Notes: generated by a model not told the origin, from the sequence alone. DNA of 64,000 bases from Diplonema japonicum (GCA_964019335.1 OZ025705.1:248001-312000); one strand, 5' to 3'. Counted from the stretch's first letter, positions 1 to 64,000 are shown. A program made the numbers and translations.

Positions 1-268
1 TGGCCGGGGGTGTCAGCACCAAAGTTGGGCCCCTCACAAGCCAGCTGCTCAACGTGCCTTGGGTAGTCGAACTGGTCAATCTGACGAAAGAAGTACGGGT
101 TTATGAGAAGTTAAAGATCCCGTAGGTGCTGTTTGTTGGTGCATTGAAAGGGGAAGAAAAATTCAAACTGCCACGCAGGGTGACATTTTGGCTCTGCACA
201 AGGAATAAAGCCCTTCCAGGCAAACGTGGTGGGAGCTGCTACCCCCCTTAAGTAAAAAAACTTCTTCC

Positions 269-381
269 CAGAAAAACTCCCGGACGGAAAAATGTCCGGG
301 TTTTTTTGGTGTCCGGGAGTTTTTCCGTCCGGGAGTTTTTCTGTCCGAGAATTTTTCCGTCAGACATTATTCGTTTTACAG
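269..381. repeat. MITE-like remnant: 24-bp perfect inverted repeat, 16-bp tandem subrepeats, TTCGTTTTACAG|TA end
   Basis: cagaaaaactcccggacggaaaaa (269-292) is the exact reverse complement of 320-343. A gtccgggagtttttcc-type unit recurs at 311, 327 and 343. It ends in ttcgttttacag followed by (TA)n, the same terminus as the element at 18918-19181. No left TIR seen. Confidence 0.5.
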
Positions 382-727
382 TATATATATATTTTTTTTC
401 TTGTTTAGAATACAGTCTTTTCGCTTTAATATTCTTATTTTGTTTTTCCTTAAAAAGGGAAGAAGAGGAAGAAGTAAACGTCACACATTTGTCTTCGCTG
501 CACATTTTTTTCCCCGAATAATCGCACAGCTAGGTAACACAAAAAAAAAACAAGAGGGGGTAGTTAGAATAGAAGGGGGTGATCCATTTGAATATAAACC
601 CTACGAAAAACGTTAGCATTTTTTTTTTTTTTTTTTTCAAAACTTTTTTTTAACACCTAACATATTGTCGGTGTAAAAGTAGAAAGCGGCACTTTTTCTT
701 TTTTTTCCTTTTTCCCCCACATTTTGT

Positions 728-2227
728 TTAAAGCGCATGAACCAGGACTTGCATCCCGTTTGAATCATTCTGCCAAGTCACAGAGTTCATGAGGGTGGGC
801 TTGAAACCAGGCTTAGCTGTGAACCTGAAGTGAGCAAAGATGGTAAGAAGCGCCGTCTTCCCCTCAAGGATGGCCATATTCTTCCCAAGGCACAGACGGG
901 GGCCTGCGTTGAAGGTATTGTACACATAGTCGTCATAAGCCTTCCCCTCCATCCAGCGTGTTGGGTTGAACTCCTCAGCGTCCTCACCAAAGTAGTCCTT
1001 TCTCCTGTTCGTTGCCATGGTAGCCCAGTGGATGTAGGTGCCCTTGGTGGCTGTTGCACCTGAAGGGAAAGTTACATCCTTTACAGCAATTTTCTCATTC
1101 CCGGGAACGGAAGGGTTGAGCCTCAACGCCTCCAAGAAGACAGCCTCTGCAACAGGGGATTTTCCTTCAATATCGTCGAAGGTAAGAGCTTCTTGAGTGT
1201 TCCCCCCAAAGCATGTCTTTGCTTCCTCGGCAAGCTTGTCCTGCCATTCAGGATGCTGCACCAGGTATTCAACACAGGATGTCAGTGCTGAACCTGTCGT
1301 GTCCCGTCCTGCAATGACAGTGTTGAGGATCATGTCGCGAAGGAACTTTCTGTCGTACTTCTTGCCCTCCTCCTTGGCGGCCTCGAGGAAGAGCCCTGTC
1401 ATGGTCTGGTCGCCCTGCAGGGCATCGTCTCTGATGTTCCCTTCCTCGTCGTAGTACCCGTCCACAACTTCGTTTACATATACGTTTATGCGGGAAATGT
1501 GTTCGGCGGTGTCGCGTTCGCTTTGAGTCAGTCCGAAAGCGGAGTTGATCCACCACCATGGTGCGATGAAGCGGTTCACCACAGAGGCTTGCACGGAGTC
1601 GAAGGACTGCTGGAAACTGCAGTCTTTTTCAACACCCTTCAAAGAGTTTACATTTCTGTTGAAAGCGATCATGTTGATGCAGTCGAAAGTGTAGCAGTAG
1701 AACAACGGTTGGATGTTGTAAGGCACACCGGACGACGCTGCGTCTCGTAGGATCTGAACCATTTCTTGCGCGTGGTTCCCGAAGGTGGTGGACATCCTGT
1801 CGCGCAGCTGTCTTCTGTTGAACATGTGCGCCATCGTGATGCGTTGTTCCTTCCATTTGTCGCCGTTAGTGTTGAAGATGCCGTCGCCGAGGAGGCTGTA
1901 GAATATATCGATGAAGCACTTGGCTTTCATAAACGCGTTGAACTCGTCCTTCAGCATGAACTTAATGTCGTCGGGGTGGTTGATGACGATGGCGGTCTTC
2001 CCCCCAACCTGTGCCCAATGGAACACTCTGAACTCGTGGTCATGTATCAACTTGTTCATGAAGGTAGCCAGCGTGCACGTCTTTCTCTGCAACACCTCCC
2101 TGTACACTACGAGCGTTCCCCCGAAGTAGAACTCGCTGTTGTGCATCTCCTCTATGCCTGAGAGCTTCTTGGCCCTCATTAAATACACCACCACTACCAA
2201 TGCTACCGCACAGCCGAGTATCCACAT
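728..2227 (-). CDS. Cytochrome P450 (CYP86-clan/CYP704-like), paralogue A, 499 aa
   Basis: N-terminal membrane anchor, GDGIFNTNGDKWKEQR, I-helix AGRDTT, K-helix EALR, heme motif FNAGPRLCLG; intronless. Confidence 0.93.
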   Translation of the reverse strand: MWILGCAVALVVVVYLMRAKKLSGIEEMHNSEFYFGGTLVVYREVLQRKTCTLATFMNKLIHDHEFRVFHWAQVGGKTAIVINHPDDIKFMLKDEFNAFMKAKCFIDIFYSLLGDGIFNTNGDKWKEQRITMAHMFNRRQLRDRMSTTFGNHAQEMVQILRDAASSGVPYNIQPLFYCYTFDCINMIAFNRNVNSLKGVEKDCSFQQSFDSVQASVVNRFIAPWWWINSAFGLTQSERDTAEHISRINVYVNEVVDGYYDEEGNIRDDALQGDQTMTGLFLEAAKEEGKKYDRKFLRDMILNTVIAGRDTTGSALTSCVEYLVQHPEWQDKLAEEAKTCFGGNTQEALTFDDIEGKSPVAEAVFLEALRLNPSVPGNEKIAVKDVTFPSGATATKGTYIHWATMATNRRKDYFGEDAEEFNPTRWMEGKAYDDYVYNTFNAGPRLCLGKNMAILEGKTALLTIFAHFRFTAKPGFKPTLMNSVTWQNDSNGMQVLVHAL

Positions 2228-2539
2228 TGTCTTTTTTTTTTTCTTTTAAACTTGAACGTAGTACATTGATACAAAAAAAAAAAGAAAAGACCAATAATAA
2301 ATTGAAACCAAAGGGGTGTTTACAACAAGAAGCGAAGTTGGGTTGGACAACAAAAAGAAATGGGGGGCGGGAGAAGGAACAATGGGGAGGGGGGTTTCGA
2401 CACAGACGCTTGCGCGCTATGAAGAAAAATGAAAGATGAACAATGGAAGGTGGGATATTTTTTGTCGGAAAATGGTGTCTTTTCACTCATTTTCCCGGTG
2501 TTTTCGTTTCATTCATCAGGCTAGGGATATCTATGTCTT

Positions 2540-3950
<1,411 letters not shown>

Positions 3951-4509
3951 GGTGGGTACTCCATCTCATAATAAACAGCAATAAAAGAGGGAATAAATAG
4001 AGAGAGGAAGAGAGAGCATAGCAAGCAACTTCATGTTGGTAATAGTTAAGTACAAGCCCAACATTGGGCCCCCTTAAAAAACATAATAATTACCACAAGG
4101 AAGCATGCCAGATAATGTGGATAATCAACAGCACGTGTTCCATTGCAGGTAAAGGGTGGAGTAGAAGAAAGTTGGAAGAAGGAGGAGAGCAAAAAAGTGT
4201 TTTTCTCTCTCTTCCTTTGTCCCAGAACTTCTCTTATGTTTCATGTTCGTTCGGTTGGAAATTTTACCGTAAAAGAAGGACGCCTCTGGCGCTGTATTGT
4301 TGGTACCGTACTTTCCGATACCAAAAGAATACAGTCCACACAGAGGAGTGAAATAGAAAACAAGAACAAGATAGTTAAAGGGTATAAAAAAAATGAAAAT
4401 AAAAAACGGTAGGGTGGCGGACCACCACATCGGTAGTGCACAATCAAGAACCACAAAGCAAACATGCTCTATAACATTCATTAGTTCGGCAGTTCTACGC
4501 TGTTACTTC

Positions 4510-7500
4510 TCAACGTGAAAACAGCGAAGTGCAGCAAGCATTGCATCCGTTGCAGTAGTTAGGAGTGCAGACTTCATTTTTCCCACAAGGGCTGATGGCG
4601 CATGGGCTGACGGGGCACTTCACAAGGTTTCCGATGATGCACCTCCCCTTGCAGTCCCTGCACTCCCCACCCTCGCAGGGGCACACCTTCCCGAACCCGC
4701 TGCTTATGATGGTACCACCACAAGGGAAGTTCTTCCCATCACCGATGCTGCAGACCCACTGCCCAGAGACCGCACAGCACCTGTGTCCTTCAAAACAGAT
4801 CGGGTTCCCGTACATCCCAGGCTCCTTCAGAGGATCGCAGCACTTGTCTTCCTCAGGGCACGAACACTCGCCTGCGCCGCTGGCGTCCTCCTTCCACCTG
4901 CACGCCCGTCCACCCTCCATGCAGTAGTTGTTCACACACTTCTTCTTGTCAACAAACATCTTGCACTCCTCAGCCTCTGGGCAGAAACACTCACCATTAC
5001 CGTCCGATCCCTCTTTCCATTTGCAGTTCAGATCCTTATCGGGGCACATCTGTCTCTTGCAGAGGTCATGGTTTTTTATGTCCTCGCAAAGAACCTCAGG
5101 TGCTGGGGTGTCGTTGGGGCAGAAGCACTTCCTGTTCTCCCACTTGCACTGCATCTTCTTGTCAGGGCACTCGCTGTGGACGCAACTCTCCTCGTCCTTT
5201 ATCTCCTCACAACGGTCCACTGGGGCAGGGGTGTCCTCGGGGCAGAAACACTTCCCATGTCCAAGCGAGTTCTCGGTCCACTGGCACTTCATGTCCTTGT
5301 CGGGGCATTTCATGTTGACACACTGCTTTTTGTCCTGAACTTCTTCACATCGCTCAACAGGTGCTGGGGTATTCTCAGGACAGAAACACTTTCCATTTCC
5401 AAGCGAGTTCTCAGTCCATTGGCATTTCATGTCCTTGTCAGGGCATTTCATGTTGACACATTGTTCCTTGTCTTGAACTTCTTCACATCGCTCAACAGGT
5501 GCGGGTGTATCCTCAGGGCAGAAGCACTTACCGTTACCTAGTGAGTTGGTCTTCCACTGGCACTTCATGTCTTTGTCAGGACACTTCATGTTGACACACT
5601 GTTCCTTGTCTTGAACTTCTTCACATCGCTCAACAGGTGCAGGGGTCTCCTCAGGGCAGAAGCACTTTCCATTTCCAAGCGAGTTTTCGGTCCATTGGCA
5701 CTTCAAGTCTTTGTCAGGGCACTTCATGTTGACACACTGCTTTTTATCGTGAACTTCTTCACATCTCTCCACAGGTGCGGGGGTATCCTCAGGACAGAAA
5801 CACTTTCCATTTCCAAGCGAGTTCTCAGTCCATTGGCATTTCATATCCTTGTCAGGGCATTTCATGTTGACGCACTGTTCCTTGTCTTGAACTTCTTCAC
5901 AACGTTCAACAGGTGCGGGTGTGTCCTCAGGACAGAAGCACTTACCGTTACCTAGTGAGTTTGTCTTCCACTGGCATTTCATGTCTTTGTCAGGGCACTT
6001 CATGTTGACACACTGTTCCTTGTCTTGAACTTCTTCACATCGCTCAACAGGTGCTGGGGTATCCTCAGGGCAGAAGCACTTTCCATTACCAAGCGAGTTC
6101 TCAGTCCACTGGCATTTCATGTCCTTGTCAAGGCATTTCATGTTGACACACTGTTCCTTGTCTTGAACTTCTTCACATCTCTCAACAGGAGCCGGGGTGT
6201 CCTCAGGGCAGAAGCACTTCCTGTTGGCCCACTTGCACTTCATCTCCTTGTCAGGACACCAACTGTGAAAGCATGCCTTCTCGCTTACAATATCTTCACA
6301 ACGTTCAACAGGTGCGGGGGTGTCCTCGGGACAGAAGCACTTACCGTTACCTAGTGAGTTGGTCTTCCACTGGCACTTCATATCCTTATCAGGGCATTTC
6401 ATGTTGACACATTGTTCCTTGTCTTGAACTTCTTCACATCGCTCAACAGGTGCGGGTGTATCCTCAGGGCAGAAGCACTTACCGTTACCTAGTGAGTTTG
6501 TCTTCCACTGGCATTTCATGTCTTTGTCAGGGCACTTCATGTTGACACACTGTTCCTTGTCTTGAACTTCTTCACATCTCTCAACAGGTGCTGGGGTATC
6601 CTCAGGGCAGAAGCACTTTCCATTACCAAGCGAGTTCTCAGTCCACTGGCATTTCATGTCCTTGTCAGGGCATTTCATGTTGACACATTGTTCCTTGTCA
6701 TGAACTTCTTCACATCTCTCAACAGGTGCGGGGGTCTCCTCGGGGCAAAAGCACTTTCCATGTCCAAGCGAGTTTTCAGTCCACTGGCACTTCAAGTCTT
6801 TGTCTGGGCATTTCATGTTGACACACTGCTTTTTATCATGAACTTCTTCACATCTCTCAACAGGTGCGGGGGTGTCCTCAGGGCAGAAGCACTTTCCATT
6901 TCCAAGCGAGTTTTCAGTCCACTGGCACTTCATATCCTTGTCAGGGCATTTCATGTTGACACACTGTTCCTTGTCATGAACTTCTTCACATTGCTCAACA
7001 GGTGCGGGGGTGTCCTCGGGGCAAAAGCACTTACCGTCGCCAAGAGAGTTTGTCTTCCACTGACATTTCATGTCCTTGTCAAGGCATTTCATGTTGACAC
7101 ACTGTTCCTTGTCTTGTACTTCTTCACATTTCTCCACAGGTGCGGGGGTATCCTCAGGGCAGAAACACTTACCGTTACCGAGTGAGTTTGACTTCCACTG
7201 GCACTTCATGTCTTTGTCAAGGCATTTCATGTTGACACATTGTTCCTTGTCCTGAACTTCTTCACATCGCTCAACAGGTGCTGGGGTATCCTCGGGACAG
7301 AAGCACTTTCCGTCGCCAAGAGAGTTTGTCTTCCACTGGCATTTCATATCCTTGTCAGGGCACTTCATGTTAACGCACAGTTCCTTGTCCTGAACTTCTT
7401 CACATCTCTCAACAGGTGCGGGGGTGTTCTCGGGGCAAAAGCACTTCCTGTTTGCCCACTTGCACTTCATCTCCTTGTCAGGACACCAACTGTGAATGCA

Positions 7501-9180
7501 TGCCTTCTCACTTACAATATCTTCACAACGTTCCACAGGTGCTGGGGTGTCCTCGGGACAGAAGCACTTTCCATCACCAATAGAGTTGGTCTTCCACTGG
7601 CACTTCATGTCTTTGTCAGGGCATTTCATGTTGACACATTGCTTTTTGTCATGAATTTCTTCACATCTCTCAACAGGTGCAGGGGTGTCCTCAGGACAGA
7701 AACACTTCTTGTTGGCCCACTGACACTTCATCTCCTTGTCAGGACACCAACTGTGAAAGCATGCCTTCTCACTTACAATATCTTCACAGCGAGCCACAGG
7801 TGCAGGGGTCTCCTCAGGACAGAAACACTTTCCATTACCAAGCGAGTTCTCAGTCCATTGGCACTTCAAGTCTTTATTGACAGGGTGTGGACATTTCATG
7901 TTGACACACTGTTCCTTATCTTGTACTTCTTCACATGGCACAACAGGTGCAGGGGTCTCCTCAGGACAGAAACACTTTCCATTACCAAGCGAGTTTTCAG
8001 TCCATTGGCACTTCAAGTCTTTATTGACAGGGTGTGGACATTTCATGTTGACACACTGTTCCTTGTCATTAACTTCTTCACATGGCACAACAGGTGCTGG
8101 GGTGTCCTCGGGACAGAAGCACTTTCCATCACCAATAGAGTTGGTCTTCCACTGGCACTTCATGTCTTTGTCAGGGCACTTCATGTTGACACATTGCTTT
8201 TTGTCATGAATTTCTTCACATCTCTCAACAGGTGCAGGGGTGTCCTCAGGGCAGAAACACTTCCTGTTGGCCCACTGACACTTCATCTCCTTGTCAGGAC
8301 ACCAACTGTGAAAGCATGCCTTCTCACTTACAATATCTTCACAACGTTCCACAGGTGCAGGGGTCTCCTCAGGACAGAAACACTTTCCATTACCAAGCGA
8401 GTTCTCAGTCCATTGGCACTTCAAGTCTTTATTGACAGGGTGTGGACATTTCATGTTGACACACTGTTCCTTGTCATTAACTTCTTCACATGGCACAACA
8501 GGTGCGGGGGTGTCCTCGGGGCAAAAACATTTTCCGTTACCAAGAGAGTTTGTCTTCCACTGGCACTTCATTTCCTTGCCAGGGCATTTCATGTTGACAC
8601 ACTGCTCCTTGTCCTGAACTTCTTCACACCTTTCAGCAGGTGCAGGGGTATCTTCAGGGCAGAAGCACTTCCTGTTGGCCCACTTGCATTTCATCTTCTT
8701 GTCGGGACACGAACTGTGAAAGCAAGTCTCCTCGTCCGTGATTTCTTCACACCTCTCAACAGGTGCAGGGGTCTTCTCGGGGCAGAAGCACTTCTCATCC
8801 TCCCACGAGCACTCCTTCTCAGAGTGAGGGCATCTGGAGGAGAGACACTTTTCCTTGATGCTCACATCCTCGCAGCGATTGTACAGAGGGCAGTCGCAGA
8901 ACTCAGTCCCATCGGGGAGGAAATACCATTCGCACAGGGCATCGGACCCACGGCACCGGTTCTCAACGCAGCGCTCCTTTTCCCTGTGCTGCTTGCACGA
9001 AGGGGTGTCGCAGTGGCACAGCTTTTCCTCCGCATCCCACGCACAGAGGGTCTGGAATTCGTAGCACTTGTTCTGAAGGCACTCCTCCTTCGTCCCGTGA
9101 GGCCTGCACTCATCTCCTCCCGCCTCTACCGCAACTGTGAAGAGAGCAGCCGCAAGAGCTGCCATTCGGAGAGACATCAT
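4510..9180 (-). CDS. Secreted cysteine-rich tandem-repeat protein, copy 1 (1556 aa, about 32 six-Cys modules)
   Basis: Signal peptide MMSLRMAALAAALFTVAVEA. 29 modules ending CFCP plus 3 degenerate ones, of 41/46/49 aa, joined by TPAP linkers. Distinct Cys-rich C-terminus; no TM or GPI signal. Confidence 0.92.
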   Translation of the reverse strand: MMSLRMAALAAALFTVAVEAGGDECRPHGTKEECLQNKCYEFQTLCAWDAEEKLCHCDTPSCKQHREKERCVENRCRGSDALCEWYFLPDGTEFCDCPLYNRCEDVSIKEKCLSSRCPHSEKECSWEDEKCFCPEKTPAPVERCEEITDEETCFHSSCPDKKMKCKWANRKCFCPEDTPAPAERCEEVQDKEQCVNMKCPGKEMKCQWKTNSLGNGKCFCPEDTPAPVVPCEEVNDKEQCVNMKCPHPVNKDLKCQWTENSLGNGKCFCPEETPAPVERCEDIVSEKACFHSWCPDKEMKCQWANRKCFCPEDTPAPVERCEEIHDKKQCVNMKCPDKDMKCQWKTNSIGDGKCFCPEDTPAPVVPCEEVNDKEQCVNMKCPHPVNKDLKCQWTENSLGNGKCFCPEETPAPVVPCEEVQDKEQCVNMKCPHPVNKDLKCQWTENSLGNGKCFCPEETPAPVARCEDIVSEKACFHSWCPDKEMKCQWANKKCFCPEDTPAPVERCEEIHDKKQCVNMKCPDKDMKCQWKTNSIGDGKCFCPEDTPAPVERCEDIVSEKACIHSWCPDKEMKCKWANRKCFCPENTPAPVERCEEVQDKELCVNMKCPDKDMKCQWKTNSLGDGKCFCPEDTPAPVERCEEVQDKEQCVNMKCLDKDMKCQWKSNSLGNGKCFCPEDTPAPVEKCEEVQDKEQCVNMKCLDKDMKCQWKTNSLGDGKCFCPEDTPAPVEQCEEVHDKEQCVNMKCPDKDMKCQWTENSLGNGKCFCPEDTPAPVERCEEVHDKKQCVNMKCPDKDLKCQWTENSLGHGKCFCPEETPAPVERCEEVHDKEQCVNMKCPDKDMKCQWTENSLGNGKCFCPEDTPAPVERCEEVQDKEQCVNMKCPDKDMKCQWKTNSLGNGKCFCPEDTPAPVERCEEVQDKEQCVNMKCPDKDMKCQWKTNSLGNGKCFCPEDTPAPVERCEDIVSEKACFHSWCPDKEMKCKWANRKCFCPEDTPAPVERCEEVQDKEQCVNMKCLDKDMKCQWTENSLGNGKCFCPEDTPAPVERCEEVQDKEQCVNMKCPDKDMKCQWKTNSLGNGKCFCPEDTPAPVERCEEVQDKEQCVNMKCPDKDMKCQWTENSLGNGKCFCPEDTPAPVERCEEVHDKKQCVNMKCPDKDLKCQWTENSLGNGKCFCPEETPAPVERCEEVQDKEQCVNMKCPDKDMKCQWKTNSLGNGKCFCPEDTPAPVERCEEVQDKEQCVNMKCPDKDMKCQWTENSLGNGKCFCPENTPAPVERCEEVQDKKQCVNMKCPDKDMKCQWTENSLGHGKCFCPEDTPAPVDRCEEIKDEESCVHSECPDKKMQCKWENRKCFCPNDTPAPEVLCEDIKNHDLCKRQMCPDKDLNCKWKEGSDGNGECFCPEAEECKMFVDKKKCVNNYCMEGGRACRWKEDASGAGECSCPEEDKCCDPLKEPGMYGNPICFEGHRCCAVSGQWVCSIGDGKNFPCGGTIISSGFGKVCPCEGGECRDCKGRCIIGNLVKCPVSPCAISPCGKNEVCTPNYCNGCNACCTSLFSR

Positions 9181-9782
9181 GTGTACAAAGGGTGTGGGTG
9201 GTGGGGGGTGTTTTAGTAACCTGTTTTGAGAATTTTGTTAGAAATGGGAATGTGCGAAACGCGTGAAATGAAAAATGAAAAACACAAGAAGAAGAAGAAA
9301 AAAAAAAAATGAAATCCCATATCACACAAGCAAAAAGAAACAAGCTGGAAATATGTGGAGGAGGAGTGTGCTTACAATAAATGAAAACTAGACATTTCAG
9401 GTTTGGAGTTGTTAGCCAGTTTGTCACATGTGGCTTCTAAAACATAAAAAAAATAGAGGACGAGGAGGGGGGAGGGGGGTGAAAAAAAAGGGAAACGAAA
9501 AGAGTATGGGTGGGCAAGGGGACAAAAGGAGCGGTAAAAAAGCAGTAAAATTGAAAGAGGGGAGGGGGAGAAAAGATAAACAGTCAGTTTTAAGCAAAAC
9601 CGCACAGGGCATACTCCTAACCCATGTGATTGTTTTCCTTTCTGTTGCTCCAGCTTTTTTCAAAAAGGAAGAAAGGGAGGGACCTTTCAGATACCGCTTG
9701 TTGCCTCAAAGTCACCTTTGAAGTGACTATATAGAAGGAAAATAAAAGAAGAAGAAAAGAAAAGAAAACACCCAGTAATAAT

Positions 9783-11180
<1,398 letters not shown>

Positions 11181-11752
11181 TTAAAAAAAAAGCGGTGGGT
11201 ACTCCATCTCATAATAAACAGCAATAAAAGAGGGAATAAATAGAGAGAGGAAGAGAGAGCATAGCAAGCAACTTCATGTTGGTAATAGTTAAGTACAAGC
11301 CCAACATTGGGCCCCCTTAAAAAACATAATAATTACCACAAGGAAGCATGCCAGATAATGTGGATAATCAACAGCACGTGTTCCATTGCAGGTAAAGGGT
11401 GGAGTAGAAGAAAGTTGGAAGAAGGAGGAGAGCAAAAAAGTGTTTTTCTCTCTCTTCCTTTGTCCCAGAACTTCTCTTATGTTTCATGTTCGTTCGGTTG
11501 GAAATTTTACCGTAAAAGAAGGACGCCTCTGGCGCTGTATTGTTGGTACCGTACTTTCCGATACCAAAAGAATACAGTCCACACAGAGGAGTGAAATAGA
11601 AAACAAGAACAAGATAGTTAAAGGGTATAAAAAAAATGAAAATAAAAAACGGTAGGGTGGCGGACCACCACATCGGTAGTGCACAATCAAGAACCACAAA
11701 GCAAACATGCTCTATAACATTCATTAGTTCGGCAGTTCTACGCTGTTACTTC

Positions 11753-14700
11753 TCAACGTGAAAACAGCGAAGTGCAGCAAGCATTGCATCCGTTGCAGTA
11801 GTTAGGAGTGCAGACTTCATTTTTCCCACAAGGGCTGATGGCGCATGGGCTGACGGGGCACTTCACAAGGTTTCCGATGATGCACCTCCCCTTGCAGTCC
11901 CTGCACTCCCCACCCTCGCAGGGGCACACCTTCCCGAACCCGCTGCTTATGATGGTACCACCACAAGGGAAGTTCTTCCCATCACCGATGCTGCAGACCC
12001 ACTGCCCAGAGACCGCACAGCACCTGTGTCCTTCAAAACAGATCGGGTTCCCGTACATCCCAGGCTCCTTCAGAGGATCGCAGCACTTGTCTTCCTCAGG
12101 GCACGAACACTCGCCTGCGCCGCTGGCGTCCTCCTTCCACCTGCACGCCCGTCCACCCTCCATGCAGTAGTTGTTCACACACTTCTTCTTGTCAACAAAC
12201 ATCTTGCACTCCTCAGCCTCTGGGCAGAAACACTCACCATTACCGTCCGATCCCTCTTTCCATTTGCAGTTCAGATCCTTATCGGGGCACATCTGTCTCT
12301 TGCAGAGGTCATGGTTTTTTATGTCCTCGCAAAGAACCTCAGGTGCTGGGGTGTCGTTGGGGCAGAAGCACTTCCTGTTCTCCCACTTGCACTGCATCTT
12401 CTTGTCAGGGCACTCGCTGTGGACGCAACTCTCCTCGTCCTTTATCTCCTCACAACGGTCCACTGGGGCAGGGGTGTCCTCGGGGCAGAAACACTTCCCA
12501 TGTCCAAGCGAGTTCTCGGTCCACTGGCACTTCATGTCCTTGTCGGGGCATTTCATGTTGACACACTGCTTTTTGTCCTGAACTTCTTCACATCGCTCAA
12601 CAGGTGCTGGGGTATTCTCAGGACAGAAACACTTTCCATTTCCAAGCGAGTTCTCAGTCCATTGGCATTTCATGTCCTTGTCAGGGCATTTCATGTTGAC
12701 ACATTGTTCCTTGTCTTGAACTTCTTCACATCGCTCAACAGGTGCGGGTGTATCCTCAGGGCAGAAGCACTTACCGTTACCTAGTGAGTTGGTCTTCCAC
12801 TGGCACTTCATGTCTTTGTCAGGACACTTCATGTTGACACACTGTTCCTTGTCTTGAACTTCTTCACATCGCTCAACAGGTGCAGGGGTCTCCTCAGGGC
12901 AGAAGCACTTTCCATTTCCAAGCGAGTTTTCGGTCCATTGGCACTTCAAGTCTTTGTCAGGGCACTTCATGTTGACACACTGCTTTTTATCGTGAACTTC
13001 TTCACATCTCTCCACAGGTGCGGGGGTATCCTCAGGACAGAAACACTTTCCATTTCCAAGCGAGTTCTCAGTCCATTGGCATTTCATATCCTTGTCAGGG
13101 CATTTCATGTTGACGCACTGTTCCTTGTCTTGAACTTCTTCACAACGTTCAACAGGTGCGGGTGTGTCCTCAGGACAGAAGCACTTACCGTTACCTAGTG
13201 AGTTTGTCTTCCACTGGCATTTCATGTCTTTGTCAGGGCACTTCATGTTGACACACTGTTCCTTGTCTTGAACTTCTTCACATCGCTCAACAGGTGCTGG
13301 GGTATCCTCAGGGCAGAAGCACTTTCCATTACCAAGCGAGTTCTCAGTCCACTGGCATTTCATGTCCTTGTCAAGGCATTTCATGTTGACACACTGTTCC
13401 TTGTCTTGAACTTCTTCACATCTCTCAACAGGAGCCGGGGTGTCCTCAGGGCAGAAGCACTTCCTGTTGGCCCACTTGCACTTCATCTCCTTGTCAGGAC
13501 ACCAACTGTGAAAGCATGCCTTCTCGCTTACAATATCTTCACAACGTTCAACAGGTGCGGGGGTGTCCTCGGGACAGAAGCACTTACCGTTACCTAGTGA
13601 GTTGGTCTTCCACTGGCACTTCATATCCTTATCAGGGCATTTCATGTTGACACATTGTTCCTTGTCTTGAACTTCTTCACATCGCTCAACAGGTGCGGGT
13701 GTATCCTCAGGGCAGAAGCACTTACCGTTACCTAGTGAGTTTGTCTTCCACTGGCATTTCATGTCTTTGTCAGGGCACTTCATGTTGACACACTGTTCCT
13801 TGTCTTGAACTTCTTCACATCTCTCAACAGGTGCTGGGGTATCCTCAGGGCAGAAGCACTTTCCATTACCAAGCGAGTTCTCAGTCCACTGGCATTTCAT
13901 GTCCTTGTCAGGGCATTTCATGTTGACACATTGTTCCTTGTCATGAACTTCTTCACATCTCTCAACAGGTGCGGGGGTCTCCTCGGGGCAAAAGCACTTT
14001 CCATGTCCAAGCGAGTTTTCAGTCCACTGGCACTTCAAGTCTTTGTCTGGGCATTTCATGTTGACACACTGCTTTTTATCATGAACTTCTTCACATCTCT
14101 CAACAGGTGCGGGGGTGTCCTCAGGGCAGAAGCACTTTCCATTTCCAAGCGAGTTTTCAGTCCACTGGCACTTCATATCCTTGTCAGGGCATTTCATGTT
14201 GACACACTGTTCCTTGTCATGAACTTCTTCACATTGCTCAACAGGTGCGGGGGTGTCCTCGGGGCAAAAGCACTTACCGTCGCCAAGAGAGTTTGTCTTC
14301 CACTGACATTTCATGTCCTTGTCAAGGCATTTCATGTTGACACACTGTTCCTTGTCTTGTACTTCTTCACATTTCTCCACAGGTGCGGGGGTATCCTCAG
14401 GGCAGAAACACTTACCGTTACCGAGTGAGTTTGACTTCCACTGGCACTTCATGTCTTTGTCAAGGCATTTCATGTTGACACATTGTTCCTTGTCCTGAAC
14501 TTCTTCACATCGCTCAACAGGTGCTGGGGTATCCTCGGGACAGAAGCACTTTCCGTCGCCAAGAGAGTTTGTCTTCCACTGGCATTTCATATCCTTGTCA
14601 GGGCACTTCATGTTAACGCACAGTTCCTTGTCCTGAACTTCTTCACATCTCTCAACAGGTGCGGGGGTGTTCTCGGGGCAAAAGCACTTCCTGTTTGCCC

Positions 14701-16423
14701 ACTTGCACTTCATCTCCTTGTCAGGACACCAACTGTGAATGCATGCCTTCTCACTTACAATATCTTCACAACGTTCCACAGGTGCTGGGGTGTCCTCGGG
14801 ACAGAAGCACTTTCCATCACCAATAGAGTTGGTCTTCCACTGGCACTTCATGTCTTTGTCAGGGCATTTCATGTTGACACATTGCTTTTTGTCATGAATT
14901 TCTTCACATCTCTCAACAGGTGCAGGGGTGTCCTCAGGACAGAAACACTTCTTGTTGGCCCACTGACACTTCATCTCCTTGTCAGGACACCAACTGTGAA
15001 AGCATGCCTTCTCACTTACAATATCTTCACAGCGAGCCACAGGTGCAGGGGTCTCCTCAGGACAGAAACACTTTCCATTACCAAGCGAGTTCTCAGTCCA
15101 TTGGCACTTCAAGTCTTTATTGACAGGGTGTGGACATTTCATGTTGACACACTGTTCCTTATCTTGTACTTCTTCACATGGCACAACAGGTGCAGGGGTC
15201 TCCTCAGGACAGAAACACTTTCCATTACCAAGCGAGTTTTCAGTCCATTGGCACTTCAAGTCTTTATTGACAGGGTGTGGACATTTCATGTTGACACACT
15301 GTTCCTTGTCATTAACTTCTTCACATGGCACAACAGGTGCTGGGGTGTCCTCGGGACAGAAGCACTTTCCATCACCAATAGAGTTGGTCTTCCACTGGCA
15401 CTTCATGTCTTTGTCAGGGCACTTCATGTTGACACATTGCTTTTTGTCATGAATTTCTTCACATCTCTCAACAGGTGCAGGGGTGTCCTCAGGGCAGAAA
15501 CACTTCCTGTTGGCCCACTGACACTTCATCTCCTTGTCAGGACACCAACTGTGAAAGCATGCCTTCTCACTTACAATATCTTCACAACGTTCCACAGGTG
15601 CAGGGGTCTCCTCAGGACAGAAACACTTTCCATTACCAAGCGAGTTCTCAGTCCATTGGCACTTCAAGTCTTTATTGACAGGGTGTGGACATTTCATGTT
15701 GACACACTGTTCCTTGTCATTAACTTCTTCACATGGCACAACAGGTGCGGGGGTGTCCTCGGGGCAAAAACATTTTCCGTTACCAAGAGAGTTTGTCTTC
15801 CACTGGCACTTCATTTCCTTGCCAGGGCATTTCATGTTGACACACTGCTCCTTGTCCTGAACTTCTTCACACCTTTCAGCAGGTGCAGGGGTATCTTCAG
15901 GGCAGAAGCACTTCCTGTTGGCCCACTTGCATTTCATCTTCTTGTCGGGACACGAACTGTGAAAGCAAGTCTCCTCGTCCGTGATTTCTTCACACCTCTC
16001 AACAGGTGCAGGGGTCTTCTCGGGGCAGAAGCACTTCTCATCCTCCCACGAGCACTCCTTCTCAGAGTGAGGGCATCTGGAGGAGAGACACTTTTCCTTG
16101 ATGCTCACATCCTCGCAGCGATTGTACAGAGGGCAGTCGCAGAACTCAGTCCCATCGGGGAGGAAATACCATTCGCACAGGGCATCGGACCCACGGCACC
16201 GGTTCTCAACGCAGCGCTCCTTTTCCCTGTGCTGCTTGCACGAAGGGGTGTCGCAGTGGCACAGCTTTTCCTCCGCATCCCACGCACAGAGGGTCTGGAA
16301 TTCGTAGCACTTGTTCTGAAGGCACTCCTCCTTCGTCCCGTGAGGCCTGCACTCATCTCCTCCCGCCTCTACCGCAACTGTGAAGAGAGCAGCCGCAAGA
16401 GCTGCCATTCGGAGAGACATCAT
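11753..16423 (-). CDS. Secreted cysteine-rich tandem-repeat protein, copy 2
   Basis: Translation identical to copy 1. Confidence 0.92.
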   Translation of the reverse strand: MMSLRMAALAAALFTVAVEAGGDECRPHGTKEECLQNKCYEFQTLCAWDAEEKLCHCDTPSCKQHREKERCVENRCRGSDALCEWYFLPDGTEFCDCPLYNRCEDVSIKEKCLSSRCPHSEKECSWEDEKCFCPEKTPAPVERCEEITDEETCFHSSCPDKKMKCKWANRKCFCPEDTPAPAERCEEVQDKEQCVNMKCPGKEMKCQWKTNSLGNGKCFCPEDTPAPVVPCEEVNDKEQCVNMKCPHPVNKDLKCQWTENSLGNGKCFCPEETPAPVERCEDIVSEKACFHSWCPDKEMKCQWANRKCFCPEDTPAPVERCEEIHDKKQCVNMKCPDKDMKCQWKTNSIGDGKCFCPEDTPAPVVPCEEVNDKEQCVNMKCPHPVNKDLKCQWTENSLGNGKCFCPEETPAPVVPCEEVQDKEQCVNMKCPHPVNKDLKCQWTENSLGNGKCFCPEETPAPVARCEDIVSEKACFHSWCPDKEMKCQWANKKCFCPEDTPAPVERCEEIHDKKQCVNMKCPDKDMKCQWKTNSIGDGKCFCPEDTPAPVERCEDIVSEKACIHSWCPDKEMKCKWANRKCFCPENTPAPVERCEEVQDKELCVNMKCPDKDMKCQWKTNSLGDGKCFCPEDTPAPVERCEEVQDKEQCVNMKCLDKDMKCQWKSNSLGNGKCFCPEDTPAPVEKCEEVQDKEQCVNMKCLDKDMKCQWKTNSLGDGKCFCPEDTPAPVEQCEEVHDKEQCVNMKCPDKDMKCQWTENSLGNGKCFCPEDTPAPVERCEEVHDKKQCVNMKCPDKDLKCQWTENSLGHGKCFCPEETPAPVERCEEVHDKEQCVNMKCPDKDMKCQWTENSLGNGKCFCPEDTPAPVERCEEVQDKEQCVNMKCPDKDMKCQWKTNSLGNGKCFCPEDTPAPVERCEEVQDKEQCVNMKCPDKDMKCQWKTNSLGNGKCFCPEDTPAPVERCEDIVSEKACFHSWCPDKEMKCKWANRKCFCPEDTPAPVERCEEVQDKEQCVNMKCLDKDMKCQWTENSLGNGKCFCPEDTPAPVERCEEVQDKEQCVNMKCPDKDMKCQWKTNSLGNGKCFCPEDTPAPVERCEEVQDKEQCVNMKCPDKDMKCQWTENSLGNGKCFCPEDTPAPVERCEEVHDKKQCVNMKCPDKDLKCQWTENSLGNGKCFCPEETPAPVERCEEVQDKEQCVNMKCPDKDMKCQWKTNSLGNGKCFCPEDTPAPVERCEEVQDKEQCVNMKCPDKDMKCQWTENSLGNGKCFCPENTPAPVERCEEVQDKKQCVNMKCPDKDMKCQWTENSLGHGKCFCPEDTPAPVDRCEEIKDEESCVHSECPDKKMQCKWENRKCFCPNDTPAPEVLCEDIKNHDLCKRQMCPDKDLNCKWKEGSDGNGECFCPEAEECKMFVDKKKCVNNYCMEGGRACRWKEDASGAGECSCPEEDKCCDPLKEPGMYGNPICFEGHRCCAVSGQWVCSIGDGKNFPCGGTIISSGFGKVCPCEGGECRDCKGRCIIGNLVKCPVSPCAISPCGKNEVCTPNYCNGCNACCTSLFSR

Positions 16424-17025
16424 GTGTACAAAGGGTGTGGGTGGTGGGGGGTGTTTTAGTAACCTGTTTTGAGAATTTTGTTAGAAATGGGAATGTGCGA
16501 AACGCGTGAAATGAAAAATGAAAAACACAAGAAGAAGAAGAAAAAAAAAAAATGAAATCCCATATCACACAAGCAAAAAGAAACAAGCTGGAAATATGTG
16601 GAGGAGGAGTGTGCTTACAATAAATGAAAACTAGACATTTCAGGTTTGGAGTTGTTAGCCAGTTTGTCACATGTGGCTTCTAAAACATAAAAAAAATAGA
16701 GGACGAGGAGGGGGGAGGGGGGTGAAAAAAAAGGGAAACGAAAAGAGTATGGGTGGGCAAGGGGACAAAAGGAGCGGTAAAAAAGCAGTAAAATTGAAAG
16801 AGGGGAGGGGGAGAAAAGATAAACAGTCAGTTTTAAGCAAAACCGCACAGGGCATACTCCTAACCCATGTGATTGTTTTCCTTTCTGTTGCTCCAGCTTT
16901 TTTCAAAAAGGAAGAAAGGGAGGGACCTTTCAGATACCGCTTGTTGCCTCAAAGTCACCTTTGAAGTGACTATATAGAAGGAAAATAAAAGAAGAAGAAA
17001 AGAAAAGAAAACACCCAGTAATAAT

Positions 17026-18474
<1,449 letters not shown>

Positions 18475-18917
18475 CTAAATGTCTGATTTATGCTTGTGTC
18501 CAACTTGCCTGTCGCTGGTTGGTGCAGGAGCCAAAGCATTTGTTCGCAAATCAACTAAAGTAACTATGTTGAGTACCGATGTTCAAAGAAAAACTTGCAA
18601 CGAGTGCAGTTGTGGTGGGGGGGGGGGGGGGATAATTAAGAGGGAGTGAAGGGGGAGAGAGAGAGGAAGGAAAAAAAAACCTTGAAAAACACGATCGGGG
18701 GGCATATGATCTTTTAATTCAAAAATGTTAGTTCTTTATAAAAAAAAAGAGGAATAAATAAATAAATAAAAAAGCTGATTGAGGACCTTGTGCCCGAGCA
18801 AGAAAGCAAAAAAAAAAAAAAAAAAGGAAAATTTAATTTTTCCCCTGTTTTTTTTTTTCTTTTTTCTTTCCCCTTGCTTTTTCTTCAGTGTGATCAGCAA
18901 AAACAATTGTCAAAATT

Positions 18918-19181
18918 CTGTAAAACGAAAATCACAGGAAGGAAAAATGTATCCCGAAGCCCTAACAGACCGGGTGATTACTTTGGTTTCATAAAATAAA
19001 ATTTCACAAAAGCCCCGCCGTGCTGTGGCCTTGTAGTCATTGACGAGGAGTATGGACTCGGTTAGGCACCCATCGCGATGTGCGAAGACTTGCTGAGGCT
19101 AGCAAAGCAGGATGCGGGGTAGAGGTGGCGTAGCCGGAAAAATGCATGGAAAGAAGCCCCGGTTATTCTTTCGTTTTACAG
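18918..19181. mobile_element. MITE (264 bp) with 13-bp TIR CTGTAAAACGAAA, probably TA-targeting
   Basis: ctgtaaaacgaaa at 18918-18930 and its exact reverse complement at 19169-19181. Right flank TA, left flank TT (imperfect TSD); non-coding interior. Confidence 0.6.
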
Positions 19182-20201
19182 TATGTATTTTTTTTTTATT
19201 GCGGCAAAAAAGAATAATTTTCTTTTGCGTGTTCTACAGTGCTGGGGGGGAGAGAGGGAGAGAGAGAGAAAGAGAAAAATATATTGAATGTGTGTGTGCA
19301 CCCCTTCGTCATTTGCGGCAGTGTGTTGTTGAGAAAGTCAGATAAACAAAACTGCAATAGTATATTGCATAGCTTCTCGTGAAGAGGACATCTGAGGCAA
19401 AGGGTGTGCGAGGAGACAAATAGGCAAATCCTGTTTTTTTTTATTTATTTTTTTTTTTTTTTTTTTCACGCGCACTTTACAAATGCATTGACCATCATTA
19501 AAAGGATCATTTGTAAATCGCGTTACGCTGGCAAAAAAAAAAAAAAAAAAAAAAAAAAGAGAGAGAGAAAAGATTTTTTTCTTTCTGTTTGATAATTAAA
19601 CACACTGTTGGGGAGGGGGGGAAGTACTGCAACGACCCACCACAAAAAGAAAAGGGAATAGAATAAAAAGAGAGAAGGTAACTTACTTTTTTTCCCCGCC
19701 CGAGGGACGTTCTTAATGCTTACAAGAAAGAACTGTGGAGGGTAAGTAGTAAGGGGAGATTTAAAATATATATATATATATATAGAAGAAAAAAAGGGGG
19801 GGGGGCAGAGCGGAGTTCTTTTACCCTCTTGTCCCTGCAACACCCCGACGTTGGTGGCCAATTCACCCCCCCCCCCCCCCCCCTGTCCTCTAAAAAAGCG
19901 TAAGAAGCAAACGCCGCTCTACCATCATCAAGCCTGCTGGTGAGAACTATAGAACATAAAAAAAAATGGGGGAAAAAAAGGAAAACAAAAACAAAAAGCA
20001 AGGACCACTCGTGACTCGAAAATAAAGAAGACCCAAAAAGGAACAAAAAAAAAATCCTTTTTTCTTTCCGATAAAAGTTTAGTATGTAGGAGGGAGAGGG
20101 TGCTGGTGGCACCCCTGCACAAGCAACTGTCTCAAAAATAATTAAAAATCAGTAGGACACAGAAGCTGATTAATCAGCAAAGGTGATTCCGTTTTCTTTT
20201 G

Positions 20202-20241
<40 letters not shown>

Positions 20242-20244
20242 TCC

Positions 20245-21741
20245 TCATTGCTCGTGCACTGCAACTTGCATCCCGTTTGAATCATTCTGCCATGTGATCG
20301 AAAACAGCAAAGAGGGTTTGAAACCAGGCTTAGCCGTGAACTTGAAATTCGCGAAGATGGTAAGAAGAGCGATCTTCCCCTCAAGGATTGCCATATTCTT
20401 CCCAAGGCACAGACGGGGGCCTGCGTTGAATCCTGGAAACACATAGTCGTCATAAGCCTTCCCCTCCATCCAGCGAGCAGGGTTGAACTCCTCAGCGTCC
20501 TCACCAAACGCCTCTTTTCTCCTGTTTGACGCCAGGATAAGATAATGAACAAATTGTCCAGCCTTGACCTTCGCACCTGAAGGGAAGGTCACCTCCCGCA
20601 AAGCGACTTTCTCATCAATGGGAACAGGAGGGTTAAGCCTCAACGCCTCCAAGAAGACAGCCTCTGCAACAGGGGATTTTCCTTCAATGTCGTCAAAGGT
20701 AAGAGCTTCTTGAGTGTTCCCCCCAAAGCATGTCTTTGCTTCCTCGGCAAGCTTGTCCTGCCATTCAGGATGCTGCACCAGGTATTCAAAGCAAGATGTA
20801 AGCGATGATCCTGTCGTGTCCCGTCCTGCAATGAGCACGTTGATGATCATGTCGCGAAGGAACTTTCTGTCGTACTTCTTGCCCTCTTCCTTGGCGGCCT
20901 CGAGGAAGAGCCCTGTCATGGTCTGGTCATCTTGCAGGGCATCGTCTCTGATGTTCCCCTCCTCGTCGTAGTACCCGTCCACAACTTCGTTTACATATTG
21001 GTCCACCTTGGCCATGTAGGTCTTGATGGTGCGTTCCTCTTCGGAGCCAAAGGCACGGGAGATCTTCCACCATGGGATGACGAATCTGTTTGCAACACGT
21101 GACTGGATGATGTCGAAGGCGGTCTGGAAATCCACGTCTTTGGTTACATCCTTCAGCGAGCTCACTTCCCTGTTGAAGGCGATCATGTTGATGCAGTCGA
21201 AAGTGTAGCAGTAGAGCAACGGTTGGATGTTGTAATATCCATCGGACGACGCTGCTTTTCGTAGGATCTGAACCATGTCCTGTGCGTGGTTCCCGAAGGT
21301 GGTGGACATCCTGTCGCGTAGCTGTCTTCTGTTGAACATGTGTGACATTGTGATGCGTTGTTCCTTCCATTTGTCGCCGTTAGTGTTGAAGATGCCGTTG
21401 CCCATTGTCTCTTCGAAGATCTCGATGAATTCTGCAGCTTTGTCGAATGCGCCGAACTCGTCTCTCAACAGGAATTTAATGTCGTCGGGGTGGTTGATCA
21501 CAAGCGATGTCTTCCCTCCTACCTGGCTCCAGCTAAACACCTTGTTGCCGTGTGCCTTGGTGGCCTTGAGGAGGAATGTCGCCATTGATCCCTTTTCTTT
21601 GAAAACCTCGTTCATCACATCCAATGTTCCCCCCCACCAGAACTTGCTTCCCTTCATGTTCTCGACGCCATCCATCGTCCTCGCTCTCAACAGGTACAGC
21701 ACCACCACCAGTGCTATCGCGCAGTATAGAATTTGAATCAT
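20245..21741 (-). CDS. Cytochrome P450 (CYP86-clan/CYP704-like), paralogue B, 498 aa
   Basis: Same motifs as paralogue A (AGRDTT, EALR, FNAGPRLCLG); patchwork identity to 728-2227. Confidence 0.93.
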   Translation of the reverse strand: MIQILYCAIALVVVLYLLRARTMDGVENMKGSKFWWGGTLDVMNEVFKEKGSMATFLLKATKAHGNKVFSWSQVGGKTSLVINHPDDIKFLLRDEFGAFDKAAEFIEIFEETMGNGIFNTNGDKWKEQRITMSHMFNRRQLRDRMSTTFGNHAQDMVQILRKAASSDGYYNIQPLLYCYTFDCINMIAFNREVSSLKDVTKDVDFQTAFDIIQSRVANRFVIPWWKISRAFGSEEERTIKTYMAKVDQYVNEVVDGYYDEEGNIRDDALQDDQTMTGLFLEAAKEEGKKYDRKFLRDMIINVLIAGRDTTGSSLTSCFEYLVQHPEWQDKLAEEAKTCFGGNTQEALTFDDIEGKSPVAEAVFLEALRLNPPVPIDEKVALREVTFPSGAKVKAGQFVHYLILASNRRKEAFGEDAEEFNPARWMEGKAYDDYVFPGFNAGPRLCLGKNMAILEGKIALLTIFANFKFTAKPGFKPSLLFSITWQNDSNGMQVAVHEQ

Positions 21742-22070
21742 GTTGGTTCCCTTTTGTTGTTTTTTTTTTTTTTTTTTTTTCTTTTTTTTTTCTCTTTCTG
21801 TTGTTTGCTTAGAAAGAATCTTTTTTTTTTAAATGAAATCATCAATGGCAAGGGAAGAGGGGTTTACAACGTGGGGAAATCAGTTCTTTTGATCAAACTA
21901 AAGCGTAGGAGGAAACCCGCTAGTAGTCTCAGGTTTACCAAAACATCTAGCATTTGTTCATCTTCATCCTCCTAGTAAATGGGGCAGGGGTGAGGAGATG
22001 GGTGGGTCACAATCGCAACAGAAGGCACACTCCTACCGACCGTCGCTACATCCGACATCTTCTACAAAAT

Positions 22071-23468
<1,398 letters not shown>

Positions 23469-24415
23469 TTAAAAAAAAAGCGGTGGGTACTCCATCTCAT
23501 AATAAACAGCAATAAAAGAGGGAATAAATAGAGAGAGGAAGAGGGAGAGAGAGAGCATAGCAAGCAGCTTCATGCCGAGGTGAAGTTCGGAAAGAAGCAG
23601 CTAAACAAGTAATTGAAGGAAAGATAAAGTGAGCCACATACCACGCCCGCCATAATCACTGCTGGGAACATTTTGAGAAAGGACAAAGGTTGGGCGTGTG
23701 AGGTCGGGTACTCGGCTTTACGCTAGAAGCACTGTAGCCATCACTTGGTCTACCCCTTGCCTTGTTTCTGTTGCCCATGCGTGCAAATCATAGCATCTGC
23801 TGTTTGTGAACAGTTCCTCTCACTTCTTCTTGACTCGCGAAATAATAATAAAGGGGAGGTGCCATCGAATACCTGAGACCAAGGTCCTGCTGCCCCTCAA
23901 AACATGACAACAAGAAATGACCACAAAGGAAGCATGCCAGATCGTTTATAATCAACAGCACGTTGTTCCAATGCAGTAAAACGATGGAAAGGGGGGGGGG
24001 GTGAAGAAAAAAAACCTGATCTAGAAGAAAGAGGAGAGCAAAAAGAGTTTTTCTCCCCTCCTTTGTTCCAGAAGTTTTATTTCCCCCCCTCTTTTATTTC
24101 CATCTTTTCTTATTCTTTATTTCATCATTTTCTTCGTTCGGTATTTCAAGATCAAATATAAAAAAAGAGGGGGAGTCTCTGGTGCTGCATTGTTGGCATT
24201 CTTTTTTTTTTCTTCTTTTTCTTTTTCCTTCCCTGCTCGGAAAACCAAAAGAATACAACCACCCAGAGATTAACAAGTAAATAAGGAGAAAAAAAATAAG
24301 AACAAGGGGAAAAAAAAGGAAAAAAAAAAAAAAGAAATATCATAAAAAGCGTCGAGACAAAGAAGGGCCATTAAACGACCTCCAGTGCCACGTCTTCTAC
24401 AATAAATAAATAAAT

Positions 24416-25997
24416 GGCATCGTTTCAAAAAAACCCCCCCCAAAAAAAATGAGGCCAATTGACACTTTCAATATTTCTCTGAGTACTTTTTCCCAAAGAA
24501 AAAAAATTCTACAACTTTCCCGGCCCAGGTTAGGAAAGAAAACACCCCAGAAAATGGGAAAGTGAGTGTTACTAGTAGCCACAAAATTCAGTCCTAGGGG
24601 CAAAAATGGGTTTTTTCACTTTGCACAAATTCAGTAAAAGAGGGGGTGACAAAAATGGATGCTTTTAAACTTGCTGTTGAGAAGCTAGGGGTAAAAAAAA
24701 ATGGTATTCGGACCGAGAAAGGGTAAATGGGAACACCACGGCGATCAGGACACTCGCCACAGAGGTTTTTGAGAAGCTCAGTGGCAACGACTGTGCTGCA
24801 CTAGTTTGTGAAGTGGTGTGTAAAAGGGAACTTCTAGCGGCACTTCTGCTATCATTTTCTGGTTGGTTTAGTAGCCAACAAGACACCACACAATTGGTCA
24901 GAGGCATGAGGCTTGACCACATCACACATGATGAAATAAGGGCAGCTGGCCTTACTGTTGGAAAAGTCTTGTTCCACAGTAGCATGGGCACAGAAAAAAA
25001 TAAAGAAAAAAATGGAGTGGATACTCCGGACTGACGGTGGGCGTCACTTTCGTGCAAAGGAATTTTGCTACTTTGTTCTTTTTGGTCTTCGTTATGTATA
25101 TCCCGATCGGACGTTTTCCCTGTGGTTTCTGGGGGAGAAACACGACAAAAACAACAGGGACAGCCACTTTGGTGTGCTCTCTCGTGTTTGGTTTTGGGTG
25201 CCTCGTTCCACAACAATTAAAACTGTGGAACAAATAGCTAACATCACCAATACGATACGGTGCGCCGTGCATGTAGTTACTGATGTCTTTGGCCCGTACA
25301 AAAAGAAGATTCTTGAGTTTCCGGATTTTACAGGTGCATATGAGCTCAGGAGCACACCGGAGGGTGTATTTGCTACGTGCGCGTCCACGAGCTAGAAGGA
25401 ACTAAAGTACATCATCAAAGAACTCGCTGCAGACAGAGCAGAGAAAAGGCCCCCAGTCTATGAATCTTGTGATGAGTATGAGGACGTTCCTGATAGCCTT
25501 CCCGGACTTGAAAAACGAGAAAGAATAGTAACCAAATTGCGAAAATACTCGACACCCCATGACAAGCCCAAAGCACCAAGTACACCTACGAATGAGCCTC
25601 TTAAAACCCCCCAAAATGCGGTAGAAGGCCTAATAGTATGAAAAAGAAACGAGGTCGCCCACTCAGCAGCAGCACATCTCAGCCGCAGAAGACTAGGAAA
25701 TGAAGGTTTCCACTTCCAACATCATTTCAGCCACCTTCTAGCAGTGAGTTCCGCTATTTCTTGCTATTGAAAGCATACTCTCTGACTTTACCAAAACCAC
25801 TAAAACCCGATTTTTAACCTAAGACCGAATTTTTCATAGGTCAAAATAGCACCCTTGAGCGATTTCTGACCCGGGTTCTTTCCTAATATGGGCCGGGAAA
25901 TATGGAGAATTTTTTTTAAGGGGGCGGCATGCCCAAAGATGCAACGAAAGTGTCAATTGGCCTCATTTTTTTGGGGGGGGGTTTTTGAAATCGACCC
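24416..25997 (+). mobile_element. Decayed cut-and-paste DNA transposon with long imperfect TIRs (Sola-like or MULE-like) and transposase remnant
   Basis: Ends are inverted copies of tttcaaaaa-C-run-A-run-tgaggccaattgacactttc, with further inverted blocks (tttcccggccca..ttaggaaagaa; aaaattc.gtc.tagg) extending about 200 bp. Both flanks are (AAAT)n. Internal broken plus-strand frames contain WILRTDGGRHF...EKHDKNNRDSHFG, a frameshift near 25000 and an in-frame TAG at 25393-25395 followed by about 80 open codons. Confidence 0.85.
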
Positions 25998-26173
25998 AAA
26001 TAAATAAATAAATGAGAGGTAAGTTCAACAGGGTAAATAGATTATATCTAGAAACAGAGGTTGAAAGAAAACTACGGTAGATTAGCCGCCTTCGCAGTGC
26101 GGTCTACAAACGTGGGTAACTTAAGGAACCAAAACATTTCCTTCTAACAATAAAGCAGCCTTGCTCCTGGTTC

Positions 26174-29100
26174 TCAACGTGAAAACAGCGAAGTGCAGCA
26201 AGCATTGCATCCGTTGCAGTAGTTAGGAGTGCAGACTTCATTTTTCCCACAAGGGCTGATGGCGCATGGGCTGACGGGGCACTTCACAAGGTTTCCGATG
26301 ATGCACCTCCCCTTGCAGTCCCTGCACTCCCCACCCTCGCAGGGGCACACCTTCCCGAACCCGCTGCTTATGATGGTACCACCACAAGGGAAGTTCTTCC
26401 CATCACCGATGCTGCAGACCCACTGCCCAGAGACCGCACAGCACCTGTGTCCTTCAAAACAGATCGGGTTCCCGTACATCCCAGGCTCCTTCAGAGGATC
26501 GCAGCACTTGTCTTCCTCAGGGCACGAACACTCGCCTGCGCCGCTGGCGTCCTCCTTCCACCTGCACGCCCGTCCACCCTCCATGCAGTAGTTGTTCACA
26601 CACTTCTTCTTGTCAACAAACATCTTGCACTCCTCAGCCTCTGGGCAGAAACACTCACCATTACCGTCCGATCCCTCTTTCCATTTGCAGTTCAGATCCT
26701 TATCGGGGCACATCTGTCTCTTGCAGAGGTCATGGTTTTTTATGTCCTCGCAAAGAACCTCAGGTGCTGGGGTGTCGTTGGGGCAGAAGCACTTCCTGTT
26801 CTCCCACTTGCACTGCATCTTCTTGTCAGGGCACTCGCTGTGGACGCAACTCTCCTCGTCCTTTATCTCCTCACAACGGTCCACTGGGGCAGGGGTGTCC
26901 TCGGGGCAGAAACACTTCCCATGTCCAAGCGAGTTCTCGGTCCACTGGCACTTCATGTCCTTGTCGGGGCATTTCATGTTGACACACTGCTTTTTGTCCT
27001 GAACTTCTTCACATCGCTCAACAGGTGCTGGGGTATTCTCAGGACAGAAACACTTTCCATTTCCAAGCGAGTTCTCAGTCCATTGGCATTTCATGTCCTT
27101 GTCAGGGCATTTCATGTTGACACATTGTTCCTTGTCTTGAACTTCTTCACATCGCTCAACAGGTGCGGGTGTATCCTCAGGGCAGAAGCACTTACCGTTA
27201 CCTAGTGAGTTGGTCTTCCACTGGCACTTCATGTCTTTGTCAGGACACTTCATGTTGACACACTGTTCCTTGTCTTGAACTTCTTCACATCGCTCAACAG
27301 GTGCAGGGGTCTCCTCAGGGCAGAAGCACTTTCCATTTCCAAGCGAGTTTTCGGTCCATTGGCACTTCAAGTCTTTGTCAGGGCACTTCATGTTGACACA
27401 CTGCTTTTTATCGTGAACTTCTTCACATCTCTCCACAGGTGCGGGGGTATCCTCAGGACAGAAACACTTTCCATTTCCAAGCGAGTTCTCAGTCCATTGG
27501 CATTTCATATCCTTGTCAGGGCATTTCATGTTGACGCACTGTTCCTTGTCTTGAACTTCTTCACAACGTTCAACAGGTGCGGGTGTGTCCTCAGGACAGA
27601 AGCACTTACCGTTACCTAGTGAGTTTGTCTTCCACTGGCATTTCATGTCTTTGTCAGGGCACTTCATGTTGACACACTGTTCCTTGTCTTGAACTTCTTC
27701 ACATCGCTCAACAGGTGCTGGGGTATCCTCAGGGCAGAAGCACTTTCCATTACCAAGCGAGTTCTCAGTCCACTGGCATTTCATGTCCTTGTCAAGGCAT
27801 TTCATGTTGACACACTGTTCCTTGTCTTGAACTTCTTCACATCTCTCAACAGGAGCCGGGGTGTCCTCAGGGCAGAAGCACTTCCTGTTGGCCCACTTGC
27901 ACTTCATCTCCTTGTCAGGACACCAACTGTGAAAGCATGCCTTCTCGCTTACAATATCTTCACAACGTTCAACAGGTGCGGGGGTGTCCTCGGGACAGAA
28001 GCACTTACCGTTACCTAGTGAGTTGGTCTTCCACTGGCACTTCATATCCTTATCAGGGCATTTCATGTTGACACATTGTTCCTTGTCTTGAACTTCTTCA
28101 CATCGCTCAACAGGTGCGGGTGTATCCTCAGGGCAGAAGCACTTACCGTTACCTAGTGAGTTTGTCTTCCACTGGCATTTCATGTCTTTGTCAGGGCACT
28201 TCATGTTGACACACTGTTCCTTGTCTTGAACTTCTTCACATCTCTCAACAGGTGCTGGGGTATCCTCAGGGCAGAAGCACTTTCCATTACCAAGCGAGTT
28301 CTCAGTCCACTGGCATTTCATGTCCTTGTCAGGGCATTTCATGTTGACACATTGTTCCTTGTCATGAACTTCTTCACATCTCTCAACAGGTGCGGGGGTC
28401 TCCTCGGGGCAAAAGCACTTTCCATGTCCAAGCGAGTTTTCAGTCCACTGGCACTTCAAGTCTTTGTCTGGGCATTTCATGTTGACACACTGCTTTTTAT
28501 CATGAACTTCTTCACATCTCTCAACAGGTGCGGGGGTGTCCTCAGGGCAGAAGCACTTTCCATTTCCAAGCGAGTTTTCAGTCCACTGGCACTTCATATC
28601 CTTGTCAGGGCATTTCATGTTGACACACTGTTCCTTGTCATGAACTTCTTCACATTGCTCAACAGGTGCGGGGGTGTCCTCGGGGCAAAAGCACTTACCG
28701 TCGCCAAGAGAGTTTGTCTTCCACTGACATTTCATGTCCTTGTCAAGGCATTTCATGTTGACACACTGTTCCTTGTCTTGTACTTCTTCACATTTCTCCA
28801 CAGGTGCGGGGGTATCCTCAGGGCAGAAACACTTACCGTTACCGAGTGAGTTTGACTTCCACTGGCACTTCATGTCTTTGTCAAGGCATTTCATGTTGAC
28901 ACATTGTTCCTTGTCCTGAACTTCTTCACATCGCTCAACAGGTGCTGGGGTATCCTCGGGACAGAAGCACTTTCCGTCGCCAAGAGAGTTTGTCTTCCAC
29001 TGGCATTTCATATCCTTGTCAGGGCACTTCATGTTAACGCACAGTTCCTTGTCCTGAACTTCTTCACATCTCTCAACAGGTGCGGGGGTGTTCTCGGGGC

Positions 29101-30844
29101 AAAAGCACTTCCTGTTTGCCCACTTGCACTTCATCTCCTTGTCAGGACACCAACTGTGAATGCATGCCTTCTCACTTACAATATCTTCACAACGTTCCAC
29201 AGGTGCTGGGGTGTCCTCGGGACAGAAGCACTTTCCATCACCAATAGAGTTGGTCTTCCACTGGCACTTCATGTCTTTGTCAGGGCATTTCATGTTGACA
29301 CATTGCTTTTTGTCATGAATTTCTTCACATCTCTCAACAGGTGCAGGGGTGTCCTCAGGACAGAAACACTTCTTGTTGGCCCACTGACACTTCATCTCCT
29401 TGTCAGGACACCAACTGTGAAAGCATGCCTTCTCACTTACAATATCTTCACAGCGAGCCACAGGTGCAGGGGTCTCCTCAGGACAGAAACACTTTCCATT
29501 ACCAAGCGAGTTCTCAGTCCATTGGCACTTCAAGTCTTTATTGACAGGGTGTGGACATTTCATGTTGACACACTGTTCCTTATCTTGTACTTCTTCACAT
29601 GGCACAACAGGTGCAGGGGTCTCCTCAGGACAGAAACACTTTCCATTACCAAGCGAGTTTTCAGTCCATTGGCACTTCAAGTCTTTATTGACAGGGTGTG
29701 GACATTTCATGTTGACACACTGTTCCTTGTCATTAACTTCTTCACATGGCACAACAGGTGCTGGGGTGTCCTCGGGACAGAAGCACTTTCCATCACCAAT
29801 AGAGTTGGTCTTCCACTGGCACTTCATGTCTTTGTCAGGGCACTTCATGTTGACACATTGCTTTTTGTCATGAATTTCTTCACATCTCTCAACAGGTGCA
29901 GGGGTGTCCTCAGGGCAGAAACACTTCCTGTTGGCCCACTGACACTTCATCTCCTTGTCAGGACACCAACTGTGAAAGCATGCCTTCTCACTTACAATAT
30001 CTTCACAACGTTCCACAGGTGCAGGGGTCTCCTCAGGACAGAAACACTTTCCATTACCAAGCGAGTTCTCAGTCCATTGGCACTTCAAGTCTTTATTGAC
30101 AGGGTGTGGACATTTCATGTTGACACACTGTTCCTTGTCATTAACTTCTTCACATGGCACAACAGGTGCGGGGGTGTCCTCGGGGCAAAAACATTTTCCG
30201 TTACCAAGAGAGTTTGTCTTCCACTGGCACTTCATTTCCTTGCCAGGGCATTTCATGTTGACACACTGCTCCTTGTCCTGAACTTCTTCACACCTTTCAG
30301 CAGGTGCAGGGGTATCTTCAGGGCAGAAGCACTTCCTGTTGGCCCACTTGCATTTCATCTTCTTGTCGGGACACGAACTGTGAAAGCAAGTCTCCTCGTC
30401 CGTGATTTCTTCACACCTCTCAACAGGTGCAGGGGTCTTCTCGGGGCAGAAGCACTTCTCATCCTCCCACGAGCACTCCTTCTCAGAGTGAGGGCATCTG
30501 GAGGAGAGACACTTTTCCTTGATGCTCACATCCTCGCAGCGATTGTACAGAGGGCAGTCGCAGAACTCAGTCCCATCGGGGAGGAAATACCATTCGCACA
30601 GGGCATCGGACCCACGGCACCGGTTCTCAACGCAGCGCTCCTTTTCCCTGTGCTGCTTGCACGAAGGGGTGTCGCAGTGGCACAGCTTTTCCTCCGCATC
30701 CCACGCACAGAGGGTCTGGAATTCGTAGCACTTGTTCTGAAGGCACTCCTCCTTCGTCCCGTGAGGCCTGCACTCATCTCCTCCCGCCTCTACCGCAACT
30801 GTGAAGAGAGCAGCCGCAAGAGCTGCCATTCGGAGAGACATCAT
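26174..30844 (-). CDS. Secreted cysteine-rich tandem-repeat protein, copy 3
   Basis: Translation identical to copies 1 and 2; 3' flank diverges within about 3 nt of the stop. Confidence 0.92.
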   Translation of the reverse strand: MMSLRMAALAAALFTVAVEAGGDECRPHGTKEECLQNKCYEFQTLCAWDAEEKLCHCDTPSCKQHREKERCVENRCRGSDALCEWYFLPDGTEFCDCPLYNRCEDVSIKEKCLSSRCPHSEKECSWEDEKCFCPEKTPAPVERCEEITDEETCFHSSCPDKKMKCKWANRKCFCPEDTPAPAERCEEVQDKEQCVNMKCPGKEMKCQWKTNSLGNGKCFCPEDTPAPVVPCEEVNDKEQCVNMKCPHPVNKDLKCQWTENSLGNGKCFCPEETPAPVERCEDIVSEKACFHSWCPDKEMKCQWANRKCFCPEDTPAPVERCEEIHDKKQCVNMKCPDKDMKCQWKTNSIGDGKCFCPEDTPAPVVPCEEVNDKEQCVNMKCPHPVNKDLKCQWTENSLGNGKCFCPEETPAPVVPCEEVQDKEQCVNMKCPHPVNKDLKCQWTENSLGNGKCFCPEETPAPVARCEDIVSEKACFHSWCPDKEMKCQWANKKCFCPEDTPAPVERCEEIHDKKQCVNMKCPDKDMKCQWKTNSIGDGKCFCPEDTPAPVERCEDIVSEKACIHSWCPDKEMKCKWANRKCFCPENTPAPVERCEEVQDKELCVNMKCPDKDMKCQWKTNSLGDGKCFCPEDTPAPVERCEEVQDKEQCVNMKCLDKDMKCQWKSNSLGNGKCFCPEDTPAPVEKCEEVQDKEQCVNMKCLDKDMKCQWKTNSLGDGKCFCPEDTPAPVEQCEEVHDKEQCVNMKCPDKDMKCQWTENSLGNGKCFCPEDTPAPVERCEEVHDKKQCVNMKCPDKDLKCQWTENSLGHGKCFCPEETPAPVERCEEVHDKEQCVNMKCPDKDMKCQWTENSLGNGKCFCPEDTPAPVERCEEVQDKEQCVNMKCPDKDMKCQWKTNSLGNGKCFCPEDTPAPVERCEEVQDKEQCVNMKCPDKDMKCQWKTNSLGNGKCFCPEDTPAPVERCEDIVSEKACFHSWCPDKEMKCKWANRKCFCPEDTPAPVERCEEVQDKEQCVNMKCLDKDMKCQWTENSLGNGKCFCPEDTPAPVERCEEVQDKEQCVNMKCPDKDMKCQWKTNSLGNGKCFCPEDTPAPVERCEEVQDKEQCVNMKCPDKDMKCQWTENSLGNGKCFCPEDTPAPVERCEEVHDKKQCVNMKCPDKDLKCQWTENSLGNGKCFCPEETPAPVERCEEVQDKEQCVNMKCPDKDMKCQWKTNSLGNGKCFCPEDTPAPVERCEEVQDKEQCVNMKCPDKDMKCQWTENSLGNGKCFCPENTPAPVERCEEVQDKKQCVNMKCPDKDMKCQWTENSLGHGKCFCPEDTPAPVDRCEEIKDEESCVHSECPDKKMQCKWENRKCFCPNDTPAPEVLCEDIKNHDLCKRQMCPDKDLNCKWKEGSDGNGECFCPEAEECKMFVDKKKCVNNYCMEGGRACRWKEDASGAGECSCPEEDKCCDPLKEPGMYGNPICFEGHRCCAVSGQWVCSIGDGKNFPCGGTIISSGFGKVCPCEGGECRDCKGRCIIGNLVKCPVSPCAISPCGKNEVCTPNYCNGCNACCTSLFSR

Positions 30845-31446
30845 GTGTACAAAGGGTGTGGGTGGTGGGGGGTGTTTTAGTAACCTGTTTTGAGAATTTT
30901 GTTAGAAATGGGAATGTGCGAAACGCGTGAAATGAAAAATGAAAAACACAAGAAGAAGAAGAAAAAAAAAAAATGAAATCCCATATCACACAAGCAAAAA
31001 GAAACAAGCTGGAAATATGTGGAGGAGGAGTGTGCTTACAATAAATGAAAACTAGACATTTCAGGTTTGGAGTTGTTAGCCAGTTTGTCACATGTGGCTT
31101 CTAAAACATAAAAAAAATAGAGGACGAGGAGGGGGGAGGGGGGTGAAAAAAAAGGGAAACGAAAAGAGTATGGGTGGGCAAGGGGACAAAAGGAGCGGTA
31201 AAAAAGCAGTAAAATTGAAAGAGGGGAGGGGGAGAAAAGATAAACAGTCAGTTTTAAGCAAAACCGCACAGGGCATACTCCTAACCCATGTGATTGTTTT
31301 CCTTTCTGTTGCTCCAGCTTTTTTCAAAAAGGAAGAAAGGGAGGGACCTTTCAGATACCGCTTGTTGCCTCAAAGTCACCTTTGAAGTGACTATATAGAA
31401 GGAAAATAAAAGAAGAAGAAAAGAAAAGAAAACACCCAGTAATAAT

Positions 31447-32919
<1,473 letters not shown>

Positions 32920-33133
32920 TTAAATGAGAGCTGTCAGTTGGCCTCCTAGTGCCCTGCCCTCGTACAGTATACGGGGGCGTTGAAGGGCTCGAGGGGAGGT
33001 GCTGAAACTTTCAACATATAACTTAATGGGGAACAACGGTCCACCGAAGAGGGAGAAAAAAAAAAGCAGAGAAAAAGGTTTTGTCAACATTCTAGTAGGG
33101 CTGCCTTGATCTAGTAATAGACCCCGTCGGAGG

Positions 33134-33321
33134 CTATGCTGGCATGGAAACGCGTTTCGATGCATTTTTTGAAAAAAAGGGAAACGGAAACGGATACGGA
33201 TACGGAAACGTTTCCTTATGTTTCCTTAAGAAGGAAACGCGTTTCCATAAGAATTTTGAAAAGTATGGAAACGGAAACGGGAACGGAAACGGAAACGTTT
33301 CCACGTTTCCTGCCAGCATAG
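33134..33321. mobile_element. hAT-type MITE, 188 bp
   Basis: TIR CTATGCTGGCA...TGCCAGCATAG. Perfect 8-bp TSD GTCGGAGG (33126-33133 and 33322-33329). Multiple subterminal GGAAACG/AAACGG repeats. Confidence 0.9.
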
Positions 33322-33776
33322 GTCGGAGGGGGGTGGCCCAAAGTGACAAAAAAAAAAGAAGAAGAAAAGAAAAAGGGGGGGAAAAAAAAGAAACTATTTC
33401 TTAGCGATTGTGGCGCTGTGCATCAGCAATGTATGCAACGAATAGTTCACGGTAACCTACAAGATATAATATCGTACGAGCAATGAAAAAAAAGAGGAAA
33501 ATAAAAAAAAGAGAGGCAGGTTTTTTCCCTCTCTTCCTCTTTTTTTTTTTTTAAGTTGGTAAAAATGCGTCACATTTCGATACAGCCACCGCAAGAAGTA
33601 TTCCACTGACCGTTACACGTTGCCATGCTAGATAGCAACGAATATCTGTTTCAGCAGGGATTACGGCGAAGAAGTGTGGGAGAGCTCTTTTTCTCGGGAA
33701 AGAAGGAGCTTTTTGTTAAGTTTTAATACTGTTACAAATTCTGGAATGAAGAAAGGGGTGCAACGATCTGGAGTGT

Positions 33777-34472
33777 TTAGTTGCTGATCTTGACGCATTG
33801 TGGGGCGTAGTGGCACCAAGACAAGCACCTCGCCCAGTGCGAGTTCTGCTGGTAGCACGACAGACCAGCCTCGCAGCAGTTGGGGTTCGTGAGGCATCCT
33901 TGGTACGTACCAAGTCTGCGGGCGCAGGTGTCGGGAGAAGGCGGGCTGTTCCCGCTGCTAGAACTGCTGCTGCTAGAGCTGCTTGAACTGCTGCTGCTAG
34001 AGCTGCTTCCACTGCTGCTGGAACTGCTGCTGCTCGAGCTAGAACTGCTGCTGCTGCTGCCGGAGCTAGAACTGCTGCTGCTGCTGCTGCTCGAGCTAGA
34101 ACTACCACCACCGCTGCTGCTGGAGCTGCTTGAACCACTGCTGCTGGAGCTACTGCTGCCTCCACTGCTGGAGCTGCTGCTGCTTGAACTGGAGCTAGAA
34201 CTAGAGCTGCTGCTGCCACTGCCTGGGGTAGGGGGGGTCGGAGGTGTTGGGGTCGGAACAGGAGCCGGCACCGTTCCCGCCATGTCAGGGCACCACGTCG
34301 ACCAGTTCCACTCGCAAGTGCTCTTGCTCCCCCCACCTCCCCAGCAGGGGTCAGACCACCCCCCAGTCCTGAAGCATGGCTCCTTCTTATCAATGCAAAC
34401 CTGACACTGCGCCACAGTCTGTCCGGAGACACTAGCCGCGAGCAGCAGCAATGCAACAATCATTTTCATCAT
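33777..34472 (-). CDS. Secreted non-catalytic protein: 6-Cys module + Pro/Thr and poly-Ser linker + 8-Cys CBM1-like module (231 aa)
   Basis: Signal peptide. N- and C-terminal modules align with the termini of the GH18 at 50385-51869 (both end ...ISN*). No catalytic domain. Confidence 0.85.
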   Translation of the reverse strand: MMKMIVALLLLAASVSGQTVAQCQVCIDKKEPCFRTGGWSDPCWGGGGSKSTCEWNWSTWCPDMAGTVPAPVPTPTPPTPPTPGSGSSSSSSSSSSSSSSSSSGGSSSSSSSGSSSSSSSGGGSSSSSSSSSSSSSSGSSSSSSSSSSSSSSSSGSSSSSSSSSSSSSSSSSSGNSPPSPDTCARRLGTYQGCLTNPNCCEAGLSCYQQNSHWARCLSWCHYAPQCVKISN

Positions 34473-34832
34473 TCTGACCGAACCTAAGCTACAAGGGTGG
34501 GGTTAAAAGGGAATGGCAATTAAAACGAGATAATATAGGTTTCAGCAAGACATCACAAAAGGATGAACGCCTTTCTAAAAGGTGTTCCAAATAAAAGGAA
34601 GGTGGTATAAAAATACTTTTGCATCAAGGGTGGACCAATATCCACCGCTCGACATTCGTACCTTTGCACCCATAATGGACCAGCTAGAGATGAATAGGGT
34701 GGAAGATAGAGAAGGCCGTCTTTGGAGACCACATGAAAGGATGAAACAATCACGATCACGATTTGTGGTGGTGACGACGAACATTCGGATATATTAATTA
34801 TTATTATTATCATTATTTTCCCCTTCACACAT

Positions 34833-35141
34833 TCAAAGCTTTGTCGCGACCACAGCCTTGATCTTCCCATCCTCAATGGTGAAGGTTTCCTTCGCCTTCA
34901 GTGTGAGGAGCAGCATCTTCGCCTTCATCGTGCGGGTGAACTGCTTCCCGTCGGCGGACGCTTCGGGCTCCGAATGCCCGTAGAAGTCAGGCATGTCACT
35001 CAGAAGCTGCTTCCTCAAGGCCCCCTTCCCATTCGCCTCAAACTTCGGGTTCTTGAAGTGCACGTCTTCCGTCATCAAGCTCAGCATCCCGTCAACGTCC
35101 TTCGACTTCGTGAACTTCGTGTACTGCGCGATAACCTCCAT
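34833..35141 (-). CDS. Small SnoaL/NTF2-fold protein, copy 1 (start probably MEVIAQ; alternative ATG at 35192)
   Basis: DVDGMLSLMTEDVHF...G...LR and a terminal FTIEDGKI pattern typical of SnoaL-like domains; GC3-rich codons. Confidence 0.7.
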   Translation of the reverse strand: MEVIAQYTKFTKSKDVDGMLSLMTEDVHFKNPKFEANGKGALRKQLLSDMPDFYGHSEPEASADGKQFTRTMKAKMLLLTLKAKETFTIEDGKIKAVVATKL

Positions 35142-35507
35142 GTTTGCGATTGGTGTTTGTGGGGCTGCAGATGGGGGTGGGGGGGTTTGCATTTAAAGAA
35201 TGCTTTTGCTGCCAAAAAATAAAATAAATCAATAAAAGTAAAACCAGGGGGGGGGGGGGTAAGTACCTCACTCTTGCTTGTGACGAGGGGGACAGGGTGG
35301 GTGGGGGGTTAGAAACTATATAAAAAGAGGGCTGCAAAAGCCGTAGCTGTTGCTATCCACTCTTTCTCTTGTTTCAAAATCAAAGATAAGTTTAAAGACG
35401 GGGGAAGAGGAGGGACTCTTTCCTCCTCGAAAAAAACAACTTTTTTATCTACAATTGCGGGGGGGGGGGGGGGGGGATAAAGAAAAATAAAAGGGCACAG
35501 AGAGGGC

Positions 35508-35786
35508 TTATTTCCCAGGGAACTGAGCGTTCTTCTGCTGCTCAAGGAGTTCCTGGAACTTCTGCTTGAAGTGAGCGGAGTGGTCCCTCATCTTCTTGTT
35601 GAACTTGTCGGTGTGCTCCTTGATCATCTTCTCGAACTTGTCGTAGTGCTCCTTCATCTCAGGCGACAGGGTCGACTCGTCGGGCTTGTCCGCGAAGAAC
35701 TTCTTGTTCTGCTCCTCCATCTTCTTGCTGAACTCGGCATCGAGGCGGTCGAGCTTGTCGCTGAACTCCTGGTACGTGGTGCACAT
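35508..35786 (-). CDS. KMP11: Kinetoplastid membrane protein-11, copy 1 (92 aa)
   Basis: MCTTYQEFSDKLDRLDAEF...KFFADKPDESTLSPEMKEHY...EQQKNAQFPGK. Confidence 0.97.
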   Translation of the reverse strand: MCTTYQEFSDKLDRLDAEFSKKMEEQNKKFFADKPDESTLSPEMKEHYDKFEKMIKEHTDKFNKKMRDHSAHFKQKFQELLEQQKNAQFPGK

Positions 35787-36374
35787 CTTTCTCTTTTTTC
35801 TCTTTTTTTTTCTCTTGCTTTGTTGTTTGTAAGTAGCAGCCCTGGAAAGAAAAATAAGAAAAATATGAATAAGTAAATAAATAGAAGGAATAAAAAACAA
35901 AAATAGAAGCAAGATGTAGATCTATCTGCACTCGAGACAACATTATGAGCTTCACGAGCTCCCGCCGACCCAACAGCACACGGGAGAGTGATTCAGCAGC
36001 TCCTTCACATGTGTCCAAAATATTCTGAGAGGGAGAGAGAGAGAGAGGAAGGAGAATTCAGTTAGATAGAAGACCTAACAATAGAAAGAGGGAGAGTTCT
36101 TACAGCTTCTTTGCGGTTTTCCCTTCATATAAGGTGGTGCAAAGGAAAGGGCTATTAAAACAAGACAAAAAAAAAAGGAGTTAGCTGAACTAATTTAAAG
36201 AGTTTAAAAGGGTTCAAATAGAAAGAGGAGGAGAAGATGAAGACAAGATAAGTATATTCGGAGTAGGAGGAGGAACTAGACCAAATGAAATTAAAAAAGT
36301 ATGCAAACTGTCCTTGAAGGGAACCTGCAGTATGTGACAGGATCGCCGCACGACAAAACAACTCATCTAGGAAA

Positions 36375-36529
36375 GAAAATGCTGGACGGCAAACTGTCCG
36401 GGTTTTGTCGCATTCGGGAGTGTGTCCGTCCGGCATTTTTCCGTTCGGCATTAAAATTTTCTTGGACCCTACGCACTGTGCCTATCCTACCAGCCCCTAT
36501 GTAAACAAGTTAACTTTTTTGTTTTACAG
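36375..36529. repeat. Degenerate relative of the 269-381 hairpin/MITE remnant
   Basis: aaaatgctggacgg...tgtccgggtttt...ccgtccggcatttt hairpin with the same layout; ends gttttacag|ta at 36529. Confidence 0.45.
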
Positions 36530-36789
36530 TAATAAAGAAGAGAGAGAACACTAAAAAAAAGGAGAAAGGACAAATCTTTGTAAGACGTCCCCTCCCCTCT
36601 TTGATATAGAAAACCAGCAATGTTATATATGGAAGGCAATGAGGTTTCCTTTTCACGTTGGAGAGATAAGAAAGTTATGAAACACGTGTCAGTGGCTAGC
36701 CCCTTTCTATTAACGAAGGGGTGTAAGCAAACACACACACAAGTTTCTTTCTTTCTTTCCTTCATCTTTTTTTTTAATTTCATCTTCTT

Positions 36790-39486
36790 TCAGCGGGCTC
36801 CAGATGGGGGAGCGAAGCACGTGCATGTCTTGGGAACACCCGTCCCCCCGTTGTTGGGGCCACTCGGCTTCTTGCACATGGGTCTGTCGAGGCAGCCCTT
36901 CGAGGCGTCGTAGTGGCACTGCGAGGAAGCCCCACAAGCCGCCTCGTCCTGTTTGAGCGAGCACTGCTCCCCCGCCGTGACCACGAAAACAACGAAGTGG
37001 AGGAGGTCCTTGGTGATGGGGACTTCCACGGGAGGTGCCCCTGCCGCCACCTCCAGCTTGAAGATCGCAGTCGGGAGGGGCTTCCTGTCGGAGGGTGCCC
37101 CAGGGAAGGTGGGGACGTACTTCGGACCACAGCTGCCTGCCTCGAAGCCTGCGTTCAGAAGCCCCTGCGGAAGACCCCCGTTCCTAGTGCTGCTGCACGG
37201 GGGGCAGTTGTGGAGCACCACGTAGAAGGTGCAAGGGTCGCTCGCCTGGTTTGCAGGGCAGGTCACCTTCAAGGACATCCCCTTCCTTCCGTGTGCTCCC
37301 ATGTGCGCCGTCGACCCCGCCAGCCACGAGGGTATCCCCGTCCACATCTGCCCGCTCACGTCGTCCTTCACAACAGAAGAAGACCCTTGTTGTCCCCCCG
37401 CAGCTGCAAGCGGCAGCGTCATCGCCATCACAACAGGGTCTTGATCCGCCGCCGGTGGCACCTTCACCGTCACCAAAGCAGGGCCCCCAACAAGCTCCAC
37501 CATAGGGGCGGCGGCGGAGGGACACTTTGCTGAGATGTCGTAGATCTCGAGGCTCTTCCCGAGGCCGCTGAGGAAGAGGTGGTCTCCTTCCACAAGGAGC
37601 GCGAGGACCATCGCAACCTCGTCCTTCGCGAGGAGAGTGAAGGTCCCCGTTGTCGCTGTCTCCTCCAGCACAAAGACGCCGTCGCCGCCCGTCCCTCGAC
37701 ACGCAAGGTACAACCTCGACCCGCGGAAGTGCATGTCTTGGCAGTTGGTCGCCTCGGTTGGGGCGTTCAACGGTTGCTGGGAAAGCGAGGCAGCGTCGGC
37801 CTTCCAAAGCTGGTCGGACACCTGGCTCACGTACAGAGAACCCTCATGGTACACAATCCGCCCAAAGCCGAAGTCGGGGATGGCCTTCATCGCGTGGAGC
37901 GACGGGTTCGCAGGATCCGACACGAGGAAAGTGCTGATCCTCCAGTGGGACGTGGAGGCCTTCGCTGCGTACACCTTCCCGTCGTGGTGGACCATGTCCA
38001 TCGTCTCCAGGGAATCGGTTTCCGTTGTGAGTGCTGGTGTGTACATCCCCACCAGGTTCAAGGACCCTTTCGTGAGCACGTAGAAGGACTCCAGTCGAGT
38101 CATCTCGTTCATGTAAGCAACGTAGATGTGGTGGGCCGACTCCGCAATCCCACGGTCATTCCTACGGTTCGCGTCTTGTGGGGCGAAGGTGTTCAACACT
38201 GCAGGGACCGCAGGATTCTGCAGGGTGTACACAACCATTGCGTGGCGCCAAGCAACGTACAGCAGGTCCCCACTCACCAGTACAGCACGTGCATTACCGT
38301 GGGCCCCTTTCGGGATCTCCCCCAACTCCACCGGGTTCGCCTTGTCCGCCACATCCACAACCCTCACCTTCCCCCCCAGCTCTGTCCCATACACATAATC
38401 TCCGAACGACGTCAAGTCCATCATCGCATCAAGAGCCCCCGGTCCTGTTTTCCCAACAAAAACAAGCTCCATGGGGGTACATCCTCCGGACGAGATCTCG
38501 TAGACCTGGAGGGTTTTCCCGAGGCCGCTGAGGAAGAGGTGGTCTCCTTCCACAAGGAGCGCGAGGACCATCGCATCCTCGTCCTTCGCGAGGAGAGTGA
38601 AGGTCCCCGTTGTCGCTGTCTCCTCCAGCACAAAGACGCCGTCGCCGCCCGTCCCTCGACACGCAAGGTACAACCTCGACCCGCGGAAGTGCATGTCTTG
38701 GCAGTTGGTCGCCTCGGTTGGGGCGTTCAACGGTTGCTGGGAAAGCGAGGCAGCGTCGGCCTTCCAAAGCTGGTCGGACACCTGGCTCACGTACAGAGAA
38801 CCCTCATGGTACACAATCCGCCCAAAGCCGAAGTCGGGGATGGCCTCCATCGCGTGGAGCGACGGGTTCGCAGGATCCGACACAAGGAAAGTGCTGATCC
38901 TCCAGTGGGACACGGAGGCCCTCGTTGCGTACACCTTCCCGTCGTGGTGGACCATGTCCATCGTCTCCAGGGAATCGGTTTCCGTTGTGAGTGTCGGTGT
39001 GTACATCCCCACCAGGTTCAAGGATCCCTTCGTGAGCACGTAGAAGGACTCCAGGCGAGTCATCTTGTTCATGTAAGCAACGTAGATGTGGTGGGCCGAC
39101 TCCGCAATCCCACGGTCATTCCCACGGTCCGCGTCTTGTGGGGCGAAGGTGTTCAGCGCTGCAGGGACCGCAGGATTCTGCAGGGTGTACACAACCATTG
39201 CGTGGCGCCAAGCAACGTACAGCAGGTCCCCACTCACCAGCACACCACGCGCCTTCCCGCGGGCTCCTCTCGGGATCTCCCCCAACTCCACCGGGTTCGC
39301 CTTGTCCGCCACATCCACAATCTTCAAATTCCCCCCCAGCTCCGCCCCGTACACATAATCTCCTAACGACGCCATGTCCACCATCGCATCAAGAGCCTGC
39401 CCCGGTCCTGTCCCTGCCCCTAGCTTCTTGAGACCCTGGCTTCCCACGCAGAGAGCTGCGAACAGCAACATCTTCAACATCAGCAT
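36790..39486 (-). CDS. Secreted LVIVD-repeat (beta-propeller-like) protein with two 320-aa internal repeats and a Cys-containing C-terminal domain (898 aa)
   Basis: Signal peptide; LKIVDVADKANPVELG / VVYTLQNPAVP / FLVSDPANPSL blades; 960-bp internal direct repeat (for example 37561 matches 38521). Confidence 0.8.
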   Translation of the reverse strand: MLMLKMLLFAALCVGSQGLKKLGAGTGPGQALDAMVDMASLGDYVYGAELGGNLKIVDVADKANPVELGEIPRGARGKARGVLVSGDLLYVAWRHAMVVYTLQNPAVPAALNTFAPQDADRGNDRGIAESAHHIYVAYMNKMTRLESFYVLTKGSLNLVGMYTPTLTTETDSLETMDMVHHDGKVYATRASVSHWRISTFLVSDPANPSLHAMEAIPDFGFGRIVYHEGSLYVSQVSDQLWKADAASLSQQPLNAPTEATNCQDMHFRGSRLYLACRGTGGDGVFVLEETATTGTFTLLAKDEDAMVLALLVEGDHLFLSGLGKTLQVYEISSGGCTPMELVFVGKTGPGALDAMMDLTSFGDYVYGTELGGKVRVVDVADKANPVELGEIPKGAHGNARAVLVSGDLLYVAWRHAMVVYTLQNPAVPAVLNTFAPQDANRRNDRGIAESAHHIYVAYMNEMTRLESFYVLTKGSLNLVGMYTPALTTETDSLETMDMVHHDGKVYAAKASTSHWRISTFLVSDPANPSLHAMKAIPDFGFGRIVYHEGSLYVSQVSDQLWKADAASLSQQPLNAPTEATNCQDMHFRGSRLYLACRGTGGDGVFVLEETATTGTFTLLAKDEVAMVLALLVEGDHLFLSGLGKSLEIYDISAKCPSAAAPMVELVGGPALVTVKVPPAADQDPVVMAMTLPLAAAGGQQGSSSVVKDDVSGQMWTGIPSWLAGSTAHMGAHGRKGMSLKVTCPANQASDPCTFYVVLHNCPPCSSTRNGGLPQGLLNAGFEAGSCGPKYVPTFPGAPSDRKPLPTAIFKLEVAAGAPPVEVPITKDLLHFVVFVVTAGEQCSLKQDEAACGASSQCHYDASKGCLDRPMCKKPSGPNNGGTGVPKTCTCFAPPSGAR

Positions 39487-39937
39487 CTTTTCTGTCTTCT
39501 TTTTTTTCTTTTGGCGTTTGTCGCTTTTTTTCTCTTTTTTCAGTTAAAAAACCTGTGGTGGAAAGTTGCGATCAAAGGACCATAAGAAAAGGATTAACAA
39601 TATTCAAAGAAAATAGGAAAAAGTAGCAACAAGAGGCCATAATAAGTATATAAAAAAAGGGGGCTGCAAAGACATAGCCTTGCTCCACTATTTTCTTTGT
39701 TTCAAAATCAAACGTTGGGTGACAACTCGGCCGTTGAAAGAAGATAAAAAAAAAAGATAAATTTAAAATAAAAAGAAGAAACACACAAGAAATAAAAGCG
39801 CAGGTAAGACACGTTCATAAAGACAAAGAGAAAGAAAGAAAAAAAGGGGGGTGTTCAATCGCTACTGTCAATGGTCAAGGAAAGAAAAAGGAGACATAAA
39901 TTAGAGGAAAGATCTTTTTTCTTTTTTTCTCCTGCTT

Positions 39938-41425
<1,488 letters not shown>

Positions 41426-41429
41426 TCAA

Positions 41430-41463
<34 letters not shown>

Positions 41464-41890
41464 AATAATATTAATAAGTTCGACACTCAAGGCTAGCGCT
41501 TTCGCGCTCACCCGTTTGTCTTGCAGTTTTCAAAAAAGAAAACGAAAAGAAATAAAAGAGAGAAAGACAGGGACTCCAAAGGTCTAAACAACATCATTGC
41601 TAACCCACTTTTCCCCCTTTCACTTTTGCGTGATTCTTAACTCGTGTAGAATGGAACTGTTGTATATGTGAAATGCTATGCACTGTCATCACACGAAGTA
41701 CTGAATAAAGAGGGCTGCAAAAGCCGTAGCTGTTGCTATCCACTCTTTCTCTTGTTTCAAAATCAAAGATAAGTTTAAAGACGGGGGAAGAGGAGGGACT
41801 CTTTCCTCCTCAAAAAAAAAATAAAATACTTTTTATCTACAATTGCGGGGGAGGGGGGGATAAAGAAAAATAAAAGGGCACAGAGAGGGC

Positions 41891-42169
41891 TTATTTCCCA
41901 GGGAACTGAGCGTTCTTCTGCTGCTCAAGGAGTTCCTGGAACTTCTGCTTGAAGTGAGCGGAGTGGTCCCTCATCTTCTTGTTGAACTTGTCGGTGTGCT
42001 CCTTGATCATCTTCTCGAACTTGTCGTAGTGCTCCTTCATCTCAGGCGACAGGGTCGACTCGTCGGGCTTGTCCGCGAAGAACTTCTTGTTCTGCTCCTC
42101 CATCTTCTTGCTGAACTCGGCATCGAGGCGGTCGAGTTTGTCGCTGAACTCCTGGTACGTGGTGCACAT
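41891..42169 (-). CDS. KMP11: KMP-11 copy 2
   Basis: Identical protein. Confidence 0.97.
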   Translation of the reverse strand: MCTTYQEFSDKLDRLDAEFSKKMEEQNKKFFADKPDESTLSPEMKEHYDKFEKMIKEHTDKFNKKMRDHSAHFKQKFQELLEQQKNAQFPGK

Positions 42170-42174
42170 CTTTT

Positions 42175-42209
<35 letters not shown>

Positions 42210-43222
42210 GTTGTTTAAAGGTTGTTTGTGTTGTGTGGCCCTTTTTGTTGTCTTATTTTGGAAAGAAGAACGATTCATAGAAAACACAAAATATAAACGG
42301 ATTCATTTTTCTCTTTTCCTTCCCCCTTCCTGTCCCTGACGGCGCCAAAGGATATTCAACGGCCTGAGAGGTCGTCCGAAGGTTCAGAAGGGGGAAAGGA
42401 GAAAGGGAGAGAGGGAGGGAAAGTTTAAAAAAGTCGATGCAAACTCCGCGCGAGAGCCGCAGGCCAAAAAAAAAAAAAAAAAAAAAAAAAAGAAAGAATA
42501 AGAAAAGTCGGAGTGTATATTTTCTTAGAAAAGGGGGCCTTCTTGTCGAGTGCATGCTGGTCACACCACAAAAAAAAAGGTCTGTTTTATTTTTTTTTTT
42601 TTTCATTTTTCAAAAATAGAAAAAAGCCGCCATTTCCACGTAAAAACGATTTTCGCCTTTCATAAAAGGAAGCAGGGAAGACAGACAGAGGCAACAACCC
42701 GTTGCCGTCTGTTGTCGTGTTAAGGAAGAAAGAAATTGAAAACAAAAAAAGATAATAAAAGAAAAGAGAATTTAAAAAAAAAAAAAAGCAATCGAGGGAG
42801 AAGAATACCAGAGGGGGGGGGGGGGGGGGGGTTGAGCAAAAGACGATTGTCACAAAAGGGAAAAGAGAAAGGGTCACACATCATGGGTGAGACAGAAAAA
42901 AAAGAAGGGAAGCCAAAAAAATAAAATAAAATAAAAGAAAGTGATGAAGGAAAGCAGCTGTCCCCTGGGAATACGGGTCCACAGGGAGGAGAACACAGAC
43001 ATGTTGCGTAGCGAAAGACAAAGGCGTGACTCAGAGTCACGAAAGGTCACCCTCGCCTCACATTGCTGTGCCTCTTCAGATGGTGTGGTTCATTTGTTTT
43101 GTTTTATTTATTTTTTTGTTTTTCCTTTTAAAAAACTTTTGGCTTGTCATCCTTCATTTTTTTTTTCTTCTCATTTCTTCAATCCTCGTTTCATTTTAAC
43201 ATTTTTAGTTTTTTTTTTTCCA

Positions 43223-44137
43223 TCACCCGATGAGCTTGCACTGAGAGGCAACGTCGCAAGTCACCCTGCACTGGGCGTACCACTGGCTCTGCTGGTAGCA
43301 ACGGCTCGGTGCCTCACAGCAAGAGGGTGACGACAGGCAGCTTCCCCACTCCGCGATCTTGGGACCAGAGCAGGTGCCCGCAGGAGAAGGCGGGTTCGTG
43401 GGGACAGGTGTGGGAACAGGGGTCGACACGGGAACAGTGGACCCACCTGCTGGGGTGGGTGTGGGTGTGGGGGTGGGTGCAGGTGTGGGAACAGGTGTCA
43501 CGGTGGTGGTACTGCCACCGTTTCCATTGCCACTGCTGCTGCCACCATTACCACCACCAAAGTTGTTGCTGGCACCGTTGAAGTCAAGGTCGATGGCGTT
43601 GTAGAAGCTGGCAGAGGTGTCACCGACATCCCAGACTGCAAGGACCACGTGGTAGCCGCTCCTGGTCGGGACCGTGCAGGAGTGGGTCACCCCAGAGAGA
43701 GGAGGCTGCTACATCTCCCCGTCCACCGTGCAGAAGGGGGTCCCCTCCAAGGTCTCCCTCCCGAGAGGGTCCACCCCGTTCCACCCTTCCTTCGTGATGA
43801 AGTACCTCCAGTCCCGCGTCACGTGGTTCGCCCTGAAGGCCCACGTGAAGTCCATCGCCCCGCTGCTCACAGAGGTCTTCGCCCACCTCGTCGTCGACTG
43901 CTCGTTCAGGGGCGCCCAGGTGTCCACCCCGGCCGCAGCCACCGTCCCGTCCGCAGGGCCCGTCTCGGGGTACCGGTCCTTCCCCTCCACGCTCTGCGGC
44001 TCGTACTGCACCGCCCCGCAGTTCGTGTTCCTCTTCTGGTTGCACGACCAGCTCCTCGACGACGGGGTCACCACGTAGCCGTGCCCCTGTGCTGAGGCGA
44101 ACAGGGCGGTCACGCAGACAACAGAGCGCAGCATCAT
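43223..44137 (-). pseudogene. AA10 LPMO + Pro/Thr linker + CBM1-like module with one in-frame TAG (43711-43709); pseudogene or read-through candidate
   Basis: Colinear with the intact copy at 46686-47678; ATG-TAG-CAG here versus ATG-CAG-CAG there; frame otherwise intact (305 codons). Confidence 0.85.
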
Positions 44138-44571
44138 TTCTTTGTTGTTGTTTTTTTTTTTTTTTAAAGTGTTTTGGGGTTACAAAAACCTGGGTGCGTT
44201 GAGAGGTGGTTTTGTTAGATGGAAGTGTGTCTCGAGAGAAAAGAAAGAAGAAAGGAAAAAAAGGAACAGCAAGGTCGCATCCAGCATTCTAGAAAAGGAA
44301 AAGAACACCAACACAAACAGAAGTGGTATGAAGGATACTTCTGCATCAAAAATACTATTGCATCAAGGGTGGACCAATATCCACCGCTCGACATTCGTAC
44401 CTTTGCACCCATAATGGACCAGCTAGAGATGAATAGGGTGGAAGATAGAGAAGGCCGTCTTTGGAGACCACATGAAAGGATGAAACAATCACGATCACGA
44501 TTTGTGGTGGTGACGACGAACATTCGGATATATTAATTATTATTATTATCATTATTTTCCCCTTCACACAT

Positions 44572-44880
44572 TCAAAGCTTTGTCGCGACCACAGCCTTGA
44601 TCTTCCCATCCTCAATGGTGAAGGTTTCCTTCGCCTTCAGTGTGAGGAGCAGCATCTTCGCCTTCATCGTGCGGGTGAACTGCTTCCCGTCGGCGGACGC
44701 TTCGGGCTCCGAATGCCCGTAGAAGTCAGGCATGTCACTCAGAAGCTGCTTCCTCAAGGCCCCCTTCCCATTCGCCTCAAACTTCGGGTTCTTGAAGTGC
44801 ACGTCTTCCGTCATCAAGCTCAGCATCCCGTCAACGTCCTTCGACTTCGTGAACTTCGTGTACTGCGCGATAACCTCCAT
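44572..44880 (-). CDS. SnoaL/NTF2-fold protein, copy 2
   Basis: Identical to copy 1. Confidence 0.7.
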   Translation of the reverse strand: MEVIAQYTKFTKSKDVDGMLSLMTEDVHFKNPKFEANGKGALRKQLLSDMPDFYGHSEPEASADGKQFTRTMKAKMLLLTLKAKETFTIEDGKIKAVVATKL

Positions 44881-45244
44881 GTTTGCGATTGGTGTTTGTG
44901 GGGCTGCAGATGGGGGTGGGGGGGTTTGCATTTAAAGAATGCTTTTGCTGCCAAAAAATAAAATAAATCAATAAAAGTAAAACCAGGGGGGGGGGGGGTA
45001 AGTACCTCACTCTTGCTTGTGACGAGGGGGACAGGGTGGGTGGGGGGTTAGAAACTATATAAAAAGAGGGCTGCAAAAGCCGTAGCTGTTGCTATCCACT
45101 CTTTCTCTTGTTTCAAAATCAAAGATAAGTTTAAAGACGGGGGAAGAGGAGGGACTCTTTCCTCCTCGAAAAAAACAACTTTTTTATCTACAATTGCGGG
45201 GGGGGGGGGGGGGATAAAGAAAAATAAAAGGGCACAGAGAGGGC

Positions 45245-45523
45245 TTATTTCCCAGGGAACTGAGCGTTCTTCTGCTGCTCAAGGAGTTCCTGGAACTTCT
45301 GCTTGAAGTGAGCGGAGTGGTCCCTCATCTTCTTGTTGAACTTGTCGGTGTGCTCCTTGATCATCTTCTCGAACTTGTCGTAGTGCTCCTTCATCTCAGG
45401 CGACAGGGTCGACTCGTCGGGCTTGTCCGCGAAGAACTTCTTGTTCTGCTCCTCCATCTTCTTGCTGAACTCGGCATCGAGGCGGTCGAGTTTGTCGCTG
45501 AACTCCTGGTACGTGGTGCACAT
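45245..45523 (-). CDS. KMP11: KMP-11 copy 3
   Basis: Identical protein. Confidence 0.97.
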   Translation of the reverse strand: MCTTYQEFSDKLDRLDAEFSKKMEEQNKKFFADKPDESTLSPEMKEHYDKFEKMIKEHTDKFNKKMRDHSAHFKQKFQELLEQQKNAQFPGK

Positions 45524-45528
45524 CTTTT

Positions 45529-45568
<40 letters not shown>

Positions 45569-46685
45569 GTTGTTTAAAGGTTGTTTGTGTTGTGTGGCCC
45601 TTTTTGTTGTCTTATTTTGGAAAGAAGAACGATTCATAGAAAACACAAAATATAAACGGATTCATTTTTCTCTTTTCCTTCCCCCTTCCTGTCCCTGACG
45701 GCGCCAAAGGATATTCAACGGCCTGAGAGGTCGTCCGAAGGTTCAGAAGGGGGAAAGGAGAAAGGGAGAGAGGGAGGGAAAGTTTAAAAAAGTCGATGCA
45801 AACTCCGCGCGAGAGCCGCAGGCCAAAAAAAAAAAAAAAAAAAAAAAAAAAGAAAGAATAAGAAAAGTCGGAGTGTATATTTTCTTAGAAAAGGGGGCCT
45901 TCTTGTCGAGTGCATGCTGGTCACACCACAAAAAAAAAGGTTCAGAAGGGGGAAAGGAGAAAGGGAGAGAGGGAGGAAGGGAGGGGAAAGTATAAAAAAG
46001 AAGACTTGAACTGTATATTCTTAAAAGGGTACCTTCGTCCAGTGCAATGCAGGTCTGCACGCAACCACAAAAGAAGGTCACCCTCTTATTTGTTCTTTTT
46101 TTAAAGCCGCCACTTCCACGTAAAGACGATTATCACCTTTCATAAAAGGAAGCAGGGAAGACAGACAGAGGCAACAACCCGTTGCCGTCTGTTGTCGTGT
46201 TAAGGAAGAAGTGAAACTTGAAACAAACAAAAGGGGAAAACCATTTAAGGGTATCTGCGGTATGTCGCAGAAGGCTTAAATAATAAAGGTAAAAAAAAAA
46301 GGGAAACAAACGAGAGAGAAGATATGTCAGAGGAGGGGTTGTGTTTGGTTTTAAACAAAAGAAAAATACGATTGCCACAAAGGGGAGAAGGGAAAGGGGG
46401 CACATCAAACAAGAATCGTTGTGAAAGAAGAAGGAGAAAAAAAAAGAAAGAGGAAAGCATCATATGTGGGTCCACAGCGAAGAGAACACACAGACAGGTA
46501 AGCAGAGAGGTGGCGTGACTCGGAGTCACGAAAGGCCCACGCCTTTGCTTGATTTCTTGTGGTTCTCTTCTTGGTTGCCATCCTTTCTTTTTTTTCCCTT
46601 CGATTTCGGTTCATTTTAATGTTTGTTTTTTTTCTTGTTTGTTTGTTTCTTTTTCTTGTTTTTTTTTGCCAGCTCCTCAGCACCA

Positions 46686-47678
46686 TCACCCGATGAGCTT
46701 GCACTGAGAGGCAACGTCGCACTTCACCCTGCACTGGGCGTACCACTGGCTCTGCTGGTAGCAACGGCTCGGTGCCTCACAGCAAGAGGGTGACGACAGG
46801 CAGCTTCCCCACTCCGCGATCTTGGGACCAGAGCAGGTGCCCGCGGGAGGGGGCAGGTTCGTGGGGACGGTTGCGGTGGTGGTACTGCTGCCGCTGTTGC
46901 TGCTGCTGGTGGTGGTGGTACTGCCACCACTGCTGCTGCTGCTGCTGCCACTGCTGGTGGTGGTGGTACTGCCACCAGTGTTGCTGCTGCTGCTGCTGGT
47001 ACTACCACCACCACTGCTGCTGCTGGTACTGCCACTGCTGGTGGTGGTGGTGGTACTGCCACCACTGTTGCTGCTGCTGCTGCCACCATTACCACTACCA
47101 AAGTTGTTGCTGGCACCGTTGAAGTCAAGGTCGATGGCGTTGTAGAAGCTGGCAGAGGTGTCACCGACATCCCAGACTGCAAGGACCACGTGGTAGCCGC
47201 TCCTGGTCGGGACCGTGCAGGAGTGGGTCACCCCAGAGAGAGGAGGCTGCTGCATCTCCCCGTCCACCGTGCAGAAGGGGGTCCCCTCCAAGGTCTCCCT
47301 CCCGAGAGGGTCCACCCCGTTCCACCCTTCCTTCGTGATGAAGTACCTCCAGTCCCGCGTCACGTGGTTCGCCCTGAAGGCCCACGTGAAGTCCATCGCC
47401 CCGCTGCTCACAGAGGTCTTCGCCCACCTCGTCGTCGACTGCTCGTTCAGGGGCGCCCAGTTGTCCTTCCCAGCAGCAGCCACCGTCCCGTCCGCAGGGC
47501 CCGTCTCGGGGTACCGGTCCTCCCCCTCCACGCTCTGCGGCTCGTACTGCACCGCCCCGCAGTTCGTGTTCCTCTTCTGGTTGCACGACCAGCTCCTCGA
47601 CGACGGGGTCACCACGTAGCCGTGCCCCTGTGCTGAGGCGAACAGGGCGGTCACGCAGACAACAGAGCGCAGCATCAT
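46686..47678 (-). CDS. Lytic polysaccharide monooxygenase, family AA10 (CBP21/GbpA-like) + Ser/Thr linker + 8-Cys CBM1-like module (330 aa)
   Basis: Signal peptide cleaving before His1 (AQG|HGYV), YEPQSVEG, GPADG, second His in [30 protein letters not shown] with the axial Phe. Confidence 0.95.
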   Translation of the reverse strand: MMLRSVVCVTALFASAQGHGYVVTPSSRSWSCNQKRNTNCGAVQYEPQSVEGEDRYPETGPADGTVAAAGKDNWAPLNEQSTTRWAKTSVSSGAMDFTWAFRANHVTRDWRYFITKEGWNGVDPLGRETLEGTPFCTVDGEMQQPPLSGVTHSCTVPTRSGYHVVLAVWDVGDTSASFYNAIDLDFNGASNNFGSGNGGSSSSNSGGSTTTTTSSGSTSSSSGGGSTSSSSSNTGGSTTTTSSGSSSSSSGGSTTTTSSSNSGSSTTTATVPTNLPPPAGTCSGPKIAEWGSCLSSPSCCEAPSRCYQQSQWYAQCRVKCDVASQCKLIG

Positions 47679-48370
47679 TTCTTTGTTGTTGTTTTTTTTT
47701 TTTTTTAAAGTGTTTTGGGGTTACAAAAACCTGGGTGCGTTGAGGTGGATAGGAAAGGAGAAGGAATAAAAGGAAATAAAGAAGCCCCTCCCTCAATTCT
47801 GTACCAAAGCAAAGGAGCAAAATACAGAAAGGGGGTGAGATAGGGGGTGAGTGAAGAAAAAAAGAGAACATCTTCAACATCAGCAGCTTTTCTCTTTCGT
47901 TCTTTTTATTTTATTTTTTTTCGGACAAGAACTGTAGCAAATGGCTAAGAGGAGAAGGGGAAGAAGAAAAAGTTGGTGGTTGATGCACACCAACCAAGTT
48001 AGGGAGAAGCCAAAAGCAAAAACAAAAACAAAAGGAGTATGCTGCACACCTTGGAGGAAGAAATAAATATTTCAAAAAAAAGAAGAAGAAACCCCATTGA
48101 TCTTCCAGGATAGCCTGTGGAAGTATGGAACCAAATGAAATGAAATGAAGACCCTCCAGCGCACACACATATCGGAAAAAAATAAGAAAATCAAAAAACG
48201 GAGAGAAATAAAAGAGCGAAAGAAAGAAAGGAAGGAAAAAACCCCCAACAAAGATAGTGGGGAAGAACTTGGTGTTTTTGAGATTTAAGATTTAGTGACT
48301 CATCGGAAATTTAAACATCACACAAAAGAGAAGCGAAAAAGAAGTGTTTTATTTTTCTTTTTTTTTCATT

Positions 48371-49117
48371 TTATTGTTTGAGGAGGATGTCAGAGCAGCC
48401 CTGCTGCTTGCAGACCTCTTCCAGATTGGAGGCGTTGCTCTCGCAGGAGAGACCCTTTGCATGCATCCTGCCCAGAACAGTCGACTCGGAGAGGTAGAAG
48501 TTCGCGAAGGGTGTCATGAAGTCCTCGGAGATGCTCTTCTCGCAGAGCCCCGTCTTCATGAGGGCTGCCCGCCAGTTTTGCACCTTCGGGTAGCCGTGAG
48601 CAAAGTCGTAGCCGGTCTTCTCCTTGATGATCTGTGTTCGGTGCAGCAAAGGAAGCCAGGTCATGTCCACTGTGCTCACGGTGTCGCTGTTGAAGAACTC
48701 CGCCCCCCCAAGCACCTTCTCCACCTTCGCAAAGGCCGTCGCTATCTTCATCGTCCGCTCCCTCAACGTCTCCCCGTCACTGCTGGACTGCGCCCCGCAC
48801 TGCGGCATGTAGTTCTTGCTCCCGAGGTACCCCCAAGCCCTGTTCTGCGCCCTCTGCACGAGGCTCAGGTCCGGCTGCAGGGCAGGGTAAGCCTCCTCGA
48901 TGTACTCCGCGATCGCCTCCGACTCGAACAGCACCTCCTCCTTCTCGGTCACAAGCAGCGGCACCTGCCCGTTGGGCGAGATGTCCAAAAACCACTGCGG
49001 CTTCTCCTTCAGGTTGATGTACTCCACAACGTAAGGGGTCTTCTTCGCCTCCAGCAGGGCCGTGATCCGCTGAACGAAGGGGCAGATCTTGAAGCTGATC
49101 ACTTTTAACACCGGCAT
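48371..49117 (-). CDS. Glutathione S-transferase with catalytic Cys (omega/DHAR-like)
   Basis: ICPFVQR, KPQWFLDISPNGQVP, LFESEAIAEYI, N-capping STVD motif. Confidence 0.92.
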   Translation of the reverse strand: MPVLKVISFKICPFVQRITALLEAKKTPYVVEYINLKEKPQWFLDISPNGQVPLLVTEKEEVLFESEAIAEYIEEAYPALQPDLSLVQRAQNRAWGYLGSKNYMPQCGAQSSSDGETLRERTMKIATAFAKVEKVLGGAEFFNSDTVSTVDMTWLPLLHRTQIIKEKTGYDFAHGYPKVQNWRAALMKTGLCEKSISEDFMTPFANFYLSESTVLGRMHAKGLSCESNASNLEEVCKQQGCSDILLKQ

Positions 49118-50384
49118 TTTGCTTCTTTTTTTTTTTGTTTGTTTTTTGTTTTTCTTTTTTTATGGTGGTCTACTTTAAAGAACGTTTCCCATTAGGATAT
49201 AGTTTGTTGTGTTTTGCAGGTAAGCGGTACTCATAATCCCACTTAGGGCCACTCTTGCGAGAAAGAAACCCTAAGGTCATTGACCGACGAATTCGAAAGC
49301 AAGCTTCTAATATCCTAAATTCCTGGTTCAAGACGTGCTTCCTTTTTCTTCGGAAAGAATGCTGTTGACGGGTGGCTGGGGAGACGGCGTTAGCTGCATG
49401 AAAAAAAGCGAGTGTGGGGAATAAAATAGAAACAAGTAAAAGCGTTAAAAATCGAGAGAAAGGGAGAAGGAGGAGGAGGAGGAGAAGAAAAAGAAAATTG
49501 TACCAAAGAAGAGAGGCGGGGTTGTGACTTTCAAACAATATCCTTTATTAGAACGTTACAACCCCTCTTCTTGTTGTACGTACTCTTATTTTTTTTCTTC
49601 GACCCGGGGAGAATCGCCTGAAAGGGCAGTCCAAGCTACACCTGAACCTGCCCAAAACGGGAAAAAAGTGGATCAAAACGCGGTTAGGCGGTAGTGTTAG
49701 AAAAAAAAGTTTATTTTTGGTTTTTCCATTCTCTCTTTTTTTGATGTTTCCGTGTTTTTTTTTTTTTTTTTTTCTTCTTCTTTGGTCTTACGCTCAAACA
49801 AGGGATGAAGATGATAAGGCGGACCTTCATTGCTCTTGCTCGGCACAAAGAAAAGGAAAAAAAAGAAAACAAGGGAAGTAGAGAAGGAGAAGACTACCAT
49901 TTACCTATTATACATGCAGTAGAAAATTTTGGTATTGCAGTGCCTGCCACATGTGTTGTTGATTTGACAAGAGCCTAACGAATACTAGATAAAAGCAACA
50001 AAAGAAAAAGCAGGAAAGAGGGGGAAAATGCAAGAGGAAAGCAAAGACACCAATAACAGAGAAGGTAGAGGTATGTGTAGGTATCCAGCAACTCTTTTTT
50101 TTTTTTTTTTTTTTTTTCCATCTTTTCCTTGTTTTTTTCTCTAGTTTAACAGTGAACCGATTCTCGATCTCACAAAAAAAAAAAAAAAGAAAAAAAAAAA
50201 AAAAAAGAGAGGGAAGGAAATATGTAGTGAAACAAAGGAGCCTTTTCCCAAAAGAGCACGTGACAAACGTGTCAGGGTCTGTGAGGGACGCTCCTGAAAG
50301 AAAGGAAATGTTTAGGGCAATTTCACATGTTACACAAACGCAACGGGGCCACCCCCCTCTTGTTCGTCGCGTTGTGCCAGCAGT

Positions 50385-51869
50385 CTAGTTGCTGATCCTC
50401 TCGCACCCCTCTGCATTGTTGCAAGCAGGCAGGCACCTAGCCCAAAACTGGCTTTCTTTGTAGCACGACAGACCAGCCACACAGCAGTTCGGTTTCGAGA
50501 GGCATCCTTCCCACTGATTAAACCTGGTAGCACAGCTAGTAGAGGTGACTGGAACAGGCTCGGGTGTCGGGACAGGAGTTGGGACAGGGGTTGGGACAGG
50601 AGTGGGAACAGGGGTCTCCTCCATAGTGGTGTCCTCGGGAGCAGCATTGCTACCATTGTTGTTGCTGTTCTTGTTGTTGGCGCTGCACCCCCTGGCAGGG
50701 CTGACGGAGGCACTGACCGCCTGGGACCAGGCCCCGTTGGTGTCGTGAAGAGCGACCCAGAAGAAGGCCCCCCCGTTGCAGGGGTACTCCTTGTTCAGGT
50801 CATTCATCACGCTGACAGCCCGCTGCGCGTTGCTGTTGGAGTTGGTCCCCCCGCAGTCGCTGATGCAGAAGCCGAAGACGATCCTCGTCGGGTCGTTCCC
50901 GAGCACATCCGTCACAAGGGTCTTGAGGTGCGCCAGGGCGGGGGTGGTTCCCCCGTTGATCCCGTCCCTGTTGGGGGTCGTGATCCCGTTGTAGTACTGC
51001 GGCATGAGGAAGTCCACGGAGCTTGCTGTCTCCTTGATGACGTTGTAGTAGCCTCTCCCCTGCACGAGGTCGACGTCGATCGGGGTGTGCGTCACGATGT
51101 TGGCCCCAACGGCGAGCTTCTGCTTCAGCCCGACAGTCACCTCCTTCAAAAAGGCCTGCGCCTGTGCCCCCTTCGCGAAGGGGGACCCGTTGTGCCCGTC
51201 CTCGTAGTAGTACTCGTAGTCGATGTCCACCCCGTCGAAGCCCTGGTCCCGCGAGATGTCCACCAGTTGCTGGATCACGAAGTCCTCCTTCCCGTAGCAG
51301 TACTCCCAGCAGTCGTTCTTCCCGTCCCAGTGGCCCCCCATCCCGGCCCCGCCGAAGGACAGGATCACCTTCTTCCCAGCCGCACGCCACTTCTGCACCA
51401 GGGCGGGCTGCGGGGCGTTCTCGCACACCGGCACGGGCGTCGAGATCACGCACTGCTGGTTGCAGGTGTTCTTCGTGGGGTTATACGTGTAGGTCACCGC
51501 GAAGGACACGAGGACGTGTGTGTAGGAGCTCATCTGTGCGTCGGTGGGGCACGTCTGCCAGTTCCCGACGAAGGCCACCATCCTGTTGTCGTCGGAGGCC
51601 TGCGCAGAGGGGCCGGGCTGAGTGGCAGGCGGGGCCGGCTGCGAGGGTGTGGTCGGTGTTGTGGGTGCCATGCCCCCCCTTGTGGGGCACCATGTCGCAC
51701 CGTTTGCTGCGCACGTGCTGGCGCTGCCACCGCCTGCATAGCAGGGCTCCGCCCACTCTGGCTTGAAGCACGGTGCACCCATGTCGATGCAGCGCTGGCA
51801 CTGTGCAGCCGTCTGCCCAGAGGCACTCGCCGCGAGCAGCAGCACCAACCCGAACGCCTTCAGTGTCAT
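50385..51869 (-). CDS. Secreted GH18 chitinase with N-terminal 6-Cys module and C-terminal 8-Cys CBM1-like module (494 aa)
   Basis: Signal peptide; KVILSFGG and intact catalytic motif FDGVDIDYE; MPQYYN; Pro/Thr linkers. Confidence 0.95.
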   Translation of the reverse strand: MTLKAFGLVLLLAASASGQTAAQCQRCIDMGAPCFKPEWAEPCYAGGGSASTCAANGATWCPTRGGMAPTTPTTPSQPAPPATQPGPSAQASDDNRMVAFVGNWQTCPTDAQMSSYTHVLVSFAVTYTYNPTKNTCNQQCVISTPVPVCENAPQPALVQKWRAAGKKVILSFGGAGMGGHWDGKNDCWEYCYGKEDFVIQQLVDISRDQGFDGVDIDYEYYYEDGHNGSPFAKGAQAQAFLKEVTVGLKQKLAVGANIVTHTPIDVDLVQGRGYYNVIKETASSVDFLMPQYYNGITTPNRDGINGGTTPALAHLKTLVTDVLGNDPTRIVFGFCISDCGGTNSNSNAQRAVSVMNDLNKEYPCNGGAFFWVALHDTNGAWSQAVSASVSPARGCSANNKNSNNNGSNAAPEDTTMEETPVPTPVPTPVPTPVPTPEPVPVTSTSCATRFNQWEGCLSKPNCCVAGLSCYKESQFWARCLPACNNAEGCERISN

Positions 51870-51962
51870 CTTGTTGTGTGTTTACAAACTATGTGTTAAT
51901 GTGTATTTTTGTGGTTTGTTGTTCATATTTATAATACTCTGAGAAGGAGAACACAGTGCAAA

Positions 51963-52040
51963 TAGACCGCCGCGAGGCGTTTCCCGAGGTTGCTGAGGAA
52001 GAGGTGTTCTTCCTCCACAAGGAGCGTGAGGACCATCGCA
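51963..52040 (-). pseudogene. Short relic of the LVIVD-repeat gene
   Basis: Translates AMVLTLLVEEEHLFLSNLGK versus AMVLALLVEGDHLFLSGLGK in 36790-39486. Confidence 0.75.
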
Positions 52041-52100
52041 GCATACGGCTGCACCTCAAAAAAAAAGGGGGGGGGGAATAATTGAGCGATGCCATAGTGT

Positions 52101-53492
52101 CTATTGTTGCTTATCAGATCGCCTCCGACGCACCCACTTCCGCTTGCGAACACCATCGTCGGGATGAGGTGCAGTGTGGTAAGGGGACTCCCAAGAACGG
52201 GCATACTGCCAGCCGTCGACTTTAGTTGCATCTTGTGGGATGTCGATGTACCAGTCGGTCAGCCAGATCCACGAAAGCTGTTTTGCCACAAGCTCTATCT
52301 CTTTAAAGGAAGACGATCTCCCGTTGTGGGTATAGACGGGTACTTCATGTTTCCCTCGAAAACGTTTTTTCCAACCGATGAGCGGGAAGTGTTTCTGATT
52401 TTCGTACAGGACCTCGGACTCCGGTTTGCGTTGTTCCATGCGTTCCAGAGCACGCTCACACTCTAGAAGCTTCTGGTTGTACAATTGCAAGCGTACCTCT
52501 GCGAGTAGTCGGTCTTTCTCGGAGCTGTCGACGTCGGTGTGGTTGGACTGCCCGATCTCTGATAGAACCTGCGGGAGAAGGTTGCCGTCGTTGTGGTCGT
52601 CATCTTCTTCTTCAAGCGCCTCGACAAATTTCATAGTGGTGTCTCCTAAAACAATGCGGTCGCCGTCATGAAGCGGGGTTTCTTCCCCTTTGCACAACAC
52701 GGCACCATTAAGGTACACGGTCCCATGACGTAAACTGATTGTGACGCTGTATGTAGGTTCAGCTCCGCAACAAAGCACAGCAGAGACTACCTTGTCACTG
52801 CTGTCTATACGTATTGCAGCATCGTGAGAGGTCCCCATAGTTGTCTCGCCCGGGAGAATGTAATAAGCACGCACGCAGTTCATCACCAACCGTGGGTGAG
52901 TCTCCCGCTTTGTTGATGCGATCCCTCTTGCTTCCAAATCCGTTCTTGTGTCTCGCAAAGTGTCTGCCGATCGACTTATACTGCTCAAAGCATCCTTCAT
53001 GCTATCACGCAGCCCTGTCGATTCCTGCGATAAATCAAATCTCAATGTGTATATATTCATTGTTTCCGTTTTGCCCTTCAGCTGCGATGTGTACACCTCA
53101 CTTGTCACAGTGTCGAAAAGGTACCCTGTATGGTGTTGGGACCATAGGGATGTTATTGTTATTGAAGCGGGTGATGGGTGATAGAGTTGTTTTGTGGGGT
53201 TGAAGGGAGTCTCGGAACCGTTTAAGTGTCCCATGGCCTCTCCAGATGTTACGATCTTGTCCGAGACTAGATCGAAGTACTCTCCATGTGTCGTACGTTT
53301 TACTTGTACGGCTGCTGTGGTGACCTCTTCTTCTTTGTTGTTCCCCGCCCATGCAGCTACGCGTGGAATTTCATCCAGTAGATTCTCCCCTATAACCACC
53401 AAGACCCTCGATTCTCTGTCGGCGATGCTGTCCGCTTCTCTCCATGTGCCGTCTTTTGTTTTTGTGAAATATTTTGGGGGACATTTTCCCAT
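52101..53492 (-). CDS. Protein with FHA-like domain and C-terminal DysF/Pex24-type domain (start uncertain)
   Basis: YYILPGETTMG...VYLNG...PLHDGDRIVLG (kinesin-3-type FHA pattern); YENQ..FPLIGW...WIWLTDWYID...DGWQYA...VRKRKWVR (DysF pattern). Confidence 0.75.
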   Translation of the reverse strand: MGKCPPKYFTKTKDGTWREADSIADRESRVLVVIGENLLDEIPRVAAWAGNNKEEEVTTAAVQVKRTTHGEYFDLVSDKIVTSGEAMGHLNGSETPFNPTKQLYHPSPASITITSLWSQHHTGYLFDTVTSEVYTSQLKGKTETMNIYTLRFDLSQESTGLRDSMKDALSSISRSADTLRDTRTDLEARGIASTKRETHPRLVMNCVRAYYILPGETTMGTSHDAAIRIDSSDKVVSAVLCCGAEPTYSVTISLRHGTVYLNGAVLCKGEETPLHDGDRIVLGDTTMKFVEALEEEDDDHNDGNLLPQVLSEIGQSNHTDVDSSEKDRLLAEVRLQLYNQKLLECERALERMEQRKPESEVLYENQKHFPLIGWKKRFRGKHEVPVYTHNGRSSSFKEIELVAKQLSWIWLTDWYIDIPQDATKVDGWQYARSWESPYHTAPHPDDGVRKRKWVRRRRSDKQQ

Positions 53493-54074
53493 TCTCCTTT
53501 CTTTAAAGGGGGGGTGAAGGGAAGAAAAATGCAAGTTACAATAACTTTTTTCTGAGGGGGGGGTAAAACAAAAAACAACTCACTATGATGGGAGAAGTGA
53601 CCCAACACAAAAAAAAGAGTAAAAAAAAAAAAGTAAAAAAAAAAAAAAAACCGGACTGTAGTGAATAATACATAAGTTTGGGGGGAAGGGGAGGAAGGGG
53701 ATCTAATATACCAGTGCTGGGGGGAAGGGGAAGTACAAAGAAAAAAAAAAAAAAAAAAAAAAGATAGTTACTGTAAACCTCTTTATTTGTAAGAAAAGAA
53801 CAATGGTTTTCAGTATCACAAAAAAAAAAAGCAGCGTATCGACAGTTGGAAAGAAGAAAAAAAATGGGGGGGGAGGGGTGTGGTGAGGAACAATACAAAT
53901 ACCTTGGCACGCCAAAACAAAAAGAAAATCGATAAGATTTCACTGTGCAGGTGGTGGGGAGGGGATCACCATTCACAAGAAGTTTAAGAAATGCACACTA
54001 ATCAGATATTTTCCACCGCCCGCGGCGGTTGCTTGCCGCGAAGAGAATAGACAGGCAACCCTCACCGATCACCA

Positions 54075-57000
54075 CTATGTCCTTCCAAACGGGAAAATCG
54101 GAGTTCTAGCCTGTTTTTCAGTTTGCCAACCGCTCAGGGGCCCCGATTCAGGATACGACTCCATGGAGGAACTCTATATAGGTTTGTGTCATAGTTTTTT
54201 TTTTTTTTTCCTCTTTTTTTTTATAAATCCAAACCTGTTCCCTGTGTACCTCTCTCCGGTTGGGCTTCTCCTTCACTGTAATGTGGTTCAGGTGGCCGTG
54301 CTGCCCCGACGGCAACTTCCTCCCATTCGTGCCATATGCAACACGAGGGTCGTTGCTGCTATTCCGCCTGCGTGGCTGAGGAGACTCCGGTCTGTATATT
54401 TTTCTTTCCCCCCCCCCTTCCCCATTATCATACCTCGGTAAAGCCGATCTCCCAAACGCCACTGTCGGGCTATGGTTCCGTGTTCTCGCCTGCGTTGGGC
54501 TAGCTCGGGGAGTCCCCCGCCGTTTGTTGGGAGTTACACGTCTCTTGGGAGAAGTGTGGGACTGCGGTGGGTGTATTTCCACAGTTTGAGGAGCAGGAGG
54601 TTGCGGAGCTATGGCAGAAGCAGGAGGAGTGAGATACATAATCTGCTCGAATGGTCCTCTCTGTATTGTCCCCACCGAGCTTGCAGGGGAGACTGTCCGT
54701 TCACGTCTATCCTCTGGAGAGAGAGATCGTTTCGAGGACGACAGAGACATGGAGCGCGGCAGGGCTGCCGTGTACAGCACACCATCACGTCCCTTCACCT
54801 TCACGCTGCTGCTGCGATACAGCCCTGTTGTGAGCTTCGCAAGCAGACGGCGTTCTGTTTTTGACATCTTAAGCGCGATTTTAAGATCCTGTGACTCCTT
54901 ACGTGGTGACCTCGACCGCCCCCTTGGCTTGTGTCCCACCACCCCGAGGTGCAGCTTTTCGAAATCCATGAAATAGTCCGTCACCACGTTCTTGAACGTG
55001 GCCTCTACCTTCGACAGGTTGCTCTCCGCGTTGGCGATCTTCGTCGTCGCCTCCTTGACGTTCACCTCGCCCTTCATCAGGTTCCAGTGCGCCGACGTGA
55101 TCTGGCTCCGCGTGTTTGTTACCATCTCATACCCCCGCCAGATCATCTCGACCATTTTGGAACGCGAGGACAGGATCCATGCTACCTTCGACAGCTCCTT
55201 CATCTCGTCTACTTCTGAGATGTGCGGCTCTCCTGTGATCACGGGTTGCGGGCTTCCTGAAGGGTAGCTTGGGGTCACCGACCGCCTCACTTCCTCTTCC
55301 GATATGTTAAGCGCCTTGAACAGGGCGGACAGGTCCTGGTCGTGTAGCTTCCTTGACAGCTCAACCGGGGGCATGTTCAGCAGCTGGTACCCGGACACGT
55401 CCTTCAGCGCTTCGCATGTCTCAGGAGTCACGCACAACACTGTGCCGAGGAAGTGCTGCAGCTCTTGCGCCGTCATGTCTATCACACGCTTTGTCGGGTT
55501 GCTGCTGTGTGTATCAGCTTGGTCCACATCAGACCTGCGCTCGGCCATGACGATGGCCTCACGCAACAGCAGAGCGTCAGTCTGTTTCTCTTCATTTGCT
55601 ATCTCCAATGACAACACCTGTTCCTCCAGCTCTTCGATTCTCCGGTGTGCTTCCGCCAGACCCTGTGGAGACCCTGTGCCAGGCTGCCCCTTGCTGCTTG
55701 ATCCTTGGTCCACAGCTCTTGCCTTCAGGAAGGAGATCGTCTCATCGTCTTCTGCAACCCTCCTTTCCAGTTCTCTATTTCTGAGCCTGAGAGCAGACAG
55801 TTCCTCCTCCCGTTCCAACAGCATCAACTGCAAGACGTCGTTCTTCTGATCTATATCAGACACACCGCTGTCGTGTTGCTCGGCAGCTGTCCTTGAAGAC
55901 AGTTCGTTGCGCAGCGACACGACAAGGTCCTCTGACTTCCCTAGTTCATGCTCCAGGTACGAGACTTTCAAGTCAGTTTCGTCAGACCTCTTCGGAGATA
56001 TGTGAGTCCGCTTCAGCTGGTACTCCAGTTCCTTCACCGACTCCGTCTTGCTCCGCAGCTCGTTGCCCAACCCCTCCACTTGCTTCCTGTACTCGTCGCA
56101 CAGTGTTGCGACAAACTCGCCAAGCTTCCCAAACTCGCCACTTGCAAGCATCTGGCTTACCCCGAGGTCCACTTTGACCTTCTCTGGGCTAAGTAATGTA
56201 CTCTGTCCCACAGAATGCGGCGTTCCAGGGGATGACATCGCGCTGACAGATGTCTTCTCGCGCTCAAAGGGACTTGACACATCAGGCGAGGTGCTTGGCT
56301 GCCTGGGTGGTGTCGGTGGCACGGTGTAGTCCTCATGGTAGTCTTGGTGGTACTTGGCGGAGTGGTGCTGCGCATCGAGTGTGACCGAAGTGGGTTGTGG
56401 AGGAGGGGGCGGCGGTGGGGGTGGTGGGGGTGACGGCTCGTCAGCAACGCGCCCTGTTCTGGGGCTAGGCGAGTCCTTCTGAGGACTGGGGCTAGGCTGC
56501 GATGCTGAGGGAGAGCGGTTGGAGCGTGAAGCGTCATGTTCCTTCATGGCATGAAGACGCTCTTGGTACGCATCACGTACGGGAGGAAGAGAGGGCGACT
56601 GCGACACAGGTCGGGACTGTGACGGGGAGTGGGAAGGTGCAGGTGAAGGTGTGAACCCAGGCGACGGCGACGGCTCGTCCCGTGCAACTGTCCTTTCATG
56701 ATGCACTTCAACATCGGCGACCGCAGCGGCAGAGGACACAGGCACGGGTGATGGTGGTGTCTCAGTGTTCTCAAGAGTGTCTTCCTTCTCAACTTCTTCC
56801 GACATAACTTCGATGAGCTTCCCTTGTGCGATCTCCACCTCGATGTACATCTCTTCAGGGTCCTCCCCTGTGGGACCGAGCAGCTTTGTGATGACACCCG
56901 TGGTGCCTCTCGCATAGGTGTCCCCTTTGTACTCCACATCTTTGAACAACCGGACATGGTGGGCGGGTTTCAAGGTATCACCAAATGTGTCGAAGGTGGC

Positions 57001-58011
57001 ACGGCGGAGGTATGTAGAAGCCTCAGGGAAGAAGACCTGTTTCTTCTCGTTCGTGTTCGTTGTGACCACGTAGCTGGAGTTCTCGATTGTGTACACAACA
57101 CAGGGCTCCCACCCGGACGACCGACGGATTTCAAGGAAATCGCCTATTATGTAGACAGGGTGTTTGACAGAGTCCTCTGAGGGAGGCAACACGGGGTTTC
57201 TTTCTTCGCCAATTTCATCGAAATGCCGCGACTGGCTTCTGCCCTTCGGGGTGGGTTCTGTTTGGGTTATGGTAGGGATAGGGCAAGGAGAAGGCGAGTC
57301 GCGTGCCAATGGAGAACCGACAGGTGAATCGCAGGGGCTGTCGAGCCCTGGCGGCGCGGTTTTGAGAAGGTTTTCTGTGGACTCTGCAACGAGCTTTGCC
57401 ATATCAATGGGAGAAGCGTCGTTCTGACCAAGACGGCCCTCGTCGGCAGCTGCTGCCACAGCACGCTGTTTCCGGTAGTGTACACGCCAGACATCACGCT
57501 TGAGGACAAAAAGTTGTTTCTTCACCTCGAACCTGGACGGCTTCTTCAGGTTCAACATCGACTTGATGTTCTGGTCCTCTCGGAGCTTCGTGACACGGAG
57601 GTCTTTTTTTGTCAGCTGTTTGTAGAGAACGGTCGCAACGTGCTGGAAATTCTTTAAAGCTTCCTTGCTTGTAGGTACTAGCAGGAGGTCGTACTCCTTG
57701 GGGACCTTGATACCCAGCCAGCTGTCGTGAGAAATCAGCACCTCGGACATGTCCTCTATCTTCACACACCTATTCACTTCACTTGTGGGCATGCACTGCC
57801 AGATGGCGTTGTGACTTACCATCAGAACACGTGTCTGGGGCACCACCTTCCTCCCTACCTTGTGGACTAGGGCGAAGAAGTACATTACTACGCCGCCGTC
57901 GTTTTGGAACAGTTTTTTGACATGTTCGCTGACGTTTGGCGGCAGGTGGTTCCAGCACACGTAAGGCAGGTTGTTGTCTTGGTTCGTCCCGCTTACTTGC
58001 ATAGACTGCAT
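54075..58011 (-). CDS. Large protein: N-terminal myosin-TH1/PH-like domain, Pro/Ser-rich region, coiled coil; predicted terminal intron 54174-54234
   Basis: Start MQSMQ. VHKVGRK..PQTRVLMVS...EYDLLL resembles TH1. The K-rich ORF tail coincides with CAG|GTTTGG...TATAG|; splicing gives an open last exon ending TAG at 54075. Confidence 0.7.
54174..54234 (-). other. Predicted 61-nt intron
   Basis: GT...AG ends, A-tract interior, open frame resumes downstream. Confidence 0.65.
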
Positions 58012-58709
58012 TTTTCTTCTCTTTTCTTTTTTTTTTCTCCCCCGGTGTCCCTCTTCCACCCCCTTCCCCCTCCCCCCCTCCCTTGATTGATGATTGTTTT
58101 TTTTTTTTTTCAGGAGAATTAAAAAAAAAAGTGGGTAATCAAAAGTACGAGGGAAAGAATTAAAAAAAAGGACGACAGGAGCAAATAAAAAATCACTGAG
58201 GGGGGGGGGGGGGGGGGGTGAAGTGTTTACACCGCAAAAAAAAGAACAAGAAAAAAAAAAGGAGCGAATAGCTGAGAAAGAAGTCAAAAAGTATCACGAA
58301 TGCAGGGGGAAGGGGGTTTTTTCTTTCTTTATTTTCTCCCCCTTTTTTTTCCCTTAAAAAAAAAGACTGCACGCGGGGACTGGATGGGGGCAAGAATGCA
58401 TACTGAAGGGAACAAAAAGCAAATAAAAAAAATAGAATAAAATGAAAGGCGATTTAAGGGCAAAATCCCACGCTGACAAAGCGACTCCTTCCGCCCATCC
58501 ATTTATTGGTACAATCGAACACCAATAAAATACAGGAAAAAAATCGTGCATATTCTCTTTTTCTCTCTCCCCCCCGTGACCCCCATTTGAGTGGATCATT
58601 GAGAAAAAAAAAATTCAAAATAAAAAAAACACTTTCATCTCAAAAATAAAGCAAACGTTAGTAAAAAAAAAAAAAAATCCCTCCCCCCAAAAAAATTTTT
58701 TTTCTTTAC

Positions 58710-61278
58710 TTAATCACTGTCACTGGAGTCGAGAAGTCCGCGGCTCTTCTTCTTGACTTGTTTAGCTGCATACTGTGGGGGAAAAAAAAAAATATTAAAA
58801 AAAAAAAATTTTTTTTTCCCACACCTTATCCACAGTTGGTTTAAAGACGTCTTCAGCAGCATCTTCGTCATAGACTATGCCGTCGATGTTTTTCGGTTGA
58901 AATTTGTTGAAGTTGTCGTTCTTTGATGTTTCCCATTCTTCGTCCTCCGAGCTCTCGGTTTCCTCCACTACAGGCTTCTTTTTAAACACGGGTCGTTTTT
59001 TTGGTTCGTCGTCAGATTCACTGCTTGAGTCAACGACCATCCTCTTCTTTGGGACTGGAAGCTTTGCTTTTTTGACGGGGGCTGCCTCCTCTTCACTTGA
59101 TGGAGCTTCGTCCTTTACCTTCTTCTTTTCCTGCAATTTTGCTTTCAGTGGTTTACGCGGTTCCTCATCTTCCGAGCTGGTGTCTTGTTTCTTCTTCACA
59201 ACCGGTTTTTGTTGTGGAGCTTCGTCGCTTGAAGAGCTTTCGGCAGCGGCTTTCGCTGCAGCTGCTGCTTTTTCTTCCCTCATCTTTTTTACTGCAATCT
59301 CTGCTTTGCTCTCCTTCACAGGCGCTTCTTCTTCCTCGGAACTCGAGTCTTCGACAGCTGCCGCTGCAGCTTTTCTTCTCGCTTCTGTTTCCGCCTTCTT
59401 TTTCTTCAGTTCCGCCTCCTTCGCGGCGATCTTGCGCTGCCACTCTTCATCATCAGATGATTCCTCGCTTTCCGTGTCGCTTAGAACCTTTTTCTTTGGT
59501 TTCTTTGATTCGGGTGTCTTCTTATCCTCCTTTTCTTCCTTTACCTTCTCTTCCCTTACCTTCTCTTTCTTTACCTTCTCTTCTTTCTCAGGCTCGTCGC
59601 TGGTTAGCATTGCCAACGTGCTCATCGATGCCTTTGCTCTCCCGGGCCTCTTCTGCTTGGCCTTCCGTACTTTTGTCTCTCTGACTTCCTCTTCGTCTTC
59701 TTCTTCTTCCACTTGGGCTTGCTTCTTCAGTGCCTTAGGAATGGCGGCTGCTGCCATACCAGGCATGGGGATTCCTTGTCGTTGCATGGGTGCAATCTCT
59801 TCTTCTTCCTCTACTGGTTTTTTCTTCTTGAACATCCCCGGGACCATGGGTTGACCCATGACTAAAGCGGGTTTAAAAGCGGGCTTTACTTTTTCTTCTT
59901 GTTCCTCGTCGTCTTCAGGGTCTCTGTGTTTGGCTGCCTTTTTCGCGGATTTTCTGGCTTTTCTTTCTTCCTCGGCTTCTCGTGCCTCGCGTTCTTCCCG
60001 TTCGGCTCTCTCTTGGGCTCGCTTTTGCTTCCTTTCTGCCTTGGCTTTTTGGATTTCCTCTCTTTCTTTTTCTTCGTTGTCGGCTTCCTCCGCTGCGGCT
60101 TGTGCTCTGGCTTTGATGGCGGCAATGCTGTTGGGAGCCTCGTCTGTGTCTTCTTTCTTTTCTTTTGCGCGTTTTGCTTCCTTCTTTGCCTTCCTCTCCT
60201 CAATTTTCTTTTCTTCCTCCTCGTCAAGTATTTTCTGGGCTTCCTTGGCTTTCTTCTCCTTTGCAAATTGTTTTTCTTTCTCCGCCTTCTCCTGCGCCTT
60301 GCGGGCTGCCTTTACCCTGTCACGTTCCTCTCTTTCATGTTCCTCTTGGTCGTCGGTGGCGCCAAACATAGCAGCCATCTTGCCGACGGACTTCTTGGCT
60401 GGTTTCTCCGCTTCCTTTGCTTCTTTGAGCTTTCGGTCTTCTTCCTCTTTTTGTTGTTGTTCTTCTTGTTCTCTTTTTTTCTTGTCCGCTTCCTTTCTTT
60501 TCTTCTCCTCTTTGAGTTTGAGGGCGGCCTCCTTTTCTTTGAGTCTTTCTGCCTCCTCGTCTTCTTCTTCTTGCTGCTTTTTCTTGGCTTCCTTTTTGAG
60601 CTTTTCAGCTTCTTCCGCTTTGCGTTTCTTCTTGGCTTCAAGGCGCTTGCGTTCGGCTTCGTCGTCATCACTGCTGCTTGACTCGACCTTTCTGGATTGC
60701 TTCTTCTTAAGTGCTTCTTTCCTTTTGGCTTCCTCTAGTTCGCGTTCAACGAAAGTAGACTGTACCTTGCCAGGGGCACCTTTGCCTGATTCAAAGGCAG
60801 AGGCGATCGAAGATACGGAGCTGATTTTTTTTTTTTTTTTTTTTTTGAAAAAAAAATGTAAATACCTCCCCTTGGCGGGTGCAGTGTCGCTGGCGGCCTT
60901 TTCCTTGCGTTCGAACCTAGCTGCGATGCTGCCTACTTTGCCCGGAGGGCCTACTTTTTCAACCTTTGCGGTGGGCTCGGGCGCTTTTTTTTTCGCTTCG
61001 ACCTCTGCCATGCCCACACCCCTTGCCTCCTCGGGGTATGCGATAATATCCAAATCATCGCAAGCTCCCTGCATTAAGGCGGCCCCGGCATAGTGCAACA
61101 ACTTCTGCCTCTTCGCTGCCCTCAAGAGTGTGCCAATGTACGCGATGTCGAACTTAGCCTCCACCTTCTCATCTGCGTAGATTGCCTTGTACTTTGCAAC
61201 GACGCACCCATCTTTCCTTGAACTCCCGATTTTTAATATCCTCTCCAGAGTCCAATCTATGTCTTTCTGCTCTGCCAT
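58710..61278 (-). CDS. Costars (ABRACL-like) domain protein with long Lys/Glu-rich coiled-coil tail; 3 exons
   Basis: ILKIGS..KDG...IGTLLRAAKRQKLLHYAGAALMQGACDDLDI matches the Costars pattern. Introns at 60821-60865 and 58773-58824; last exon YAAKQVKKKSRGLLDSSDSD*. Confidence 0.8.
58773..58824 (-). other. Predicted 52-nt intron with self-complementary ends
   Basis: AAG|GTGTGGG-A9...T11-CCCCCACAG|TAT; splicing yields an in-frame last exon of matching composition. Confidence 0.8.
60821..60865 (-). other. Predicted 45-nt intron, in-frame and stop-free
   Basis: AG|GTATTT-T-run-C-A22-TCAG|C; explains the RYLHFFFKKKKKKKI insert in the ORF. Confidence 0.8.
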
Positions 61279-61924
61279 GTTGTTTTTTTTTTCTCCCTCC
61301 CCCTTTTTTTTTATGAGGGAAAATTGAAGAAGAAAAGGGGGGGGGGGGGGGGAAGAATTTAACATTTTGAACAGAAAGCAAAAGAAAAGGAACCTAATAT
61401 ACAAGGAAAAACAAAACCAAAAAAAGAATCACTATGATAGGAGCGTGCCTACCTTATGCACCCCTTTTGGGGGTCGTTCTCTGCTACCCACCGTAGCCCA
61501 GCTGTCGTTTATATCTTCCCAATCCTTTCTTTCCGGTAATCTCTCTCAGTCCCTTCAGCTTGGTCGCCGTCAGCCCCGATGCAAACAGGGCCCTCCTATC
61601 AAAGCAAACGACGTGGTCGCGGCCTATGGATCGTAGTGATCTCACCTTGCATGGCTGCGCCGGAAAAGGGCTTGATTGCAACACTAGGTGGCGTTAAGCG
61701 TGCAACGTTAAGAAAAGAAAAAAGAAGTGGCAGGGTGGGGTGGGGTGGGGTGGGAGAAGGGAAGGGGGAAAGAATTTTCATTTATTTTCTTCTGTTGAAA
61801 AAAGAGGGAGAAAACTGTTCTTTCTTTCTTTGTTTTTCTAAGGGGGGGGGGGAGGAACTAGAACAATAAAAAAAATATAAAAAAGGCACGCAAACACACA
61901 CATACATACACACACACATCATCA

Positions 61925-63757
61925 TCACGAGTGCTGAAAGGTGATCCGCAAGCTAAACTCCGGACAAAACTTTCTATGCTCGTTGTCCTTGTGTGCCCCG
62001 TCAACATCGGGCCGCCGAAGGTAGATCCCTTCAACAGGATCGACAAAAGAAGTATGAAACCACGTCCACACAACTGACTCCGCCCACGTGTTCCCCTCTT
62101 CCGTGAGATGAAAACGCGTGTCGCCCGTTATAGGCGGCGCATCTGAGAGATCAAACTTCAACCAGATATCACACTTCATCTTCCCTTTAACCTCCTCGAC
62201 TCTGTTGTAATATTCCAAAGGGCTCAGCTCCTCCACCCCGGGGTACTGCGTGTCACCGACGAGCACTCTGTACTGCCGGAAACCCTTCTCAGGCGTGGGT
62301 TTGGAAAGCCTCCGGACCCTGCTGAAAGCCGTGGCGGACTTCTGCGATAAAAGCGTGTCGTCTGTATCGGAGCACCACAATGTGTCGCCTTTAGACCCGT
62401 CAAGAGCGGCAGCAACGAATCTGTGAGGCGTGGCTGCGTACATTTTCGGTAAAGGGCCTATAACAACGGAATCGAAGCAAAGGGTTTTTGGAACAGGCGG
62501 TGTGAAGACACACCGTTTGCCGGTTCCAACACCCGTGAGGCAGGACTCGTAGTATTTCAGATAAAGATTCTGCGACGGGGACTCCACTGTTTGAACCTTG
62601 ACAGACCCGATCTCGGTACGCATCAGCCCGAAGCGTTGCCGTGCTTCTTCAACACCCGGCGCGACACCGCTCCACACCAAATGGGAGCATATCATCATAC
62701 CGGTGCGTCCTTTACCACCTTTACAGTGAACTATGATGACGTGTTGGATATCGCTGTCGAGGTATGCTGAGGCAGAGAGGCAGAACTCGTGGATCATGAT
62801 GAGGTCGCAAGGCTGATGGTCGTCGATGGTGAATCGTTCCACCCTCCCGTGGAAGTTGTCCGGTGTGTACTGACGCTCGGAGCACAGGTTGTAAACCTTG
62901 TACTTGCTGTAGTGCTTCGCATCGAGAAAGGCCCGCACCTCGTCTATCTGGTTTCTGTACAGCGATTCAACAGAAATGCTCGGCCACGACATTGCAATAA
63001 TAGTATCAGTTATATAAGTCAAATCCAAGTCGTACCCCCCTGCTATGTACCGTCTGCGGCATCCCGACACGGTATTCTCGCCGATTTTTGCGCCGGACGT
63101 TAGTTTTTCGTACGTGACAACGACTATACGGAGGCACCGGGTGATGGTCTGTACGACGATAGAGCCTTTTGGAAGGAACGCTGTTTCGAGGATAGCGGAT
63201 GTTAGAAGGATGGAGATGCGCAGGGCACGGCCTGCCTTTGTGATAAAAGGCGTGTTAACACGGAGGAGCCATTGGTACACCCCGTGCGCGATCAGACGAA
63301 TAACCACCATTTCAATGAGGAATATGAAGGATATCACCACGCTTACGACCCTGAGCGTTGTTCCCGGCCATGCTGATTCGCTTGCCGATTTTCCGTCGAC
63401 CGCCACCAGCGTTACCGTTGCGGCGATGTCTACGAACAAAAGAAGCAGTAACGATACCTGGAGGGGAAGGAGTGTTTCCAACTTTTTCAGTTTCGCCTGG
63501 AATTTGACGCTCCTCGGCCTCCTCGCACCTGGTGCTTCCACAAACGGTGTTTCTCCTGTCATCACCCTCAATTCTTCCCCTTCCTGATCATGTTCTTCCA
63601 CCCAGTCGTCTTCCAGAAGCGGTGCATCCAACGTGCTGCTGTAAAACGCTTCTTTTTTCTTCTCCAGCTCCTGTCTGAAATCCAGGGTATACTCGTATTT
63701 GAATTCCGCACCGTGGGGGGACTTGAGATCCTCCGAGAACCCGTCGAGTCTTTGCAT
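61925..63757 (-). CDS. Voltage-sensing phosphatase (VSP/TPTE)-like protein: 4-TM domain + PTEN-like phosphatase + C2
   Basis: Hydrophobic S1-S4-like segments; linker VSGCRRRY..GYDLDLTYIT; YKVYNLCSER; IDDHQP; P-loop HCKGGKGRTG; WFHTSF in C2. Start MQRLD inferred. Confidence 0.88.
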   Translation of the reverse strand: MQRLDGFSEDLKSPHGAEFKYEYTLDFRQELEKKKEAFYSSTLDAPLLEDDWVEEHDQEGEELRVMTGETPFVEAPGARRPRSVKFQAKLKKLETLLPLQVSLLLLLFVDIAATVTLVAVDGKSASESAWPGTTLRVVSVVISFIFLIEMVVIRLIAHGVYQWLLRVNTPFITKAGRALRISILLTSAILETAFLPKGSIVVQTITRCLRIVVVTYEKLTSGAKIGENTVSGCRRRYIAGGYDLDLTYITDTIIAMSWPSISVESLYRNQIDEVRAFLDAKHYSKYKVYNLCSERQYTPDNFHGRVERFTIDDHQPCDLIMIHEFCLSASAYLDSDIQHVIIVHCKGGKGRTGMMICSHLVWSGVAPGVEEARQRFGLMRTEIGSVKVQTVESPSQNLYLKYYESCLTGVGTGKRCVFTPPVPKTLCFDSVVIGPLPKMYAATPHRFVAAALDGSKGDTLWCSDTDDTLLSQKSATAFSRVRRLSKPTPEKGFRQYRVLVGDTQYPGVEELSPLEYYNRVEEVKGKMKCDIWLKFDLSDAPPITGDTRFHLTEEGNTWAESVVWTWFHTSFVDPVEGIYLRRPDVDGAHKDNEHRKFCPEFSLRITFQHS

Positions 63758-63899
63758 TCTTTGGGGTTTCTCCCCCCAAAAAAAAACCCCTCCCTTTTTT
63801 TTGTTTGTCCCCCCCCCGCCAAGTAAAAAAAAGGGGGGGAAAAAGTTAGGAATGCGAGATTTTCTCCCCCCCCCTTTTTTTTCCGCTTTGTCTTTTTGT

Positions 63900-64000
63900 T
63901 CAGCCTCCATTAGCGTCTCTAAGCTTCGTCATCAGACTCCTGCCGTCGTATTCATCCTCGCTATCCTCTGCACTGTCATATGACTGTGGTGGGACTGATG
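63900..64000 (-). CDS. Probable 3' end of an upstream gene (partial)
   Basis: Open frame SVPPQSYDSAEDSEDEYDGRSLMTKLRDANGG* with coding-like composition, running off the window edge. Confidence 0.4.
   Translation of the reverse strand, partial: SVPPQSYDSAEDSEDEYDGRSLMTKLRDANGG

Follow-up and report, generated by a model that had tools for sequence, protein, structure and literature searches.

An 18-kb stretch of contig C58 of Diplonema japonicum belongs to a set of three paralogous blocks that arose on this contig through recent segmental duplication. It lies at positions 33,777–51,869 of the window, which is the 64,000-nucleotide stretch of DNA that was analysed in full. We consider it probable, from sequence comparison, that the block is a chitin-directed set of AA10, GH18 and binder genes amplified for dosage, with bystander genes copied along; enzyme activity, secretion and substrate are predictions here. 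Domains were called as Pfam profile matches against curated cut-offs, signal peptides were judged by eye and the searched genome totals 62.5 Mb.

Gene content and duplication of the C58 stretch

All genes of the 18-kb stretch are on the minus strand, and each of the seven gene types in a preliminary description was recovered in its place as an open reading frame or Pfam match (Table 1). That description missed three KMP-11 and two SnoaL-like genes, which are interleaved with the others, and its cathepsin-L gene requires a 129-nt GT–AG intron (40860–40988, boundaries read from the sequence) that splits the motif QCG|SCWAFS. With this motif restored across the intron, the protein has the make-up of the cruzipain type: an I29 propeptide, a C1 domain (204.9 bits) and a DUF3586 extension. 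The proposed euglenozoan host is borne out by KMP-11, by this cruzipain-type C-terminal extension and by proteins identical to D. japonicum EukProt entries; the GST is the sole protein of the stretch with an exact match in the D. japonicum transcriptome set. The window also holds at least four copies of tubulin.

Table 1. Genes of the 18-kb stretch, in window coordinates
Feature	Position	Strand	Evidence
Non-catalytic binder, predicted secreted, 231 aa	33777..34472	-	ORF; no Pfam family
SnoaL-like protein copy 1, 119 aa	34833..35192	-	Pfam SnoaL_2, E 1.1e-5, slightly below cut-off
KMP-11 copy 1/3	35511..35786	-	Pfam KMP11, E 1.3e-51
LVIVD protein, predicted secreted, 898 aa	36790..39486	-	Pfam LVIVD, 49.7 bits
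Cathepsin-L / cruzipain-like protease, predicted secreted	39938..41401	-	Pfam I29, C1, DUF3586
KMP-11 copy 2/3	41894..42169	-	Repeat comparison, genome copy search
AA10 LPMO1, TAG-interrupted	43223..44137	-	Pfam LPMO_10 on both pieces searched apart
SnoaL-like protein copy 2	44572..44931	-	ORF; duplicate block
KMP-11 copy 3/3	45248..45523	-	Repeat comparison, genome copy search
AA10 LPMO2, 330 aa, intact	46686..47678	-	Pfam LPMO_10, 149.7 bits
Omega/DHAR-class Cys-GST	48371..49117	-	CPFVQR motif; Pfam GST_N/C
GH18 chitinase, predicted secreted, 494 aa	50385..51869	-	Pfam GH18, 39.2 bits (cut-off 29.6)

Much of the stretch consists of segmental duplication at 95–99% identity. Positions 34609–35811 recur at 44348–45548 with 99.4% identity, the two SnoaL-like copies being identical, and identical copies of the LVIVD, cathepsin, GST, KMP-11 and binder genes occur at C58:193–213 kb and C58:354–375 kb (the second binder copy at C58:193877–194584), within an amplified zone of roughly 230 kb (about 193–375 kb). 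The duplicated unit is GST–AA10–KMP-11. All six GST copies, identical to one another, are on C58 and immediately upstream of an AA10 gene, and 11 of the 17 full KMP-11 copies in the genome are on the same contig, most of them ~1.6–1.9 kb from an AA10 gene. The GH18 of the window and that at C58:333 kb are sisters, and the AA10 genes adjoining them are also mutual nearest relatives, which fits duplication en bloc.

Across the genome, cathepsin-L has at least 64 family matches, none of them beside an AA10 gene outside the C58 blocks, and neither cathepsin-L nor GST, SnoaL or KMP-11 is associated with AA10 beyond recent co-duplication. Because GST–AA10–KMP-11 units were copied repeatedly, the KMP-11, SnoaL-like, GST and cruzipain-like protease genes would have been carried along and are probably bystanders. 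The earlier inclusion of cathepsin-L and GST as members of the locus is accordingly not upheld, as they lie near AA10 solely in the recently duplicated blocks.

Predicted core proteins and their shared module

Two AA10 genes had been described, and both are present (96–98% identical), but only one is intact. LPMO1 has an in-frame TAG at 43709–43711, where LPMO2 has CAG at the matching site, and the genome search marks one TAG in the AA10 gene at C58:291586–292083, which is LPMO1. This gene is probably a pseudogene or contains a sequence error; owing to the TAG, the 18-kb stretch holds a single intact AA10.

LPMO2 has a signal peptide (AQG|H), a catalytic domain of the GbpA/CBP21 type, a Ser/Thr linker and a C-terminal 8-Cys CBM1-related module (46686–46841). 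It covers positions 1–183 of the LPMO_10 profile (cut-off 23 bits), matches the NCBIfam GbpA model over residues 8–192 (280 bits) and, among PDB entries, matches GbpA (E 5e-59) and CBP21 (E 6e-53). His19, which follows the cleavage site AQG|HGYV as judged by eye, is aligned with residue 1 of mature CBP21; ANHVT corresponds to ANHIT of GbpA, and SFYNAID to SFYNVID in the PDB alignment. By these alignments the histidine brace (first His, second His and Phe) is intact, and copper-dependent oxidative cleavage of chitin is the predicted activity. The closest non-diplonemid relatives are AA10s of marine gammaproteobacteria (52–62% identity), and the family was probably acquired by horizontal transfer; the branch joining all diplonemid AA10s, which corresponds to a single acquisition, has 67% support in the tree. 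The genome contains at least 49 full AA10 genes, and ten AA10 transcripts are present at TPM 150–1574 in a published D. japonicum transcriptome table (PMC10161547, supplementary file 4).

The GH18 protein comprises a signal peptide, an N-terminal 6-Cys module, a small class-III-like GH18 domain, a PT linker and a C-terminal 8-Cys module (50385–50540). Beyond passing the profile threshold, it carries the DxxDxDxE motif; the catalytic sequence DGVDIDYE is intact, as had been described, and FDGVDIDYE is aligned with LDGVDIDYE of PDB 6k7z. Side matches to EndoS/GH85-type proteins are weak, close relatives are labelled 'chitinase' by their sources only, and chitin hydrolysis is a predicted function. 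There are about 37 GH18 genes in the genome, and the subfamily is common to diplonemids and diatoms. The parts of the stretch are thus of mixed origin, as proposed, with a GbpA-like AA10 that has bacterial relatives and a GH18 of diplonemid/diatom type. The binder, which has a signal peptide, an N-terminal 6-Cys module, a Ser-rich linker and a C-terminal 8-Cys CBM1-related module, appears to be in effect a GH18-derived gene minus the catalytic domain: elsewhere in the genome its N-terminal module occurs almost solely at the N terminus of GH18 genes.

The four proteins (two AA10s, GH18 and binder) do end in the same 8-Cys module, and its cysteines are all invariant in the alignment. It is shared as claimed, but it does not unify the stretch: the module is generic and CBM1-related, with at least 109 copies genome-wide, and elsewhere it is carried by pectate lyases, alginate lyases, GH5 and AA9 proteins. 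Pfam CBM_1 matched the best module below its gathering cut-off (13.6 bits against 20.6; E 0.063) and gave no match for two of the three modules tested; a profile built from 13 modules retrieved proteins with 6–7 true CBM_1 repeats (E 2e-72 and 7e-35). An AF2 model of the module (pLDDT 88) has a CBM1/knottin-like fold; its matches to the CBM1s of CBHI and cellobiose dehydrogenase have a probability of 0.47–0.95, but E values of 0.2–2. We read the module as related to CBM1 with a differing Cys count. Its ligand is presumably chitin, although cellulose, the classical ligand of CBM1-type modules, or a different crystalline glycan is also possible.

We suggest that a GbpA/CBP21-type AA10, the small GH18 and the GH18-derived binder, all predicted to be secreted, form a functional core in which the CBM1-related cystine-knot module would dock each protein on crystalline polysaccharide. 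As in the classical scheme, once the module is bound to chitin, the copper AA10 would nick chains oxidatively and the GH18 would hydrolyse the loosened chains.

Among the neighbours, the LVIVD protein consists of two tandem beta-propeller units (a 960-nt internal duplication) and a conserved Cys-containing C-terminal domain. At least 45 genes belong to its family, which is specific to diplonemids and whose prokaryotic relatives are only 24–29% identical; the AF2 model of a single-unit paralogue shows a propeller and a beta-rich C-terminal domain, for which structure matches are generic propellers only. The GST matches GSTO1 (E 3e-19) and DHAR (E 4e-17) in the PDB, and no signal peptide was seen by eye in the GST or the SnoaL-like protein.

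Genome-wide linkage and its alternative explanations

Clustering of AA10 with GH18 exceeds chance genome-wide, in line with the preliminary description. Ten of the 49 AA10 genes are within 10 kb of a GH18 gene against 0.58 expected, an enrichment of ~17-fold over random that fusion proteins reinforce; for the other 39, among them a series of 13 copies on C13, no GH18 lies inside this distance. The linked sets fall into about five diverged arrangements, among them, with genes named in order, GH18 (63% identical to that of the window), OTU, LVIVD (45%) and AA10 (76%) on C39 and C104; LVIVD, AA10 and a double GH18 on C5, C11 and C61; AA10 (61%) and a double GH18 on C33; and GH18 (57%) followed by AA10 (70%) at C58:331–334 kb. 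These pairs are not independent events, and all may go back to just one or two ancestral adjacencies kept by inertia. Eight cassettes have LVIVD immediately upstream of AA10; all are no more than 20 kb from a contig end, and two such ends bear a terminal (GCAAACCC)n repeat. Many copies lie close to contig ends.

A Rhynchopus-like diplonemid encodes proteins of the form AA10–module–GH18–module on four large contigs, and diatoms have fusions in which the GH18 is of the same subfamily and the AA10 is unrelated. Because AA10 and GH18 were fused separately in these lineages, their working together has independent support, and the sequences argue for functional coupling. Transcription in Euglenozoa is polycistronic and mostly without gene-specific promoters, so copy number is a main route to higher expression, and we propose dosage as the driver of amplification. 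The AA10–GH18 and LVIVD–AA10 adjacencies would stem from a few old linked pairs propagated en bloc, the genome organisation arising through duplication and not operon-like assembly.

A bolder reading, which we hold to be possible but unlikely, takes AA10, GH18 and LVIVD as a eukaryotic chitinolytic cassette, built by D. japonicum and related diplonemids, that spread near contig ends and in housekeeping arrays, with LVIVD as a new accessory partner. LVIVD might then act on substrate access or redox, and the DHAR-like GST might feed reductant. In one lineage AA10 and GH18 are welded into single polypeptides. If this reading were true, diplonemids would contribute significantly to oxidative chitin degradation in the ocean.

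Conversely, AA10, GH18 and LVIVD might simply be large secreted families that duplicate fast and sit in regions prone to duplication, their adjacency a neutral accident. The proximity of all eight LVIVD–AA10 cassettes to contig ends, the identical or near-identical AA10 catalytic domains within them, the majority of AA10 genes without a GH18 neighbour and the interleaved housekeeping genes (OTU, paraflagellar rod and KMP-11) are consistent with this. We nevertheless find it quite improbable, given two independent fusions that argue for coupling, the enrichment over random expectation and pairs that stay linked over 57–79% sequence divergence.

The preliminary description envisaged an assembled utilisation locus, whereas the stretch is not unique but one of three recently duplicated blocks that include KMP-11, and a nearby GH18 is missing for 39 of the 49 AA10 genes. 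A purpose-built digestion locus is not supported; the stretch is a recently duplicated block in which unrelated housekeeping genes are interspersed. That reading, with all seven gene types functional and kept by selection as a co-selected eukaryotic locus for chitin–protein composites, seems to us very doubtful. All predicted secreted members do lie in one polycistron inside 18 kb, the same gene set is found again in the C58:193–213 kb block, and LVIVD genes 45% identical to that of the window adjoin AA10 elsewhere; ascorbate is a known LPMO reductant, and an omega/DHAR-type GST could in principle recycle it, although this is an idea only. However, the full set recurs at 100% protein identity, which indicates recent copying and not independent retention. 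Furthermore, cathepsin-L and the six GST copies are never beside AA10 outside C58, KMP-11 and SnoaL-like genes are interleaved with equal regularity, the GST has no visible signal peptide and, to our knowledge, adjacency brings no regulatory benefit under polycistronic transcription.

Least probable of all is a role that is not mainly nutritional (the GbpA-like AA10 and the binder might fasten the cell to chitinous surfaces such as copepods or diatom fibres, ward off fungi or chytrids, or remodel the cell's own surface), despite a non-catalytic bivalent binder, very high AA10 copy number and published TPM values, and a nearest characterised relative, Vibrio GbpA, that is a colonisation factor. 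The histidine brace is intact and GH18 retains its catalytic motif, the hydrolase fusion points to depolymerisation, and diplonemids live heterotrophically and have large sets of CAZymes (PMC10161547).

Comparison with known systems

Tandem arrays of tubulin and KMP-11 serve gene dosage in trypanosomatids, and both genes are likewise amplified in one-direction arrays in D. japonicum, where, in contrast, the repeat units are heterogeneous and bear predicted secreted enzymes of foreign origin. Polysaccharide utilisation loci of Bacteroidetes, for example the one for chitin in Flavobacterium, combine a SusC/SusD pair, a regulator and operon logic. The D. japonicum stretch resembles them in the co-location of non-homologous chitin-active genes, and adjacency above chance is found for AA10–GH18 but not for cathepsin-L or GST. 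It differs in its duplication origin, its interleaved housekeeping genes and its lack of regulator and operon logic, and a domain search of the 64-kb window found no SusC/D-like transport or sensor genes.

The 8-Cys module and fungal CBM1 (Pfam PF00734) have the motif CCxxGxxCxxQxxWYAQC in common, and the CBM1 structures of CBHI and cellobiose dehydrogenase superpose with the module model; the module has six to eight Cys, whereas CBM1 has four, is 13 residues longer at its C terminus, where it gains an extra Cys pair, and is attached in D. japonicum to chitin-active enzymes. A eukaryote-encoded AA10 active on chitin is also present in Ustilago maydis, as a single gene directed at the fungus's own wall chitin; expansion, a CBM1-like module and GH18 linkage are not described there (PMC10617569).

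AA10s of the same clade occur in Serratia marcescens (CBP21, alongside GH18 chitinases) and Vibrio cholerae (GbpA), and the D. japonicum AA10 is likewise paired with GH18. In contrast to this bacterial machinery, the D. japonicum genes are nuclear, eukaryotic and polycistronic, with AA10 in at least 49 copies; a Ser/Thr linker and the CBM1-related module replace GbpA_2, CBM73 and CBM5, and the GH18 belongs to the diplonemid/diatom subfamily, as opposed to ChiA/B/C. The fusions of the Rhynchopus-like diplonemid (P0125, P0128–P0130 and P0132) share this GH18 subfamily, the AA10 clade (62%), Cys modules and PT linkers with D. japonicum, whereas those of diatoms (for example Seminavis robusta P0184 and Pseudo-nitzschia P0243) share the GH18 subfamily but draw their AA10 from an unrelated lineage and carry CBM14/CBM18 modules. 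The GH18 domains of both groups are 55–61% identical to that of D. japonicum, in which the two enzymes are encoded by separate genes 2–8 kb apart.

Genes of the window and their shared modules

All long ORFs in the 64-kb window lie on the minus strand, and the stretch from 51869 down to 33777 contains the genes listed in the table. The preliminary description had named two AA10 LPMO genes (LPMO1 and LPMO2), a GH18 chitinase, a non-catalytic secreted protein (the binder), a cathepsin-L, a secreted LVIVD beta-propeller protein and a Cys-GST. All of these are present, but it had passed over five interleaved housekeeping-type genes, a stop codon in LPMO1 and an intron in the cathepsin gene. The CAG of LPMO2 is replaced by TAG in LPMO1 (43709–43711), the two pieces of which were searched separately. 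A 129-nt GT..AG intron (40860–40988) lies inside the cathepsin ORF, between QCG and SCWAFS; searches used the unspliced ORF, with exons placed by reference only. Signal peptides of the window proteins were assigned by eye. A euglenozoan source, as first proposed, is indicated by KMP-11 and the DUF3586 extension.

Features of the window and arrangements of linked AA10 and GH18 genes (genes numbered 5' to 3' on the minus strand; positions are those of the window unless a contig is named)
Feature	Position	Strand	Remarks
1, GH18	50385–51869	−	494 aa; signal peptide, 6-Cys N-module, DGVDIDYE, 8-Cys C-module
2, omega/DHAR-type Cys-GST	48371–49117	−	ORF and Pfam
3, AA10 LPMO2	46686–47678	−	intact
4, KMP-11		−	3' of LPMO2
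5, SnoaL-like		−	
6, AA10 LPMO1	43223–44137	−	
7, KMP-11		−	
8, cathepsin-L	39938–41401	−	cruzipain-like
9, LVIVD protein	36790–39486	−	two propellers
10, KMP-11		−	
11, SnoaL-like		−	
12, binder	33777–34472	−	231 aa; GH18-type N-module, Ser linker, C-module
Duplicate pair	43220–44203 with 46683–47744		
Duplicate pair	41707–42581 with 45063–45941		
Duplicate pair	34609–35811 with 44348–45548		
Linked arrangement	window		GH18 - GST - AA10
Linked arrangement	C58:331–334 kb		GH18 (57% to window's gene, apparently broken) - AA10 (70%)
Linked arrangement	C39, both ends of C104		GH18 (63% to window's) - OTU - LVIVD (45%) - AA10 (76%)
Linked arrangement	C5, C11, C61		paraflagellar-rod gene - LVIVD - AA10 - 2400-aa double GH18
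Linked arrangement	C33		AA10 (61% to window's gene) - double GH18

The intact AA10 (LPMO2) matches LPMO_10 along the full profile, and among solved structures it is closest to Vibrio GbpA (E = 5e-59) and Serratia CBP21 (E = 6e-53). Its His19 aligns with residue 1 of the mature enzyme, with the second His and the Phe likewise conserved. AA10 also occurs in D. ambulator and Rhynchopus euleeides, and the AA10 proteins of other D. japonicum loci are identical to EukProt entries for the species. Beyond the diplonemids, the closest proteins are of the GbpA type and come from marine Gammaproteobacteria (52–62% identity). One branch of the AA10 tree places all diplonemid sequences to one side, but with 67% support and an unresolved backbone, so the diplonemid genes may stem from a single transfer or from several. 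The GH18 is a small, class-III-like enzyme (solved relative, PDB 6k7z) with relatives in other diplonemids, including D. papillatum (DIPPA_18220 and DIPPA_30791), followed by a large diatom group (49–61% identity). The per-gene phylogeny proposed as a check puts diplonemid and diatom GH18 sequences on two sides of the tree (81% support), and a single clade (99%) contains all seven D. japonicum GH18 domains sampled, which come from five genes.

The 8-Cys C-terminal module (C-module) that had been seen on four window proteins is confirmed as common to them, as all eight Cys are invariant in the alignment of the four. It scores under the cut-off for Pfam CBM_1, and a Pfam search of isolated N-terminal 6-Cys modules (N-modules) and C-modules gave no match above threshold. 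A profile of 13 C-modules retrieves true multi-CBM1 proteins (E = 2e-72 and 7e-35), and also detects the module on proteins that include pectate lyase, alginate lyase, AA9 and GH5. The AF2 model (pLDDT 88) shows a small fold of the cystine-knot kind; it superposes on CBM1 from CBHI and cellobiose dehydrogenase, but with E-values that are not significant. We call the module CBM1-related. The N-module is almost confined to the N terminus of GH18 genes in a genome search, and the binder thus represents a GH18 minus its catalytic domain. As judged from sequence, the AA10, GH18 and binder proteins are a predicted chitin-directed secreted set with a common CBM1-related module.

Linkage of AA10 and GH18 across the genome

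We searched 62.5 Mb in 132 contigs; the published D. japonicum YPF1604 assembly comprises 62.3 Mb in 118 pseudomolecules (PMC13598402). Counts from these searches are lower bounds: at least 49 full AA10 genes, approximately 37 GH18 genes and at least 109 C-module matches. The preliminary description had considered that chitin genes might be abundant enough for the grouping to be expected by chance. The families are indeed abundant, but ten AA10 genes have a GH18 gene less than 10 kb away, compared with 0.58 expected from uniform placement of genes. These ten are not independent, and represent about five diverged arrangements (see table); the other 39 AA10 genes, including 13 spread over contig C13, have no GH18 within 10 kb. 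Proximity above chance holds for AA10 with GH18, but not for cathepsin-L (at least 64 matches) or for the GST, both of which adjoin AA10 only in blocks on C58, the contig that contains the window.

The window GH18 and the GH18 at C58:333 kb are sisters in the tree, and their neighbouring AA10 genes are also nearest relatives, a pattern in the sequences that fits duplication of linked pairs. The C58 copy (L015:5142–6690, C58:333.1–334.7 kb), beside an AA10 gene at C58:331.9 kb, is broken up across several reading frames and sits on a long branch of the tree, and is thus a probable pseudogene. Giant ORFs of approximately 2,400 aa with two tandem GH18 domains occur in at least ten copies, at L006:53–3691 plus upstream ORFs (C5:892–896 kb) and on C11, C61, C33, C20, C111 and C98; they match the ‘GH18-GH18’ transcript of a published table.

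Duplicated blocks on C58 and gene cassettes near contig ends

Self-comparison of the window reveals duplicated segments with 95–99% identity (see table). In whole-genome searches, C58:193–213 kb carries identical LVIVD, cathepsin, GST, KMP-11 and binder genes, and C58:354–375 kb contains AA10-GST-AA10-KMP-11 three times, followed by cathepsin. Eight KMP-11 copies on C58 lie 1.6–1.9 kb away from AA10. The remaining genes of the window are amplified too: tubulin, a 1,556-aa secreted protein (three copies) and P450 (two). Given these identical or near-identical copies and the amplified remainder, an amplification zone contains three paralogous blocks, and the window grouping is one of them. Assembly artefact as the source of the blocks is rejected, as they differ by 1–5% and in gene content; the description of the assembly as scaffolded into chromosomal pseudomolecules (PMC13598402) also counts against it. 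The best account of this 18-kb grouping is segmental amplification for dosage within a polycistronic genome, which would have copied bystander genes as well.

The 1,556-aa protein (4510–9180, 11753–16423 and 26174–30844, minus strand) gives a multi-repeat match to Pfam NADase_transloc, a model whose description names an F5/8 type C domain. Its copies are interleaved with tubulin and the two P450 genes in the same polycistron, making it a further amplified secreted gene inside a housekeeping array.

All eight cassettes in which an LVIVD gene precedes AA10 lie less than 20 kb from a contig end, and so appear as a subtelomeric gene family spread over chromosome ends. They are found at C39:576–579 kb, both ends of C104, C5:884–896 kb, C61:493–504 kb, C11:808–818 kb, C13:12–16 kb and C105:280–283 kb (loci L001–L011 and L014), with AA10 catalytic domains that differ little or not at all. 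Two cassette-bearing ends terminate in (GCAAACCC)n, a repeat that also caps other contigs. Arrays of this 8-mer occur at the ends of C39 (L002) and C11 (L010) and at C1:1–384, C3:999806–999965, C4:1–328 and C5 from position 37. A 40-mer of the repeat has 5,287 matches, compared with 0 for the control. The plus strand reads GGGTTTGC at left contig ends and GCAAACCC at right ends; the array is a candidate telomere repeat of non-canonical sequence and unusual strand polarity.

The LVIVD genes form a large family specific to diplonemids, whose prokaryotic relatives are all remote; a metagenome scan for relatives found none, and the ESM Atlas yielded nothing for the LVIVD protein. An AF2 model of a paralogue with a single unit comprises a propeller and a beta-rich C-domain. 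A fold search returned only generic WD40/BamB-type propellers, with no specific match hinting at a redox partner, so we assign no function; we regard the LVIVD protein as a candidate accessory factor. A 960-nt internal tandem duplication in the window gene (37532–38448 and 38492–39411, 95% identical) gives it two propeller units, where most paralogues have one. The window GST belongs to the omega/DHAR class, and all six copies of it, on C58, lie approximately 0.7 kb upstream of an AA10 gene. The GST has the motif CPFVQR. Ascorbate is a known LPMO reductant, and dehydroascorbate reductase activity of this GST could recycle it for the LPMOs; however, the GST lacks a signal peptide, and its copies all arose by recent duplication.

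Expression and AA10–GH18 fusions

A published D. japonicum transcriptome table contains ten AA10 transcripts (TPM 150–1,574) as well as GH18 and GH18-GH18 transcripts (PMC10161547, supplementary file 4); LPMOs were reported absent from the model species D. papillatum (PMC10161547, supplementary file 1). Transcriptome proteins match LPMO2 and an LVIVD paralogue, in each case at 97% identity, and an exact-sequence look-up in the transcriptome set found the GST alone. In Logan contigs of run X1, depth differs up to approximately 1,000-fold between genes and spacers, which is RNA-like; level, strand and transcript ends are unreadable from such contigs. An 18-letter loose end upstream of GH18 is not identifiable as a spliced leader. 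The main text of the D. japonicum assembly paper (PMC13598402) mentions no chitin, LPMOs or CAZymes, and that of the Rhynchopus/Natarhynchopus genome preprint neither chitin nor LPMOs. In the searchable literature, D. japonicum AA10 transcripts appear as supplementary-table rows only, and we found no description of AA10 expansion, AA10–GH18 linkage or fusions in diplonemids.

Fusion proteins that join AA10, a Cys module, GH18 and a second Cys module in one open frame are found on four large ENA contigs, five distinct ones in all. They are paralogous copies from a Rhynchopus-like diplonemid (P0125, P0128, P0129, P0130 and P0132; contigs of 457–838 kb). The fused AA10 domain is sister to that of R. 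euleeides (99% support) and 62% identical to LPMO2, and the GH18 domain is 58–61% identical to that of the window. Linkage and gene fusion, both read from sequence, make functional coupling of AA10, GH18 and the binder well supported. A family of at least 49 AA10 genes of the chitin type, with GH18 linkage and, in a sister lineage, fusion to GH18, would make some diplonemids candidate agents of oxidative chitin turnover at sea. It would also provide a clear case in which an enzyme gained by horizontal transfer has been amplified for dosage, in a genome that lacks gene-specific control of transcription.

Many of the GH18 relatives in diatoms are AA10–GH18 fusions as well. Their AA10 domains have no meaningful similarity to those of diplonemids, so the fusion arose at least twice. 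Its independent occurrence in diatoms and diplonemids leads to a testable prediction, synergy between AA10 and GH18.
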